64,000 nt of DNA, taken from the NCBI GenBank assembly GCA_037445065.1, contig JBBILD010000020.1, positions 1 through 64,000 of the forward strand, written 5' to 3'. This DNA is from Myxococcales bacterium. GTDB taxonomy: Bacteria > Desulfobacterota > Binatia > HRBIN30. Each line of letters opens with the position of its first letter. Within the stretch, counting starts at the first letter, position 1. Below the pieces are notes generated by a model. That model ran no database searches. It saw nothing but the letters and a program-made list of their open reading frames with translations, and was not told where the DNA came from. Both the position numbers and the translations under genes were made by a program. This document shows positions 1 through 64,000 of this stretch, one piece after another.

Positions 1-170
1 GGCTCCTCGAATTCGATCCCACAGGGCCGTGGCGTCGGCGTGAACGTCGGCGTCGGCTGGCGGCACTCGCAACGGTCCGGCGCGGTGAGCACGCACAGCT
101 CGCCCGCGTTCGGGCAAGCGCCCGTGCAGAAGAACACCCCCGGCTCCTCGAATTCGATCCCACAGGGCCG
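1..170. repeat. Intragenic tandem repeat, 141-bp (47-aa) period
   Basis: ggctcctcgaattcgatcccacagggccg occurs at 1-29 and 142-170. Confidence 0.9.
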
Positions 171-1505
171 AGGGGTCGGGGTGGGAGTGCGGCTCGGTGT
201 AGGCGTCCGACTCGGCGTCGGGGAAACAATAGGAGTCGGAGTGGCAGTTGGCGGTGGGCAAGGGCAGCGTCGAGCAACCAGGAGCAAGTAATCGATCGCA
301 GTATCGTCCTGCGCATAAAAATCGAAGATCCGGAACAGATCGAGCTGCGGGAGCAAGTTCGACCCGTCGGGCAGACTCGCCAAGTTCAATGCGAAGGTGT
401 GGCCAGCGGGAAAGTTTCCGGGGGACCACGGCGAAGCGAGCACGTTCGGGCAACCCGAGACGCCGCTCCCGAAACACAGCGTGGGGCCCATCCACGGAAA
501 TGGGTTCGGAGGCTTGTTGCCGACCCGGAAGCTGTCGTTGCCTGCATCGTTCGTGAGCGGCTTCGCCGCAAATGCCAGAAACGCTCGCATGAGGCACTGG
601 CCCTGAGGGAGCACCAACGTGTGGCCAAAGTGCCGATTCGGCTGGTTGCAGTCGAACGGGCACTGGGACAGGCCTTGCAGGAACTCTTGCAATCCTGGGT
701 ACTGGGAAGCGGCCTCCGGCCCGCCCGCAAATCCGTCGGCCTGGCCGCCCAGCGCCGAGACCCACTGGCACGGGCCGATCACAGCCCGGCGCGCGGCCTC
801 GACGTCGGCAGCATCGGCCAGCAGCATGACCACCCGCAGCGGTGGCAATGGTGGCGCCGGGTCGGGCGGCAAGTGCGTGAAGCAAAAACAATCGCCGCGC
901 GGGCTTTGCACGCAGCGGCCCTCGGGGGGAGCCGGACAGGTCGCCAGGCACTCCTCGCAATTCGCCCCTTGCCGTAAAAACTCGATGGGCACGGCAGCAA
1001 ACGAAGTGGGATCGAGCCCTGACCCCTCGAGCAAGGAGGGCAAAGCCGCTTGCAACTCCTCGATAGTGGTGTCCTCCCCATTCAACGCCTCAAGCCCGCT
1101 CGCAATCAAGCCAGCCTGCAGCGGGCTCACCAAGGGAAGCGGAAACACGAGTCGGTAACGCTCCGAAGCGAGCACTTCGTACGCCGGCTCTTCGGCTGGA
1201 CATCCCCCTAGTGCCAGCCCCACTGCGCCAATGATCTCGTCAATGGTAATCGCACCGTCCCCGTTCGCATCACCCGCCTCGCACTCCGCAAGTGGCGCGA
1301 CTTCGAGCGCGATGCGTACCATGCGCACGAGTTCGTCCACGGTCACTTCGCCATCGCCCCTGCAATCGCCCACACAGGCCGCCACCGACATGCGCCCCGT
1401 GAGGAGATGCAGAAAGAGCGCGGCAACACACAGCAGCGAGTGCAGCACCCGGCGCACAAACAAAAAAGAAGACACCACCTCAACACGCCTCGAACAGTTG
1501 CCCAT
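1..1505 (-). CDS. Secreted dockerin-like/Cys-rich repeat protein with Pro/Thr linkers (runs off the left edge)
   Basis: Own translation (absent from the ORF track because there is no stop in the window): ATG at 1505 with GGAGG upstream, hydrophobic leader, then CVGDCRGDGEVTVDELV...CEAGDANGDGAITIDEII. Later PTATPTP linker and repeated RPCGIEFEEP units. Confidence 0.85.
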   Translation of the reverse strand, partial: MGNCSRRVEVVSSFLFVRRVLHSLLCVAALFLHLLTGRMSVAACVGDCRGDGEVTVDELVRMVRIALEVAPLAECEAGDANGDGAITIDEIIGAVGLALGGCPAEEPAYEVLASERYRLVFPLPLVSPLQAGLIASGLEALNGEDTTIEELQAALPSLLEGSGLDPTSFAAVPIEFLRQGANCEECLATCPAPPEGRCVQSPRGDCFCFTHLPPDPAPPLPPLRVVMLLADAADVEAARRAVIGPCQWVSALGGQADGFAGGPEAASQYPGLQEFLQGLSQCPFDCNQPNRHFGHTLVLPQGQCLMRAFLAFAAKPLTNDAGNDSFRVGNKPPNPFPWMGPTLCFGSGVSGCPNVLASPWSPGNFPAGHTFALNLASLPDGSNLLPQLDLFRIFDFYAQDDTAIDYLLLVARRCPCPPPTATPTPIVSPTPSRTPTPSRTPTPTPRPCGIEFEEPGVFFCTGACPNAGELCVLTAPDRCECRQPTPTFTPTPRPCGIEFEE

Positions 1506-1719
1506 GTGGATGATCCTCCGATCAGGTCGGGCCCCGGCCTGCTCGCGATTGTATGCCGCAGCATCTGGCACACACAACCACCCAACCAACAGAATTGGCA
1601 GGACACGGTGACGTTTTTCCTTTGCAGGCGCAAGCCGCGTGTCTACCCACGGGTGCGCCTTGCCGATGGAAGGAACCGTCCGCTAGATTGCGGTCGTGCC
1701 CGCGGCCGCGGGCTGCGGG

Positions 1720-2650
1720 ATCTGAGCCGCACCGACCGAGAAGGGCGCGCACCGCGCGCACCAGTTCCGTAGCAGTGATGGCCGTGTCCGCATCCCGATC
1801 CAACGCCTAGCAGCTTGCATCTGCAGTCTCGCCTAGCACAAGCCGTGCGCCGCGCATGGGTTCGCAAACCGTCACCCGCCCGTCCCCATCACAGTCACCG
1901 CTACACAGCGGGCAGTCCCCTTGTCCGAGCGGGCCTTGCAGTGCTGCGCATGCGTCGCACAAGTTGCCGATGCCGTGACCATCGTCATCGGGCGCGCCGC
2001 ATAAAGCCAAGCGCAGTTCGAGTAGAAGTACGGGTTGCCGCCGGGCCCCAGACCGGGACGAAGCGCACGGAGGTCGCCAGCGGCAGGCCACCTTCGATGG
2101 CGACACCGAGGCGGTATTCTCGATGGCCGGAGGGGCCTCAGGTGGAAACGGAGCGGTGAGCACGGAAAAAGCCGATGAGCTGCACCAGCCCGGTAAAAGG
2201 AGCCCTTGCCGCACGACGCGATTGCGCAAGGCATCGTACGTGGCGCCGCCGCTTGTGCTCCCAGAAGCGAAGGTGGTGTTTGCCGGCACGAGGTCATCCA
2301 CGAAAAGCAGTGGGAAAAGGCTCTTGCCTGCGCAGCTCGATCGTGAAGGCGAGCCCTGCCTGCGCGCCTTAGGCCAGAGGCAGGCAAGTCGCCTGCGCAC
2401 CCTTTTGCACCGAGAGCCCGTACACTGCTTTGCCTGGCACGAACGCATAAAGGGTGGCAGACATTGCCAGTATTCGCTCCACCTGGCAGCGCCAGCAGCT
2501 CTTCCCCGACCGGCAAGTCTCGCCGTTCATTTGCCCATCGCCTCGGCCGGAGACCTCGCAGGTACGGTTGCGATGCTACGCCCCGGCCGTACAAGGGATA
2601 AACTCGAACGCGGCGATTCTTGCCGCGTGCCGAGCACACCCGGAACCACA
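1720..2650 (-). pseudogene. Decayed secreted protein (DUF11-like, TSP3-like and dockerin-like segments)
   Basis: Pieces across frames: LSVQK...FTIEL / FVDDLVPANTTFASGSTSGGATYD / DDDGHGIGNLCDAC / CSGDCDGDGRVTVCE...ASC*ALDRDADTAITATELVRAV, with an in-frame TAG at 1807-1809. Confidence 0.65.
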
Positions 2651-2764
2651 CCTGCCCGCGGAGCCGCACGTGGCTCATCCGCGTCGGGGCGTGCGTCGTG
2701 CCTGTCCGCGCTGGTCACGATTTGGAAAGCGGCGTTGGATCGAGCAGCTACGCTGCCTACCCGC

Positions 2765-3500
2765 TCACGCTGACAGCGTGACACAGTAGAGCCGAGGGTT
2801 GCCGCGCAGGCGGCAACCCTCGGAATGGGCGTTTTTAAACACACAACCCGGAAGGGGTTGCCATCCGGTCGGAACGGTTGCGCCGCGATTGGCAATTGCG
2901 CTCCCGTTCGGGGCAAGGCGCAACGTCGTATCACGCCCGACGGCATCGCCACCGCCTCGTTGCATCCGCGCTGCGCAACCTTTCCGCCGTTGTTCCTGCT
3001 GGCGTGGGGCCGACGTAAATCGGATGCAGCGTTTAGGGTCGTCTTGCCGGGGCAACCCTTCGAGGGTCGCGCGCGCGCATCGGGGCAGGACGGGGTGGGC
3101 GTTGCGGAGCGTAACCCCTGCACGTTTGCGCTGCGGTCTTGGGGAGGCGCCGATTCCTTGGGTTGGCGCTGTGCGCCAACCCAAGGCTGCATTGCGCAAC
3201 GCCTTCAGCGTTCCGCGGTGGAGGGAGCGGCGTACATGTTCCACGGCGGCGTGACGGCGGAAGCACGCCGCCCGGATTCCGTCGCGGCACCACCGCGTGC
3301 ACGACCGCAACGCCGTACCCCAGCCACCGCGGGCGGCCACAAGGGCCGCCCCTACACCGTGCAGGCCACAGCCGTGCCCGCACGGTCACGCACGCCACCA
3401 CCGAGACATTGTAGGGGCAGGCCTTGTGCCTACCCGTGCCGAAGTTACGGCGCGCAACCGAATCGCACCACGGGCGGCCACGAGGGCCGTTCCTACAGGT
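2765..3500. repeat. REP/REPIN-like palindrome cluster A
   Basis: Hairpins ccgagggttgccgcgcaggcggcaaccctcgg (2792-2823), gggttggcgctgtgcgccaaccc (3160-3182), gggcggccacaagggccgcccCTAC (3331-3355). Inverted pair GTAGgggcaggccttgtg... / ...gggccgttcCTAC (3411-3496). Confidence 0.75.
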
Positions 3501-3842
3501 CTTGGAGACGGAGCCGTGCTGGGCCGTCCGGTGTTGCTAGTGGGGCCGGGCACGAGTGGCCGGATTAAAAGCCGCGCGCCCTGCGCGGGTCACTTTGGCT
3601 GGAGGCCCATCGAGCCGGGGGATCGTCAGCCCTCCTGCATTTGCCCGGTTAGAGGGTAGGCCGTAGGGCGGCAGCGGTCATTGCAACCCCCAGCAAGACA
3701 CGGCATGAGAGCTGGCGACCGAAACGAGTGAAGCGAGGCAAGCTGGAACCGAGAGCGGACAACACCCGCACTCGCAGCGCATGTCCTCGAGGAGACGAAA
3801 TCACCGGTGATGCCAGACCGGCGGTGAGGGAAGGAGGTTGCC

Positions 3843-4688
3843 ATGACGTGGAATGAGCCAACGCGCAGGGAGACTCGGGAACGGAGCAGGCCAACCGGAC
3901 TCGGGATCATCATCGGTGGTGTGCTGGCCGTGGTGCTGCTGTTCTTCGCCAACCCGATCACCGTAATTCCAGCCGGGCATGTCGGGGTCAAAGACTTTTT
4001 CGGCATCGTATCGCCCACGGTTTTGCCTCCGGGCGTACGGCTCGTGATGCCCTTCACCCGCGTGATCAAGCTGTCGGTGCGCACGCAGGAGATGAAAGAA
4101 GTCGCCGATGTCCCCTCGCGCGAAGGGCTGATCATGAACCAGGAGGTCTCCTTGCTCTACCGACTCGATGCTGCCCGTGCCCCCGAGGTGTACAAGACCA
4201 TCGGTACCAATTACTCCGAAGTGGTCGTCGAACCGACGTTTCGCTCTGCCATTCGCGAAGTCACCGCGTCCTACGAGGCCAAAGCTTTGTACTCTGCCGA
4301 GCGCGAGCGGATTGCCGCGGAGATTTTTCAACTTTTCCGCAAGCTCACTGCCGAGCGCGGCATCATTGCCGAGCAGGTCTTACTGCGCAAAATCGGCCTG
4401 CCGCCAGTGGTGGCGAACGCCATCCAAGAAAAGCTGCGGAGAGAGCAGGAAGCCGAGCAGATGAAGTTCGTCCTCTTGAAGGAGCAACAAGAAGCCGAAC
4501 GTAAGCGCATCGAAGCCAAAGGAATTGCGGACTTCCAGCAAATCGTGTCGCAAGGCATCTCTCCGCAACTGCTCGAGTGGAAAGGGATCGAGGCCACCGA
4601 GAAGCTGGCGAACAGCCAAAACGCCAAGATCGTCATCATCGGAAATCCGAAAACTGGCTTGCCCGTGATTCTCAGCACCGAGCGCTGA
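3843..4688 (+). CDS. SPFH/prohibitin (band 7) family membrane protein
   Basis: AAGGAGG RBS, N-terminal TM helix, VIPAGHVGV motif, coiled region EQQEAERKRIEAKGIADFQ. Confidence 0.93.
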   Translation: MTWNEPTRRETRERSRPTGLGIIIGGVLAVVLLFFANPITVIPAGHVGVKDFFGIVSPTVLPPGVRLVMPFTRVIKLSVRTQEMKEVADVPSREGLIMNQEVSLLYRLDAARAPEVYKTIGTNYSEVVVEPTFRSAIREVTASYEAKALYSAERERIAAEIFQLFRKLTAERGIIAEQVLLRKIGLPPVVANAIQEKLRREQEAEQMKFVLLKEQQEAERKRIEAKGIADFQQIVSQGISPQLLEWKGIEATEKLANSQNAKIVIIGNPKTGLPVILSTER

Positions 4689-5131
4689 GCAGCACGGACG
4701 CTACAAGGACGGAGCTTCCAAAAGGGCTCACCTCCAGCCTCAACACCGGCAGGCGTTCCCTGTTCGCAAAGGCCGCCGGCGTCTATGTGACTCGCTAGCG
4801 ACGAGCGGCATTGCCCCGCGCACGTCCAGCGGAGGCAACAATCACTTAGAGCGATGGCCAAGGGCTCCGTGCGCGCAGCCCTCCCCAAGGGCAGGCGCCA
4901 ACGTTGGCAAGTGTTCGCGTAGCCTTGACGGCGTAGCCCCAGTTGTGATGTATGCGCAGCACCCCGTTTCGGGGCAAGGGTAAGGATGCATACCTTCGGT
5001 CGTTCTATTGAGCGTGGTGGATTTGAGTGCGGCGCTGGGCACGGTCCAGCGGTTTGCGCGTCTGAAGAAGGAAAGAGCGCTACACCCAAGACCCATCACC
5101 CTAACGAAATCAGGCAAGCGAGACCGCTCGT

Positions 5132-8059
5132 ATGGATAAAAACATCGCTCAGCTGAAACTCGCGGCATGGCTGCACGATCCGCCGGAGAAGGCGCTGATC
5201 CTGTTTCGTACTCGCCGTGGCCATGAGGGGGGAACGGTAAAGACGTTACTCGAAGAAGCCCTCGGTTCGGCGGAAGTGCCCGACGTCGTCCGCACGGCCG
5301 ACCGCATCGCAGCCGCTGCTGATCGGCCGGACCGCCCTCGCCCTCCGGGCACGCATCCGAGCCTCTGGGAGCGAATCTACTTTCCAAAAGAGCCCGTTCT
5401 GATTCACCCGCTCTCAGGCGAGCAATACAAACTGTCGCCGCTCACCGAGTTGCACCCCGAAGCGCTGGAAGCGTTTGCCACCCAGCGCTTGCGGGAGCTC
5501 GTACGCGGCGCGGCAGAGGCTCCCGAGCGCGCGTTTTTGCGCCTATGGAGGCTCGCACCCGAGGTTCCCGATGCGCCGGACATCCAGTTTTTCTGGCGCC
5601 TACTGCCTGCCGATACACGCGTGCCGGATCATTCCATTTGGGAACACCTGTCGCTGGCCTCGGCGATCGCTGGGGCGCTGGCACACGAAGAGAAGCTCGG
5701 CCTGCTGGGCGTTGCCATCGGCCCCGTACAACCGTTCTTGCAACAAGGCCGCAGCACGCACGATTTGTGGGCGGGCTCGCACCTGCTGTCCGCGTTCACC
5801 TGGGAAGCAATGCGTCCGGTAGTCGAGGAGTTGGGGCCCGACGCGATCATTCTGCCCAGTCTGCGCGGGAATCCGTTCTGCGACGCGTGGCTCGTGCAAC
5901 GTGGCATAGTTGAACTGGCAGAACTCCGAACATACGAGCCGGGTTGGCAGCGCACCTCTGACGCGCACCCGCTGTGCGCCGCGTCGTTACCGAACCGCTT
6001 TCTGGCGGTCGTGCCTTTGTCCAGAGCCGGAAGTCTCGCGGAGGCCAGTGTTCGCTCGGTACGCGAGGCCGCTCTCGACTGGGCAAAAAAGGCGTGGGAG
6101 AAAATCCGCGAGTTAGCGCAGTTTGCGATTGCGCACGCCGACTTTGCCGCCTCACAACAAATCCCCGCGCAACTCCAGGGCTTTCCCGAAGTGCATTGGG
6201 CTTGGGCGGAGTGGCCCACTGCGATCGGAGAGGCACAAGTCGCGAAGACCAAAAGCGCCCTGGCCACCTTCGAGGCGGAGCAAAGCTTTTTCGATTCGCA
6301 AGCCTGGCGGCTTCTCTCCAAGGAAATCTCTGTGGCTGGAGCCTCGTTCTGGCAGCCAAATGCTGGGGTGCTGTATCCCGCCGTCTTCGATCTCGCTGAG
6401 CGCGCCCTGGCAGCGAGCAAAGCGACCCGTACCTTCGAGCAACTCAGCCAGCGCGGCTATCGCTGCAGCGTGTGCGGCGAGCGGGAGTGGCTCGCCGCCA
6501 GCGAAGGGGCGCTCGAGCTTCCCCGCGGGACGGCGCATCCCAGCGACCCGTGGCCGGCTGTCGCCAAGAGCCGCCCGGCCTGGGCGCGCGGCACCGAACA
6601 TTTGTGCGCGGTGTGCACGCTCAAGCGGCTGTGGCCAGCGGTCTTTTTCGAGCGGATCCGCGAGACCCTCGAAAGCACCGACTTGCAACGATTTGCGGTT
6701 TCGACACACACGATGGCCTCCGTGCCGGTCCTGCGCCGACTCGAAACGCTCGACGATGATGCGGCGCGCCGCATCGAACAAGCGGTGGCAGAACTCGAGC
6801 CGTCCGGCTCCGAGGCGGTGCGCTGGGTGGCTTTGCCGAGAGCGCTTGCCTCGGGAAAGCGCGCAGCACTGGGCCGCCGCTTGATCGCGGCGCAGGAGAG
6901 CCTGGACGATCGAGAGAGCCGCGGCGAGGACACGACGGTCCAGCGACACCAATTGGAGACCGTTTGCCGAACAGTGTTCGGTGTGCGCTTCGAAACGTAC
7001 TATGCCCTTCTGCTGCTCGACGGCGATCGAATGGGTGCTTGGCTCGCCGGAGAGAACCGCCCTAAATACGAACAACTGTGGCACCCGTCCGTGCGCAACA
7101 CGGTCCGCGATCAGTTCGCCTCGGAGGAAGCGATCCTTTCCTATTTAAACATGCGTGCACCCGCTTCACCCGCCTACCACACCGCGTTGTCCCGTGGGAT
7201 GGGAGATGTCGCTGTGCACGTCGTTCCTTTCGTGATCGAGGAGCTTTGCTACGGAAAGCTGCTTTACTCCGGGGGGGACGATGTGCTCGCCTTGCTGCCG
7301 GTAAGCGAACTCGTGCCCGCCATGGCTCTGCTGCGGGCGGTGTGGAGCGGGAAGTTGCCTTTGGCGGAGGAAAAATTGGGATGGCTCTTGCGCAGCCGCG
7401 AACGCCTCGGAGACTTTCAACTGGGAGGTGGGCATGTCGCCCTTGGCAGCGGCAAATTCACGCGCTTATTCCGGACTCTAGGAGAAAAGGCCAGTTGCTC
7501 CATTGGCGCCGTTGTCGCCCATCACACCGCCCCCTTGACTTCCGTTTTGCGCCAACTGCGAGCGGCAGAGCAAGGCGCTAAGCGCGCTGGCGGAAACAGC
7601 TTTTGCATCGTCCTCGACAAGCGGAGTGGGGACACGAGCGAACTCGTCGGAAGGTTTTCCCCAGCAAGTAATGATCCCCTGCAACGCACCACCCTCGGCG
7701 TCCTCTTACGCTTGCAGCACCTGTTCGAAAGAAAGGTATCGCGGCGCGGTGCCTACCTGTGCGCCGCCTGGCTTGCAGATCTGGCCGAGCACCCAGCACC
7801 CGCAGACATGCTCGCTGCCCTGATCGCATACCAACTCAAACGGGCGCTGCGTCCAGGCGAAGCCGCCGATTGGGTCGATGCCTTGGCACAAGACGTGGCG
7901 GCCGTTGCTCAGAAAGAGTGCCCTTCGGACCCTGCCGGCTGGCTCACGTGCCTGATCCAGCATGCGGAGTTCCTCGCCCGCCCGGAGCGCGTGGCGCGGC
8001 GGCGGGAACGAGGCAGCAAGGGGCGTGAGAACGTCGAGGCGGAGGAAGCGCGACCATGA
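5132..8059 (+). CDS. cas10: Type III-B CRISPR large subunit Cas10/Cmr2
   Basis: N-terminal LHDPPEK, LPADTRVPDHSIWEHL, IGPVQPFLQQGRSTHDLWAGSHLLS, Zn-finger CSVC/CAVC, palm motifs LDGDRMG and YSGGDD. Confidence 0.97.
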   Translation: MDKNIAQLKLAAWLHDPPEKALILFRTRRGHEGGTVKTLLEEALGSAEVPDVVRTADRIAAAADRPDRPRPPGTHPSLWERIYFPKEPVLIHPLSGEQYKLSPLTELHPEALEAFATQRLRELVRGAAEAPERAFLRLWRLAPEVPDAPDIQFFWRLLPADTRVPDHSIWEHLSLASAIAGALAHEEKLGLLGVAIGPVQPFLQQGRSTHDLWAGSHLLSAFTWEAMRPVVEELGPDAIILPSLRGNPFCDAWLVQRGIVELAELRTYEPGWQRTSDAHPLCAASLPNRFLAVVPLSRAGSLAEASVRSVREAALDWAKKAWEKIRELAQFAIAHADFAASQQIPAQLQGFPEVHWAWAEWPTAIGEAQVAKTKSALATFEAEQSFFDSQAWRLLSKEISVAGASFWQPNAGVLYPAVFDLAERALAASKATRTFEQLSQRGYRCSVCGEREWLAASEGALELPRGTAHPSDPWPAVAKSRPAWARGTEHLCAVCTLKRLWPAVFFERIRETLESTDLQRFAVSTHTMASVPVLRRLETLDDDAARRIEQAVAELEPSGSEAVRWVALPRALASGKRAALGRRLIAAQESLDDRESRGEDTTVQRHQLETVCRTVFGVRFETYYALLLLDGDRMGAWLAGENRPKYEQLWHPSVRNTVRDQFASEEAILSYLNMRAPASPAYHTALSRGMGDVAVHVVPFVIEELCYGKLLYSGGDDVLALLPVSELVPAMALLRAVWSGKLPLAEEKLGWLLRSRERLGDFQLGGGHVALGSGKFTRLFRTLGEKASCSIGAVVAHHTAPLTSVLRQLRAAEQGAKRAGGNSFCIVLDKRSGDTSELVGRFSPASNDPLQRTTLGVLLRLQHLFERKVSRRGAYLCAAWLADLAEHPAPADMLAALIAYQLKRALRPGEAADWVDALAQDVAAVAQKECPSDPAGWLTCLIQHAEFLARPERVARRRERGSKGRENVEAEEARP

Positions 8060-9183
8060 CCCCGCTTGATTTACGTGTCGTGAAGCCGCTCGACGTGCTG
8101 CACGTGCGCGGCAACCGCCTGTTCGAGGGCATGGGTGACGGGACCGCGGTCATGCCGCCTTGGCCGTCGCTGTTCGCCGGAGCGTTTCGCGCCCGAATGC
8201 TGACCGACGCCCAAGCGGAGCAGGATTATGTGGCAGGCACGATCCAGCCGCCTCTCTCGCTGGCGCTCGGTGAGAACTATCAAAGCAGAGACAAAGGCAG
8301 CTTTCGCGTCGCCTTCGCGTGCTTGATCAAGGGCCAAGAAGTCCTCGCACCCCTGCCTTCCGACGTCATCGTGTACGGAGATTCCGGCGGCCAACTCCGC
8401 GTTCGCCGGCTGCAGCCACGAAACCTGCCGGATGGGGTGGGTTCGAGCCACGCGGGAAGTGGACTTTCGCAGCTACCGGTCGTGGGTGAACGCTCGAAGC
8501 CAGCGGCCGGGCCGTGGTTTCTCACTGCTCAGGGCATCGCCCGTTGGCAGCAGGGCGAGACGCCCCTTGCCTCGGACCTCGTGCATGCAAGCGAACTCTG
8601 GCAGCATGACCCTCGCTTCGGCATCGCCCGTGATCGAGTGCGGGCTACCGTTCGTACGGGACTTTTGTACACGGCACGCGCCGTTTCGCTCGCACCGAGC
8701 GTGGCTTTTCTAGTCGGCATTCGCGGCGGCCATGGCTGCGTGCCCACAGGCGGGCTCCTGCGGCTGGGCGGGGATGGCCGCGGCGCCACTGTGAGCGAAC
8801 CGCACGGGGCGTTCCGAGACCCACCCTGGCAGCGCGTGCCGCGCAGCGACCGATTCACCGTTTGGCTCCTTTCGCCAGGGGCTTTCGCGGACGGATGGCG
8901 ACTCCCCGGATGCGATGCCACGGGAATTTGGCGCGTGGGCAAACTCGAAGCGCGGGTGGTTTGCGCCACCGTGCCGAGGCACGAGGTGGTAAGCGGGTGG
9001 GACCTCGCCCGACGCGCGCCAAAGCCTGCGCTACGCGTCGTACCACCCGGGGCCGTGTACTGGCTCGAGCGCATTTCCGGATCACTAGAAGAGCTCGAAT
9101 CGGTGCTCGAGCTCGGCGTGGGCAGTGCCGACCCGAGTCGCCGTGCGGAAGGCTTTGGCGCGGTCTGGTTTGGAGAGTGGTGA
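8056..9183 (+). CDS. cmr3: Type III-B RAMP Cmr3 (Cas5 group)
   Basis: PLDVLHVRGNRLF, PPWPSLFAGA, LRLGGDGR, SGWDLARRAPKP, VPPGAVYW, EGFG. ATGA overlap with cas10. Confidence 0.95.
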   Translation: MTPLDLRVVKPLDVLHVRGNRLFEGMGDGTAVMPPWPSLFAGAFRARMLTDAQAEQDYVAGTIQPPLSLALGENYQSRDKGSFRVAFACLIKGQEVLAPLPSDVIVYGDSGGQLRVRRLQPRNLPDGVGSSHAGSGLSQLPVVGERSKPAAGPWFLTAQGIARWQQGETPLASDLVHASELWQHDPRFGIARDRVRATVRTGLLYTARAVSLAPSVAFLVGIRGGHGCVPTGGLLRLGGDGRGATVSEPHGAFRDPPWQRVPRSDRFTVWLLSPGAFADGWRLPGCDATGIWRVGKLEARVVCATVPRHEVVSGWDLARRAPKPALRVVPPGAVYWLERISGSLEELESVLELGVGSADPSRRAEGFGAVWFGEW

Positions 9184-9239
9184 GAAACCGCAAGAACTGG
9201 GACCATCGGGGATGAAACGATTGCCAGTAGGAGGGAGGC

Positions 9240-10133
9240 ATGTTTGAGGCGAAGACGGTGATGATGCTCTATGCCGTGAGTCCAGTGCACATGGGTTCGG
9301 GCACTGCGATCGGCGCTATTGATAACCCGATCCAACGCGAGCGCCACACCGAGCACCCGATGCTCGCCGGCAGCGGGCTCAAGGGCGCTCTGCGGGATGC
9401 TTGGCCGCAGGATACGGACACGGACACGGTGTTTGGACCCGAGCCTGAGAAAGGGTCTGAGCACGCTGGGGCACTGTCAGTTGGAGACGCGCAAGTGGTG
9501 TTGTTCCCCGCGCGCAGCTTACGCGAGTCTTACGTCTACGCCACCTGCCCCACGGCACTCGCTCGCTTTGCACGCATGCTGGACATCGCTGGTGTCGGCA
9601 AGAGTATTCCTCCTATCCCCTCGCCGCCCGACGACGAGACGATGCAGTTGCCCTCGGATGGCGTAAAGCAACTGCGCAGCGCACAAACGCAGCGCGTCGT
9701 GCTCGAAACTTTCGCCTTCTCGCCGCAAGAATCGCAGGAGGCCGCAAGCTGGGGCAAATTTCTTGCCGGACGTCTGCACGACAACGTCGGCGCTGCTTTT
9801 AAGAAAAAGATCGAACGCCATCTCGCCGTGCTTTCTGACACTCGCTTCGGCTACTTCGTGCGCAACGCAACCCTAGTCGAACCACACGTGAGGATCGACG
9901 ATGAAACCGGCACGGCGGACGACGGCGGGCTGTTCTATACGGAGAACGTTCCGCCAGAAACCCTGTTCGCGAGCTTGGTCCTAGCCAGCCGCTCGCGCAA
10001 ACCAAACTCAGAGAACACTTCTGCGGCCGAAGTGCTCAGCAAAGTGCGCGAGCAATTCGAGGGCAAACCTGTGCAAATCGGTGGAGATGCCACCGTGGGC
10101 CGCGGTCTGGTGGTGGTGAGTTTTGCCGGCTGA
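9240..10133 (+). CDS. cmr4: Type III-B RAMP Cmr4 (Cas7 group, RNA cleavage)
   Basis: SPVHMGSG, IDNPIQRERHT with the catalytic Asp, GSGLKGALR, Gly-rich loop QIGGDATVGRG. Confidence 0.97.
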   Translation: MFEAKTVMMLYAVSPVHMGSGTAIGAIDNPIQRERHTEHPMLAGSGLKGALRDAWPQDTDTDTVFGPEPEKGSEHAGALSVGDAQVVLFPARSLRESYVYATCPTALARFARMLDIAGVGKSIPPIPSPPDDETMQLPSDGVKQLRSAQTQRVVLETFAFSPQESQEAASWGKFLAGRLHDNVGAAFKKKIERHLAVLSDTRFGYFVRNATLVEPHVRIDDETGTADDGGLFYTENVPPETLFASLVLASRSRKPNSENTSAAEVLSKVREQFEGKPVQIGGDATVGRGLVVVSFAG

Positions 10134-10149
10134 TTCGCGGAGGTGCGAC

Positions 10150-10515
10150 ATGGCCAAGACACTCGATCAAGAACGCGCCGAGTTCGCATGGGCGAAAACC
10201 GAGAAGGCCAATAAGGAATTCAAGAACCTAGTCAGCGGCGCCCCCTCGCTGGTGATGAATAACGGCCTCATGCAGGCGCTCGCCTTCTGGCAGGAGCGGC
10301 GAAAACAGACCCATCACGCGCTACTGGTGGATGCGTTAACGGAGTGGCTCGGAACGCGCGTCTTCCGCCTGGCAAAGAAAGAGGCTCAGTTCGCGCAGGT
10401 CATGAGTAGGCTGCAGCAGAGCGACGCGGACTCGTATTTCCAAGCTACCGAAGAGGCGCTCGCCATCCTCCGCTGGCTGCGCCAATTCGCCAAAGCCCGT
10501 GTGGGAGACAACTAA
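10150..10515 (+). CDS. cmr5: Type III-B small subunit Cmr5
   Basis: TLDQERAEFAW, PSLVMNNGLMQALAF, EALAILRWLRQFA. GGAGG RBS before the ATG at 10150. Confidence 0.95.
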   Translation: MAKTLDQERAEFAWAKTEKANKEFKNLVSGAPSLVMNNGLMQALAFWQERRKQTHHALLVDALTEWLGTRVFRLAKKEAQFAQVMSRLQQSDADSYFQATEEALAILRWLRQFAKARVGDN

Positions 10516-10516
10516 C

Positions 10517-11989
10517 ATGCCTGCCGCTGTTCCTGACTTTGTTGGCAGCGACTTCTCGTCCTCCCCACCTGGGCACCGCTATCGCCTCTACTACTCCGGC
10601 TGGTGGACGAAAGAGGTCGACGAGCGTAGGATCGAGGACCTAGAGAAGAGGATTCGCGGGCAAGCAGCAGGGTCACGCCAAGTGCGCAACTTACTGGCCC
10701 AAGTCCGAAAACTACGGGGCCATCTGCAGACGACAGGGGACTTCACGGAAAAGCACGACCAGGAAAACCTTTCCTGCCTGCGCGACATTGCAGAGTTGAG
10801 CCCTGGCTTTGAACGACAAGCGCAGGCCTTGCGAGAGCGGCAGAGCCGCCTCCTGGCGGGTCTGCCCGAAGCCTCGTACCTCTGCGTTGCCGCACTCACG
10901 ACCTCTCCGCTCGCCGTTGGTACCGGGGTCGAGCACCCGATCGAGAATGGGCTTTTGTTCTTCGACCCACACGGCCTGCCCTACGTCCCTGGAAGCACCC
11001 TCAAGGGAATGTTGCGCCGCGCGGCCGAGGAACTTGCACTGTTCGAAGCCAACGCGAACGGCTGGACTCTCGGCCTGGTGTGGTGGTTCCTCGGCCTCGA
11101 CCCCACCGCTTCGTATCTAGACCCTAAAGGGCAGGCCGAGTCCACCTGGTGCGAAGCTTACCGAGAGCATGTACAGCGCCACGTGGGGGCGCAACCATCT
11201 GTAACTTTCGCATGGATCGCTTCCCTTCCCGCAGTTCGGGAACGCATGGAGACTCTGCGATGCGATTTACGGGGCTTTTTGCTGGGACTCCAAGGAGCGA
11301 GCGAAGAGGCGCGGCGCAACCGCGACGCTCTCCGCGTGCAAGGCACATGGCAATGCTGGGACGCTTTCTTTTCTCCCCCGCGCATGCGGGTGGAAATCAC
11401 CAACGTCCACTTCAAGGACTATTACCAGCAAGGCAACGCGCCGCATGAGACGGGAAGCCCCACTCCGGTGTACTTTCTTGCCGTGGATGCAGGAGTGGAG
11501 GTGGCCTTCATCGTGCGCAACGCAGAGCGCCGTGGAGAACTCGGTGCTCCCCCCCATTCGGATTGGAAGGGGCTTGCGCAGAGCGCGCTCGAGCGGGTGT
11601 TTCTTCAGCTCGGCATCGGTGCCAAGTCGAGTGTCGGATACGGCCGCTTCGAGATGACCGGGGCGAATGTTACGGGAGTCGCCGGGCAGGGTGTCTCGGC
11701 GCACACAGCCGGCCCTGCGCCTTTAGCCCCGGACACCCGGGCCCAATCCGTCGAAGCGGGTGCAGTGTGGACGTGCACCGTCGTGTACAAGCCCAACACT
11801 CGCACCCTCGAGGTACAGCACGAGAACCAGAAAGCGTCCGCTTCCGAGCAAGAGACCAAGGCCCTTCTCGAATCCTGCCCGCAGGAAATCCGAGACGCTC
11901 TTCTCGTTCGACGCAAAGCACGCGCGCGTGTCAGGGTGGTTCGCCTGGGCAAGGGTTTTCGTATCGAGGCCTTGGAGCGAGCCTCATGA
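10517..11989 (+). CDS. cmr6: Type III-B RAMP Cmr6 with C-terminal extension
   Basis: MPAAVP start, GTGVEHPIENG, GLPYVPGSTLKG, NVHFKDYY, GIGAKSSVGYG. Confidence 0.95.
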   Translation: MPAAVPDFVGSDFSSSPPGHRYRLYYSGWWTKEVDERRIEDLEKRIRGQAAGSRQVRNLLAQVRKLRGHLQTTGDFTEKHDQENLSCLRDIAELSPGFERQAQALRERQSRLLAGLPEASYLCVAALTTSPLAVGTGVEHPIENGLLFFDPHGLPYVPGSTLKGMLRRAAEELALFEANANGWTLGLVWWFLGLDPTASYLDPKGQAESTWCEAYREHVQRHVGAQPSVTFAWIASLPAVRERMETLRCDLRGFLLGLQGASEEARRNRDALRVQGTWQCWDAFFSPPRMRVEITNVHFKDYYQQGNAPHETGSPTPVYFLAVDAGVEVAFIVRNAERRGELGAPPHSDWKGLAQSALERVFLQLGIGAKSSVGYGRFEMTGANVTGVAGQGVSAHTAGPAPLAPDTRAQSVEAGAVWTCTVVYKPNTRTLEVQHENQKASASEQETKALLESCPQEIRDALLVRRKARARVRVVRLGKGFRIEALERAS

Positions 11990-13017
11990 AGCTCCTCCGA
12001 TACAAACTCGAGGTAGACTTCATCACTCCTGCCTTCCTCGGCAACGCCGAGCAAGCGGCAGAATGGCGCACCCCGCCGTTCAAGGCGCTGCTGCGGCAGA
12101 TGTGGCGGCTCGCTACTGCCAGCGAGCTGGGCTTCGACCATCGCAAGCTGCGTGAGGCAGAAGGGGAACTGTTCGGCCGGGCAGACCGCGACGGGCGCCG
12201 CCGCAGCGAGGTCACCTTGACGCTGCAGCCCTGGCAGCCGGGCGAACTTACCGAATGGCCCCCGCAGCCTAAGGTCAACCACCCAGAGGTCCAGCGCAAC
12301 CCGCAGATCGGCGCTCACCTTTACCTGGCTTATGGGCCGCTCGGCCCGAAAGGTCTCAACAAAGGCCGGTCCGCGATCGCCCCCGGAGTCAAGGCGACAC
12401 TCACCCTTTGGGTCCCCGAGTCTCAACGGCATTCCATCGAGCGCGCCCTCCAGCTCATGCACTTACTCGGCACGGTCGGCGGGCGCAGCCGCAACGGTTG
12501 GGGCTCGGTGCAACTCTCTAGCAAGACTGGGCTCGTCATTCCTCAGCTCGGTACTCCGCAGGCAAAGCAAGTGCTCCAAGCCATTGCACGCCGATGGGAG
12601 GAGTGCCTCGATCTCGACTGGCCCCACGCCCTCGGCCGCGACGACCGGGGACTTCTGTGCTGGCGGACGCGCGGAACAACGGCGAACTGGCAAGATCGGA
12701 AGAGCCGACTGGCCGAAGTGAAAATCGCCTTGCGTACGCAGTTTGCGTTCCCCGAAGAGAGCGAGGGGCACCCAACGCCCCGCGAGCGACACGTGCTGGC
12801 GTATCCGGTCACCAACCACTCTGTTTCGAGCTGGCCGAGCGACTTCCGCATGCCGAACCAACTTCGCTTCAAGGCACTGCGCGAGGGCAACAACTTGCGT
12901 GGCCTGATTTTCCACACCCCGTGGGTGCCCAGAGGCAAAGGGTTAGAGTCGCTCGCTCCCCAGGTTTGGCCGCAGGTGCACAAAAAGCTCGATGCCCTCT
13001 GCGATCGTTGTCCCTAA
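11986..13017 (+). CDS. cmr1: Type III-B RAMP Cmr1
   Basis: ATGA overlap with cmr6, FITPAFLGNA, WRTPPFKALLRQMWR, EGELFG, GTVGGRSRNGWGS. Confidence 0.93.
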   Translation: MKLLRYKLEVDFITPAFLGNAEQAAEWRTPPFKALLRQMWRLATASELGFDHRKLREAEGELFGRADRDGRRRSEVTLTLQPWQPGELTEWPPQPKVNHPEVQRNPQIGAHLYLAYGPLGPKGLNKGRSAIAPGVKATLTLWVPESQRHSIERALQLMHLLGTVGGRSRNGWGSVQLSSKTGLVIPQLGTPQAKQVLQAIARRWEECLDLDWPHALGRDDRGLLCWRTRGTTANWQDRKSRLAEVKIALRTQFAFPEESEGHPTPRERHVLAYPVTNHSVSSWPSDFRMPNQLRFKALREGNNLRGLIFHTPWVPRGKGLESLAPQVWPQVHKKLDALCDRCP

Positions 13018-13028
13018 ACGAGCAGCGA

Positions 13029-14572
13029 ATGAGTCGCTTCCACGAGCTTTCCGAATCCGAACTCGCGGAACGGCACCGTGAAGCGGCGTACAGGCTCAAG
13101 CAAGCCATTGCGGCAAGGGAAGTGGCGGGACGCGAAGACCCACAACTGCGCGGCCTGTACCGGGGGAGGTGCTGCCACTGGAGGAAGAACGAGTTCGCCG
13201 CCAAGGGCTGGGGCGGGAAGCTGTGGACCTTCTGTTCGTCACGGTCGGGACGCAGGCGGACGCGCCTACACTTGCCCTGCTGGGCACCCCGGCACGCCGG
13301 GTTGTCACCCTGCACACCAGCGGTTCTGGCGAATGCTACGCACAACGGGCAGTACAACGGGCGGGCCTTGCACCGCTGGTGGCGATCCCACGAGAAATCG
13401 GTGATGGCAGGGATCCGCTCAGGCTGTACCGCACCGTGCGCGAGGAGTGGGAGCGCGCCGGGCGACCGGAACGGGTCGCGGTAGACCTCACCAGTGGGTT
13501 CAAGGCCATGAGCACAGCGGCGTAGCCGCGGCCAACGCTATTGGCGCCGAGGTACAGTACGTGGATGCGGACCAAGAGTCGGCCAAACCGTTTTGGGTCT
13601 ATGCGCGCGTGATCACCTTGCCAGACCCGTTTGTGGAACTCGGGGTCCGCGAGCGGCAACGCGGTCAGAGCCTTCTCAGCCATGGCGCATGGCAGGCGGC
13701 GTATAAAGTGCTCCACGACCTGTACCGGCGCACTCATGATCCAGAGGACCATTTTTTCGCGTGCGTCGTGCAAGGGTTACACCAGCTCGAGCGCCTTGCA
13801 TTTGCAGAAGCTGAGAAATGCCTGCGGCAAGCCTACGAGATTCTCAACTCGAAGTCCCTTGATGCTCAGCCGGTACGAGTTCTGGCAAACACGATCGTAG
13901 CTCTCATGGAAGGCGCAGGCCGCCTTGCACAAGTAACAAGGAATACAGAATTTGTGGAACCATCCGGCGGCGCGGCAAGAGCCCGCTCCCGACTGGACCT
14001 CAGCGATCATCGAATCCGCGATTTGATTGCATACCTCATTGCGGCGGCCCGGTGTCGACTCAATCGTGAGGAGCCAGACTTCGCGGTTCTGTTCGCGTAT
14101 CGTGCCACCGAGATGGTCTTACAGTGGCGCTTCGCAATTCGTACCGGGCAACTTCCCGACGCGGTTGATTGGCAGCAGCTCTTCGACCGCGCTGGAGTGA
14201 GCGGTCAGGAATTCACGAATCGTTACAACCAAGAAACGCAGCCGGCTCAACCACTGCGAGAGGACACTTTGCCTTCCAAATTACCTCGGGATCTCCTTTA
14301 TCGGCTGCTGCGAATCCTCTGGCCCGACGACGTGAGCCAAGCGGAGCCACGAGTGCAAAAAATTCGATGGCCTCGGCAACGCGCGCAACGCTAGCGTGTT
14401 AGCGCACGGCTTCGAGTGCATCGAAAAGAATCGCGCCGAGCTGCTGCTTCAACAGGCTGAGGCGTTTTTTGAACGCTTACTCGATCTCGAAGGGGTGCCG
14501 GCTTCTGAGCGTGATCAACTGCGCCAGCGTCATCGGTTCCCGGATTTCCACATCCTAAATACGGCAGGCTAG
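13029..14572 (+). pseudogene. CRISPR-associated CARF-HEPN protein (TIGR02710/Csm6-like), three frameshifts
   Basis: Four in-order fragments: MSRFHEL...GLYR / EVLPL...LFVTVGTQ...VDLTSGFKAMS (CARF) / GVAAANAIGAEVQYVD...AYRATEMVLQ / KFDGLGNARNASVLAHGF...NTAG* (HEPN R...H motif). Shifts near 13162-13166 (G5), ~13518 and 14357-14362 (A6). Confidence 0.85.
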
Positions 14573-14685
14573 CCGGTCACGTCCGTCTCCGGCTCCAATG
14601 AAGACCGGGCCACTCACCGCTGATGGCAAGCGCCTCTGCCACCCTGAAGCAGCCGGCTCTGCGAGAAAGCGGCCATCTGCGTAGG

Positions 14686-15024
14686 TTAGCGCACGTAAAT
14701 GGCGAGGTTGACAATCTTGCCATTCGAGTCCACCTCGAACACGTCCAGCACTTGAGTTGGCACGGTGGCAAAGGGGCTACTCCCGCTCAGTTCCGCCATG
14801 GCAATCGTGTCGGCAGCGATCAGGCGGCGGATCTCCACGGTGACTTCCGCCAGGAACACCAACCTTTCGTAAAACTCGCGAATCTCATGATGACCGCGAT
14901 ACGTGCCGGTCGGATGGTGCAGCGTCGCGTCCGGCGCGAACAACCCCATCAGCGCATCGCTATCCCGCCGATTGATCGCGTCCACGTAACGTTCTGCCGA
15001 CGTCCGAGCAGGCGATGCATCCAT
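14686..15024 (-). CDS. SnoaL/NTF2-like protein
   Basis: YVDAINRRD, LFAPDATL, GHHEI, FEVDSNGKI pattern. Lies just downstream of the P450. Confidence 0.88.
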   Translation of the reverse strand: MDASPARTSAERYVDAINRRDSDALMGLFAPDATLHHPTGTYRGHHEIREFYERLVFLAEVTVEIRRLIAADTIAMAELSGSSPFATVPTQVLDVFEVDSNGKIVNLAIYVR

Positions 15025-15033
15025 CGGAGTGCC

Positions 15034-16287
15034 TCAAGCGGGGCGCAGGGCCACGGGCATGTGGCGAAGCCCGGTGTGTTTATTGCTGCGGGTCCACTCG
15101 ACGGGGCCGACCAGTGCGATTTCCCTAAAGCGAACGACGAGTTCTTCGAGCATGATGCGCATTTCGGCCCGCGCGAGGTTGGCACCGAGGCAGAAATGAT
15201 TGCCGTGGCCGAAGGCGAGATGCGGGTTGGGGTTGCGGCGAATGTCAAAGTCGAACGGGCGCTCGAATACACTCTCGTCGCGATTCGCCGAAGCCCACCA
15301 CAGGGTCACCTTGTCACCAGCGCGGATCCGATGCCCACCCCACTCCACGTCGCGCGTCGCCGTGCGGCGGTTGTACGGAGTGGACGACGCCCAGCGCAAC
15401 ATTTCTTCGACGGCCAGCGGTACGAGCCCCTGCTCCGCACGCAGCGCGTGCCACTGATCGGGATGGCCGATCAGGGCCATCAGACCGATGGCGAGGGAAT
15501 TGCGCGTGGTCTCGCTGCCGGCGGCAATCAACAAGTTGAAGAACATTTGCAGTTCGAGCGTGGTGGGCGGTTCGAGCGAACCCTCGCTGTTCTCGACCTG
15601 GCCGTGGACGAAGGCAGAAAGCATGTCGTCGCCCGGGCAGCGGCGCTTCTCCTCGATCAGGCGGCTCCCGTACTCGAACATGGCGGCGTGCGCGGCGCGG
15701 GTCTTCTCGCTTTGCTGTCCGAGGTCGCGATCGTCGTAATCCAGCGTCGCGTTCGCCCACTGGAAGAGCTGGTGCCGGTCCTCCTGCGGCACACCCAGCA
15801 AGCGAGCAATGGCTTGCAACGGAAGCTCGGCTGCGACCTCGGTGACGAAATCGCACGCGCCCCGTGCTGCGACGGCGTCGAGGATCGCGCGTGTGCGCTG
15901 CCGCAGCTCTGCCTCCATCGCCCGCAGCGCGCGCGGCGAGACGCTCGGGGTCACCAACCGCCGCAGCCGCAGGTGGCGCGGGTCGTCCATCATGTTGAGC
16001 AGGACACCGGCAGCAAAGCCCGACGGCAGGTCTTCGAGGATGGTCCCGCCTCCGCCCCGCGCCCCTCCCGTATGCGACGAAAACAGGTCTGGATCGGAGG
16101 CAGCCCGCTCAATGTCAGCATACCGGCTCAGCACCCAGAATCCTTCCCCGTCCGGGGTGTGCTCCGTAGGCGGGTGGAACCATACCGGCGCATGCTTGCG
16201 CAGCAATGTGAAGACGTCGTGGGGGAACCCGTTCGCGAAGCGGTCGAGATCTGTAAGGTCTAAGGTGTCGAGCCAACCGGCTGGCAT
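15034..16287 (-). CDS. Cytochrome P450 (resembles CYP125/CYP142-type lipid or steroid oxidases)
   Basis: I-helix AGSETT, ExxR (EEMLR), heme motif FGHGNHFCLG. Alternative start at 16335. Confidence 0.95.
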   Translation of the reverse strand: MPAGWLDTLDLTDLDRFANGFPHDVFTLLRKHAPVWFHPPTEHTPDGEGFWVLSRYADIERAASDPDLFSSHTGGARGGGGTILEDLPSGFAAGVLLNMMDDPRHLRLRRLVTPSVSPRALRAMEAELRQRTRAILDAVAARGACDFVTEVAAELPLQAIARLLGVPQEDRHQLFQWANATLDYDDRDLGQQSEKTRAAHAAMFEYGSRLIEEKRRCPGDDMLSAFVHGQVENSEGSLEPPTTLELQMFFNLLIAAGSETTRNSLAIGLMALIGHPDQWHALRAEQGLVPLAVEEMLRWASSTPYNRRTATRDVEWGGHRIRAGDKVTLWWASANRDESVFERPFDFDIRRNPNPHLAFGHGNHFCLGANLARAEMRIMLEELVVRFREIALVGPVEWTRSNKHTGLRHMPVALRPA

Positions 16288-16974
16288 CGCCTCGCTCCCG
16301 AGATGAACCTTCAAGGGTTCTCCCGTACTCAGCATGGAATGTCAACCGAACGAAGGTGGGATAACTGGAGCTCATCAGCTTATGCGGCGTGACCTCCCGC
16401 GTGAAACAAATCCCACCAACAACTCCGCGAGAACTCTCTGTCCCTGCAACAACCCGCGAACCCGCGAACTTCGCGGGCCATGTTCTAGGCCGGGCAAGAT
16501 TTCTTCGCTCGTGCCGGCCGGCTTCTACTGTGCGAACGAGATCAGGCCGCGCTATCGAGGATCCGCTGTTCCCCTGTGTTGAATCGCCGAGCCAGCTAAG
16601 CGGCGTCACATCGCCATATAAAAAAATCTTGCACCAGCGACGAGCTTGGGGGGGATTCGCCGCGCCGGGCAGAGAGTCTCTTTGCTGCGCCGAGCCGCTT
16701 ACGCCACTGCACCAAGGGGTAGGCGTTCGCAGAATTGTAAGCAGGTCTGTATGGGCGCCGGCCACAGGCAACATGCCGAACGCAAAGAAGAGAAAATTCC
16801 GCCGAACCCTCGTCGGGCAGGACCTTTTTGCCATGCCAGGTGAGAGGCAGATACGGACGTTGTCAAAAGAGGAACTCCGTCTAGCCGCGGTCTCCTCCGC
16901 TTAGGCGTCCTGGCATTCGGGCACCCCGTTCAACCCGTCGCAGGCGGCCATTGCACGCTCCGAGCGCGAAGCCG

Positions 16975-17065
16975 CTAGCCGGGCGGACTTTGGGCCTGCC
17001 CGTGTCTATGTGCGGAGCCCGAATGCCCAAATTGCCACACAGCGACCACAAGGGTTGCACGTACA
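16975..17065. repeat. Degenerate REPIN-like element B
   Basis: gggcggactttgggcctgccc...cgaatgcccaaattgc...gcgaccacaagggttgcacgtac. The 16-mer cgaatgcccaaattgc is also present near 54008. Confidence 0.6.
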
Positions 17066-17428
17066 AATCTCGGTGGCGGCGCTGTGCCCGTCATGCTCGG
17101 TGTTCCACCCGGAGGCCCTGCGATCCCCTCGGCGGCTCACAGGCCATCGCACGACAATGCAGGGCGCGCCGGGGGTCGCTTCGGCCGGGCGACCCACCGG
17201 GTCCCTGGAACGTAGTCCTGTCACGCCGCTCCCGTTCGCTGCTCGCAAGCTCGGCGGCGTGAAGCACGGTAACGGCTCAGCTTTCCGTTTGCCTGGCTTT
17301 TGCTCAGCGCAAACCGCTTTCTTAGCAGGGTTCCGACCTCTTCCTGCTCGTATCCCCGCAGCGCGGAAACAATGGGGTCGTTGTGGAACGCTTCTCGGGG
17401 CCGTCGTCCTGGGGTCGGCCCCGACCCA

Positions 17429-18079
17429 CTACCGCGGCGCCCTGTTTCTCCTGCGGGATCGGGCCACAAGACCGAGAACCCAGAGGATCGTACTCAGGGT
17501 CATGAGTCCGCCTGTGCTTGCCACCGGTACTGGCGAGGCGAACTGTTGCAAGCTCACTCCATCAATCCAGCCACCAACCGTGTCACTGACACCCGCATCG
17601 CTGAAGCGTAACTCGGTGGTCGAGGAGGAAGCTCGCACGAAGAACACAAACTCCTGCCAATCCGTGTCCTCGAGACCAACGCCGCTGGCATCCAACTGGG
17701 TCAGCAATTGGCTATCCCACACGACGTCAATTCGGTTGTCCAAAACACCCGGTCGCGGAGAGTACGCGAAACGAAGGACGTAAAGGCCATTGGGCTGCGT
17801 GGGCACGTTCTGACATATGGCGCTCGAAGCCGTGGAGTCCAACTCGACAAACTGCCGGCCGTCGTATTGAGTGAAGCCCGTAGTGGCATTCACCTCGATC
17901 GAGGGTCCCGCACAGACGGTCCAGCCCGGAATCGAGGGGAGCTGCGCAAACGTGTTCGTGGCAACGATCGGGGCTTCAAAGCTCCCATTGGCGACCAGTT
18001 CCTGCGCCTGGATATCCGGCACCCCAGCACAAACGCAGAAAAAAAGGAGCCCCAAAAGGTTTCGCGGCGCCCGTTTCAT
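17429..18079 (-). CDS. Secreted DUF642-like protein with C-terminal IPTL-CTERM-like sorting signal
   Basis: Signal peptide, ELVANGSFE, FVELDS, IDGVSL. C-terminal PVPVASTGGL, then TM helix, then RSRRRNR. Confidence 0.8.
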   Translation of the reverse strand: MKRAPRNLLGLLFFCVCAGVPDIQAQELVANGSFEAPIVATNTFAQLPSIPGWTVCAGPSIEVNATTGFTQYDGRQFVELDSTASSAICQNVPTQPNGLYVLRFAYSPRPGVLDNRIDVVWDSQLLTQLDASGVGLEDTDWQEFVFFVRASSSTTELRFSDAGVSDTVGGWIDGVSLQQFASPVPVASTGGLMTLSTILWVLGLVARSRRRNRAPR

Positions 18080-18457
18080 GCGCGGCCCGTTACCGGATCT
18101 TCCTCAGAAAGTCGAGCGAAACCGTACTGTTGTTCCCCTGCACCCAGAGTGCAGACCACACCGGGTCTGAGCGCAGTCCGCAAGCGCCCTGCAAGATCAA
18201 CCGCACCGAACCGACGCTTCCTTCGGGCGCCTGGCCCAACCTCAGTCGGCTGCGCGGGACTTTTGCGGAGCACTGGGACCTTTTCTCCGTTTGCGCTCAG
18301 GTCCGCAAAACCGACGCTTCCGGAAACATGCCCCCACGCCATCGGTAGATGCACTCCCGGCCGATGGCAAGGCGCGCTGGCCGACGTTGCGCCATGTGCG
18401 GAGTCGGTCTCCTCCCGCGGCTGAAAGCCGCCGGCCAGTTGCTGCGCAGCGCCCGCA

Positions 18458-19972
18458 TCACCGCGCCTCTTCGCCCCCATAGCCAAGCATGCGCATCCGC
18501 TCGGCTTCCTCTGGAGAAAGGCTGCGCCGTTCCGCTCGTGGGGAGCAGCGGCGTGCCAACCCATCGAGCTTGGCGCGCATTTGGTCCGCCACTTGCTCGG
18601 CTCGTCGAACCAGGTTGCGCCGCTCCTGCGGGTCGAAGGCGAGGCGGAACAATTCCTCTCGCATCACCCCTTGCTGCGCCAGAACCGTCCCGCCTTCGCT
18701 CTGCTGACGCGCTTCGTTTTCCCGGGCAGCAGCAGCGGGTCGTTCGTGCGGCTCGAGCCATCGGGTCGCGGCAATGTACTTCCAGCCCTGGAAGAGCACG
18801 CTGCGCGCTACGTTCCGCTCACCGATCCAGAGTTCGGCGAAGACTGGCCGTTCGGGCACGTCTGCGACCCACGGCGAAGGAAAGCGCGGCTGCCGCAGCA
18901 GGGGAACGCCGTCGAAGGTCGCCGGGAGGCGAACGCCCAAAAGGTGAAGGAGCGTCGGCGCCACATCTACCGCACTCACCCAGCCCGCGTAGCGACCAGC
19001 CGCAACCAGCCCTGGCCGCCAGAAAATCAGCGGCACGTGCAGCACTTCCTGATACAGAGTCCAAGCGTGTTCGACAAAGCCGTGTTCGAGAAACTCCTCC
19101 CCATGATCGGCCGTCACCACCACGAGCGTGTGTGCCAAGTCTCCGCCCTTTTCGAGGCCCTTCAGCAAGAGCGCGATCGCCTCGTCGGTGTGCGCAATCT
19201 CGGCATCGTAGCGCCGCACCATTTCGAGGAAGCGGGCGTCCCGCGGCCCGAAGCCGTCCCGCACCAACTCCGGCAAGCGCGGCCGCACGTCGCGGTAGAG
19301 GTCCGGCACACTCGCCGAGACCGGCTCGCCGAATCGCGCCAGCACCTCGGGCGGAGGGTCGTAAGGGCCGTGTGGATCTAGGAAGTGCAAGTAAAAAAAC
19401 CGTTTCTTATTGCCGCGCCCTTGCCCCCATAACTCGACTGCCCGCTCTGCCAACCGCGGACCTGCACGACTCAGGCCCCACTGATCGGTCAGATGCTCCA
19501 CTCGCTCGAAGCCGCGCGCAAAGCTCGGATGGCCGAGCATCGTGGTCAGCGTCAGCATCACCGTAAAGTAACCAGCTCGGCGAAGGCTCTCGGCGAGCGA
19601 GGGCGACTCGGCCCCCGGGTGCGCGTCCCACCCAACCGTGCCCGCGCAGCTCGGGTAGCGCCCGGTAAAGAGGGCGGAGACCGACTCCCGCGTGTACGAC
19701 GACGCCGCGAGCGCTTGGGAAAACAGCGCACCTTCTCGTGCCAGACGGTCGATCGCGGGCGAAGTGTTGCGAACGTAACCGTATGCGCCCAGGTGGTCTG
19801 CGCGTAACGTGTCAATGTTGATCAACACGACATCGCAGCAGCGCTGCATGCCGTCCCGCTGCCGGCAACCGGCACCGAGAAAGGAGACTGCAAGCCCCAT
19901 CCCCAAGAGCCATGCGGCGCGGCGCAGCCCCTGCCGCACAACACCCTGCCGCGCCGGTACGCTGCTGCTCAC
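18458..19972 (-). CDS. Sulfatase-like (alkaline phosphatase superfamily) lipoprotein
   Basis: GTG at 19972 with AGGAGG, lipobox LGAGC, IDTLRADHL, DPHGPY, TADHGEEFLEHG, C-terminal RMLGY. Confidence 0.88.
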   Translation of the reverse strand: MSSSVPARQGVVRQGLRRAAWLLGMGLAVSFLGAGCRQRDGMQRCCDVVLINIDTLRADHLGAYGYVRNTSPAIDRLAREGALFSQALAASSYTRESVSALFTGRYPSCAGTVGWDAHPGAESPSLAESLRRAGYFTVMLTLTTMLGHPSFARGFERVEHLTDQWGLSRAGPRLAERAVELWGQGRGNKKRFFYLHFLDPHGPYDPPPEVLARFGEPVSASVPDLYRDVRPRLPELVRDGFGPRDARFLEMVRRYDAEIAHTDEAIALLLKGLEKGGDLAHTLVVVTADHGEEFLEHGFVEHAWTLYQEVLHVPLIFWRPGLVAAGRYAGWVSAVDVAPTLLHLLGVRLPATFDGVPLLRQPRFPSPWVADVPERPVFAELWIGERNVARSVLFQGWKYIAATRWLEPHERPAAAARENEARQQSEGGTVLAQQGVMREELFRLAFDPQERRNLVRRAEQVADQMRAKLDGLARRCSPRAERRSLSPEEAERMRMLGYGGEEAR

Positions 19973-19992
19973 GCCGCACCTCCTCGCACCCG

Positions 19993-21531
19993 TCACTGGC
20001 AAAGCGTTGCGACCTCGCGCGGGAACGAGCCAGCTCTCGCGGGCGAACCCCGCCGCGCGAATACGAAGCGCATGCCACCACAGAGCCGCTTTTTGCAAGC
20101 GGCGGCGCCCTCCCACTCGAGGGCCCGCTGCGCTGCTGCGGCGCTGCCCGTAACCAAGTAGTCATCGGCGAGTGCCCAGCCCAAGCCGCTACAAGCCATG
20201 TCGCGGCAGCCGGGCTCGGTCAAAGCCACAACCCGCGCCAGCGCGCGTTGCGGATCGCCGGCGCGCTGCAATTCCGCGTTGCCGAAGACCAAGCAGCCGC
20301 GTCGCAAGAGGACATCCAGCGGGGGCGGCTCGCCACCCAAGCCGAAGAGCGGAAGCAGTGCCACCGCGCCAATTCCCAGCATGCCGATCGCCACCACGGC
20401 TTGCAGCCACGCACCCGCGCGCCGCGCAACCTGATCCAGCACAAGCGCGGTGAGGAGAAGCATCTGGACCTGCAAGGCAACGAAGAAGCGCGCAAAGTAA
20501 TACCCTTCGTTTCCTTGCGGCTCGAGCGAGGAAGCCCACAGGCTGCCTGCTGTCAGCAGCGCGCTCGCTAGCAAACTAGCGGCGAAGCAACGCTGCGTGC
20601 GGCTCAGCAGCGGGTCCTGGATCACCATCCCGAGCAGCCCCAGCGCCGACAGCCCCGCGCCCAGCGACAGCCCCAAACCACTTTGCTCTATGCCCCAAGA
20701 ATCGCTCAGGTACGCAAGCGTTCCCCAGCGGGAATGCGGCGAATTTCCGAGCAGCTCGCTGCTCGGGCCCTGCAGCCGTTGGATCCAGAGCAGGGCACCG
20801 TGCGGGCGCAAGTAAAGGTTCTGATACACCCACGGGGCAAGACCGAGACCCACCCCGGCAACGAACCATGCGCGTACTGTCCGGGCGCGATGCGCACGAC
20901 GCGCAAGCCACCAGCCGCATCCTCCCAGCACCGCCATCCAAGGCGCAAAGGTCAGCGACATCCAGGCCGCGGCGGCGGCAGCCAACCCCAAAGCAAAGAC
21001 GGAGACCGACCCCGGTGCCGGCGCGCCTACCAACCCAGCGAACACCCATAGCGCGATCGCGGCGGGAAGCAGGGCTTCCGGGTGAGAACCGACGAGAGTG
21101 GCTTGCAGGCGCGCCAGGTTGGGGTCGAGACAAAGCAGGAGCAGCGCAAACAAAAGCGCAGCGCCGGGGCTCCAGCCGCGTGCCACCGCGGCCACCAAGA
21201 AGGCAACCGCGGCACAGGCCCAGGCGACGGCAATGCCTTTGAGGACCAGCATGGAGGGGCCGAAGACGCGCACCGACCAGGTGGCAAGGATCAACAACGG
21301 CACAGAGCCCCCGTGCGAGAGGTCGTCTTGGTAGTCCCAAACCGCACCCAAGCCAAGCTGCACTAAGTGGACCGCGCTCAACAAGAACACCGGCTCCTCC
21401 CAATGGGCGTGCGCTGCGTACGAGGAGGCCACCAAGCCCCAGCGGATCCCACCGGCGAGCAGGATGACTCCAACAAAGGCAAGAGCGAGCAACCATCGCC
21501 GAACCGGCGTCCGCCGGTGGGTTCCGTGCAT
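19993..21531 (-). CDS. Polytopic membrane protein, possible GT-C (ArnT/PMT-like) glycosyltransferase
   Basis: About 10-12 hydrophobic segments, acidic WEE in the first loop, Cys-containing soluble tail. Confidence 0.6.
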   Translation of the reverse strand: MHGTHRRTPVRRWLLALAFVGVILLAGGIRWGLVASSYAAHAHWEEPVFLLSAVHLVQLGLGAVWDYQDDLSHGGSVPLLILATWSVRVFGPSMLVLKGIAVAWACAAVAFLVAAVARGWSPGAALLFALLLLCLDPNLARLQATLVGSHPEALLPAAIALWVFAGLVGAPAPGSVSVFALGLAAAAAAWMSLTFAPWMAVLGGCGWWLARRAHRARTVRAWFVAGVGLGLAPWVYQNLYLRPHGALLWIQRLQGPSSELLGNSPHSRWGTLAYLSDSWGIEQSGLGLSLGAGLSALGLLGMVIQDPLLSRTQRCFAASLLASALLTAGSLWASSLEPQGNEGYYFARFFVALQVQMLLLTALVLDQVARRAGAWLQAVVAIGMLGIGAVALLPLFGLGGEPPPLDVLLRRGCLVFGNAELQRAGDPQRALARVVALTEPGCRDMACSGLGWALADDYLVTGSAAAAQRALEWEGAAACKKRLCGGMRFVFARRGSPARAGSFPREVATLCQ

Positions 21532-21661
21532 AGTCGTGGGCCGTACGCCGCTGCCGCAGACGCGTCAAGAACTGCGACCGAGTGCGGGGGCCGAGCGTCG
21601 GACTGGAACGGAGAAGTTCTGGCTTGCCTGTCGAACAGCGATGCGGTAACAGCCTACTCCT

Positions 21662-23800
21662 GTGTTGGCCCAACAGGGAGGGAGCACTCGCAGTCAGCGG
21701 TTCTGCGGCGCATGGCGCGTGGGGTTGCTAGGCGCACTCTCGGTGCTCGTGTGCGCCGCAACACGCGCCGATGTCGTGCTACCGAGCACGCTCTTCTCAT
21801 CCGGGATGGTGCTGCAGCAGGGGATGCCGGTGCCCATTTGGGGGCTGGCGGATCCAGGGGAAATTGTAGGGGTACAGTACAAGGACCAGTTCAAACTGAG
21901 CGTGGCGGATGCTACGGGTCGCTGGACCGCCTGGCTTGATCCGATGCCCGCCTCCTCCACCGGCGCCCCGCTCACGGTGCTCAGCGCCAACAGCACGATC
22001 GTCTTCGACGATGTTCTCGTGGGCGAAGTCTGGCTGTGCAGCGGGCAGTCGAATATGGTGATCAACCCACCGGCTCCGAGCGAGATGCGGCAGTACCCCC
22101 TGGTGCGCAGCTACAAACGTCGCAGTTGGAACGAACGGCCGGCCGGGGCGGCATTTTGGTTCGGCGTACGCTTGCACGAGGAACTCGGCGTTCCGGTCGG
22201 CATCATCAGTCAAGCCGTTGGCGGCTCGAACATCCGCTTTTGGTTTGGCAGCTCGATCACCGGCCCGGCGGGTGATGGCGTCGAGCCGCACATCCGGCAA
22301 AAGGGGCGGCTTTTCGAACGCAAGATCGAACCGCTCTTGCCACTCACCGTTCGTGGAGTTTGCTGGTGGCAAGGAGAGGCCGATGATGCCCGCCCGGCAC
22401 AGTATGAAACGTCGCTGGTGGGTTTGATCCGTTCCTGGAGAGAGGATTTCGGCCGCCCGAACCTGCCGTTTTTGTTCGTGCAGTTGCCGACCGGCGGGGG
22501 CTTGCGCTTTGGGGAAGCTGCCGCGCCGTTACCGGCGCGGCAACCCACGCAACTCGTAATCCCGCGTATGCGCAATGCCTATCTCAAAGCCCTCTCGCTG
22601 CCCAACACGGGGATGGTGATTTCCCTTGATCTTCCGGGTGGCACGCACCCTCGCGAGAAAGAGCTGTACGGCGAGCGCTTTGCTCGCTTGGCGCTCGGCA
22701 CCGTGTATGGGACCTGGGCGGGCAACTACTCGGGTCCAGTGTACTCGCACTTCACCCGCGAGGGGAATCGGATCCGCATCTTCTTCCGGTCGCGCACCGC
22801 GATTGGCTTGCAGGCCGGAGGCGGTGCGCCCTTGCAGGGGTTTGCCATCTCGGCTGACGGCGAAACCTTCGAGTGGGCCAACGCGCAAATCGAGGGTTCA
22901 CAGGTCTTGGTGTGGCATGATGCCATCCCGAACCCCGTGGCCGTTCGTTACGCCTTCGATATGAGCCCGCGCTGGGCGAACTTATTCAACGGTGACGGGC
23001 TTGCCGCCGCACCGTTTTCGACCGATGCGGAACCCGGGCCCGGCGGGACACCCGAACCGACCTTCACTCCGACGGGCACGCCCACAGCGACCGGTACGCC
23101 CACGCGAACGGCGACGGCGGGGCCACCGACCTTGACGCCGACGCGCACCTTGTCACCGCTGCCCAGTGCCACGCCGACCCGTACGAACACCGGTACTTCG
23201 ACGCCGACGCGCACTCCGACACCACTGGCAAGCCACACGCCCACGCCGACGCGAACCCCAACCAGAACCCCGACGCTCACGACCGGTTGTATCAATGGCG
23301 CCTCGATCAGCTCCCCGATCCTGCGCGTTCTGCGCAACACGGAACCGTCGGGCGACGAGTCGCTGCTGCTATCGGGTGTGCTCGACGCCTTCTTCCCGCC
23401 GATTGCCGCCGATCCCTCCAGCGACGGCTTCTCTTTCGAAGTGGTGGACCGGAACGGCATCAGCGTGTTTGCGCGCAGCATTCCTGCGGGAAGCAACTGG
23501 ATCGTTCGCACCGGAGCCGTGGTTGTGTTCTTATACCGTGACCCGACCGGAACGCTGGCGCCAGGGATTACGCGCGCCTCGCTCTCCACGAGTGATGGCC
23601 AAAAGTTCCGCTTCAGTGTCACCGGACGGAACAGTGATTTCCGGGTGCGCCCAGATCAATTGCCGCTGCGTGTGATTGTGGTGCTCGGAGGGCGCGCTGC
23701 GGGCCAGGCTGGCAAGTGCGGTTCCGTGCAGTTCGACAGCCCCGAGACCCGCGCTTCGTGCTCGATGAGTTTGCTGGGTAGCACGTTGCTCTGCCGCTGA
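21662..23800 (+). CDS. Secreted sialate O-acetylesterase-like (SASA) SGNH hydrolase with Pro/Thr linker and C-terminal domain
   Basis: LFSSGMVLQQ, GEVWLCSGQSNM, WWQGEAD, THP, VAVRYA. TPT-rich linker. Confidence 0.9.
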   Translation: MLAQQGGSTRSQRFCGAWRVGLLGALSVLVCAATRADVVLPSTLFSSGMVLQQGMPVPIWGLADPGEIVGVQYKDQFKLSVADATGRWTAWLDPMPASSTGAPLTVLSANSTIVFDDVLVGEVWLCSGQSNMVINPPAPSEMRQYPLVRSYKRRSWNERPAGAAFWFGVRLHEELGVPVGIISQAVGGSNIRFWFGSSITGPAGDGVEPHIRQKGRLFERKIEPLLPLTVRGVCWWQGEADDARPAQYETSLVGLIRSWREDFGRPNLPFLFVQLPTGGGLRFGEAAAPLPARQPTQLVIPRMRNAYLKALSLPNTGMVISLDLPGGTHPREKELYGERFARLALGTVYGTWAGNYSGPVYSHFTREGNRIRIFFRSRTAIGLQAGGGAPLQGFAISADGETFEWANAQIEGSQVLVWHDAIPNPVAVRYAFDMSPRWANLFNGDGLAAAPFSTDAEPGPGGTPEPTFTPTGTPTATGTPTRTATAGPPTLTPTRTLSPLPSATPTRTNTGTSTPTRTPTPLASHTPTPTRTPTRTPTLTTGCINGASISSPILRVLRNTEPSGDESLLLSGVLDAFFPPIAADPSSDGFSFEVVDRNGISVFARSIPAGSNWIVRTGAVVVFLYRDPTGTLAPGITRASLSTSDGQKFRFSVTGRNSDFRVRPDQLPLRVIVVLGGRAAGQAGKCGSVQFDSPETRASCSMSLLGSTLLCR

Positions 23801-23813
23801 ACGGGATCCCTCC

Positions 23814-25016
23814 GTGGGGCCTGCACCGGCGCGGGTACGGCGGTCCGCGACGCTGTTCATCGTCTTGCTCGGCGGGGTGAGTCTGTGCGCGGATCTCACC
23901 TACGAGGGCGCGCGAGGGATTCTTGGGCCGTTCTTTGCAAGCCTCGGAGCCTCCGGCACGGTGGTGGGCGCGGTTGCAGGTACCGGGGAACTGCTCGGCT
24001 ACGCCTTGCGCTTTGTTTCCGGCAGGCTTGCGGACCGTACCCAGCGCTACTGGGCGCTCACCCTCACCGGTTACGGGATCAACGTGTTCGCAGTCCCTCT
24101 CCTGGCAGTGGCAGGCCACTGGTTCCCCGCCGCAGCACTCGTCATCGCCGAGCGGGCAGGCAAGGCGATCCGCTCACCAGCTCGCGACGCGATGCTTTCC
24201 TTTGCCACGCATGCAACCGGCCGCGGGTGGGGTTTCGGCCTCCACGAAGCGCTCGACCAGGTAGGGGCCACTCTGGGACCGCTCGGAGTCGCCTTACTGA
24301 TCGGCCTCGGTCTCAGCTACGCCCAGGCGTTCGCTTGGCTCGTTCTCCCAGCGAGTGCGGCCATGTTGCTTTTGTTGATCGCCCGCGGGCTCTTTCCCCA
24401 ACCGCGCTCGCTCGAGCCCGTATCGGAAGAACTGCACGCAGCCCAATTCCCGAAGCGATTCTATTTTTACGTGTCCGCGGCTGCGCTCGTTGCCTTGGGG
24501 TTCGCGGACTATCCGCTAATCGCGTTTCACCTGAGACGTTCTGGCCACCTGGGTCCGGCTTGGATCGCGGCCACGTACGCGCTGGCCATGGCGGTGGATG
24601 GCCTGGCCGCTCTGCTCTTCGGGCGCTGGTTCGACCGCTTCGGCATGCGGGCGCTGGTTTTCGCTACCCTGTTGAGCGCCGCTTTTCCGCTGCTGGCTTT
24701 CTCGCCCGTACCGGAAGCCATTGTAGCGGGCATCGTTCTTTGGGGCGTTGGCATGGGCGCACAAGAGTCCATCGTTCGTGCCGCAGTGGCCACGATGGTG
24801 CCCACCTCCCTGCGCGGCACCGCCTTCGGCGTCTTCCATCTTGCCTACGGTGTGGCGTGGTTTGCCGGCAGCACCCTGATGGGGGTGCTCTACGATTCCT
24901 CGCTTTCAGCCCTCATCGTGTTCGCAACCGCAGCTCAGTTGCTCGCAGTTCCCCTCTTTTTACTGGCGGCCAGGCGCGGCCCAACGTCACACCGAGGCGA
25001 ACCTGCGTTCCGGTAA
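23814..25016 (+). CDS. MFS transporter
   Basis: About 12 TM segments, GRLADRT, ERAGKAIRSPARD, GRWFDRFG. Confidence 0.92.
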   Translation: MGPAPARVRRSATLFIVLLGGVSLCADLTYEGARGILGPFFASLGASGTVVGAVAGTGELLGYALRFVSGRLADRTQRYWALTLTGYGINVFAVPLLAVAGHWFPAAALVIAERAGKAIRSPARDAMLSFATHATGRGWGFGLHEALDQVGATLGPLGVALLIGLGLSYAQAFAWLVLPASAAMLLLLIARGLFPQPRSLEPVSEELHAAQFPKRFYFYVSAAALVALGFADYPLIAFHLRRSGHLGPAWIAATYALAMAVDGLAALLFGRWFDRFGMRALVFATLLSAAFPLLAFSPVPEAIVAGIVLWGVGMGAQESIVRAAVATMVPTSLRGTAFGVFHLAYGVAWFAGSTLMGVLYDSSLSALIVFATAAQLLAVPLFLLAARRGPTSHRGEPAFR

Positions 25017-25053
25017 GCCTTCACAGGACAGAAACCTCGGAATCTCCGTTGTG

Positions 25054-25695
25054 TCAGTCCTGCTCGCCGTTCTCGATCTGCTCCAGGGCGCGCGGCACTT
25101 GGGCGAGAGAAAGGACTCGAGCTACCCCGGGCACGGCTTCGCCCACGGCGATAAACGGCATACCAGCAGCGCGCGCGGCCTCGGCATCCGTAGGCGCATC
25201 GCCAACGTACACGGCCTGGGCCGGCTCGATTCCCCAGTGCTGCGCGCAGCGCAACAACATGTCCGGAAACGGCTTCGGCCGCTCCACATCCCGCGTGCCC
25301 ACTGTGACGTCGAGTAGGCTTTCTAGGCCGAAGCGGCGGACCACCTCGCGCGCTGTGAAGCCGCGGTTGGTGGCCATCCCCAGCCGGTAGCGCGCAGCCA
25401 AACTCTGCAAAATCTCGTGCAGCCGCTCGGCTGGACGCATCAAGCGATAAAACGGTTCGTAATCAATCGACAGCGCCACTTGCTTGGCCTGCTCGATTGC
25501 CACGGGATCGGCACCCAGCACGGCCTCCAAAAACTGCTGGGTCGAACCACGGTGAGCCAAGGCGAGCTGTTCCGCATTCATGGGTGGTTTGCCCAAGCGA
25601 GCCAAGATCGCATTGTAGTACGCCTCGTTCGCGGGCAGGGAATCGAACAGCACCCCATCGCAATCGAAAATCACGGCCACCAACTTTGTTCGCAT
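25054..25695 (-). CDS. HAD-superfamily hydrolase (phosphoglycolate phosphatase-like)
   Basis: FDCDGVLFDS, ATN, KPFPD, YVGDAPTD. Confidence 0.92.
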   Translation of the reverse strand: MRTKLVAVIFDCDGVLFDSLPANEAYYNAILARLGKPPMNAEQLALAHRGSTQQFLEAVLGADPVAIEQAKQVALSIDYEPFYRLMRPAERLHEILQSLAARYRLGMATNRGFTAREVVRRFGLESLLDVTVGTRDVERPKPFPDMLLRCAQHWGIEPAQAVYVGDAPTDAEAARAAGMPFIAVGEAVPGVARVLSLAQVPRALEQIENGEQD

Positions 25696-25982
25696 CTGAC
25701 CAACCCTACAACGTGCCGCGTGCAAAAAACACCGCCTCCCACAACGGACTGCGGATGTCGGGGCCTATGCAAGCGGGCCTCGGGAAGCGCCGGTCCCATT
25801 TGCTCCTGCCCTCGCTCGACTTCCTCATTGCGCGCGTCACCCAGCGACTCACTCGCGCCGCGAGACCACCCGCGTCTGGGTCGAGCACCACGCCATCCCA
25901 GCCAATGCCACCCTGGCAGAATTGGCGGCAACGCGGTAGGCGTGTCGCGCCGGCCCTCCCTACCAGCAGCCATCTCGCCTGC

Positions 25983-26546
25983 TTACCTCAACTTTGGCTT
26001 GCCCTTCGCTGCGGTGGCGGGGGTGCCTCCGTCGAGCCGCCAGAGGCCGCGCAACTCGGGGTACGTGAGCAAGAACCACAGGAGTTGGGGCGCTAACACG
26101 AAGCTCAACAGCCCCAGGAACACGCCAAAGGAATCCCTCCACAAGTTCGGCCGGGCCAAGAGCACAGGATAGAGGAGCACCACAACCACGTGCAGCAAAA
26201 ACACGGCGGCAAATCCCACTGTGCAGCGCCATGCTGCCGCGCGCCAAGCCAAACTTGGGGTCGCCAGGATCAAAGACAGCAACGGGATCTGCGCGAAGGA
26301 GAGCAGCGCAGGGTTGATCACGAGTTGCACCGTCTCGCCGCTACGCTCGAAAAACGGGAACTCCTGCGGGGGAGGCGGAAACGGTTCCAACCACCAACCC
26401 GTCAAGACCGGGCTCAACACGCGCGCGAGTTGAAGTACGGCACTCCGGTACCAGTTCGCCGCATCGGCCGTGATCCAGAGCACGAGCCAAATCGCAAACG
26501 CCAGCAGAAACAAGCCGACAAAGCGCCACTTCAGGCGCGCGACCAT
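25983..26546 (-). CDS. Exosortase-associated membrane protein
   Basis: Multi-TM protein (PLLSLILATP, LAPQLLW) overlapping the end of the exosortase gene. Confidence 0.7.
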   Translation of the reverse strand: MVARLKWRFVGLFLLAFAIWLVLWITADAANWYRSAVLQLARVLSPVLTGWWLEPFPPPPQEFPFFERSGETVQLVINPALLSFAQIPLLSLILATPSLAWRAAAWRCTVGFAAVFLLHVVVVLLYPVLLARPNLWRDSFGVFLGLLSFVLAPQLLWFLLTYPELRGLWRLDGGTPATAAKGKPKLR

Positions 26547-27013
26547 TCCACCCATGACATCGCGTACAAGGTGACGATCAACAAAAACACCCCCTGCCAA
26601 ACGTACTCGTGGAAGTACTCGAGCAGGCCGGGGTAGAACTCGGCTACGCGCACCAGGGTCGCGATGCGCACGACGTTGATCGCCGACAACATCCCGATGC
26701 CGAGCACCAATCCAGCAAGCTTGTGCCACCACGGCGCGGGGTAGGCGAGAATGAAGCAAGCAAGCACGGCAAAAACGAAGATCCCGGTGCACTCGTGATT
26801 CACCAGCAACGCACTCCCGGGCAGCACGATCATGTTGCCGTCCAGCACCTGCGGCTGCCCGCCGCTCCATTGCGCGAGCGTTGCCGCCGCACGCGCCAAG
26901 GCTCGCTCGAACGGCCCCAAGCGGTTTTGCAACCCGAGACCCGCGGCGGCCACGCTAAAGGCCAAAAGCCCGCCAAAAAACACCAACGCGAAACGGAAAG
27001 CCGGACCGAACAT
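26531..27013 (-). CDS. xrtH: Exosortase H-like intramembrane transpeptidase
   Basis: Catalytic Cys-Arg-His in NHECTG, NVVRI and FHEYVWQ. Short exosortase H-type length. Confidence 0.82.
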   Translation of the reverse strand: MFGPAFRFALVFFGGLLAFSVAAAGLGLQNRLGPFERALARAAATLAQWSGGQPQVLDGNMIVLPGSALLVNHECTGIFVFAVLACFILAYPAPWWHKLAGLVLGIGMLSAINVVRIATLVRVAEFYPGLLEYFHEYVWQGVFLLIVTLYAMSWVEWSRA

Positions 27014-27331
27014 GGAGCGTTTCTTAATGCGCACCGCGCTAGCGAGCAACGAGAAACCGCGCCTGCCGGGCACTGGCAATGGTGGGCTCGTGCAAGGCGG
27101 CGCGCTCCCGCGATCCAAGATCCAAACCGGCGAGCGCCAGAAGTGGGACTACGGTAAGCGTACGATCGTCCGGCGATTGCAGGGGCCACCGGCCCTTTGC
27201 TTTTCCCACCTCATGCACCCGAGACCAACTGTTTCCGAGCGCGTGATCAGCAAGCAGCGCTTCTCTACTGAGCCATCGGTGCCGGTATCGGGCCGAGTTC
27301 GGCTCGCAGCCGCTCCCAGCGGAGGCTGGCA

Positions 27332-29668
27332 ATGAGACGGCTGGTTTTACGGGCGGCGGACGGGCTCGAGCTTCACTGCACAAGCTCTCACTGGCGCGTC
27401 GCATGGGGAGAGCGCGATTGGCTGGGGCCGCTCACACTACGCCTGAACGATCGCGGTCGCTGGCGCGAAAGCGGCGAGGATCTCCCATGGGCTTCCCTTC
27501 GCCGCCTGCGCGGACGCGACGAACTCGGCGACTATGTGGCTTGCCAGCCGGACTGTGCAGGCCTCCCGTTGCCTGTGCAGGTTTCGGTACGCGCCTATCG
27601 AGAGCTTCCCCTTCTTGTCTTTCGCTTGGAAGCACGCGCGGCGCTTTCCGGTTTGGCGAGCGGCAGCTTCGCCGAACCCTCCGTCGCATGGCCCGTTTTC
27701 GCGCCCGAGCGCCGGCTTGCAGGTGGTGTGCCCTCGGGAACCCGCAGCTTCGGCTATCAGTTCGCGGAGTTCGGCCTACCGGTGGTCGGAGATGATGCGT
27801 GCCGCGGTGTCCGCCTCGCCCCTCATCGGCCGGCCGTGGCCCAACCGCTCCTGTTCATTGCGCCCGACCAGCGCACCCTGATGCTCGCGCCTCGCGACGG
27901 CTTTCACGAGCAGGTGATCGCCATCCCAGCCGATGAAGGAGAGAGCGAGCGCCGCCTTCGCTGCGGCTGGCACGGTGACCTGAACGAGGTGCCGCCTGGC
28001 TTCGCCACCGAGCTTTTCTTGTGGGTCGCCCCGTCTCCACGGCAAGCACTCGCCGAGTGGGGCGAGCTGTTGCGGAAGCTCTACCGTACGCCACAGCGCT
28101 CGCGCTACGCGGACCCGGGCCTGGCAAAACTGTCGTACTGGACCGACAATGGTGCCCACTACTACTACCGCACCGAAGCGGGCGAAGCGTACACGACAAC
28201 GCTGCTTCGGGTACTGGATGGCCTGCAGTCGCAAGGGATCAGCGTCGGTGCGCTGCAACTCGATTCTTGGTTCTACCCGCACGAAACCTTGCCTCCGGTA
28301 TGTGACCAGGGCGCTGAAATCGTCCCCCCGACTGGCACCACATTGTGGGAGCCCCGGCAGGACTTGTTCCCGCAAGGGCTTGGTGCCCTACACCCTGATG
28401 CCACCGGCCATCCGCTGATTCTGCATAGCCGCCACTTCTCGGCGCACTCTCCCTACTTTGCGAGCGAACCGGCATGGTACGATGGAGACACGGCTCACCC
28501 GCAGCGAGCGAGCTTTTTCCATCGCTTGCTTGCCCAGGCCGCCAACTGGGGTGCGATTACCTACGAGCAAGACTGGTTGGTGGAGTCGTTCTTACGCGTA
28601 CGCGGGCTACGCGAGCAGCCAGGGAGGGCCCGTGCTTGGCAGGAGGGCCTCAACGCAGCGGCGGACGCCTATGGCCTGACTCTACAGTGGTGCATGGCTT
28701 CACCCGCAGACTTCCTCCAAACCTTGACCTTACCCAGGGTGACCTCCATCCGCACCAGCGGTGACTACCGGTACCTCTTCGACAACGGCTTCCACTGGTA
28801 TTGGTTTTTGTGCACGAACGCGCTCGCTCGCAGCCTCGGGCTTTACGCCTTCAAAGACGTGTTTCTCTCGTACCCGCCCGCCGGCGGCATGCCAGGGGAA
28901 CCGTACGCTGAGATCGAAGCGCTGCTTGCCGCGCTCAGCGCCGGGCCTGTCGGCATCGGCGACCGCCGCGGCGCGACCTGCGTCGAAGTCGTCCGGCGCA
29001 CCTGCCGAGCCGACGGCGTCTTGATCAAGCCCGACGCCTCGGTTGCCGCCATTGACCGCTGCTTCACCAGGCACTGTTTTCTCGAACCCGAACTCCTCGT
29101 CGGCGAGACAGCCTCCTGGCATCCGGCCGGGCAGTGGGTTTACGTGGTCACCTTGAATGCCTTTTCTGGCCGCAAAACGCTTCACGGGTTTGTGTACCTC
29201 GCCGACCTCGGTGCCGCGCGCCCTCGGCAGCCGGTGCTCGCCCTCGATTGGCGCACCCGTCGCTGGGAGCGCCTCGAGCTCGATCAGGGATGGGAGGTCC
29301 GTCTCGACTTCCAGGACTGGGACTTCCGTGTGCTTTGCCCGCTGCTTCCTGGAGAGGTCGCCGTGTTCGGCGACCTCAGCACGTACGCCACTGCAGGGAG
29401 CCGGCGCGTGGAGGAAATTACCTTAGAGCGGGGCGCACTCACCTTCCGCGTGGAAGGGGCGCAAGGGGAGCGGGTGGCGATTCACGGTTGGAGTGCCGTA
29501 CGCCCCCGCGGGGTCACGGTGTGGAGTGCCGGCGCCGAGCAGGCGGTGGCCCAGGGCGAGAGTGGCGAGGTCGTTCCGTCGTGGAGCTGGCAGGACGGTG
29601 TGTGGTGCGTGCGTCTCGACATCCCCGCTGCCACCTGGGCCCAAGTACGCTTGCAGCTCTCCAACTGA
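27332..29668 (+). CDS. Uncharacterised putative glycoside hydrolase (clan GH-D-like barrel)
   Basis: YWTDNGAHYYY, LQLDSWFY, YEQDWL, QWCM, RTSGDY, SAGPVGIGD resemble GH36/raffinose-synthase-like motif spacing. Confidence 0.6.
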   Translation: MRRLVLRAADGLELHCTSSHWRVAWGERDWLGPLTLRLNDRGRWRESGEDLPWASLRRLRGRDELGDYVACQPDCAGLPLPVQVSVRAYRELPLLVFRLEARAALSGLASGSFAEPSVAWPVFAPERRLAGGVPSGTRSFGYQFAEFGLPVVGDDACRGVRLAPHRPAVAQPLLFIAPDQRTLMLAPRDGFHEQVIAIPADEGESERRLRCGWHGDLNEVPPGFATELFLWVAPSPRQALAEWGELLRKLYRTPQRSRYADPGLAKLSYWTDNGAHYYYRTEAGEAYTTTLLRVLDGLQSQGISVGALQLDSWFYPHETLPPVCDQGAEIVPPTGTTLWEPRQDLFPQGLGALHPDATGHPLILHSRHFSAHSPYFASEPAWYDGDTAHPQRASFFHRLLAQAANWGAITYEQDWLVESFLRVRGLREQPGRARAWQEGLNAAADAYGLTLQWCMASPADFLQTLTLPRVTSIRTSGDYRYLFDNGFHWYWFLCTNALARSLGLYAFKDVFLSYPPAGGMPGEPYAEIEALLAALSAGPVGIGDRRGATCVEVVRRTCRADGVLIKPDASVAAIDRCFTRHCFLEPELLVGETASWHPAGQWVYVVTLNAFSGRKTLHGFVYLADLGAARPRQPVLALDWRTRRWERLELDQGWEVRLDFQDWDFRVLCPLLPGEVAVFGDLSTYATAGSRRVEEITLERGALTFRVEGAQGERVAIHGWSAVRPRGVTVWSAGAEQAVAQGESGEVVPSWSWQDGVWCVRLDIPAATWAQVRLQLSN

Positions 29669-29683
29669 TCGCGAACGCGCCCG

Positions 29684-30991
29684 TCAAGACGCACGACCTG
29701 TAAGTCGCTGCCTGGACGTTTTTTTCCGCCGCTGGTGGCGCTGCTGGCGCGAGAGATGCACCAGAGGGCGATCGGGGCGTGCCGTGGCGACACGGCGAAC
29801 CGGGAGCAGCATCTCCTCCTGCACCTCACCGACCGGAAGCTTCCTGCGCAGCAAAGCCTCAATGGCGTCGAGTGCGTCCACGAACTCCTCGCAGGCGAGC
29901 GAGAAGGCTTTCCCGCTGGCGCCAGCGCGTCCGGTACGGCCGATGCGATGAATGTAGTTCTCTGCATCGCGCGGCAAGTCATAGTTGAACACATGTGTCA
30001 CGCTTTCCACGTGCAAGCCGCGGGCCGCCACGTCCGTGGCCACGAGCAGGCGCAACCGATCCGCAGCAAAATCACGGATTCGGCGCAAGCGAACGTTCTG
30101 GCGGAGGTCCCCCGTGAGAGCCTCGGCACGATGCCCGTGCTGGCGCAGTCGCTCGGCCAGCCATTCGGCACCACGCTTGGTGTTCACAAAACAAATCGCT
30201 CTCCCTGGTTGCTCGCGTTGCAGCAGGCCGAGGAGCAAGGGCAGCTTCTCGCTTCGTCCCACATGAAACAACGTCTGCTCGATCCCTTCCGCGACCAAGC
30301 GCTGGGGCTGCACGCGGATCCACAGGGGATCCTGCAAGTGCCGTTGTGCTAACTGTTGCACTTCCGTGCTCAGCGTCGCGGAAAACAACATGCACTGCCG
30401 CCCACCAGCCGGCGGCGTGCGGTCGAGCAAGAAGCGCACATCCGCCACGAAGCCCATGTCGAACATGCGATCGGCTTCGTCCAAAACGACGATTTCGACC
30501 GAGGCCAGCGACAGCACACGCTGGTGCACAAAGTCTATGAGTCGCCCAGGCGTACCCACCACCACGTCGCACCCTTGTTCCAAGGCGCGGCGCTGCGGTT
30601 CGTAGCCGAGCCCGCCGACCACTGCCGCGCAACGGAGGCCCGTGTGTTTGCCCAAGCTGCGCGCGTCATTGGCGATCTGCAGCACCAGCTCGCGGGTGGG
30701 CGCCACCACCAAGGCCCGTGGCCTGCGCACGGGAGCGGGCCGAGGCTCGCGCAGCAAGCGCGCAAAGACGGTGAGCAAGAACGCGGCGGTCTTGCCTGTG
30801 CCGGTTTGTGCCTGCCCAGCAACGTCCCGCCCAGCCAACGAATGCGGTAACACCCGCGCTTGGATGGGCGTGCAATGCGTAAAACCAACTTCTTCGATTC
30901 CGCGGAGCACACGCTCAGGAAGAGGCAACTCCGCAAAGGGCGGCGTGTCTGCGCCAAGCGCAGCAAACGCCGGAACACTAGAAAAATTCAC
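29684..30991 (-). CDS. rhlB: DEAD-box RNA helicase, RhlB-like
   Basis: GFTHCTPIQ, DVAGQAQTGTGKT, DEAD, SAT, HRIGRTGR. Confidence 0.85.
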   Translation of the reverse strand: MNFSSVPAFAALGADTPPFAELPLPERVLRGIEEVGFTHCTPIQARVLPHSLAGRDVAGQAQTGTGKTAAFLLTVFARLLREPRPAPVRRPRALVVAPTRELVLQIANDARSLGKHTGLRCAAVVGGLGYEPQRRALEQGCDVVVGTPGRLIDFVHQRVLSLASVEIVVLDEADRMFDMGFVADVRFLLDRTPPAGGRQCMLFSATLSTEVQQLAQRHLQDPLWIRVQPQRLVAEGIEQTLFHVGRSEKLPLLLGLLQREQPGRAICFVNTKRGAEWLAERLRQHGHRAEALTGDLRQNVRLRRIRDFAADRLRLLVATDVAARGLHVESVTHVFNYDLPRDAENYIHRIGRTGRAGASGKAFSLACEEFVDALDAIEALLRRKLPVGEVQEEMLLPVRRVATARPDRPLVHLSRQQRHQRRKKTSRQRLTGRAS

Positions 30992-31114
30992 GATGGCGCC
31001 AGCCTAGCCCCGCCATCTGGCCCACACAACCCAGCGGCGAACTTTTTCCCGGCGGCTCAAAACCGCAAGTGAGGCGATACTTGCGGCACTCCGTTCGCCT
31101 GAGTGCGGGCGAAC

Positions 31115-31753
31115 TCACCGCGCGCGGCCTTCTCCCGCCGCTCCCAGCAATCCGTCCTCATCGCCGGCCAAATCGAGCTCTGCTGCCTGCGCCAGTTCCC
31201 GTTGTGCGAACAATAGGAAACGGAGCAGCGCTTTGAGCCGGTTTCCCCCGGGTGCGCGCATGGAGAGCAGGAATCCGGGCAGGTCACGCAACCGGAAACT
31301 CAAGATGCCGGCGCCCCACAGGGGGCCGCCGAGAACGCCCTCGTGGATAAGCGTGTACAAGGTGACCTGCTCGCGCAGTGAAGGGAAGGGCGTGTGGAGC
31401 ACTTTCGTCCCCCGCACCAGGTACGGCTCGCCTGCGTCGGCGCGAAACGCGGCCGTATAGCGCATGAGTTTGGCTTGCTGGCGCGCGGCCGGCACATACA
31501 CTTCGAGCGTGCCTGTTTCGATGCGAGCCGCGCGCGCAAGCCCGGCACAGGAAACGCTACCGGCGAGCTGGGCGGTGTGTTTCGGGTCGCGGAAAAACGC
31601 TTCCAGATCCGGGACCCGAACCTGCAAATCGAGCCGCAGCACAGTGCCTGCTTCGCGCCCCCGTGCGGCCCCCGCGCGCGGATCGGTGATGCCTTTCGCC
31701 ACGGGTCCGAGCATTCGCTCGCGAAACTCGAAGCTGAGGGCTTGTTCGGGCAT
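31115..31753 (-). CDS. Hypothetical protein (resembles the beta-rich domain fused to some GMC/cholesterol oxidases)
   Basis: FRERMLG, LMRY, GTK, TLYT, GAGIL pattern. Lies downstream of the acyl-CoA synthetase on the same strand. Confidence 0.6.
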   Translation of the reverse strand: MPEQALSFEFRERMLGPVAKGITDPRAGAARGREAGTVLRLDLQVRVPDLEAFFRDPKHTAQLAGSVSCAGLARAARIETGTLEVYVPAARQQAKLMRYTAAFRADAGEPYLVRGTKVLHTPFPSLREQVTLYTLIHEGVLGGPLWGAGILSFRLRDLPGFLLSMRAPGGNRLKALLRFLLFAQRELAQAAELDLAGDEDGLLGAAGEGRAR

Positions 31754-31785
31754 GGAAGCACACTACCGCAGGCAAAACGCCACGC

Positions 31786-33333
31786 TCAAGGGAGCCGCTC
31801 CGTTTGTTGGAGCGCCGCCACCAACTCGTGGCGCCGGATTTTGCCGGTCGGCTCGCGCGGCAACGTTTCCACGAACACCACTCGCCGCGGGCACTTGTAA
31901 TGCGCCAGGCGAGCACGCGCGAAGGCAATGAGTTCTTCCTCCGCCACCGGCTGCTCGCGCCGCGGCTCCACCACTGCCACTACACGCTTGCCCATTTCCG
32001 GGTCGGGCACTCCCAACACGGCCACATCGGCCACGCCAGGGTGTTCCAAGAGCACGGCTTCCACCTCCGCCGGGTACACGTTCGCCCCACCAGAGAGAAT
32101 GAGATCTGTGCGCCGGTCCACCAAAAAGAGGTAGCCATCGTTGTCCAGGTACCCGAGGTCCCCCGCAGTAAAGAAACCGTCGCGAAAGGCACTGGCCGTC
32201 TTGTCCTCGGCATGGCGGTAAGAGAACGACAAGTGGGGAGCGCGTACGTAGACCAAACCGACCTCCCCCGGAGCGCAAAGTCGGCCTTGTTCGTCGTAAA
32301 TGCGCAGCTCGTGGCCTGGCCAGGGGCGACCGACCGTACCCGGCCGCTCCAGCCACTCCTCCGCACGCACCATGGTGAAGCCGCTTTCCGAAGCGCCGTA
32401 AAATTCCACCACCGAGTCGCGGGGGAACACGTCGAGGATGGCGCGTTTGACCTCGACCGGGCATGGTGCCGCCGCGTGCAGCACCAGGCGAAGGGACGAA
32501 AGGTCGAACGAGCGCAACCGCTCGGCACCGAGCTGCAAGATGCGCACAAAGTGGGTGGGTACCATGAAGGCCGTGGTGACCCGGTGGCGTTCCACGGTTC
32601 GCAGAACGTCCTCGGCATCGAAGCGCGGTAAGATCACCACCGTTGCCCCAACCCAAAGGTGGGCCTGAGCGTAGCTGGCCGGGGCCGTGTGGTAGAGAGG
32701 ACCACACACAAGGTGCACGTCGTCGGAGCGAAAGCCCCACATCGAGGCCAGCGCAGCCATCTGCTGGTGGGCGGTGGCTGGGTCGAACGGCCGCTCGATC
32801 CCCTTTGGGCGTCCGGTCGTCCCCGAGGTGTACACCAGCACGTTGAACCCTCCGCCCGCGAAGAAGTCCGCGCTTTCCTCTCCGCTCTCCGCAGCAAGCA
32901 CTTCTTCGTACGACGCGCCGCGCCACGGTGGCTCGGAGCCCACAACCCAAACTCGCAGGTCGTCGCGGCCTAGCTCGCGCAGCGCCCCGTCCACTTCGCC
33001 TGCAAGGTCGTTCTCGGCGACAATCGCCTGCGCTTCTGAGTCGGCAAGAAGGTATGCGATCTCCGCTGCCTTGGCTCGATACCCCACCGGCAATAATCGC
33101 GCGCCGATTTTCCCCACCGCCTGCAATAGTTCGAGCCACTCGCAACGGTTATGTAGAACCGCCGCTACCACCCAGTTCGAGTCGGCTCCGGCCCGCCGCA
33201 TTGCGCGAGCAAGCTGGTTCACCCGACGGCGCAGTTCGGCGTACGTGCGCACTCCAAAAGCGTCCACCACCGCGACCTGGTCACCTCGCGCGACTCCATG
33301 GTAAGCAAGCCCGCCGACCTGCTCGTGCGCCAT
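31786..33333 (-). CDS. AMP-dependent acyl-CoA synthetase
   Basis: YTSGTTGRPKG, FYGASE, GDLG, SGGANVYP, TGKI. Confidence 0.93.
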   Translation of the reverse strand: MAHEQVGGLAYHGVARGDQVAVVDAFGVRTYAELRRRVNQLARAMRRAGADSNWVVAAVLHNRCEWLELLQAVGKIGARLLPVGYRAKAAEIAYLLADSEAQAIVAENDLAGEVDGALRELGRDDLRVWVVGSEPPWRGASYEEVLAAESGEESADFFAGGGFNVLVYTSGTTGRPKGIERPFDPATAHQQMAALASMWGFRSDDVHLVCGPLYHTAPASYAQAHLWVGATVVILPRFDAEDVLRTVERHRVTTAFMVPTHFVRILQLGAERLRSFDLSSLRLVLHAAAPCPVEVKRAILDVFPRDSVVEFYGASESGFTMVRAEEWLERPGTVGRPWPGHELRIYDEQGRLCAPGEVGLVYVRAPHLSFSYRHAEDKTASAFRDGFFTAGDLGYLDNDGYLFLVDRRTDLILSGGANVYPAEVEAVLLEHPGVADVAVLGVPDPEMGKRVVAVVEPRREQPVAEEELIAFARARLAHYKCPRRVVFVETLPREPTGKIRRHELVAALQQTERLP

Positions 33334-33607
33334 GCCGTCTCTTATTCCACGCGCGGCGCGCCTTTCCAAGCAGCGAGGTCGCCCGCGATTCCGCTGCCGA
33401 CTTGCGGCCGCACGTCCAGCGGGAACGCTCGTTCTCCCTCTCGCCGAGGTGGTCCCGGCGCGCGCGGCTGGGCGAGCCCGAGTTCCCTTCGGCCAGAGGC
33501 GCGGGCACCCGCAAGCGGTATGCGCGCTGTACCAGGGCAGTCTGCTTCGGCCCCACAGGTGCGCCCGCTCTTGCGCCTCTGCACGCGCAACGGGAATGAT
33601 AGGCTGC

Positions 33608-34807
33608 ATGTCCGCATCATCCTGGGGAAATCCTCCGTGGACCGTTGCTCTGGAACTTCCCTACCGAGAGATCCCGGCACGTTGCGAAGTGGCGGTGGTC
33701 GGGGGCGGGCTGGCCGGACTGTCTGCCGCCTACCACGTGGCGCGAGCGGGTGCTGGCTCGGTAGTGCTGCTCGAAGCGCGCCGGCTCGGCTCCGGCGCCA
33801 GTGGGCGTACGGGTGGAATCGTTTTAGAAGGCACCGCCACCGGTACGTTGGAAGGGGTGAGCGACTGTCTGCCGTACCTGCAGCGCTTTACCGGGGAACA
33901 AGAGATCGCCTGTGACCTTGAACTTTCTGGCTGCTGGGAACTGAGACACGAAGCCACAGAGTCTGCGCCCTGCGCCCCATATGCGCGGCCAGCGTCGCGC
34001 GCGGGAGCCGGTGGTGCCGATCGAGCGCCAGGCGACGCTGGCTCCAGGCACACTCCGTTGTGCTGGCGTGACGCCGACTCCTTCCTGCGCGCGGTTACCA
34101 AAGTTCCAGGCGGAACAGCCGATGCCGGGGCTCTAATCACCGGTTTGGCGCAAGCTTGCTGGCGCGCCGGGGTCGTCCTGTGCGAATCGGCGCCGGTCCA
34201 TGCGATCGCACCGGGGCCGGAGGTCACACTCGCGGTTCGCGGCACCCACCTCCGGGCCCGCGCCGTGGTGGTAGCCACCAACGCATACGCGCCTGCGCTC
34301 CTTTCCTTACCGGTTCGCCTGCAACCCGCGCTCACTCTTGCAGTTTGCACCCAACCACTCGGGCAGGGCACCATCCGAGAGATCGGGCTCGATCCGCCCC
34401 TTCCTTTTTATACGCAAGACCTGCCCTACCTGTGGGGGAGGCCGCTTGCGGGCGATCGGCTGATTTTCGGTGCCGGGCTAGTTCTGGCCGGTGCACGCGA
34501 ACTCGAGCAACTCGAGATACGCAGGGGCGACGCAGCGCGACTCTTGGCGCAGCTCGAAGCGCGCATCCGAGGCCTCCATCCTGCCCTGCGCAAGGTGGAG
34601 GCCGTGCAACGCTGGGCCGGTCCGATCGCCTTTACGGATCGGCGCACGCCCGTTCTGGCTCGCCTGCCTGCCTGCCCAAACATCGTCGTGCTGGCGGGTT
34701 GCGCCGGGCATGGAATCGCCCTCTCCGTCCGCGCCGGCGCCCTGATCGCAGACGCGATTTGCGAAAACACGCCCTTGCCGCGCTGGGGAGAGCTGCCGCC
34801 TCACTGA
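33608..34807 (+). CDS. FAD-dependent oxidoreductase (DadA/PuuB-like)
   Basis: VVGGGLAG, GASGRTGG, ATNAY, GCAGHGI. Confidence 0.9.
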   Translation: MSASSWGNPPWTVALELPYREIPARCEVAVVGGGLAGLSAAYHVARAGAGSVVLLEARRLGSGASGRTGGIVLEGTATGTLEGVSDCLPYLQRFTGEQEIACDLELSGCWELRHEATESAPCAPYARPASRAGAGGADRAPGDAGSRHTPLCWRDADSFLRAVTKVPGGTADAGALITGLAQACWRAGVVLCESAPVHAIAPGPEVTLAVRGTHLRARAVVVATNAYAPALLSLPVRLQPALTLAVCTQPLGQGTIREIGLDPPLPFYTQDLPYLWGRPLAGDRLIFGAGLVLAGARELEQLEIRRGDAARLLAQLEARIRGLHPALRKVEAVQRWAGPIAFTDRRTPVLARLPACPNIVVLAGCAGHGIALSVRAGALIADAICENTPLPRWGELPPH

Positions 34808-34956
34808 CCCAGCCCGGGAACCCCAGCGGTGGAAGGGTCGCCTACGAGTGTCCGATCTTCCCACGACGCCTAGCACGGACGGAACTTCTGCGAGGCAGGA
34901 CAGAGCGAAGTCGCGCCGGCAACCCGGGTGCCGGCCACCCCGCAGGTGGGAGATTC

Positions 34957-37900
34957 TCAACCGAGCAAGCGGGCCAGTTCCGCCGGCAACTGCGAGAACT
35001 GGAAGGATCCGCGGAACAAGAGTTCGCGGACGGTGGCCGCGTAGAATTGTTCCTCGCGCACCGGTGCCGGCTCGAGCAGGACAAGGAGAGGCAGATCCGC
35101 AGTGCCTTCCTGGTTGCGGAGTCCCGCAATGGCGCGCGCGACCCCAGAAGTCCCCGGCGCCAAATGCACCACCGCTGCTTCCGGCGCCACGATGGAGGTG
35201 AACTCCAGCGCCTGCTTCCCGTCGAGCACGATCGAGGTGGACACATTCGCCTTCGCAAGCGGTTCACGGAGTTTGCCCATTGCATCCACGTCGGCGCTCA
35301 CTGCCAGCAAGCGGCGTAGCTTCGGGCGCAACCAGTTGAGCTGTTCGAGGGCCCGCGCCGGGTCGGGCGGCCACAAGTCGAACTCGGCGCGGCCGAAGCA
35401 GAAGCCCCGCTCCCCGCTCGCCGGCATGACGTACGCCAACACTTTCACCTGGCGGCAGCGGGGGTCACGCCGCAGCCCGAGGAGTGTGCGCCAGGCCAGC
35501 GGGCCCGCTCCCAGGTTGATCAGGGCGTAGCCCACGTTCGCGCCTGCCGCGGCCTCGGCTGCCCGTTCGTCGAAGGGCCGGGAAGTCACCTCGAACCCGG
35601 CGGCACGCAGCGCCGCCGCAGCATCGCTCGCCCGCTGCCCCGTTTCGAACAACACGATCTCCCTGCCACCCACCGGCTCCGCCACACTCACCCCTTCCTC
35701 TTCGGCATCGGCCGCGCTGGTTTCCGCTGGGGCTGCCCCTCGTGGCAAAAGACGCTCCGGGGGGACTTCTTGCACCTCGCGCGCCAAAGCCGTCTCCAGC
35801 TTGGCGTGGCCGTTGCCACGCGACAGTTCGGCCACGGCCTCCTGGGCCGCCCGCAAGGCCTCGGCGAGTTCGTCGCGCTCAGCGGTGGTGTGGGAGAGCG
35901 CCGCGCGTTGCGCCGCCAGTTCTTGGTCGAGCTGCTGCAAGCGACTCTCGCTTTGCGCCAAGCGTTCCGCCAGTTCGATGCGCTCCTGGTCGCCGGCCAG
36001 TTTCTCTTCTTGCAGGGCTTGCCATGCGGCCCGCAGCTCGGCCAAGCTGCGCCGCTCGGCTTCGAAGTCTTGCTGCTGTTGGGCCAGCAACGCCTCCATG
36101 CGCTTGCGTTCCTCGGCAAGCTGCTGGCGATGCTCTTCGAGGCGGCGCTGTTCTTCCGCCAGGCGTGCCAGCAACTCGGCCCGCTCTTGCTCGCTGCGCT
36201 GCCGCTCTTCTTCGAGTGCAGCCCGTTGCCGCTCGCTGCGCGCAAGCTCGCCGTGCAACGAGGACAGCAGCTGTTCGAGTTCGCCCACTCGGCCAGCGAG
36301 CGCCGCAGCCTGTTCCGCCACCGCTTGCTGCTCGCTCGCCTTCTGGCGCCACGCTTCCTCCTGCTCCCGTAAGCGTTGCAGCTCGCGGTCAATCTGCTCG
36401 CAGCGGCGCTCGCTCTGGCCGAGTTCCGCTTCCAACCGCCGGTAGCGTTCGAGGACGCTGGCCCGCTCGCTTTCCTCGCGCTCTGCCCGTTCGCGCCAGT
36501 TCTTGGCCTCCCGCTCGGCTTCCTCCAAGCGGTGGTGGAGTTGGGCGCGGCCGGCATTGAGTTCGGCCACCTGGCGGCGCAAGTTCTCGGTCAGCGCCTG
36601 CAGTTCTCCAACCGCGGCCGCGTGCGCGGTAGCCAAGTCGCGCGTGCGCTTCTGGTGATCGGCCAAAGAGCGCTCGAGCAGCATTTTCTCTTGCTCCAAG
36701 GCGCGCAAGCGCGTGCGTAAGGCCTGCACTTCTTGGCTCAGAGTCTGCGCCTGCTCGTCTTGCGAGGCGTGCGCTCGCTCGAGTTCCGCTTGCAGCCGCT
36801 GCTGCTCCTCGCGCAACGCGCGGTTCTCCTGCTCCAGGCGCGCCATGTCCGCCTCGAGCGCACGCCGCCGGCTGTCGGCCTCCGTCTGCTCCTGTTCTAC
36901 GCGCTGCACCCGGGCCCGCCACTCCACCAGTTCCTGGCGTGCGCGCTCCGCTTCTGCCTGGGCGCTCGCCAGGCTGCGCTCCAGAGACCTGAGCCTTTGC
37001 TCTGATTCCTCCCCCTGCCGAGCCCAAGCCGCCGAGACCTCGTCGAGCCGGCGTTGCGCTTCTTGCGCACGTTGCTGCGCTTCTGCGTACGCTTGCTGCA
37101 GCTCGCCTAGGCGTTTGGCGGAGACATCGGCACTCGAGGCTCGCTGTTCGAACTCTTGCCGTTCGCGCTCCAGTTCGGCGCGCAAACTCTCCTGTGCAGC
37201 GCGGGCCTTCTGCAGCGCCTGTTGCCACACCTCGCGTTCCCGTTGGAACTGCGCCGTAACTTCCTCCACGCGCGCCTCTGCATCGCGGGCCCGCTCCCGC
37301 GCCTGTGCCACTTGGCGGCTGAGTTCTTGGAGTTCTGAGAGCGCGCGCTCGCGCTCGGCTCGCGCCCGTGCCACTTCTTCCCCAGCTTGCGCCGCGCTCG
37401 CCGCCAACTGCTCGAGTTGCCGTTGCGATTGGGCCAACTGTTCGCCCAACTGGCGCGCTTGCTCGAGGGCGCGATCCCGCTCGCTGCGCGCCTCTTCTGC
37501 ACTTTGCTGGAGTTCGAGCAAGGAAGCCCGTTGCGCTTCGATGCGCTTTTCGCTCGCCACCAGCTCTTCCTGCAGGCGGCGTCGCTCCTGCTGCAAGCTC
37601 GCCACGCTTTCCCGCAAGGTGGCGAGCTTGCGGTCCACCATCACCTCGCTTTCTTGGTGGACCTGACGCAGAACCTCGAGCTCTTCCACCGTGGCGACTC
37701 GCGCCCGTTCCGCCGCCGCCAACTGCCCTCGCACCTCGGCAAGCTCCTTCTCCAGGGCCACCACCCGCGCTTCCCACTCGCTTGCCGTTTGTGTTTGGGC
37801 ACGAGCCGCCTCGGTTTTCGCGGTGGCAAGCTGCTGTTCCAGCTCCACCACCTGCTGCGCCAACGCCTCGGCTTGGCGGGCTACGGCCGCCTTGTCCGCC

Positions 37901-40560
37901 AACTGCTGGCGCATCTCGGCCAGGGTCCGCTGTAACTCCTGGAGTTCCTGATCGCGTTGCAAGCGCAGCTTTTCTTCTTGATCGAGCCGCGCCCGCAGCA
38001 TGGGCAACTGCCCGTGCAGCCGCTCCCATTCGCTCCGCAGCGCCTGCAGCTCGGCGCGCAGGGCGCGCTGCGCAGTTTCGGCCACGTTGCGCTCGTCGGC
38101 CAGAGCCGTGCGCAAGCGCGCCAACTCCGCCTCGCCACTGGAGCGTGCCTGCTCGGCCGCGATCAGCAGCGCGCGGGATTCCTCGTAACGAGCGGTCAAC
38201 TCGGCAATTTGCTCGCTCAACGCCTCTCTTTCGGCGCGAGCACTGTCGCGCGAAAGCACCGCTTGCTGTAAATCGTGCTGCACCGTGAACAGGCGTTCGA
38301 GCAAGCCCTGCTTCTCGGCCTCCAGCTTTGCTGCCTGCTCTTCCGCCCAAGCCCGCAACTCTTCTTGCCGGCGCAGCTCTTCCTGCAGGCGGCTTTCCAG
38401 TCGCTCGCAGCGTTCCTGCCAAACGCGGCCTGCCTCTTCGCTGTTCAGAAGCTGCTCGCTCAGCCGCTCGAGATCGGCAAGCGTAGATTCGAGCCGCGCC
38501 TGCAGGGCAGTGCGCTCGCGCTCGAGCGCTTGGTTTTGCGCATGAGCCGCGCGCGCGCGGCTCTCTTCCGCGTCGGCTCGCTCGCGCGTCTCTTGCCAGC
38601 GGCGTTCGAGGTCCTGCAGGGCCCCTCGTAACGCTGCCTCACGTTCGTGCCACGACTCCCGCTCGGCGCGGTAGCGCGCCTGCAGCGCGGCCAGGGCTGC
38701 TTCCTGCTCGACTTTCTGCTTGCGCAGTTCGGCAAGTTCGCTGGCCACTTGACGGCGCTGGGCTTGCTGCTCCGCGAGCTCCCGCTCGGTACGCTCGAGG
38801 CGCATCGCCGCCTCGGCTCCCTGCCGCCGCGCCACCTCCAGTTCGGCGCTGAGTTCTTCTCGCTCTTTGTGGAGGCTCGCGACTTCCTGGCGCAACGACT
38901 CCACGCTCGCCTCAGCGAGCTTGTTCAGCTCGAGCTGCTCGCTGTACTGCCGCTGCAAGCGCTCGAACGCCGCGGCAAGTTCTTCCCAATCTCGCCGCGC
39001 GGCTTCCAGCTCCGCACTCCGCGCCGCCTCGGCTGCGACCCAACTTTCGCGCTCTTCCTCGCGCTGCCGCCGCAGCGTTGCCAGTTCGGCCGCCAGGGCA
39101 GCACGCGCGGTCTCGGCTTCTGCGAACTGCTCGTGCAGTTTCTCGGCGATCTCCTGAACGTGTTGGATCTCGGAACGGGCGCGGCTGAGCTGCTCGGCCA
39201 ACGCGTCGCGCTGTACCAGAGTGCTACGCCACTCTCGCTCCAGGCGCGCGATCTCTTGGTTGCGCTCTGCCAGCTTGGCCCGTGCCGCTTGCGCTTCCTG
39301 CTTCCAGCCGTCACGGTCGGCTTCTACCGAGGCCAGGGCTTCGCTGGTAGACTGGCGCGAGCGGGCCAGTGCTTCACGCTGCGCCAGCAGCTCGGCTTGC
39401 AGCGCCTCGATTTGCGAGACCAGGCGGTCGCGCTCTTCGAACACGGCCAAAGCCAGCGTCTGCCACTCGGCTAACTGCGCTTCTACGTTGCTCCCTCGCG
39501 ACTCGAGGGTTTCGCGCTCGCGCTGCAGGGCGGACAACGACTGCTGCAGCGCCTGCACGCGGCTGTCAGCCAGCCGTGCCGTACGCGTCCGCTCAGCCTC
39601 GGCTGCAACCAGGCGGTCCTGCAACGCCTCGAGTTCGGCTTTGAGCCGCGCTACTTCGCTCTCCCCTACCCGTTCGAGTTCCGCCAGCCGCTGAGCCAGC
39701 TCATCCCGCTCGCGTACCAGCGAGTGATTCTGCAAGGTGAGCTGGCGTACCCGCGCTGCAGTGCTGTCCAACTCCGCGCGGACTGCTTCCAGTTCTCGCT
39801 GCCACTCCCGCTCTCGTTGATCGTCAACCAGCTTGGTGCCAGTCGCTTCGCTCTCTGCGCGCTGGGCCGGCAGCGCTCGCGCCAAATCGGGCCGAGGTTG
39901 GGGGGGACTGACAGCGGCGGGGTCAATGATCGCCCCCGCAGCCGCAAGCTTCCGCAACGTTTCCTGAGCCTTGGCCGATTCCAGGGTCACCGGGGTGGGC
40001 CCTTGTGGGCTGTCTTCGACCTCGCGCAGCACCGGAGCGCAGACGAGGAGGGCCTGACTCAATGTGTACAAATCCTGATCCGCAAACGAGCGCGCTCCGG
40101 CCGCAAACAAAAGCACCACTCCCGCAGGCGCTTCGTTTTCCAGTACCGGAACCGCAACCAGAGTGAGCCCGCGCGGAAACAGCGTCGCCAAGGCACGAGG
40201 CACGAAAGGGTTTTTGTGGGCGCCGCTGATCAGGCTGATCCGCCGATTGCGCAAACAACGTACGGGGATATCCCACACGCAGGCCTCGCCTCCACCCAAG
40301 GCTTCGATCGCTTCCGTACCGAGCCCCTCGGCAGCGAGAAGGACCAAGCGCTCGCGACGAACCTGATACCCGAGTACCGCAACGGCCTGCAGGCGGAGCA
40401 GGGATTGGAGGGTTCTCGCTACCTCACCCGCGAACTCGAGGCGAGGTAGGCGTTTCGCAAAGAGGGCAACAAAGCGGTTGCCCAGCCCAGCCAGGGGACC
40501 GCTCGCCGCAGAACGCCTACCCTCACCCGAACCCCGCTCTGGGAACTGCAGCACCTGCAT
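34957..40560 (-). CDS. Giant GAF-like / coiled-coil / tandem pseudo-receiver protein
   Basis: N-terminal GAF-like region (LVAVPVLENEAPAGVVLL), about 1350 aa of E/R/Q/L/A heptads, two C-terminal REC-like folds. Confidence 0.85.
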   Translation of the reverse strand: MQVLQFPERGSGEGRRSAASGPLAGLGNRFVALFAKRLPRLEFAGEVARTLQSLLRLQAVAVLGYQVRRERLVLLAAEGLGTEAIEALGGGEACVWDIPVRCLRNRRISLISGAHKNPFVPRALATLFPRGLTLVAVPVLENEAPAGVVLLFAAGARSFADQDLYTLSQALLVCAPVLREVEDSPQGPTPVTLESAKAQETLRKLAAAGAIIDPAAVSPPQPRPDLARALPAQRAESEATGTKLVDDQREREWQRELEAVRAELDSTAARVRQLTLQNHSLVRERDELAQRLAELERVGESEVARLKAELEALQDRLVAAEAERTRTARLADSRVQALQQSLSALQRERETLESRGSNVEAQLAEWQTLALAVFEERDRLVSQIEALQAELLAQREALARSRQSTSEALASVEADRDGWKQEAQAARAKLAERNQEIARLEREWRSTLVQRDALAEQLSRARSEIQHVQEIAEKLHEQFAEAETARAALAAELATLRRQREEERESWVAAEAARSAELEAARRDWEELAAAFERLQRQYSEQLELNKLAEASVESLRQEVASLHKEREELSAELEVARRQGAEAAMRLERTERELAEQQAQRRQVASELAELRKQKVEQEAALAALQARYRAERESWHEREAALRGALQDLERRWQETRERADAEESRARAAHAQNQALERERTALQARLESTLADLERLSEQLLNSEEAGRVWQERCERLESRLQEELRRQEELRAWAEEQAAKLEAEKQGLLERLFTVQHDLQQAVLSRDSARAEREALSEQIAELTARYEESRALLIAAEQARSSGEAELARLRTALADERNVAETAQRALRAELQALRSEWERLHGQLPMLRARLDQEEKLRLQRDQELQELQRTLAEMRQQLADKAAVARQAEALAQQVVELEQQLATAKTEAARAQTQTASEWEARVVALEKELAEVRGQLAAAERARVATVEELEVLRQVHQESEVMVDRKLATLRESVASLQQERRRLQEELVASEKRIEAQRASLLELQQSAEEARSERDRALEQARQLGEQLAQSQRQLEQLAASAAQAGEEVARARAERERALSELQELSRQVAQARERARDAEARVEEVTAQFQREREVWQQALQKARAAQESLRAELERERQEFEQRASSADVSAKRLGELQQAYAEAQQRAQEAQRRLDEVSAAWARQGEESEQRLRSLERSLASAQAEAERARQELVEWRARVQRVEQEQTEADSRRRALEADMARLEQENRALREEQQRLQAELERAHASQDEQAQTLSQEVQALRTRLRALEQEKMLLERSLADHQKRTRDLATAHAAAVGELQALTENLRRQVAELNAGRAQLHHRLEEAEREAKNWRERAEREESERASVLERYRRLEAELGQSERRCEQIDRELQRLREQEEAWRQKASEQQAVAEQAAALAGRVGELEQLLSSLHGELARSERQRAALEEERQRSEQERAELLARLAEEQRRLEEHRQQLAEERKRMEALLAQQQQDFEAERRSLAELRAAWQALQEEKLAGDQERIELAERLAQSESRLQQLDQELAAQRAALSHTTAERDELAEALRAAQEAVAELSRGNGHAKLETALAREVQEVPPERLLPRGAAPAETSAADAEEEGVSVAEPVGGREIVLFETGQRASDAAAALRAAGFEVTSRPFDERAAEAAAGANVGYALINLGAGPLAWRTLLGLRRDPRCRQVKVLAYVMPASGERGFCFGRAEFDLWPPDPARALEQLNWLRPKLRRLLAVSADVDAMGKLREPLAKANVSTSIVLDGKQALEFTSIVAPEAAVVHLAPGTSGVARAIAGLRNQEGTADLPLLVLLEPAPVREEQFYAATVRELLFRGSFQFSQLPAELARLLG

Positions 40561-41475
40561 GGCGTCATCCACCCTACTGGAGAGCCGAGGGCTCACACTG
40601 GCGCGGTTCCGGCCGACCGAACTGCCCGTACTGCGAAACCAACGAGATCGTCCCCAGCGACACGATTCTGCTGCCTCTTTCCACGAGTGAGCGAGGCGAA
40701 TGCGCAAGAGCCGTACCACTTGCCAATCTCGCGTTGGGCAAAACAAGGAGGTGGGAGCCGCCGATGCGATCACCAGCGAAGTGTTACGCAGTGAACGCTT
40801 CTGTCACTTTGCGAACAGGCCCGTAGCGGCGACTACGGCGCGCCGAGCGAGCCGGGGTGAAGCCACAGCAGGGTTCCCGGAACCGCTCAGACCCCCCGCA
40901 TCACGCTACGGCTTCGTCTCCGCGGCTTTCGAGAGATGTGGTAGCAAAACGCCGCAGCGTGCTAGCGGATCACCACCGCCTCCGCTCCGTCCCGTCATCA
41001 CCCGTGCACACCTACGGCGCCCCTTGCTCGTCCGCGGGCGAGGTCTGAACCAGACGCACATGATGGCTCAAGCGGACCCATGCCAGCGCTAGAGACTCTG
41101 CGCGAGCGGGGCGCACACCCTCCGAGCTGCGATCACGCTTCGCTAACGGGCCTTTGGCGATCCACGTGCGGCAAGCTGCCCAGGCGGGGACGACCGTGCG
41201 AAGCGGGAGCGTGCGACCGTTCCAGCGGACTCCGCGCGATCGTTGCCGCCAAAACCTCCGCACCGCCGTGCTGCTCCAGTTTTCCCGGCAAGCGAAACCA
41301 CGCTCCGCACACCGTCCTGCCCTCCCCTGCGCCAGGCTCGAAGCCCTCCGGACGTTCGGATCGTGGATGCCTGCGGGGCAAAGCCCACGCCCATTCGACG
41401 AGTCGCGGGAAGTGCCCTCTTCGCCAACGCCCGCGGAAACAGGGCGACGCTGCCCCGGCCAGGCCGGGACCGTGT

Positions 41476-41832
41476 TCATAACAGCAACAACGGGAGCACG
41501 ATTCCGCCGATCGTGAGAGTCACCACCAACACGGCCACCACCACCTGGCCGGCGCGGTCGGGCCATGATGAATCGGCGCCCTGCCCTACATCCAGCCGGG
41601 CTGGATCGCGCGGGCCTGCGTTGGCAAGCTCCAGGTCCGCCGCGCGCACTTCCTGCACAGCCGCCCGAGGCGCCGCAGCGCAACCCAGGGTCGTGCCTGA
41701 CAGGTACAAGGACAGCACACCCCAGAAGAGGACGGAGGCGCATGCGAGCCCGCGGGCCGCCGGCGCAAGCCGCCTCACGGCATGAAGGTCAAGACGCACT
41801 CGCCCCATGTACGCGAGTGCGAGGTGCGGCAC
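41476..41832 (-). CDS. Small membrane hypothetical protein
   Basis: Hydrophobic leader with TLGC and a C-terminal TM helix. Start is uncertain. Confidence 0.45.
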   Translation of the reverse strand: MPHLALAYMGRVRLDLHAVRRLAPAARGLACASVLFWGVLSLYLSGTTLGCAAAPRAAVQEVRAADLELANAGPRDPARLDVGQGADSSWPDRAGQVVVAVLVVTLTIGGIVLPLLLL

Positions 41833-41879
41833 AAGGCCGTGGCACCGGCGCGATCAATTTTGCGTCAAGAAGAAAGGAG

Positions 41880-41952
41880 TGGAGCTGAGCGGAGTCGAAC
41901 CGCCGACCTCCTGAATGCCATTCAGGCGCTCTCCCAACTGAGCTACAGCCCC
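41880..41952 (-). tRNA. tRNA-Ala(GGC), CCA not encoded
   Basis: Reverse complement GGGGCTGTAGCTCAGTTGGGAGAGCGCCTGAATGGCATTCAGGAGGTCGGCGGTTCGACTCCGCTCAGCTCCA folds as a cloverleaf with G3:U70. Confidence 0.97.
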
Positions 41953-42597
41953 AGAATCCCCGTGATTCAACAGCCCGCGTTCCCTAGCCCAAACCCACCA
42001 GTAGAGCAACCGCGGCAGGAGCAGCAGCTCTGAGGGTTCTCCGGGCAGCGATCCGTGCCCGGTTGCATGGCCCCTGTGCAGGCGGCCGCGAACGGTTGGA
42101 CCGAGCGACAACGCTTCCTGGGGCCGACCCATCGAGCCGGCCCGCCTTCGTCTGAGCACCGATGACTGGGCGGTTCCAACTGCAGCGAACGAAATCCAGC
42201 AACCCCTCCCCTGCGCGCCCGCGTTCCCTGCTCGAGTGACAGCGGCACCAAAGGGATCGAGGAAGCGCGACAAGCCTGGCTGTCTCCGTTCCCTCCCCAT
42301 GCGCCCCTGGATTGCGTCTTCTCCCCACCCCCTCTCTGGCCCTTGCGCACCCGCGCCTACTGCCAGACGAGCTCGCTGGGACATGGCGCGTTCCCTTCGT
42401 TCATCCATCCGCTGCGCACCGACGAACGGTTTCACGCCAGCGGTACGAACCCTAGCCGCGGAAACCCGCAGTTGCTCGCGTGCAGCGGCAAGGTGGTGCC
42501 GCCACAGATCGTATCGGCTGCGCCGACTCGCGCTAGCGTGCGAGTCGGCCACCCCGGCAGGGGGATACGCCGTGCGAGCCCCGCGTGCGCGCCCGCG

Positions 42598-43296
42598 TCA
42601 GGGGCCTGGTCGCCTGAGCATGCGCCAGATCTCCACCCCATGGCAGCGGAATGTACCCACGCAACGGAACCCCTGGCGCGAGTAGAACCAAAGGTTCTGC
42701 TCGCGCGCCGTCTCCAAATACACCGGCCAATGCAAAGGCGAGTGCGCAAACACGTGCGCTAACAAGCCGGAGCCTAGTCCCCGCCGCTGATGTTCCGGAT
42801 CCACGGCTAGGGTGCGGACGTAGGTGAACGGGCCTGGCGGCGCGTGACGTGCAATTGCCTGCGCGGCCTCGATGCTGCGGCGCGTGGCTTTGAGCCCCAT
42901 GCGTGACATCCCGAGCAGCGAGAACCAAGTGTCCGCCGGGGCTTGCAGTCCCATGCCCGGGCGCGAAACCAACACGACCGCGGCGAACTCGCCCCGTTCA
43001 CTGCGCACGACCCAGGCCGGCTGCGGCGACAGCGCATGCGCGCGTACCGACAAAAGAAAGCTCCAGAACATACGCCGCTGACCCACCCGGTCTGCAGCGC
43101 CGCAAATCGCAGTCACCAACGGATCGCCCGCAAAAGCGCGCACGAGCAAGTGCGCAACTTCTTTTTGGTCCGACCAGGCAAGAGGCGCGAGTCGGTAGCC
43201 CGGCGGGAAGCCATGACCCGCGCACCCTGCACGCTCGGCTGCACCACCCCAGCTCCCCCCGTTGGTGGCCATCTCCTGGCGACTCGCGCGCGTCAT
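42598..43296 (-). CDS. GNAT N-acetyltransferase
   Basis: LAVDPEHQRRGLGSGL, YLET, NLWFYSRQGF. Start at 43296 or 43272. Confidence 0.88.
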   Translation of the reverse strand: MTRASRQEMATNGGSWGGAAERAGCAGHGFPPGYRLAPLAWSDQKEVAHLLVRAFAGDPLVTAICGAADRVGQRRMFWSFLLSVRAHALSPQPAWVVRSERGEFAAVVLVSRPGMGLQAPADTWFSLLGMSRMGLKATRRSIEAAQAIARHAPPGPFTYVRTLAVDPEHQRRGLGSGLLAHVFAHSPLHWPVYLETAREQNLWFYSRQGFRCVGTFRCHGVEIWRMLRRPGP

Positions 43297-43401
43297 GGCA
43301 CCCCTTTCTTGCCGAAGAAACCCGCCTTCTTCCATACCCTTCTGAACGCAAAACTTCGCTGGCCCGTGCGCTCGATGAATGGCAGACTGGACAAAAACCG
43401 T

Positions 43402-44640
43402 ATGGTGCAAGCGCTTCGTCCGCCGCGTTCCATCACTGCTGCGCGCCTCATGCAAGCTCGCTGGGTGCTGGTGCTGGCAACGAGCTACCTGGTTTGGTTC
43501 AGCGAGCAAGCAAAACCAGCGAGTTGGCTGGTGGCCGCGTATGTCGCCGCCTACCTGGCCAGTGCGCCGCTCCTGCACGCGCTTTGGAACCGCTCCGCGA
43601 GTCGCTCGGCTTGGGAAACGCGCATCGTGCTGTTCGACGTCACCATGGTTTCCCTCGGCCTGCTGCTGGCGGGGTCCGCCACCGATTTCTATCCGATTTT
43701 CTTCTTCGCACTGTTTGTGGCTGCGATTGCGCTCGATTGGCGAGCAGCGGTGGCGGCCGCAACGCTCTTGGGTGTTATCCACCTCGCGCGCCTAGCCTCG
43801 GTGGGAGACCAGCCTCTCTGGTTCCATTCCGAGCACCTGCTGCGCCTCCCCTTCCTGCTCGCCGCGGCGTTGTTTTTCGGGTTAGTGTCGAGTCATCAAC
43901 GCAAACGCGCTCACCGTCTGCTGCAGCAGCAGCACCGCCGCGCCGTCCTGCAAACGCTGGCCGCGGCAGCGCACGATTTGCGCAGCCCGCTCACCAATGT
44001 CGCCTCGTTTACCGACCTGCTCTTGGCCGGGGACGCAGGTGAACTCAGCCCAGATCAGCGCGACTTGGTGGAGCGGATCCAGACAGACATTTGGCGGGTC
44101 TTGCAGCGGGCCAGCAACTTGCTCGATGCGGCTCGCCTCGGCTCCGGTTTGTTCGCACTCGCGCGCGGTAACCACGACCTGCTGGTCATCACCCGCAACA
44201 CGGTGGCAGAGCTGGCGAGCTGGGCACGCATCCATGGCGTGGCGCTGGCGGTGGACAACCAGGCGCGGGACACCACAGCGGAAGTAGACGAGTTCCAATT
44301 CGGGCGGGTGCTGGCCAACCTTTTGGACAACGCCATCAAACATAGCCCGCGCGGCTCGCAGGTCGGCGTACGCCTGTGGAATCCGGACCCCGATTCGATC
44401 GGTGTGGAAGTGTGCGATCAGGGCCCGGGGATCCCCGTCGAGCAGCAAAAGCGGCTCTTCCAACCCTACCTGGCAGCAGGGAGGATCCGTAGCAAGCAGA
44501 GTAGCGGCCTCGGCTTGTACATCGCCCACGGAATCACCAAAGCGCACGGAGGCACGATTGTCGTAGACAGCTCCCCCCAACGCGGCACCTGCGTGCGCGT
44601 GGTCATCCCGCGGGCAACTGAGGCACGCCAGCCTGCCTGA
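43402..44640 (+). CDS. Membrane sensor histidine kinase (no adjacent regulator)
   Basis: About 5-6 TMs, H-box AHDLRSPL, NLLDNAIKH, DQGPGI, GLGL. Start is uncertain (43375 or 43402). Confidence 0.92.
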   Translation: MVQALRPPRSITAARLMQARWVLVLATSYLVWFSEQAKPASWLVAAYVAAYLASAPLLHALWNRSASRSAWETRIVLFDVTMVSLGLLLAGSATDFYPIFFFALFVAAIALDWRAAVAAATLLGVIHLARLASVGDQPLWFHSEHLLRLPFLLAAALFFGLVSSHQRKRAHRLLQQQHRRAVLQTLAAAAHDLRSPLTNVASFTDLLLAGDAGELSPDQRDLVERIQTDIWRVLQRASNLLDAARLGSGLFALARGNHDLLVITRNTVAELASWARIHGVALAVDNQARDTTAEVDEFQFGRVLANLLDNAIKHSPRGSQVGVRLWNPDPDSIGVEVCDQGPGIPVEQQKRLFQPYLAAGRIRSKQSSGLGLYIAHGITKAHGGTIVVDSSPQRGTCVRVVIPRATEARQPA

Positions 44641-44661
44641 GCCGGTAACGTACAGGCGACG

Positions 44662-46293
44662 TCAATCTTTGCCGAGCGGGCCGGACCAGCGGAAGTCCCG
44701 AAAGCGCTCGCGCAGCTCGTGCTTGGCAATCTTACCAACGCTGGTTTTCGGCAGGGCATCGAGGAAGACAACGTCGTCGGGCAGCCACCACTTGGCGACG
44801 CGCGGAGCGAGAAACTCGAGGATTTCTTCACGGGTCAACTGCTCGCCGGGCCGCACCACGACGCAGGCGAGTGGCCGTTCTTGCCAGCGCTCGTGCGGGA
44901 GTCCGATGACCGCGGCTTCCAGAACTTTCGGGTGCGCCATGATTTCGTTTTCCAGCTCCACGCTAGAAATCCACTCTCCACCGCTCTTGATCACGTCCTT
45001 GGCGCGGTCGGTGATTTGTAGGTAGCCGTTCGCGTCAATGGTGCCGATGTCGCCGGTTTTAAACCAGCCGCGATCGAAGGAAGCCGGAGAGCGCTCGTCT
45101 CGGTAATACTCGCCCACCACCCATGGTCCCCGCACCTGCAGCTCACCCACACTCTTGCCATCCCACGGCAGTTCGCTGCCGTCGTCACCGACGATGCGCA
45201 TTTCCACAAAGGGAACAGCGCGCCCCTGCTTCGCCCGCACTTTGCGCTTTTGCTCTGCCGGCCAATCCCTCATGAAGCTCGCCGGCTTGGAAACCGCGGC
45301 CAGAGGCGAGGTTTCGGTCATTCCCCACGCCTGCACCACCTCGATGCCCAGGGCATCGAACCGCGCCAGCAGGCTTTCCGGCACAGCAGAGCCCCCGCAG
45401 GGGACGCAACGCAGGCTCGACAAGTCGTACGGGTGTTTCTCGAGAGCAGCGAGTATGCCCAGTAACACCGTTGGGACACCAGCCGTTACCGTGACGCGGT
45501 GGTTTTCGATGAGCTGGCAAAGGTCCTCCGGGGTCGGTTGCACTCCAGGATAGATCTGTGCCGCGCCGACCATGGTGGAGGCGTACGGAAGCCCCCATGC
45601 GTTCGCGTGAAACATCGGGACGATCGGCAGGACGACGTCCGCTTCGGTCAGCCCGAAGCCATCGGCCGAGCACAACGCAATGGTGTGCAACGCAAGCGCA
45701 CGGTGCGAGTACAAAACCCCCTTCGGATTGCCGGTCGTACCCGAGGTGTAACACATCGCTGCGGCGGTATTCTCGTCGAAGCGAGGAAAAGCATCATCGC
45801 TCGGCGCTCGGCGCAGCAGCTCCTCGTACGAAAACACCGGCTCGAGCTTCGTGCTCGGGATCTCCCCATCGCCCATCACGACGTACGCTTTGACCCGTTC
45901 GAAGCGCGGGGCAAGTGCCTCCAGCGCCGGCACCAGAGCGTCGTCTACAAAAATCACCGCGTCTTCGGCATGGTTCACAATGAAAGCGATCTGTTCGGGG
46001 AACAGGCGAATGTTGAGTGTGTGCAGAACGCGGCCCATGGCAGGCACGCCGAAGTACAGCTCGAGGTGGCGGAAGGTGTTCCAGGCAAAGGTGGCCACGC
46101 GCTCGCCGGGGGCTGTCCCTAACGTTTCCAAGACGTGCCCCAGCCGGCACACACGCTGGTACATTTCCACGTAACTGTACGTTTCCACGCCATACTGGGT
46201 GCGACTCGAGACATGCTTGTTGGCGAACAGCTTGGCGGCTCGGCGCAAGATACTGGTCAGCAAAAGCGGTTCGTCCATCATGAGTCCGCGCAT
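44662..46293 (-). CDS. Fatty-acid--CoA ligase (AlkK/DmdB-like)
   Basis: YTSGTTGNPKG, PMFHANAWG, WGMTE, KSGGEWISS. Confidence 0.93.
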   Translation of the reverse strand: MRGLMMDEPLLLTSILRRAAKLFANKHVSSRTQYGVETYSYVEMYQRVCRLGHVLETLGTAPGERVATFAWNTFRHLELYFGVPAMGRVLHTLNIRLFPEQIAFIVNHAEDAVIFVDDALVPALEALAPRFERVKAYVVMGDGEIPSTKLEPVFSYEELLRRAPSDDAFPRFDENTAAAMCYTSGTTGNPKGVLYSHRALALHTIALCSADGFGLTEADVVLPIVPMFHANAWGLPYASTMVGAAQIYPGVQPTPEDLCQLIENHRVTVTAGVPTVLLGILAALEKHPYDLSSLRCVPCGGSAVPESLLARFDALGIEVVQAWGMTETSPLAAVSKPASFMRDWPAEQKRKVRAKQGRAVPFVEMRIVGDDGSELPWDGKSVGELQVRGPWVVGEYYRDERSPASFDRGWFKTGDIGTIDANGYLQITDRAKDVIKSGGEWISSVELENEIMAHPKVLEAAVIGLPHERWQERPLACVVVRPGEQLTREEILEFLAPRVAKWWLPDDVVFLDALPKTSVGKIAKHELRERFRDFRWSGPLGKD

Positions 46294-46296
46294 GGG

Positions 46297-47847
46297 TCAG
46301 CTCCTTTCCACCGCACGTGAGAACGGCTCGCGCTCATCGGGACGGGCCTGCAGCCGTTCCTCCAGGGCTTGGCGAGCGACTTCCCGATCATCAAAGGGTA
46401 CGGTGTGGTCGGCAAAGATTTGATACGTCTCGTGCCCCTTGCCAGCGATCAGCACCACGTCACCGGTGCGCGCCTCGGCGATGGCCGCGTGAATGGCGCT
46501 GGCGCGGTCCACGATGACCTCGATGCGGGCTTTCCCCTGGCCCGGCGCGATTCCGGCCACGATGTCCGCGACAATGGCTTCCGGGGCCTCGCTGCGCGGG
46601 TTGTCCGAGGTCACGAACACCACATCGCTCCCTGCTGCCGCTACCTGTCCCATCAGCGGGCGTTTGCCCCGGTCGCGGTCCCCGCCGCAGCCAAACACCG
46701 TCAGAATCCGCCGCGGCCCCAGCGCCTGAGCACTGCGGATCAACTTATCGAGTGCCTCCGGCTTATGGGCGTAGTCCACAATCACAAGAAAATCCTGACC
46801 GCAGTCTACCCGCTCGAAGCGACCTGGCACAGCTGGGGCCGACGCCAAGCCGCGAGCGATCGTCTCCAGCGAAATTCCGAGCACCAGCCCCACAGCGGCG
46901 GCGGCCAACGCGTTGTGCACGTGGAAGATCCCGGGATGAGGGAGATGCACGGGAAGACTGCCCCAAGGGCTCGCCAGCAGAAAACGGGTGCCGGATAGAT
47001 CCGTAGATACGTTTTCCGCGCGCACGCTCGCGTGGGGCGCCAAGCCATACGTGCACAGCTCGCCGCGGTTCACCCCGCAGATGTACGTGCTTGCTGGGTC
47101 GTCCACATTGACCACTGCAGTGGCGCGCTTCCCGCCGCTCGAGAGTTCTTCGAACAGCCGCCCTTTGGCGCGCAGGTAGTGGTGCATGTCGGGATGGAAG
47201 TTCAAGTGATCGCGCCCCAAGTTCGTGAACACGGCGACGTCGAACGCCACGCTGGCAACCCGCCTGAGTTCGAGGGCGTGCGACGACACCTCCATCACCA
47301 CAGCCCGGCAGCCGGCGCTCCGTGCCCGCGAGAGAAGCGCCTGCAGTTCGGGCGCCTCGGGCGTGGTTTGCCGCGCCGGCAGCTCCTCCTCGCCAATCCG
47401 GTGACCCACCGTTCCGAAGCGCGCCGTGCGCCAACCTGCCTTGCGCAAAATGCTGTCGGTGAAGAAGCACGTGGAGGTCTTCCCACTCGTTCCCGTGACC
47501 CCGACAACCACCAAATCCTGAGAGGGGTCGCCGTAAAAGCGCGCAGCGAGTTCCGCGACCGCCTGCCACGCATTACGTACCCGCACCACGGGGACGCCCT
47601 CGATCTCCGGCACGTCCCGCTCGACGATGACTGCCACCGCACCTCGCCGCACTGCCTCCAGAGCAAAAGGGTGGCGGTCCGGGTACGACTCTCCTCCCTC
47701 CGTCCGATAGCCGGGCAGGCAGACGAACACCTCGCCCCGGCGCACGTGCCGCGAGTGGGTGGCGATTCCGCTTACCATGGTGGAAGCGTCGCCGCGCACC
47801 ACCTCGTGCGGAATTCCTGCGAGTAGCCGGTCTAAGCGCCAGTCCAC
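46297..47847 (-). CDS. murE: UDP-MurNAc-tripeptide synthetase (mDAP-type)
   Basis: GVTGTSGKTS, TTPEA, MEVSSH, VDYAH, GCGGDRD, DNPR, AGKGHE. GTG start inferred just after the upstream stop. Confidence 0.93.
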   Translation of the reverse strand: MDWRLDRLLAGIPHEVVRGDASTMVSGIATHSRHVRRGEVFVCLPGYRTEGGESYPDRHPFALEAVRRGAVAVIVERDVPEIEGVPVVRVRNAWQAVAELAARFYGDPSQDLVVVGVTGTSGKTSTCFFTDSILRKAGWRTARFGTVGHRIGEEELPARQTTPEAPELQALLSRARSAGCRAVVMEVSSHALELRRVASVAFDVAVFTNLGRDHLNFHPDMHHYLRAKGRLFEELSSGGKRATAVVNVDDPASTYICGVNRGELCTYGLAPHASVRAENVSTDLSGTRFLLASPWGSLPVHLPHPGIFHVHNALAAAAVGLVLGISLETIARGLASAPAVPGRFERVDCGQDFLVIVDYAHKPEALDKLIRSAQALGPRRILTVFGCGGDRDRGKRPLMGQVAAAGSDVVFVTSDNPRSEAPEAIVADIVAGIAPGQGKARIEVIVDRASAIHAAIAEARTGDVVLIAGKGHETYQIFADHTVPFDDREVARQALEERLQARPDEREPFSRAVERS

Positions 47848-47854
47848 CAGATTC

Positions 47855-49285
47855 TCACAAGACACGGACGACGATCGTGCGGGTGGCGCCGACATTGCCG
47901 TTTACATCGCGCAAGCGCACAGTAACACGGGTATCTCCGGTCGGGAAGGCAATGGAGGCGTCCACCGCGGCGCAGAACTGCAGCGTGCTTTGCTCGCTTG
48001 CAAAGCCATATTCCCCGCTCGGGAACAGCACGCACCCCTCGCCGGGCTGGCGGCCGAACGGTTGGTTCTGCCCGTCGCGGAAGCGGCAAGCAAGGTCGTT
48101 CACTCGCCCGATATTTTCTGCGGTGAGGGAGGGATCCACTTCCGGCAAGGCGGGTACCCCTCCTCCGGGCCGTGGTGTTGCCGCCGGACCTACCTGGGGC
48201 ATGTCGCACACCTCGGGACTGCCGTTGCCGAGATCGCGTGAGACCCAGATCTGCAAGTCTGGGAAGGTAATCAGATCGGGTTGGAAGGTCCGCGGGCTTA
48301 CCGGCGCGCCGCTCGGTCCGGGCTTGCCCTCCACCACCAGGTGGAACCCGAACCCGGCACGGCGTACGAAGATCGGGGCTCCGTCGGCAGTGACATCCAA
48401 AGGCTCGATGAGGCTCCCATCGGCACGGGCCACTCCGAAGAAGGTGATCTCGGGTCCGATCCGTTCCGGCTGTAGCGGCGTGGGTGTAGGGCTCGGGGTC
48501 GGCGGGCTGGTGGGCGGCGGCAGCACCCGTACCACCATGCGGGCGGCAGGGCCGACGTTACCGAGCACGTCGCGCAGGCGCACGGTGAGAACGGTGTCGC
48601 CCAGCGGAAACTCGATAAAGCGCGAAACCAGCGCACAGTACTGCACGGTGCTGCTGCGGTTTACGAACTCGTAGTCGCCCGTAGGAAAGAGCGTGCACGC
48701 GTCGGCCGGACCCACACCCAAAAAGTGGCCTTCTCCGTCCACAAACCGGCAACCGAGATCGTTCATAGCGGCAATCCGCTCCGGGGAAGGAGAAAAGTCA
48801 GGCGGGTCCACAGCCGGCACACCGCCCCCCGGCGGCGCGTTGTCACACGCCTCCGCGCTGCCGTTGCCGAGTGGCCTCGAGGCAACGATTTGCAGGTCCG
48901 GCAGCGAAGCCAAATCCTCGCGAAAGGTGACCAACCCAACTGGAGCACCGCTGATCCCCGGCCTGCCCTCGATAACCAAGAAGAAACCGGAGCCACCAAA
49001 GCGGACGAATACCGGTGTGCCGTCTTCGAGCACTTGCTCGGGCTCGAGCACGGAAGCATCCGCGCGCGCCAAGCCGAGATAGGAGACTTGCGGGCCGATC
49101 GTCGCCTCTGGCGTCGCGGTCGCGGTTGCGGTTGCACTCGGCACGGGCGTTGGCGTCACAAGCGGTGGCGGAGTAAACGTGGGCGAAGAAACGAACAAAA
49201 CCGGCTCGTCGTCCCCACCACAGCCCACCACCCAAAACGTCATCAACACCGCTGCCCCGGCCAAAAGTCTTCCATTCCGTCTCAT
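47855..49285 (-). CDS. Lipoprotein with two ~190-aa internal repeats and Pro/Thr linkers
   Basis: Lipobox VVGC. Repeats IGPxxxxxGxARAD...DLxCRF...QxCA...TVRLRDVxGNVG occur twice. Confidence 0.85.
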   Translation of the reverse strand: MRRNGRLLAGAAVLMTFWVVGCGGDDEPVLFVSSPTFTPPPLVTPTPVPSATATATATPEATIGPQVSYLGLARADASVLEPEQVLEDGTPVFVRFGGSGFFLVIEGRPGISGAPVGLVTFREDLASLPDLQIVASRPLGNGSAEACDNAPPGGGVPAVDPPDFSPSPERIAAMNDLGCRFVDGEGHFLGVGPADACTLFPTGDYEFVNRSSTVQYCALVSRFIEFPLGDTVLTVRLRDVLGNVGPAARMVVRVLPPPTSPPTPSPTPTPLQPERIGPEITFFGVARADGSLIEPLDVTADGAPIFVRRAGFGFHLVVEGKPGPSGAPVSPRTFQPDLITFPDLQIWVSRDLGNGSPEVCDMPQVGPAATPRPGGGVPALPEVDPSLTAENIGRVNDLACRFRDGQNQPFGRQPGEGCVLFPSGEYGFASEQSTLQFCAAVDASIAFPTGDTRVTVRLRDVNGNVGATRTIVVRVL

Positions 49286-49516
49286 GCGTTCCTCCTCTCC
49301 ACCCCGAGCCCAAGGGTCGCGCCGGCGCGCTTCCTACCGCGAATTGGGGCGCGGTACAACCACTGGCAGCAGCCGTCCGAATAGCGCGAGCGCGTTCCGC
49401 CGCCCCGCCGGGCAAGCCAGAACAGCAACGCCACTCTCCCCCGAGCGCATGTGCCCCGCCCGCCCAGCGCGAAGAGGAAGTGCCCAGGAGCAAGACACCC
49501 CCGGCACGCCGCCGGC

Positions 49517-49927
49517 TCAGCGAGTTTTCCGCTTGTGCGGCGCCGCCGAGGACCGCGCATTGCTGCTTCCGGCAGTCCACTCCACGACGCCCTGATCCAC
49601 CGCGGCTTGCAGCTTGCGGACTTCATCGAGGATGCGGCGGAAGCGGCGGCCGAAGCTCGTGAGGCGGTACTCCACTTCGAGCGGCGGCTTTTCCCCATGT
49701 ACCTCCCGCTGCAAGATTCCAAAGCGCACCATTTTGCGCAGTCGCTCGTTCATAACTTTTGCCGAAAGGCCTGGACTCGCGCGCAACAAGGCACTGGGGC
49801 GGCGGTAGCCGTCAGCAAGCAAGCGGAGCAGGTGAACGGACCATTTGCACCCCACTACGTCTTCCACCATCTCCGCCACGGAGACGCGCTCCTGCTGGTG
49901 TTCTACCGCGTGACCGTCTGCCGGCAT
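49517..49927 (-). CDS. HxlR-family winged-helix transcriptional regulator
   Basis: GCKWSV, PGLSAKVMNERL, PPLEVEYRLTSFG. Confidence 0.9.
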   Translation of the reverse strand: MPADGHAVEHQQERVSVAEMVEDVVGCKWSVHLLRLLADGYRRPSALLRASPGLSAKVMNERLRKMVRFGILQREVHGEKPPLEVEYRLTSFGRRFRRILDEVRKLQAAVDQGVVEWTAGSSNARSSAAPHKRKTR

Positions 49928-50118
49928 GACTCGGCTTTCTTATCAAAGCCTATTCAGGAAACAAAAGGTGTTCGCCGGCACTGCGATTGGCGTTGGCGGT
50001 TCTGCATGCAGGGCGCACCGCGATTCGCAACAAGCGACCGTGGGGGGGGTGCTCTCGAGCGATTCCTCAGCCACAACGACGCCTTGTGTCAGCGGCGAGT
50101 CTTTGGCAACAGAAAGTG

Positions 50119-52200
50119 ATGATCGTTGCGGCAATTTTCTTGGCGTCCCTGGCAGGTCTGCTCGCAGGCTGCGGCGATGACGGCGAGGGTACGCTTGCGC
50201 CGGCGCGCCCGGCGCCCGGGGTTTCCGTGTACTTCGACCTCGAAGCGGATTGGAACCAACCCGCGAACTTTTACGCCGTGCCGTACCCGATGGATGGGCG
50301 CTTCGACGGGAACGGTGCGCCGGCGCTCGACGGCCTCCCTGCCCCGCCGGGCAACGCGCTGGTCCGTTCCCTCAAGTCGGTCGTGCCGCGGCGGCGCGGC
50401 TTCCCCACCGTGGCGTCCGCCTACTTTCGGTTCGACGGCCCGCTTGCACCCCGCAGCCTCAGCGAAATCCTCTTGCCGGTGCCGGATGCGCCCGTGCTGT
50501 TGCTCGATACAGACCCACAGTCCCCCGAGCGAGGGCGGCTGTTCCCGGTCGTCGCCCAGACCTTGCCGCAAGATCCGTACACTCCTCCCAACCTTCTAGC
50601 GGTAGCCGCAGTGCCCGGGGTGATCTTGCGGCCCAAGCGGACCTACGCCTTCGTGATTCAGCGCTCGCTCGCAGCCGCGGACGGTTCCCGGCTTGGGGTA
50701 CCAGCAGCGGTCGCCGACCTGTTGAACGGTGTGCTTCCACCGGGGGAGCGAGGAGCAGCGCTGCGCGAGCTTTTCGAGCCACTGGCGCTCACACTGCGCG
50801 AAGCCGGTATCAGTCTCGACCGGGTGGCGGCCGCGACGGTGTTCACCACTGGGGACGAGGTGGCACGGCTCGCCGAGCTGGTGGCAAAGACGCGCAGTTC
50901 CTACGCGGTGGAAGTGGAGGGGCTCCGGATCGATGCGGACGACGGAGCCTCCCACGACCGCTTCTGCGAGCTGCACGGCTACATGCGCGCCCCCCAGTTC
51001 CAAAGTGGGGGACCACCATTCGATCGGGACGGGCTGCTCGTCCTAGATCCGGAAGGGGTTCCAGTAGCGCAGCGCACCGAAATCGCACCCGTGGCGATCA
51101 CCTTGCCGAGGCAGCCGATGCCCCCAGATGGGTACCCTGTGGTGATGTACATCCACGGCACCGGTGGGCTGTCGACGCAGGTGGTAGACCGCGGCCGCAC
51201 CGCAGCCCCGGGAGCGCAACCAGAGAAGGGCAAGGGACCCGCCTACGAACTGGCGCTGCGTGGCTTCGCAACCGCGAGCATGGCACTACCCCTGAATCCG
51301 GAGCGGCTCCCCGGGACAAGCGGGCGGACATACCTGAACTTCAACAACCTGGCCGCGTACCCTTCGACCGTTTGGCAAACGGTCCTCGAACAAGCGCTCC
51401 TGCTCGACGCCCTCGAACGTCTACAAATCGCACCCGAGGTTGTGCGGGCGTGCGGCCTCCCGGTGCCGCCGGAAAGCGACTCTTACCGGCTGCGCTCGCG
51501 CCCGATGTACTTGATGGGCCAATCATTCGGGGCGCAGGTGGCGAACATGCTCGGCGCGGTGGACGCGCGCATCACCGCCCTCGTACCCACCGGCTCCGGC
51601 GGCTTGTGGCCGCTCACTGTGCTCGAGGCGGAAATCGCGCCCGGGCTTCCGTCGCCGACTCTCGTGGCAACCCTGTTGCAGACGCCGCGGCAACCCACCT
51701 TCGTGCACCCAGGGCTCATGTTGCTGGAAACCGTGTTCGAGGCCGCCGATCCGATCGCGTTTGCACCGCGGCTGGCCCGCTTCCCGCTGCCCGGCCACCC
51801 GGCCCGCTCGCTGTACCTACCAGTAGGGGCCGAGGACCCGGATTTCCCTGAGCCGATCTACGATGCCATGGCTTTAGCCTCAGGGGTCGAGCAAGCGGGC
51901 GAACCGCTATGGGAGACAATGCAGCAGAGCTTGTCGGTAACTGGTCTCGCAGGAATTCGCCCGTACCCGGTACGAGAGAACCGGCGCTCGGAAGACGGCC
52001 GCCAGTACACCGGGGTCGTCGTGCAATACCGACCCGATGGAATCCTGAGCGGGCACCACATCTTCGCGCAGCTCGATACAGTCAAGTTCCAATACGGCTG
52101 CTTCTTTGCCTCCGCAGAACTCGGCAGTCCCGTTGTCTTCGCTCCATCCGATGCCGCAGCGCCCTGCCCGGTCGCTACCACTCAGAGCCCGGTCGAATGA
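50119..52200 (+). CDS. Lipoprotein alpha/beta-hydrolase
   Basis: Lipobox LAGC, oxyanion HGTGG, nucleophile elbow GQSFG, C-terminal GHH. Confidence 0.8.
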   Translation: MIVAAIFLASLAGLLAGCGDDGEGTLAPARPAPGVSVYFDLEADWNQPANFYAVPYPMDGRFDGNGAPALDGLPAPPGNALVRSLKSVVPRRRGFPTVASAYFRFDGPLAPRSLSEILLPVPDAPVLLLDTDPQSPERGRLFPVVAQTLPQDPYTPPNLLAVAAVPGVILRPKRTYAFVIQRSLAAADGSRLGVPAAVADLLNGVLPPGERGAALRELFEPLALTLREAGISLDRVAAATVFTTGDEVARLAELVAKTRSSYAVEVEGLRIDADDGASHDRFCELHGYMRAPQFQSGGPPFDRDGLLVLDPEGVPVAQRTEIAPVAITLPRQPMPPDGYPVVMYIHGTGGLSTQVVDRGRTAAPGAQPEKGKGPAYELALRGFATASMALPLNPERLPGTSGRTYLNFNNLAAYPSTVWQTVLEQALLLDALERLQIAPEVVRACGLPVPPESDSYRLRSRPMYLMGQSFGAQVANMLGAVDARITALVPTGSGGLWPLTVLEAEIAPGLPSPTLVATLLQTPRQPTFVHPGLMLLETVFEAADPIAFAPRLARFPLPGHPARSLYLPVGAEDPDFPEPIYDAMALASGVEQAGEPLWETMQQSLSVTGLAGIRPYPVRENRRSEDGRQYTGVVVQYRPDGILSGHHIFAQLDTVKFQYGCFFASAELGSPVVFAPSDAAAPCPVATTQSPVE

Positions 52201-52916
52201 ACCACGGAAGCGCACTCTCTCCTCCGGATCTGGCCAACGCGGTCACCTCCTTCGCCACCATCTTTGCCGGAGCGAGCACGTATCTCTTGTGTCGGTTTGC
52301 AGGCAGGCAGCCTTGGCGCTGGGAGCGAGCTTACTTGGCTCTCCTGCTCACCGGTTTCCCGACGCTGGGCTGGCACGGGTGGCAGCTCGAAGCGTGGCGA
52401 GTCGCCGACGTGGGCACCAATCTCATCCTCGCCTACGCCTTGCAGTTGGCAGTGCTGGGCGATTTTTACCCTCGCCGTGCGCAGCAAGTCGGCGCGGTCG
52501 TGCTCGGTGGGATCAACGCCGCCGGCATCGGACAACTGTTCAGAGAGGCGTACACGGGGCAAGCCCCGTACGTTTTGCAATTCGGCTCCTTCGGCGGCTT
52601 CCAGTTGGGCGAACTGGTGCTCATCTTCGACTCGCTTACTGTGTTTGCCCTCTTTGTACACTCGCGCCAGGCCATCCCCGCACGAGCGCTGCCGCTCCTG
52701 CGGGTTATGACTGTGGTATTCCTCTGCGGCCTGCTGTTGGCCACGGCCGCTGGAACCACTGTGCACGCCCGCGTCCTCTCCTATCACGCGCTCTGGCACA
52801 TCGTGGGCGCCTTCGGCTTCATCTTCCTTTGGGCCATGAACCACATGCGTTTCGCTGCAGACAACGGGACTCGCAACACAGAGCCTGTAACGGTCGAGCC
52901 CCTCTCTGATCGCTGA
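52197..52916 (+). CDS. 7-TM CREST-like (ceramidase/PAQR-like) membrane protein
   Basis: ATGA overlap with the upstream gene. TLGWH, ADV and HALWH metal-binding pattern. Confidence 0.7.
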   Translation: MNHGSALSPPDLANAVTSFATIFAGASTYLLCRFAGRQPWRWERAYLALLLTGFPTLGWHGWQLEAWRVADVGTNLILAYALQLAVLGDFYPRRAQQVGAVVLGGINAAGIGQLFREAYTGQAPYVLQFGSFGGFQLGELVLIFDSLTVFALFVHSRQAIPARALPLLRVMTVVFLCGLLLATAAGTTVHARVLSYHALWHIVGAFGFIFLWAMNHMRFAADNGTRNTEPVTVEPLSDR

Positions 52917-53234
52917 GCGGGGTACCTCGCAACGCCGCGGTACCCCTCTGCGCTTCCTCGGATTCCGTTCTGCTTCACAGGCACCGATTTGCAAAGATAA
53001 ACGCAGAGAGGAAGCTGAATGGGCGCAGAATCGCTGCGCAGAAAACAGCGCCGCACGGGGGCTACGGGAGGAGTGACACCTCCTCCCGCACCAGACGTGG
53101 TGTTCCGAAGCGAGCCACGGAGACTCGAGAATCGTCTGCGCGAGCGCGCACTGGTGAGCTTCAGGCAAGCTGGCAGGTGTCCCCGCTGGGTGAGCCTATT
53201 TCGCTCACTTTGTTGCCGGAGCTCGAGTGCCATT

Positions 53235-53700
53235 GGGACTACTCCGGCAGCCTACACCGAGGTTTCAAACTGCGGCCACGATCTCGCCCGCACCACTCCG
53301 TCTTCGTTCCGGTCCGTAGCGCGGCATGGTGCTCGGTCGAAGATGGCCCCCGCGCTGGCAGCGACTTCCGCAGCGCTGATCGCGCCGCTGGCATCGCAAT
53401 CGCCTCCGCAGCCAACCAGCGTGGAACAGCCCGGCGGCGCTTGGCTGCGGCCCGCCAGGTGGCAGATCGCTTCCAGTCCCCTTTCTGCAAAAGGCGGGTA
53501 GCGGCTCAGTCCAAGGGGGTAATGAGATCCCGAAGGCGGTTGAGCTCGGTTTCCGTCACGGGAAAGAGGCGAGCCTCAGGGCCCAGGAACCGAGCCAGGC
53601 CGTTCGCTTCGACGAACTGTCACGCCTGCCCGTCGCTCCCCCGCGGCTCCTGCACCTCGATCGGCAGAGTGTTCGAGCAAGGCTCGCTGGCGAATCGTTC
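53235..53700 (-). pseudogene. Decayed dockerin-like secreted protein remnant
   Basis: Own translation: GCGGDCDASGAISAAEVAASAGAIFDRAPCRATDRNEDGVVR, frameshift, then GEIVAAV*NLGVGC. The upstream frame has internal stops. Confidence 0.6.
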
Positions 53701-53759
53701 TTGGCGCCACCCTTTCATCAGGGTTGCGCAAATCCGCCCGGGTCCACAGGGCACCCCTA

Positions 53760-54250
53760 ACGCAGTGCAACCCCTAGAGGGTTGCGCTGCACGATCGGGG
53801 GAAGGCGCTGATCCCAGGGGTTGGCGCTGCGCGCCAACGCCTTGCGGTATTGGCGCAACGCCTTCAGCGTTGCTCGCGGTGGGGACAGCTTGGTCATGTC
53901 GTGACAGCGCGGAGGGAGGAGCGGAATGCCCCAAGGCTCCGTCGCGGGTTCGTGCCGCGATGCGTTGTAGGAGCAGTTCTTGTGTCTGGGCGCGTTCCAT
54001 AGAAGCACGAATGCCCAAATTGCAGCGCGGGCAGCCACAAGGGCCGCCCCTACACAGCCCGAATGAGGCGTTGTGGCGGAGGCGGCGGGAACCAAACGTG
54101 GCGCGGCGCGGTAACCATTTGCAGCGGCTGGGCACGCAACCACGCCTTCCGCGATGCATTGTACGGGCAGGCCTTGTGCCTTCCCATGCTCCATCGGAAC
54201 ACAAATGCCCAAGCTGCAGCGCAGGCGGCAACAAGGGTTCCCCTAGCGTT
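53760..54250. repeat. REP/REPIN-like palindrome cluster C
   Basis: gggttggcgctgcgcgccaac...gcgcaacgccttcagcgtt matches 3160-3212. GTAG...gggccgcccCTAC (53967-54053) and gtacgggcaggccttgtgcc...cccctag (54161-54246). Confidence 0.75.
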
Positions 54251-54688
54251 TCGGACAATGCGGCCGTGAAGCGCGCCGATGTGCAACGGCTTCAGTGTTG
54301 CTCGCGGCGGGAGCAGCGTGGGGATCAAGGCGTGGTGTGGCGGTGGAAACGCAAGGCCAGCACCGCATCGGCGCTGGCGCGACGTGCACGATCGAACCAC
54401 TGTGCTTCCGCACCACGGCCGGCCTCGAGGAATGCGCTTGCAACTGCGGGACATCATGGGCGCTCGCAGAGGGAGCACGAACAGTCGAGCGGGCGGCGGC
54501 TATGCGGAGGTGTTCAAGAAGGCCATCGAATCGCTCCCGAGTGTTCGCAGCAAGGGCTGGCCAGGTGGTCCTCGCCAAGCGCACTCACAACACACAACGA
54601 TCGGGATCTACCTGCAAGGCCCACCCGCCGCTATCGGGAGTTGCCACTCCGTCTTGGGCATACCGCCATCCACGGCCGCTTGCCGCGC

Positions 54689-54721
54689 GCTGGAGCAGGG
54701 GCTTCTTGCCCCCGCTCCAGC
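54689..54721 (-). terminator. Stem-loop downstream of the FG-GAP gene
   Basis: gctggagcaggggc-ttctt-gcccccgctccagc. There is no U-tract, so a terminator role is uncertain. Confidence 0.35.
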
Positions 54722-54790
54722 GACTCCCCCCGGGACCTCCGCCGAGCTTGGCGATTCGCCGTACCGCCCTAATGGGTTGGCGAGCGCCGC

Positions 54791-57700
54791 TCACGGCAGT
54801 GGCCGCGCCTTACAGGTGAGGCGCACCATCGTGCGCTTGTGGCGACCATTGCCAGCGACAGAGTGAATGCGAATCGGCAAGCGCGCGCGTGCGCTCTCCC
54901 GCGGTGTTGGCGAAGCCGCAAACACTGTGAGGGTACGCGGTGCGCTGCACAAATCCTGCTGCCCGGGACCAAGCGGCGCTTGGTTCGTAAAACCCGCACT
55001 CGGCTGACCCGGATCGAAGAGCTGCGTGATCGCTTGCCCCAAGGCCGCCAGATTCGCCTGATACTGGCTCGCGACCACCGGGTGCAGCGACAGTGCCGCC
55101 CGCAAGGGACGCACCGAGAGCTGTGCAATCCCGTTGTTCCCTGCCGGTGAACAGGCCGGCAAGGTTGGGTCCGCCACATTCACGCACGCCACCGTGATGA
55201 ACCCGCAGCGGCCGGGCAGCGGGTCGAAGTCGCAGGTCGGATCCTGATCCACGCAAGTCTGGCGGAAGTCCGGCAAGCCCCAGCGGTCGAGCGGGTTGTT
55301 GGGGTTCACCACCACCAGCTCCACCTGGCAGCTCTTGCGGTCGCGCGCAGGCTTCTTGCGGTTGCCGCGAATGTAGCGGCCTGACGCGCCCGCCACGTAG
55401 CGGCACTGAAAGGCCGGGTCGGAAGGGCAACTCTCCACGCTGCCGTCGGGAGCCGGCGGCGGGCCAGCGTACTGGTTTCCGTCGTCGCACTGCTCGCCAG
55501 CCTCTACGATCCCGTTCCCGCAGCAGTTCAGGGTCACTTGCGAGAGACACTGCCCCGAGCCGTCGCAGGCATACTTGCAGAGGTTGCCGAGCGGGTTGGG
55601 CCCGGCCGAATCCGGATCGGGTCCCCAGCACTGCGTACCCGCGGGTTCATGGTTGGCAACGCAGCTTCCGGCGCCATCGCAGGTGTCAGGGTTGGTGCAG
55701 TCGGTATCCGTCGCGTCTCCGCAAGAAGTACCGCTAGGCGCGAAGGCATCGGCGGGGCAAGACTGATCGGGAAGGCCAGGGCAATGCTCGGCGACGTCGC
55801 ACTCTCCTGCTTCCACCCGGCACACTACGCTGCTTGCCGCGAACCAATCCACAGGACACGCTTGTCCAGGCACACCGCTACACACTTCGTCCGGGTCGCA
55901 AGCGTCCCCCGAACCAAAATCGCACACCACCCCGCTCGCTTGCACCACGTCGGCCGGACAGGGCTGGTCGGGCACGCCGGGGCAAAACTCACTCGGGTCG
56001 CAGACCGCATCGCGGCCTCCGTCCGCCGCCTCGGTACCCAATCGGCACAACACCGTGCTGGGGGCATAAACGTCGGCCGGACACGGCTCTCCAGGCACAC
56101 CGCTGCACACTTCGTCCGGGTCGCAGCCATCGCCCGAACCTGGGTTGCACACCGTGCCGTGGGACTGCAGTAGATCCGGCGGACAATCCGCGCTGGTGCC
56201 GGTGCAAAATTCATCTGGATCGCACACATTTCCACCCGCCGGCGCTCCTGAACCGGGCCGGCAAAGAACACCGGCCGGCTCGAGCGAGTCAGCGGGGCAA
56301 GTGTCGCCCACCCCGTCACAGCTTTCCGCCACATCGCACAGCCCCGCCGGCGTCCGGCACACCGTACCGAACGGCTGCTTTACATCTGCCGGGCACGATG
56401 CACTGGTGCCCGAGCAGACCTCCGCCGCATCGCACTCGCCGGCTGCGGCACGGCACTCGGTGCCTGCAAGCGTGAAGGTGCAATCCGCGGCACAGCACGA
56501 CTGCGGCTGGCCGTTCAACGGACCAAGGTCGCACTCCTCCCCGAGATCCACCGCTCCGTCACCGCAAAAGGCATCAAGGGAAAAGACGTACGCGGAGCCC
56601 TGATCGCTCGCGAAATCCACGTCATCTTCCCGCGATCCCACAACAAGGGTATCCCCCGACAAGGCGACGCCGTAGCCAAAAGAGTCTTGCGCCTCGCCGT
56701 CGGAAGCCACCAATTTGGCGCTCTCCGTCACGACCCCGCCCCAGCCAGCGCCTGGCTTTTTGTAAACATAAACAGCCCCTTGGTTGGGTTTCGACCCAAC
56801 GTCGTGGAAGCGGGCGCCAACCACCACAACGTTCCCGACAAGTGCCACCGACATACCAAACTCGTCCCCTCCTTGCCCGTCCGAGGCGATCAGCTTTGCT
56901 GTTTCCGAGATGCTTCCGGTCCAGCCTCCCGAAGGTTTGACGAACAAGTACGCCGCTCCTTGATTGGGGTTGGTGTTGCCCGCACCGTAACGCGCGGTCA
57001 CCAACACTGTGTCCAGAAAAATCGCCACCGAAAAACCGAACTCGTCGCCTGCGGCGCCGTCCGAAGCGGTCAGCTTCGCTGCCTCGGTGAACGTGCCGGT
57101 CCAGCCACCAAGTGGTTCCAGAAACACGTATGCTGCACCCTGATCTGCGTGATTGCTGCCGGGACCATTGCGGGCACCGACCACAATCGTATCCCCAGAG
57201 ATTGCAACCGATTGACCGAAGTTATCATTTCCAGCCCCGTCTGACGCGGTGAGCTTCGCGTTTTGGGTTAACAACCCGCTCCAGCCGGCGGGCGGTTTGA
57301 CGAAAACGTACGCTGAGCCGCGGTCGCCCTGCGAGCCGATGTCGTCCTGCCAGGCCCCGACTACGACCGTGTCGCCTGAAATGGCAACGGAATTCCCGAA
57401 CTCGTCAGAAGACGCGCCATCGGAAGCAACGAGTTTGGCACTCTGGCTCAGGGTACCGCTCCACCCTCCGGCAGGCTTGATGAACACGTATGCAGAGCCC
57501 CGATCCGTCCCGCCCGCGCGCCGAGCCCCGGCCACCACCGTATCCCCAGAAATGGCGACGGAAACGCCAAGCCAATCCGAAACACCCGCGTCCGAGGCAA
57601 CGAGCTTGGCCGCTTCGTTGACCGTGCCACTCCAACCACCAGCGGGCTTCACGAACACATAGACGGAACCATAGTTCGCATCGGTAGTGAACGGTGCGCC

Positions 57701-58660
57701 CACCACTACCGTATCCCCGTCCATAGCAACGGACACGCCCAACTGGTCGCTCGCCGCCCCATCCGACGCCAGCAGCTTCGCCTGCTGCACGAAGGGATCG
57801 ATCACCACCGGATACTCGGCGCCGGCGGCCTGCACGTGCAGGCGCAAGCTGGAGTCGTCGGCTACCTCCATCCAAGCCGGCAACTCCCTACCCTGGCGGT
57901 CGTATGCGTACAGGCCGCCGTAGCGGAACAGCACCTGCCTCCCGTGCCCCTCACGTAGCGTCATCCCACGCCTGCCCTCCTCGACTTCCATGAGCAAGGG
58001 CGTGTCTTGCCCGAGCGCGGCTAAATCCACCACCACTTCCTCCACTTCCGCCGGGCAACCCGCGGGCGGTTCCTCCAACGTAAAGCCCTGCTGGAGTCCG
58101 AGTGGCCCGTTGCGGTACCATTCCCGCACCGCCCTGCCGTCCGCCTGGCGATCCAGTTCGAGCTCGTTGCCCTCCGCACGCGTGCTTGCGACCTCCCCTA
58201 CGCTGCTCCACGCGACCTCGGCCCCTCCGGGCGTGCGGCAACCGAGCCGCTGCCACTCGAGCCCCCACTGTGCTCCCCCCTCTGCCCAGCGCAGCAACAG
58301 ACGGCGGCCGTCGTGCTCACCGTGCAAACTGTGCCGGCTGTTGGCGAATTCCACACCGGCACCGCCCGCTCGAGGGCGGAAACGGTATGCCGCCTCGTCC
58401 TGCCCAAGGCGGCGCGAAATAGCGCCCTGCAGCGGCACGGGAAGATCGGTCGCGCGTGTCGCGCCGCGCCCGGCGCCTGCTCCCTGAGCCGCTGGCGCCA
58501 GCACCTCCTTTTCCGCTCCCAATGCGATCCTGCGCGCAGCGAATGCGCCTGCTCCCGCCAACGAGCGGGTGGTGGCTTCGCGCCAGGGTGCGCTGCAGGC
58601 GCACAGCCAAACAACACTCGCTAACAAGAACAAAAGCGAACGATCTTCCCTCTTCTTCAT
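54791..58660 (-). CDS. Large secreted protein: FG-GAP beta-propeller, disintegrin-like Cys repeats and C-terminal Cys domain
   Basis: AGGAGG RBS and signal peptide. Seven AKLxASD...GxSVAxxGDTxVVGA repeats, CGDGAVDLGEECD, repeated CRxxxxxCDxxExCxGxxxxCPxD, CGNGIVEAGEQCDDGN. Confidence 0.9.
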   Translation of the reverse strand: MKKREDRSLLFLLASVVWLCACSAPWREATTRSLAGAGAFAARRIALGAEKEVLAPAAQGAGAGRGATRATDLPVPLQGAISRRLGQDEAAYRFRPRAGGAGVEFANSRHSLHGEHDGRRLLLRWAEGGAQWGLEWQRLGCRTPGGAEVAWSSVGEVASTRAEGNELELDRQADGRAVREWYRNGPLGLQQGFTLEEPPAGCPAEVEEVVVDLAALGQDTPLLMEVEEGRRGMTLREGHGRQVLFRYGGLYAYDRQGRELPAWMEVADDSSLRLHVQAAGAEYPVVIDPFVQQAKLLASDGAASDQLGVSVAMDGDTVVVGAPFTTDANYGSVYVFVKPAGGWSGTVNEAAKLVASDAGVSDWLGVSVAISGDTVVAGARRAGGTDRGSAYVFIKPAGGWSGTLSQSAKLVASDGASSDEFGNSVAISGDTVVVGAWQDDIGSQGDRGSAYVFVKPPAGWSGLLTQNAKLTASDGAGNDNFGQSVAISGDTIVVGARNGPGSNHADQGAAYVFLEPLGGWTGTFTEAAKLTASDGAAGDEFGFSVAIFLDTVLVTARYGAGNTNPNQGAAYLFVKPSGGWTGSISETAKLIASDGQGGDEFGMSVALVGNVVVVGARFHDVGSKPNQGAVYVYKKPGAGWGGVVTESAKLVASDGEAQDSFGYGVALSGDTLVVGSREDDVDFASDQGSAYVFSLDAFCGDGAVDLGEECDLGPLNGQPQSCCAADCTFTLAGTECRAAAGECDAAEVCSGTSASCPADVKQPFGTVCRTPAGLCDVAESCDGVGDTCPADSLEPAGVLCRPGSGAPAGGNVCDPDEFCTGTSADCPPDLLQSHGTVCNPGSGDGCDPDEVCSGVPGEPCPADVYAPSTVLCRLGTEAADGGRDAVCDPSEFCPGVPDQPCPADVVQASGVVCDFGSGDACDPDEVCSGVPGQACPVDWFAASSVVCRVEAGECDVAEHCPGLPDQSCPADAFAPSGTSCGDATDTDCTNPDTCDGAGSCVANHEPAGTQCWGPDPDSAGPNPLGNLCKYACDGSGQCLSQVTLNCCGNGIVEAGEQCDDGNQYAGPPPAPDGSVESCPSDPAFQCRYVAGASGRYIRGNRKKPARDRKSCQVELVVVNPNNPLDRWGLPDFRQTCVDQDPTCDFDPLPGRCGFITVACVNVADPTLPACSPAGNNGIAQLSVRPLRAALSLHPVVASQYQANLAALGQAITQLFDPGQPSAGFTNQAPLGPGQQDLCSAPRTLTVFAASPTPRESARARLPIRIHSVAGNGRHKRTMVRLTCKARPLP

Positions 58661-59347
58661 GATTCCTCCTCTTTTGGGGCACACAAGGTCGCGGACAATG
58701 CGCAGGCCCGAGTGCCGGTGCGCGAGATCGAACCGTTTCCACCACCAGACATGTGAAGGCGCACGTTCGAGTCAGGACCCCGCTTGCCACCGCGAGGAAG
58801 CCGCTGAACCGAACACAGCGGGGAGGTCCAAGCCGCCCCCCCCACCTGCGGTTGCTCGGCTGAGTGGGGGCAGTTCCGAACCTGGCGCGAAGTGCGTCCA
58901 CGCAGCGCAATGACAGCTCGACCCGCTAAACCCCTAGACCACATCGGCCCGAATACCGCCCCAACACAGGAAAAAATGGTTGTACGCTGCCTGCGAGCCG
59001 GACACGTGTCAAGACGTTTTTTGCCGTTGCAACCGAAGCCGGTGGGCAGTGAGCCCGCACCCTTGCGACGCGGCTGCACAACCCTCGAGCGCACTGCAAC
59101 GAGACACCCACAGCGGGACAAAAAGGAAACGGCTCGCTTCTTCCCCAGCCGTGCCACGATGCGGCGCCAAGCAGCCTGCGGCCTCCCTGCGCGCCCGGAG
59201 CCACACCACCAGCCATCGTCTTCGCGGGCCAAAGAGCTGCCGCGATCCTGAGCGGCGGCAGCACGCGAGCGACGTGCGAAATATAGCCAGCCGGGATCGT
59301 GCCCAGCCCCTGACGGGCTGTTCGCCTGCCCCCCCGCGCTGGACGGT

Positions 59348-60163
59348 TCAGACGTCCAGTCCGAACACGCGCACCGCGTTTTCTCCCAGGAACAGCCGGC
59401 GCGCCTCTTCGTCGAGTTGCAGCGAGTCCATCTCGGCCAAGCAATCCGCCGGTTGGATCATCGGGTAGTTGCTGCCGAACAGGACTTTGCGCCGCCCGTG
59501 CTCGCGCAAGTAAGCGCATAGGGCAGGCGGGTAACGCTTGGGCTTATAGGCAGAGGTGTCGATGAACACGTTCGGATACTTGGTGGCAAGCGCAATCATT
59601 TCCTCGGTCCATGGGTAACCGATATGTCCGGCAACAATCGTAAGGTCAGGAAAATCGAGAGCGACTTCATCAAGATACGGGATCGGGCGGCCTGGCTCGG
59701 AGGGCCCTAATGGGCCCGTGTGCCCCACTTGCAAGCAAAACGGAATTCCGAGTTCGATGCATTCTGCATACAACGGATAGTACCAGCGATGGTTCGGGGG
59801 GCGTTCCCACAGCCAAGGCAAAACTCGGAGCCCACGCATTCCGAGCTGGCGCACCGCGCGGCGCAGCTCACGCACCGCATCCATGGGCCTGGATAGATCC
59901 ACCGAAGCAATGCCGACAAGCCGATCGGGGGCGCGGCGTACCCATTGGGCAACCGTGTCGTTGTCAATGATCGGCCCCTCTGGACCCCACCAGGCAGTCA
60001 CCAATGCACGTGTCACCCCGGCTGAGTCCAACGCGGCAAGGGTCAGTTCGAGCGGAATCTCCTCAGGAGCCTCGCCAGCGCGGACCCAACGGCGCAGGGA
60101 TGCAAAGCGCGGGTGGCGCAAAAAGGCTGGTGTCGGATGTTGGATCCAGGCATCCACAATCAC
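59348..60163 (-). CDS. Amidohydrolase_2 family protein
   Basis: VDAWIQHP, QVGHTGP, GHIGYPW, IDTSAY, FGSNYP, GENA. Confidence 0.92.
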   Translation of the reverse strand: MIVDAWIQHPTPAFLRHPRFASLRRWVRAGEAPEEIPLELTLAALDSAGVTRALVTAWWGPEGPIIDNDTVAQWVRRAPDRLVGIASVDLSRPMDAVRELRRAVRQLGMRGLRVLPWLWERPPNHRWYYPLYAECIELGIPFCLQVGHTGPLGPSEPGRPIPYLDEVALDFPDLTIVAGHIGYPWTEEMIALATKYPNVFIDTSAYKPKRYPPALCAYLREHGRRKVLFGSNYPMIQPADCLAEMDSLQLDEEARRLFLGENAVRVFGLDV

Positions 60164-60540
60164 GCCGCCCAGCCTACGGGCAGGCCGTGGCTCGGTCAAC
60201 GCCACCTGCCTGCGGTCGAACGCGCAACCCCGGCCGCTTCGCGTTACGGGAACCCCCTCGCCAACTGGCTCAGAGCCTTGCGCAATCTCTCCCCTGGTGC
60301 GAACGCGGGCGACCGGTTCCTCTTGCCGCGCGACTCCTTTCTCGAGCAAAAGCTGCGCAATTCTAGCTCGCCGCAACCGGGCTCGCGGCGACGGTCCTGC
60401 ATTAGCACCAACAGGCTCTTCCCGACTCGCTCATTGCAGCGACTCAAACCCTTGCGGCCGCGCCCGCCGCCCGTGCGCCAGCGCGCGGCGTTGCGGGCCT
60501 GTGAGTCCCGAAGCTCGCGGGAGCCGCGGCTCACCGGGGT

Positions 60541-61578
60541 TCAGGAGCGAGGGCGAAAGCGAGGCATCACTTCGCTCGCGAAGCGGCGTAGGAGCGCCGG
60601 GTCGTACTCGGGCTGTATGTTCATGATGATGTGGTCCACACCCACATCCACGAAGCTCTGGATGCGCTTAGCGATTTCATCGGGAGTGCCAGCTAGCAAG
60701 GAGCGCTGGATGCGCTCTCCCGCGATCATGCGCGCACCGAGGCGAAGAACCGGCCCCGCCAGTGGTACGTCGGTGATGGAGTACAACACCAGGAAAGCCG
60801 AGACCTCGATGTCGCAGGATTTCCGCCCGGCTCGTTCGCACTCACGGTGGATGATGTTCATCCGCTCTCGAATTTCTTCGGGGCTAAGCCCGATCGGGGC
60901 GTTCCAGCCATCGCCATAGCGACCCACCAAGGGGACGATCCATTTTTTTCCTTGGCCCCCGATCACGATCGGAGGGTGAGGCTTTTGCACGTTTTTCGGA
61001 GCGAACGGGGCATTCTCCAACCAGTAGTACTTGCCCTTGAAGGACGGGTGATCTTCGGTCCACAGCTTCTTGATCACCTGCAGTGCCTCCTCGAGCCGCC
61101 GGGCCCGTTCCCGAGCGTCGTAGAACGGGAAGCCGTAGGCCCGGTGTTCGAGCTCGAACCAGCCCGCACCGATGCCGAAGTAAAGGCGTCCGTTGCTGAT
61201 GTGATCCACCGTCGTCGCCATTTTCGCGAGCAGCGCTGGGTTGCGGTAGGTGTTACCGGTGACCAGCACCCCGATGCGGATCTTCGAAGTCTGCGCAGCA
61301 AGGGCGCTGAGCAAGGTCCACCCCTCGAGGCACGGCCCATCCACGTTGGCCCCCATGATCGGGATGAAGTGATCGAACACCCAAGCACTGTCGAAGCCGA
61401 GTGCCTCGGCGTCCTTCCAAATCCTCACCAGCTCTTCGTACGTAAAATCCTGCGGCGTGGTCTGGATACCGAACAAGACTCGCTTCGGCGGCGCCGGTTG
61501 CTCTGCTGTTACCGCAGCCCCCGCGCTCAAAAACGCAGAGGCAAGGACAACGGCCAACATCCATCGCATTCTCGCCAT
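60541..61578 (-). CDS. LLM-class (probably F420-dependent) oxidoreductase with N-terminal signal peptide
   Basis: WVFDHF, EGWTLL, YRNPALLAKMATTVDHISNGRL, GIGAGW, IGGQG. AGGAGG RBS before MARMRWMLAVVLASAFLSAGAAVTA. Confidence 0.9.
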   Translation of the reverse strand: MARMRWMLAVVLASAFLSAGAAVTAEQPAPPKRVLFGIQTTPQDFTYEELVRIWKDAEALGFDSAWVFDHFIPIMGANVDGPCLEGWTLLSALAAQTSKIRIGVLVTGNTYRNPALLAKMATTVDHISNGRLYFGIGAGWFELEHRAYGFPFYDARERARRLEEALQVIKKLWTEDHPSFKGKYYWLENAPFAPKNVQKPHPPIVIGGQGKKWIVPLVGRYGDGWNAPIGLSPEEIRERMNIIHRECERAGRKSCDIEVSAFLVLYSITDVPLAGPVLRLGARMIAGERIQRSLLAGTPDEIAKRIQSFVDVGVDHIIMNIQPEYDPALLRRFASEVMPRFRPRS

Positions 61579-61865
61579 GTTCCTCCTCCTTTGCCTTCCG
61601 TACCGTTAGAAGGCGGCTCACTGTGCTGGGCGAATTTACGCGAACCGTTACGCGTCCAGGCTTGCCTGACTCACCGCCTCTGCCCGCTCGACTCGCCCGT
61701 GTCAACTGCGCGCCCAAGGGAAAGCAGCGCGCGCTCAAAGGGGCCACAACACTCCCCCAGACCGTGTCCTAGCCCGCGACTTGTCCTCGCGTTGCCGCCT
61801 GTTCGGACCAACCCAGCGCTGCCCACGCCGGCTCGCTGACTGGGTACGCGGCACAGGAGGTGAAC

Positions 61866-62615
61866 TCAGTGGATTCTGCCCGCGCGCAAGTACAAAGGCC
61901 AGCGGACTTCGCGCTGCGCCCCCGCTCCACCCCATGCCGCCAACAGTCGCGGTGCAAAGGCAATCAGCGGATCCTCTTGCCTCGCTTGCTGGTAGCGCTG
62001 CACGGCCGACCACGTGCGCAAGTACGCCACGATCTCGGCGCCGCTCCACCGGTGGCGCATCACGAAGGACGGCGCGGCAACGCGTGCAAACGGGAACTCA
62101 AGGGTCTCGTAACGTTCCTCGATCCAGCGGCGCTCCGCGGGCCAATACGGCCCGACCGTGTGCATATAAAAGTCTTCAATCAACGCATCGATTGCCGACG
62201 AGACTTCCGCCAAGCCATAGCACCACGCGGCGACCACAGCGCCGGGCACGGTCACGGCCCGCACCGCGCGATAAAAGCGCGGCCGGTCGAACCAATGCAG
62301 AGCCTGAGCAACCGTCACCAGACTCACGGAATGGGCTCCCGGTCCAGGGCCATCCTCGGCCAGTGCCACGCGAAACTCCACGCGCGGGTGCACGCGAGCT
62401 TGCACCACCTGATCGCGGCTCGCGTCCGTTGCCACCACACGCTCAAAATGCGCGGCCAGGGCAACGGCGGCTTGCCCGTTACCGGTACCCGCATCCCAAG
62501 CCAGCGTGCGGCTCGGGGCAACGCTCGCCAGCCATTGGAACAACTCCGCCGGATAGGCCGGGCGCGCCACTGCGTAGTTGGCGGCGATCGGCGAGAAATG
62601 ATCCGCAAAGCTCAC
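61866..62615 (-). CDS. Class I SAM-dependent methyltransferase
   Basis: FADHFS, RPAYP, WDAGTGNGQA, AQALHWF. Confidence 0.92.
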   Translation of the reverse strand: MSFADHFSPIAANYAVARPAYPAELFQWLASVAPSRTLAWDAGTGNGQAAVALAAHFERVVATDASRDQVVQARVHPRVEFRVALAEDGPGPGAHSVSLVTVAQALHWFDRPRFYRAVRAVTVPGAVVAAWCYGLAEVSSAIDALIEDFYMHTVGPYWPAERRWIEERYETLEFPFARVAAPSFVMRHRWSGAEIVAYLRTWSAVQRYQQARQEDPLIAFAPRLLAAWGGAGAQREVRWPLYLRAGRIH

Positions 62616-62807
62616 CGTAGACTCCTATTTCCCCGCATGGTGGCAATTCGCAACCAACGCAAGGCAGGAAGCGAGCGGAGCGATTCACCCGGACTTTCCA
62701 CAGTCTCCGCGCACCCACAGAGTGATGTAGACATTCGTCCACGGCTGATTCGGGAATACACCCTGTTGCTGCCAAGCAGCCGACGGGCCACCGGCCGTGC
62801 CTGCGCG

Positions 62808-63425
62808 CTAACCGAGGCCATGGATGCGAGCAAACGGATCCCAGCTCGGGTCGCGGTGCCACTCGTACTCGGTGCCGAGCGCCACTTGCTCCGCCACGTC
62901 TGCTCCGAACAGGCGCGCAATCACGGCCAGTGCCATGTCCATTCCCGCCGTGACTCCCGAGGACGTGACGAATTTCCCATCCTCCACCCAACGTGCCTGT
63001 TCCACCCAGTGCACGTTCGGGCCCTGGGCAGCCACCCACGCAAAGACGCGTTTGTTGGTGGTGGCACGCCGGCCGTCGAGCAGCCCGGCCGCGGCCAGCA
63101 ACGCCGCCCCGGTGCACACGCTCATCACCACCTCGGCCGCCGCAGCACGCTCGCGCAAAAAGTCGAGTAAGGCAGCGTTTTCCACTACGTTCCGAGTGCC
63201 AATGCCCCCCGGGACCAAAAGCAAATCGAGCGCAGGCGCAGCCCGCCAGTCTTGCTCCGCCACGGCTCGCGGCCCCTGTGCGCTCGCCACCTCGCCTCGC
63301 TTCTCCGCCAGCATGACGATTTGCACCATGCCATACAAAGCCCCGAACATCTCGAGCGGGCCGAACACATCGAGCAACTCGAATTCGGGAAACAAAACCA
63401 CACCCAAGGTTCGCTGTTTATCCAT
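62808..63425 (-). CDS. DJ-1/PfpI family protein
   Basis: ELLDVFGP, VPGG, SVCTG, TSSGVTAGMD. Confidence 0.92.
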   Translation of the reverse strand: MDKQRTLGVVLFPEFELLDVFGPLEMFGALYGMVQIVMLAEKRGEVASAQGPRAVAEQDWRAAPALDLLLVPGGIGTRNVVENAALLDFLRERAAAAEVVMSVCTGAALLAAAGLLDGRRATTNKRVFAWVAAQGPNVHWVEQARWVEDGKFVTSSGVTAGMDMALAVIARLFGADVAEQVALGTEYEWHRDPSWDPFARIHGLG

Positions 63426-63874
63426 GCAACCGCCCGCGCTATCACGCGGCGCAGTCAGGGGCCAGCGTTCTGTTGCTGCCTGATGCCACGCCCGTGGAAG
63501 GCACCGGCTGGACCCGGGGAGCCGCACTCAATTACGCACATCATTGCGACTCGGCCAGAGTCTTCTCCCTCGCTCCACGCCGCAGTGTGCGAGATGGAAC
63601 CACAAGGCCGTGATCCAGAAAGCTGGAGCAGAGCAGTAGGAACCGTTCAGGGTTCCTCACGGCAGCTTTCCGCCGAACGCCAAGTACCCCGGATCGAACG
63701 AGCAGTCAGCGGTGGACCGCCACGGCCGCGAGTGCACACCAGTGTCGCGCTTGTCCCTGCACCCGCGCTTTTGTCAACGGCCGAACCCCTCTGAGCGGCG
63801 CAAAAAGCGCTCTCCGCTTCCCAAAGAGAGGAGCGTGTGGAAAGCACACAAGAGACACGGAAAGGAGCCGGCCG

Positions 63875-64000
63875 ATGGCCTCGTTTTTGATGGTCGAAGA
63901 AGGGCAAGGAATCGCCCGCATGACGCTCAACCGGCCTGAGAAGCGCAACGCACTCTGCCGTGCCCTGCGCCGGGAGATCGTACAAGCGTTGGAGCGCTTC
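63875..64000 (+). CDS. Enoyl-CoA hydratase/isomerase (5' fragment)
   Basis: AAGGAG RBS, MASFLMVEEGQGIARMTLNRPEKRNAL. Runs off the right edge. Confidence 0.8.
   Translation, partial: MASFLMVEEGQGIARMTLNRPEKRNALCRALRREIVQALERF

Follow-up and report, generated by a model that had tools for sequence, protein, structure and literature searches.

A type III-B (Cmr) module with a frameshifted csm6 gene and its likely use of crRNAs supplied in trans

The Cmr operon and its surroundings

The window, that is, the whole stretch of DNA analysed, comprises the first 64,000 nucleotides of contig C20 of a Myxococcales bacterium genome (GenBank assembly GCA_037445065.1). From position 5132 to 13017 it carries the effector genes of a type III-B (Cmr) system, six intact open reading frames on the plus strand with catalytic motifs, in which adjacent genes abut or share a few bases. 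The first, cas10/cmr2 (5132–8059, 975 aa), was matched by TIGR02577 (227.8 bits, cut-off 79.4; 2.7e-67) as well as by PF12469 and PF22335. It is followed by cmr3 (8056–9183, 375 aa), which covers the full PF09700 profile (188 bits, 4.8e-55) far over the Pfam cut-off but scores 77.1 bits with TIGR01888, under the cut-off of 100.4; by the intact backbone RAMP gene cmr4 (9240–10133, 297 aa; TIGR02580, 222 bits, 1.3e-65); by the small subunit gene cmr5 (10123–10515, 130 aa from a TTG start, with an alternative ATG nine codons further in; PF09701, 95.9 bits, 2.5e-27; TIGR01881, 5.7e-13); and by cmr6 (10499–11989, 496 aa from a GTG start; TIGR01898, 102.3 bits, 3.7e-29; PF03787, 3.8e-16).

The sixth gene, a cmr1-like RAMP gene in the Cmr1 position (11986–13017, 343 aa), starts at an ATG that overlaps the stop codon of cmr6. 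It passed PF03787 (24.1 bits, cut-off 22.1; 6e-05), and the profile search gave no match to TIGR01894. Its product is 26–60% identical to that of the gene adjoining cas10 in 69 of the 80 related loci described below, and it follows cmr6 at the same place as in the loci G031, L025, L038 and L060. The similarity to the Cmr1 encoded on contig C13 of the same genome, which does pass TIGR01894, is weak (25% identity, E 8e-05).

The motifs of Cas10 could be read directly from the translation: 'WLHDPPEK' (H15-D16), 'LLLDGDRMG' (D630-G-D632) and 'YSGGDDVL' (G714-G-D-D717), together with the zinc-finger cysteines. The best solved relatives are Cmr2 chains. In an alignment of 73 Cas10s, the GGDD of the palm and the upstream acidic pair fall in columns that are at least 90% conserved. 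Besides H15-D16, the HD region retains the conserved H31, D57, D64, H92, D161, D166, H167 and H172, and it has R119 and A130 where at least 90% of the relatives have H and D. These two columns vary also in the Thermoanaerobaculia loci, and that of R119 in the C13 paralogue as well. Over the whole alignment the window Cas10 has the consensus residue at 205 of the 241 columns conserved in at least 90% of the sequences, and is off consensus at the other 36, where the median for the aligned sequences is 4. Many of the columns concerned are likewise variable among the Thermoanaerobaculia loci and differ in the C13 paralogue. In Cmr4, Asp28 lies within 'GAIDNPIQRE' and is, by analogy with the Pyrococcus Cmr4, presumably the catalytic Asp. 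The family scans and translations agree with the earlier note, made from this DNA alone, which had described a packed cas10-cmr3-4-5-6-1 operon retaining HD (here the H15-D16 dyad), GGDD and the Cmr4 Asp.

The flanking genes which that note had named were also found: an SPFH/Band 7 gene upstream (3843–4688) and, downstream on the minus strand, a SnoaL_2 gene (14686–15024) and a P450 gene (15034–16335). The same holds for its statement that array, cas6 and cas1/2 are missing from the window. The output of Tandem Repeats Finder for the window was limited to four repeats of 2–2.5 copies, with no CRISPR array, and a spaced-k-mer scan of all 46 contigs of the assembly gave none on C20. No cas6, cas1 or cas2 was found in the window; genome-wide, the Cas6 models match C13 only and the Cas1 model matches only C45 and C44.

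A frameshifted csm6 gene behind cmr1

The earlier note had let the operon run to position 14572. The cmr1-like gene stops at 13017, and after 11 bases a seventh gene, missed at the time, occupies 13029–14572 on the plus strand. It is a csm6-type CARF-6H-HEPN pseudogene of the TIGR02710 family, of about 514 codons if read through, and split over frames. Blastx of 12901–14700 gave matches colinear with intact relatives of 505–534 aa, which clear the cut-offs of both TIGR02710 and PF09670, but with changes of frame. A search of 1.84 billion cluster representatives gave only 38 proteins at E <= 0.001.

Four pieces could be distinguished. Piece A (13029–13160) begins at the ATG and comprises 44 N-terminal codons, read in the frame of 13029; its only support is a weak match to residues 8–31 of one protein (P0004). 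Piece B (13166–13525, ending with the TAG at 13523–13525) contains the CARF domain ('DLLFVTVGTQ', 'DLTSGFKAMS'), matches TIGR02710 positions 14–88 and is 43–54% identical to residues ~40–180 of eight intact relatives. Piece C (13516–14394), in the next frame, covers the 6H domain and the beginning of the HEPN domain; it matches PF22205, PF09670 positions 7–61 and TIGR02710 positions 118–286, and is 26–33% identical to residues ~160–445 of the intact relatives. Piece D (14342–14572, ending with the TAG at 14570–14572) holds the end of the HEPN domain with 'RNASVLAHG' (R-x6-H; 'RNASVLAH' at 14387–14410). It matches PF09670 positions 114–150 and TIGR02710 positions 350–380 and shares 39–48% identity with the intact relatives over their final ~65 residues. 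The frameshifts from B to C (13516–13522) and from C to D (14342–14361, at an A6 run) are certain; a first one, at a G5 run around 13125–13165, is probable.

The frameshifts are shared with a second, slightly diverged strain. In sample X2, which belongs to the study that also yielded the probable source sample and whose depth is only ~4x, one contig of 1334 nt spans 13187–14520 with 9 substitutions and no gap, and another spans 12900–13167 with zero differences. We therefore consider the frameshifts to be real. The pieces within 13166–14572 have the same colinear domain matches and the same R-x6-H as the Csm6/TIGR02710 CARF-6H-HEPN ribonucleases; unlike in these, the reading frame is broken, and no full-length protein can be made from it, which makes the gene a pseudogene and not a functional member of the family. 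Judged from its reading frames, the operon's own effector gene dependent on cyclic oligoadenylate (cOA) is thus present but dead. Compared pairwise with the intact TIGR02710 paralogue on contig C4, the pieces gave no significant match, and no homologues of them were found in any of the 80 related loci at E <= 1e-4. Their third-position GC (0.61) is below that of the cmr genes (0.69–0.76).

Against the 2–3 frameshifts in these 1.5 kb, the 7.9 kb of the cmr genes contain no frameshift and no stop, where 10–15 frameshifts would be expected at the rate of the csm6 gene (hand calculation). This difference points to selection maintaining the Cmr genes.

Related loci and other CRISPR loci in the genome

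For comparison, 80 public loci with Cas10s 36–44% identical to that of the window were used, mostly from Proteobacteria and Thermoanaerobaculia. Together with G002 and G031, they are complete III-B loci of the same Cas10 clade and have the same subunits, with Cas10s 36–48% identical to that of the window; the gene order cas10-cmr3-4-5-6-1 is common to the window, to G002 (same family), to G031 (same order) and to the Thermoanaerobaculia loci L025, L038 and L060. In G002 (Cas10 44–48% identical) the order is NE0113-cas10-cmr3-4-5-6-1-cas6, followed by an intact TIGR02710 protein of 505 aa (217 bits). In G031 (Cas10 40–44% identical) NE0113-cas10-cmr3-4-5-6-1 is followed by a 613-aa protein of the TM1812 family (TIGR02221) and then by cas6. 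Residues 7–953 of the window Cas10 align to both orthologues, residues 3–375 of Cmr3 align to relatives, and residues 1–296 of Cmr4 are 51% identical to them; only residues 7–386 of Cmr6 align, its C-terminal ~110 aa being unaligned to the two nearest orthologues.

The window locus differs from these loci in what surrounds the subunits. Where the contigs reach, 50 of the 80 have a homologue of the Cas6 encoded on C13, 50 a homologue of the CARF protein NE0113, and 22 an array whose repeats end in a hairpin and ATT[A/G][A/C]GAC; the window locus has none of these, and is without a cas6 and an upstream CARF gene of its own, whether by loss or from the outset. The combination of a locus without cas6 and orthologous loci with cas6 and NE0113 therefore marks it as a reduced accessory module.

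The missing components are present elsewhere in the genome, which is fragmented into the 46 contigs and has an estimated completeness of 97.7%. On the minus strand of C13 lies a second complete III-B locus, in the order NE0113 CARF, cas10, cmr3, cmr4, a 162-aa ORF, cmr6, cmr1, cas6, CARF-adenosine deaminase; the 162-aa ORF, in the position of cmr5, had no family match. The cas6 gene in this locus (C13:2882–3988, minus strand; PF10040, 58.6 bits, over the cut-off) is the one stand-alone cas6 found in the genome. The two Cmr loci are old paralogues and not a recent duplication, because their Cas10s are only 31–34% identical and their Cmr4s 31%.

Two arrays were found, both at contig ends, so that the distances between the loci are not readable from the assembly. 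Array A (repeat GTCTCAAACCCCTCTCGGGGAACGTGTGCCTTCGGCC, of which the reverse complement ends in a hairpin and TTTGAGAC) is cut by the end of C10 and is found again at C45:12–49. It is followed on C45 by cas2, cas1 and a CRISPR-associated primase-polymerase gene (NF040561, 225 bits, cut-off 200), giving a module PrimPol-cas1-cas2-leader-array over the two contigs. Its repeat belongs to the same family as those of the 22 related loci; the predicted 8-nt tag UUUGAGAC departs at the initial base from their AUU... tags, in all 22 cases. Array B (repeat GTTTCCGCGCTTCTACGAGCGCGGCCCCATTGAAGC) occupies one end each of C44 and C27, adjoining csb2, cas2 and cas4/cas1 of a type I-G system, of which a cas3g fragment is found at the start of C4. 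This system has its own Cas5/Cas6 fusion (Csb2).

Supply of crRNAs and standing of the locus

In our view the window probably holds an accessory III-B module, one of two Cmr loci in the genome, which uses Cas6 and crRNAs in trans and of which the own csm6 has decayed. From gene content we infer the sharing of crRNAs, and likewise the array used, expression, cOA production and cross-activation. Pre-crRNA from the arrays on other contigs would be cut by the single stand-alone Cas6 of the C13 locus, with array A as the most likely source, because its repeat family is the one found beside relatives of the window Cas10. Both Cmr complexes would take up the crRNAs, each with an 8-nt repeat tag. Once bound to a complementary transcript, the window complex would be expected to cleave RNA by means of Cmr4, and its Cas10 to be activated for HD nuclease activity and cOA synthesis. 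The cOA could then act only via CARF effectors encoded elsewhere, namely the CARF-adenosine deaminase and NE0113 on C13 and the TIGR02710 Csm6 on C4.

The earlier note had proposed supply of crRNAs in trans, and here the cas6, the two arrays and two adaptation modules on other contigs bear it out as far as components go, the supply itself being what these components suggest. It had also named the outcome that would reduce the operon to an ordinary split III-B locus, a cas6 and an array in another part of the genome; since the C13 cas6 and arrays A and B are on other contigs, the locus is to be regarded as such.

How the locus is maintained can be read in more than one way. One possibility, which we put forward tentatively, is that the Cmr module without cas6 is kept by selection in the role of a second sensor with a different tuning. 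Its crRNAs would come from the type I-G array (tag AUUGAAGC), from array A or from both, and its output would go only via the CARF-adenosine deaminase, NE0113 and the C4 Csm6. If so, both III-B systems would be wired into one network with the I-G system, and the death of csm6 would be a hand-over of output to shared effectors and not decay. A locus in the course of disappearing could just as well have lost cas6 and NE0113 and have a dead csm6. That the whole locus is already a non-functional leftover of an NE0113-cas10-...-cmr1-cas6-csm6 locus in which the cmr genes have not yet been struck, we consider improbable. It would fit with the genes of G002 and G031 that are absent or a pseudogene at the corresponding places of the window (NE0113 and cas6 in both, an intact TIGR02710 gene in G002), with the 36 off-consensus columns of Cas10 and with the lower third-position GC of the csm6 pieces. 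However, every catalytic motif checked is kept, the cmr coding sequence is free of frameshifts and stops directly beside a gene with several, and many of the Cas10 deviations recur in related lineages. Moreover, a strain that differs by 9 substitutions over 1334 nt already has the same pseudogene state, which implies time enough for further mutations in the cmr genes.

Still less likely is a conventional locus split by the assembly, with its own cas6 and array just past the left end of C20. The window does begin at a contig end, 5.1 kb upstream of cas10, which bounds the meaning of 'nearby' on that side, and arrays do break this assembly. However, no repeat, whole or partial, lies at either end of C20, the contig end falls in repeated coding sequence and not in an array, and the 5 kb from there to cas10 contain the SPFH gene and ORFs without cas family matches. 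The single stand-alone cas6 of this nearly complete genome is inside the C13 locus, and orthologous loci place cas6 after cmr1, a position at which the window passes within 11 bases to csm6. The least probable reading, the earlier note's alternative of a stand-alone RNA sensor, which would then be crRNA-independent or non-canonically guided, draws only on the absence of cas6 and array from the window and is not needed, the six subunits being ordinary Cmr family members with relatives adjoining cas6 and arrays, in a genome that provides a cas6 and two arrays, and the sequence giving no sign of a different guide.

For the accessory module with crRNA supply in trans, which we prefer, close parallels exist. 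Sulfolobus islandicus REY15A has two divergent Cmr modules, Cmr-alpha and Cmr-beta, and a type I-A system in one genome, and PMC3737332 (cf. PMC4288192) implicates a single Cas6 as the only pre-crRNA processing enzyme. Likewise, the present genome has two Cmr loci (Cas10s 31% identical), one stand-alone cas6 and a type I-G system, and by this analogy the window module most likely borrows Cas6-processed crRNA. In contrast to S. islandicus, the genome is bacterial and of high GC, and its single cas6 belongs to the other III-B locus instead of the type I locus. The Cas5/Cas6 fusion Csb2 of the type I-G system and the dead csm6 of the window module are further differences.

The split arrangement is ordinary, a known kind of III-B locus. 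In the parts of Silas et al. 2017 (PMC5576922) that concern such loci, many III-B systems are described as being without cas1-cas2, cas6 and arrays, with communal arrays being shared, and a Marinomonas III-B operon with no clear cas6 as depending on crRNAs processed by the Cas6 of another system. RT-Cas1 adaptation genes and an array belong to the Marinomonas locus itself, whereas the window locus has neither, and the likeliest donor here is the type III-type array A and not a type I array; the type I-G array B is a possible donor as well.

The Cmr operon and its flanks

The ORF map and family scans of the window confirmed a tightly packed operon on the plus strand, consisting of cas10-cmr3-4-5-6 and a RAMP gene in the Cmr1 position. 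The genes are cas10/cmr2 (5132-8059; TIGR02577, 227.8 bits with the cut-off at 79.4), cmr3 (8056-9183; PF09700, 188 bits), cmr4 (9240-10133; TIGR02580, 222 bits), cmr5 (10123-10515; PF09701, 95.9 bits), cmr6 (10499-11989; TIGR01898, 102.3 bits) and the RAMP gene (11986-13017; PF03787, 24.1 bits). The latter had no match to the Cmr1 model TIGR01894 in the family scan; its assignment as cmr1 is based on its position, its RAMP membership and its homology to the neighbours of cas10 in relatives. Translation yielded the motifs 'WLHDPPEK', 'LLLDGDRMG' and 'YSGGDDVL' in Cas10 and 'GAIDNPIQRE' in Cmr4, in line with the Cas10 and Cmr4 motifs named in the earlier note.

In an alignment of 73 Cas10 proteins (the window copy, 71 relatives and the second copy of the genome), the window Cas10 carries the consensus residue at 205 of the 241 columns that are conserved at 90% or more, including H15, D16, D630, D632 and G714-D717. 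Decay of the HD site, at R119 and A130, was not upheld, since both columns also vary in related lineages. The window Cmr6 is 496 aa long and aligned over residues 7-386 only to its orthologues in G002, a relative of the same family, and G031, a relative of the same order; its C-terminal ~110 aa (11660-11989) had no family match. In some relatives, too, the cmr6 match is long (up to ~1.25 kb), and a C-terminal extension of Cmr6 may be common in the clade. A consensus scan of 4500-15200 gave 0 promoter-like and 10 terminator-like sites, not above shuffled sequence.

The flanks were as described, with an SPFH gene at 3843-4688 and, on the minus strand, SnoaL_2 (14686-15024) and P450 (15034-16335) genes in the family scans. 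Outside the operon the genes of the window are housekeeping genes or without assignment, and the family scan of the 64 kb revealed no further cas family. Repeat search and spaced-k-mer scan found no CRISPR array in the window and the Cas6 and Cas1 models had zero matches on contig C20, which agrees with the claim that the window lacks an array, cas6 and cas1.

The csm6 pseudogene

The operon had been described as running to 14572. This holds up to the cmr1 stop at 13017; the remainder (13029-14572) is a csm6 pseudogene that had been missed. After a gap of 11 bases, a csm6-type gene extends from an ATG at 13029 to a TAG at 14570-14572 over several reading frames. On the plus strand, the CARF domain (13166-13525) is in one frame, the 6H domain and the start of HEPN (13516-14394; weak matches to Csm6 6H and to HEPN profile positions 7-61) are in another, and the end of HEPN (14342-14572; positions 114-150 of the same profile, with 'RNASVLAHG') is in a third reading.

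The middle piece, used as query in an exhaustive HMMER search, gave 38 proteins at E <= 0.001, 19 of them at E <= 1e-10. The best non-self matches were 451-534 aa long, and the query aligned only to their residues ~160-445. Relatives scored above the curated cut-offs of PF09670 (5 of 5 scanned) and TIGR02710 (2 of 2 scanned). Blastx of 12901-14700 against the best 8 full-length relatives listed (P0004-P0011) was colinear across the whole length, with frame changes at 13516-13522 and 14342-14361; a weak match to one relative alone points to a probable first frame change at about 13125-13165.

Contigs of a second sample from the same study were identical over 12900-13167 and had 9 substitutions and zero gaps over 13187-14520. 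An assembly or sequencing error behind the frameshifts was rejected, since these contigs are gapless over all three zones and the adjoining 7.9 kb is clean. The depth of these contigs is only ~4x, and the first run may be the window's own source; they count as one semi-independent confirmation of the frameshifts. Programmed frameshifting was set aside, as it would require two or three shifts of differing sign in one gene. Two strain variants share the pseudogene state of the operon's csm6. The substitutions number 9 in 1334 nt of the pseudogene versus 0 in 268 + 187 nt of flanking sequence, data too few for a test of relaxed constraint. Among the sequencing runs listed for 12900-14700 none is of RNA, and run X3 gave no coverage of this region.

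In a word-indexed protein search, the sole match of the 315-aa csm6 piece was a 246-aa fragment, 99% identical, which belongs to the 1334-nt contig of the second sample. The same piece had zero matches at E <= 0.001 in the genomes of 40 relatives; this reflects a limit of sensitivity rather than absence, because G002 has a distant TIGR02710 member.

The 1.5 kb of csm6 contain 2-3 frameshifts versus none in the cmr genes, which span 7.9 kb and would be expected to have 10-15 at the csm6 rate (hand calculation). With intact genes and catalytic residues next to a broken csm6, the Cmr complex appears to be maintained by selection. The locus is a natural case of modular decay, in which the interference complex was kept and the dedicated cOA-activated RNase was lost, in a genome with three other CARF proteins.

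CRISPR loci elsewhere in the genome

The window corresponds to bases 1-64000 of contig C20 in an assembly of 3.79 Mb and 46 contigs, with an estimated completeness of 97.7%. The Cas6 models had one match in the genome, at C13:2882-3988, within a second, complete III-B locus that lies entirely on the minus strand of contig C13 (L007, G000:C13:1-16000, 505-13292) and stops 0.5 kb short of the start of the contig. Besides cas6, this locus contains an NE0113 CARF gene (411 aa), the second cas10 (1031 aa), cmr3, cmr4, cmr6, cmr1, an ORF in the cmr5 position (162 aa, no family matches) and a fusion of a CARF region to an adenosine deaminase (738 aa), which is of the Cad1/CAAD kind of effector (PMC11645235, PMC12993439). 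A Cas10 search of the genome gave only the window and C13 loci; their Cas10s are 31-34% identical and their Cmr4s 31%.

The spaced-k-mer scan of all contigs detected two CRISPR arrays, each at contig ends; the assembly is fragmented and cuts both. Array A consists of five repeats at the end of C10, running off it, and occurs again at C45:12-49. On C10 the first of the five repeats, farthest from the leader, is degenerate. The repeat is 37 nt long; read on the other strand, it has a CCCCGAGAGGGG hairpin and then TTTGAGAC at its end. The predicted 8-nt crRNA tags are UUUGAGAC for array A and AUUGAAGC for array B. On C45 array A is followed by cas2 (PF09827), cas1 (TIGR00287, 290 bits) and the gene for a 566-aa CRISPR-associated primase-polymerase (NF040561, 225 bits; PF22548 AEP-TOTE). 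These three genes, a ~400-nt leader and array A make up an adaptation module (L002, G000:C45, 12-3451, and L001, G000:C10, 19655-20000). A TPR protein (407 aa) adjoins the primase-polymerase, and a similar one follows the TIGR02710 gene in G002 (L095:2620-3888).

Array B has three repeats at the end of C44, running off it, and one copy at the end of C27, and adjoins type I-G csb2, cas2 and cas4/cas1; ORF scans found two cas2 copies, this one and that on C45. The start of C4 carries an N-terminal fragment of the type I-G cas3 (cas3g). On C44 (L003, 642-7565) a full csb2 (525 aa) is accompanied by a second ORF (261 aa) matching the C-terminal half of Csb2 only, and on C4 (L097, 1-4855) a 153-aa ORF with bits of both Cas3g and Csb2 precedes a 524-aa unassigned ORF and a TIGR02710 gene. 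From this gene order, the type I-G system looks rearranged. The TIGR02710 Csm6 protein (C4:3164-4855; 563 aa, 212.5 bits) is intact, and its pairwise similarity to the window pseudogene was not significant. The CRISPR arsenal is rich, with two III-B loci, type I-G, the primase-polymerase adaptation module, the CARF-deaminase and two other CARF proteins.

The earlier note had held that a cas6 and an array elsewhere in the genome, with conventional loading, would make this an ordinary split III-B locus; the C13 cas6 and arrays A and B are both present, and the locus ranks as ordinary. III-B modules without cas6 or an array that share crRNAs are textbook knowledge, and general CRISPR biology is little affected by the window locus. 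When cas6 and an array are missing from one window, the whole assembly, including arrays at contig ends, should be checked before a locus is called unusual. What is new here is descriptive only: the Csm6 pseudogene, the reduced locus and the rich arsenal. PMC5576922 describes crRNA borrowing, with many III-B loci lacking cas6, cas1-cas2 and arrays. Sulfolobus islandicus is a precedent: it has a type I-A system and two Cmr modules (Cmr-alpha, Cmr-beta), and Cas6 is its sole pre-crRNA processing enzyme (PMC3737332).

Relatives of the locus and crRNA supply

Scanning one genome per species gave 80 loci with a Cas10 36-44% identical to that of the window, most of them from Beta- and Gammaproteobacteria and Thermoanaerobaculia MAGs. 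In tblastn searches of these loci (E <= 1e-4), many of which are cut by contig ends so that misses are not absences, matches were found for cmr3 in 77/80, cmr4 in 74/80, cmr5 and cmr1 in 69/80 each, cmr6 in 67/80, homologues of the C13 Cas6 and of NE0113 in 50/80 each, the CARF-deaminase in 4/80 and the window csm6 pieces in 0/80. The array finder returned 26 rows in 23 loci. The repeat family of array A (hairpin and ATT[A/G][A/C]GAC end) accounted for 24 of these rows, in 22 loci; the other two, both in L066, were a type I-like repeat ending in ATTGAAGC and a non-CRISPR repeat.

Of 40 other genomes from the organism's family and order, 7 gave a Cas10 hit at E <= 1e-10. The two strongest hits were those in G002 (identity 48% in this search and 44% by tblastn) and in G031 (44% and 40%, respectively). 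The G002 locus reads NE0113-cas10-cmr3-4-5-6-cmr1-cas6, followed by an intact 505-aa TIGR02710 protein (217 bits) and a TPR protein; the G031 locus reads NE0113-cas10-cmr3-4-5-6-cmr1, followed by a 613-aa TM1812-family (TIGR02221) protein and cas6. Compared with both, the window locus lacks the upstream NE0113 gene, and after cmr1 the short gap and csm6 are found in the position of cas6. Next to the fuller loci of related genomes, that of the window is a reduced copy. In G031 (L096, G031:C132, 14561-18174) the gene after cas6 encodes a REP-associated tyrosine transposase, and 243-1211 contains cas6-like fragments.

Lacking cas6, the window complex must obtain mature crRNA from elsewhere. The C13 Cas6 and array A would be the natural source, as the repeat family of array A accompanies this Cas10 clade. 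Going beyond gene content, we infer crRNA supply, target cleavage and cOA signalling as follows. Pre-crRNA of array A would be processed by the stand-alone Cas6 of C13 into crRNA for the window Cmr complex; array B, which would be processed by Csb2 as in type I-G systems, may be a second source. Target binding would lead to RNA cleavage through Cmr4 and switch on Cas10, and any cyclic oligoadenylate made by the window Cas10 would act only via effectors encoded at other loci. The genome might offer a small test bed for cross-talk among co-resident type III systems.

In the remainder of the window, a 1938-aa ORF (34957-40773, minus strand) has a strongly coding-like composition and no Pfam match at E <= 0.001, and a 1297-aa protein (54791-58684, minus strand) contains a disintegrin domain along with seven FG-GAP_2 repeats. 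The assembly seems to break at genes with cysteine-rich repeats, which lie at ends of C3 and C33 and at the left end of C20. At the left end of C20 a ~29-nt string is present at position 1 and again at ~139.
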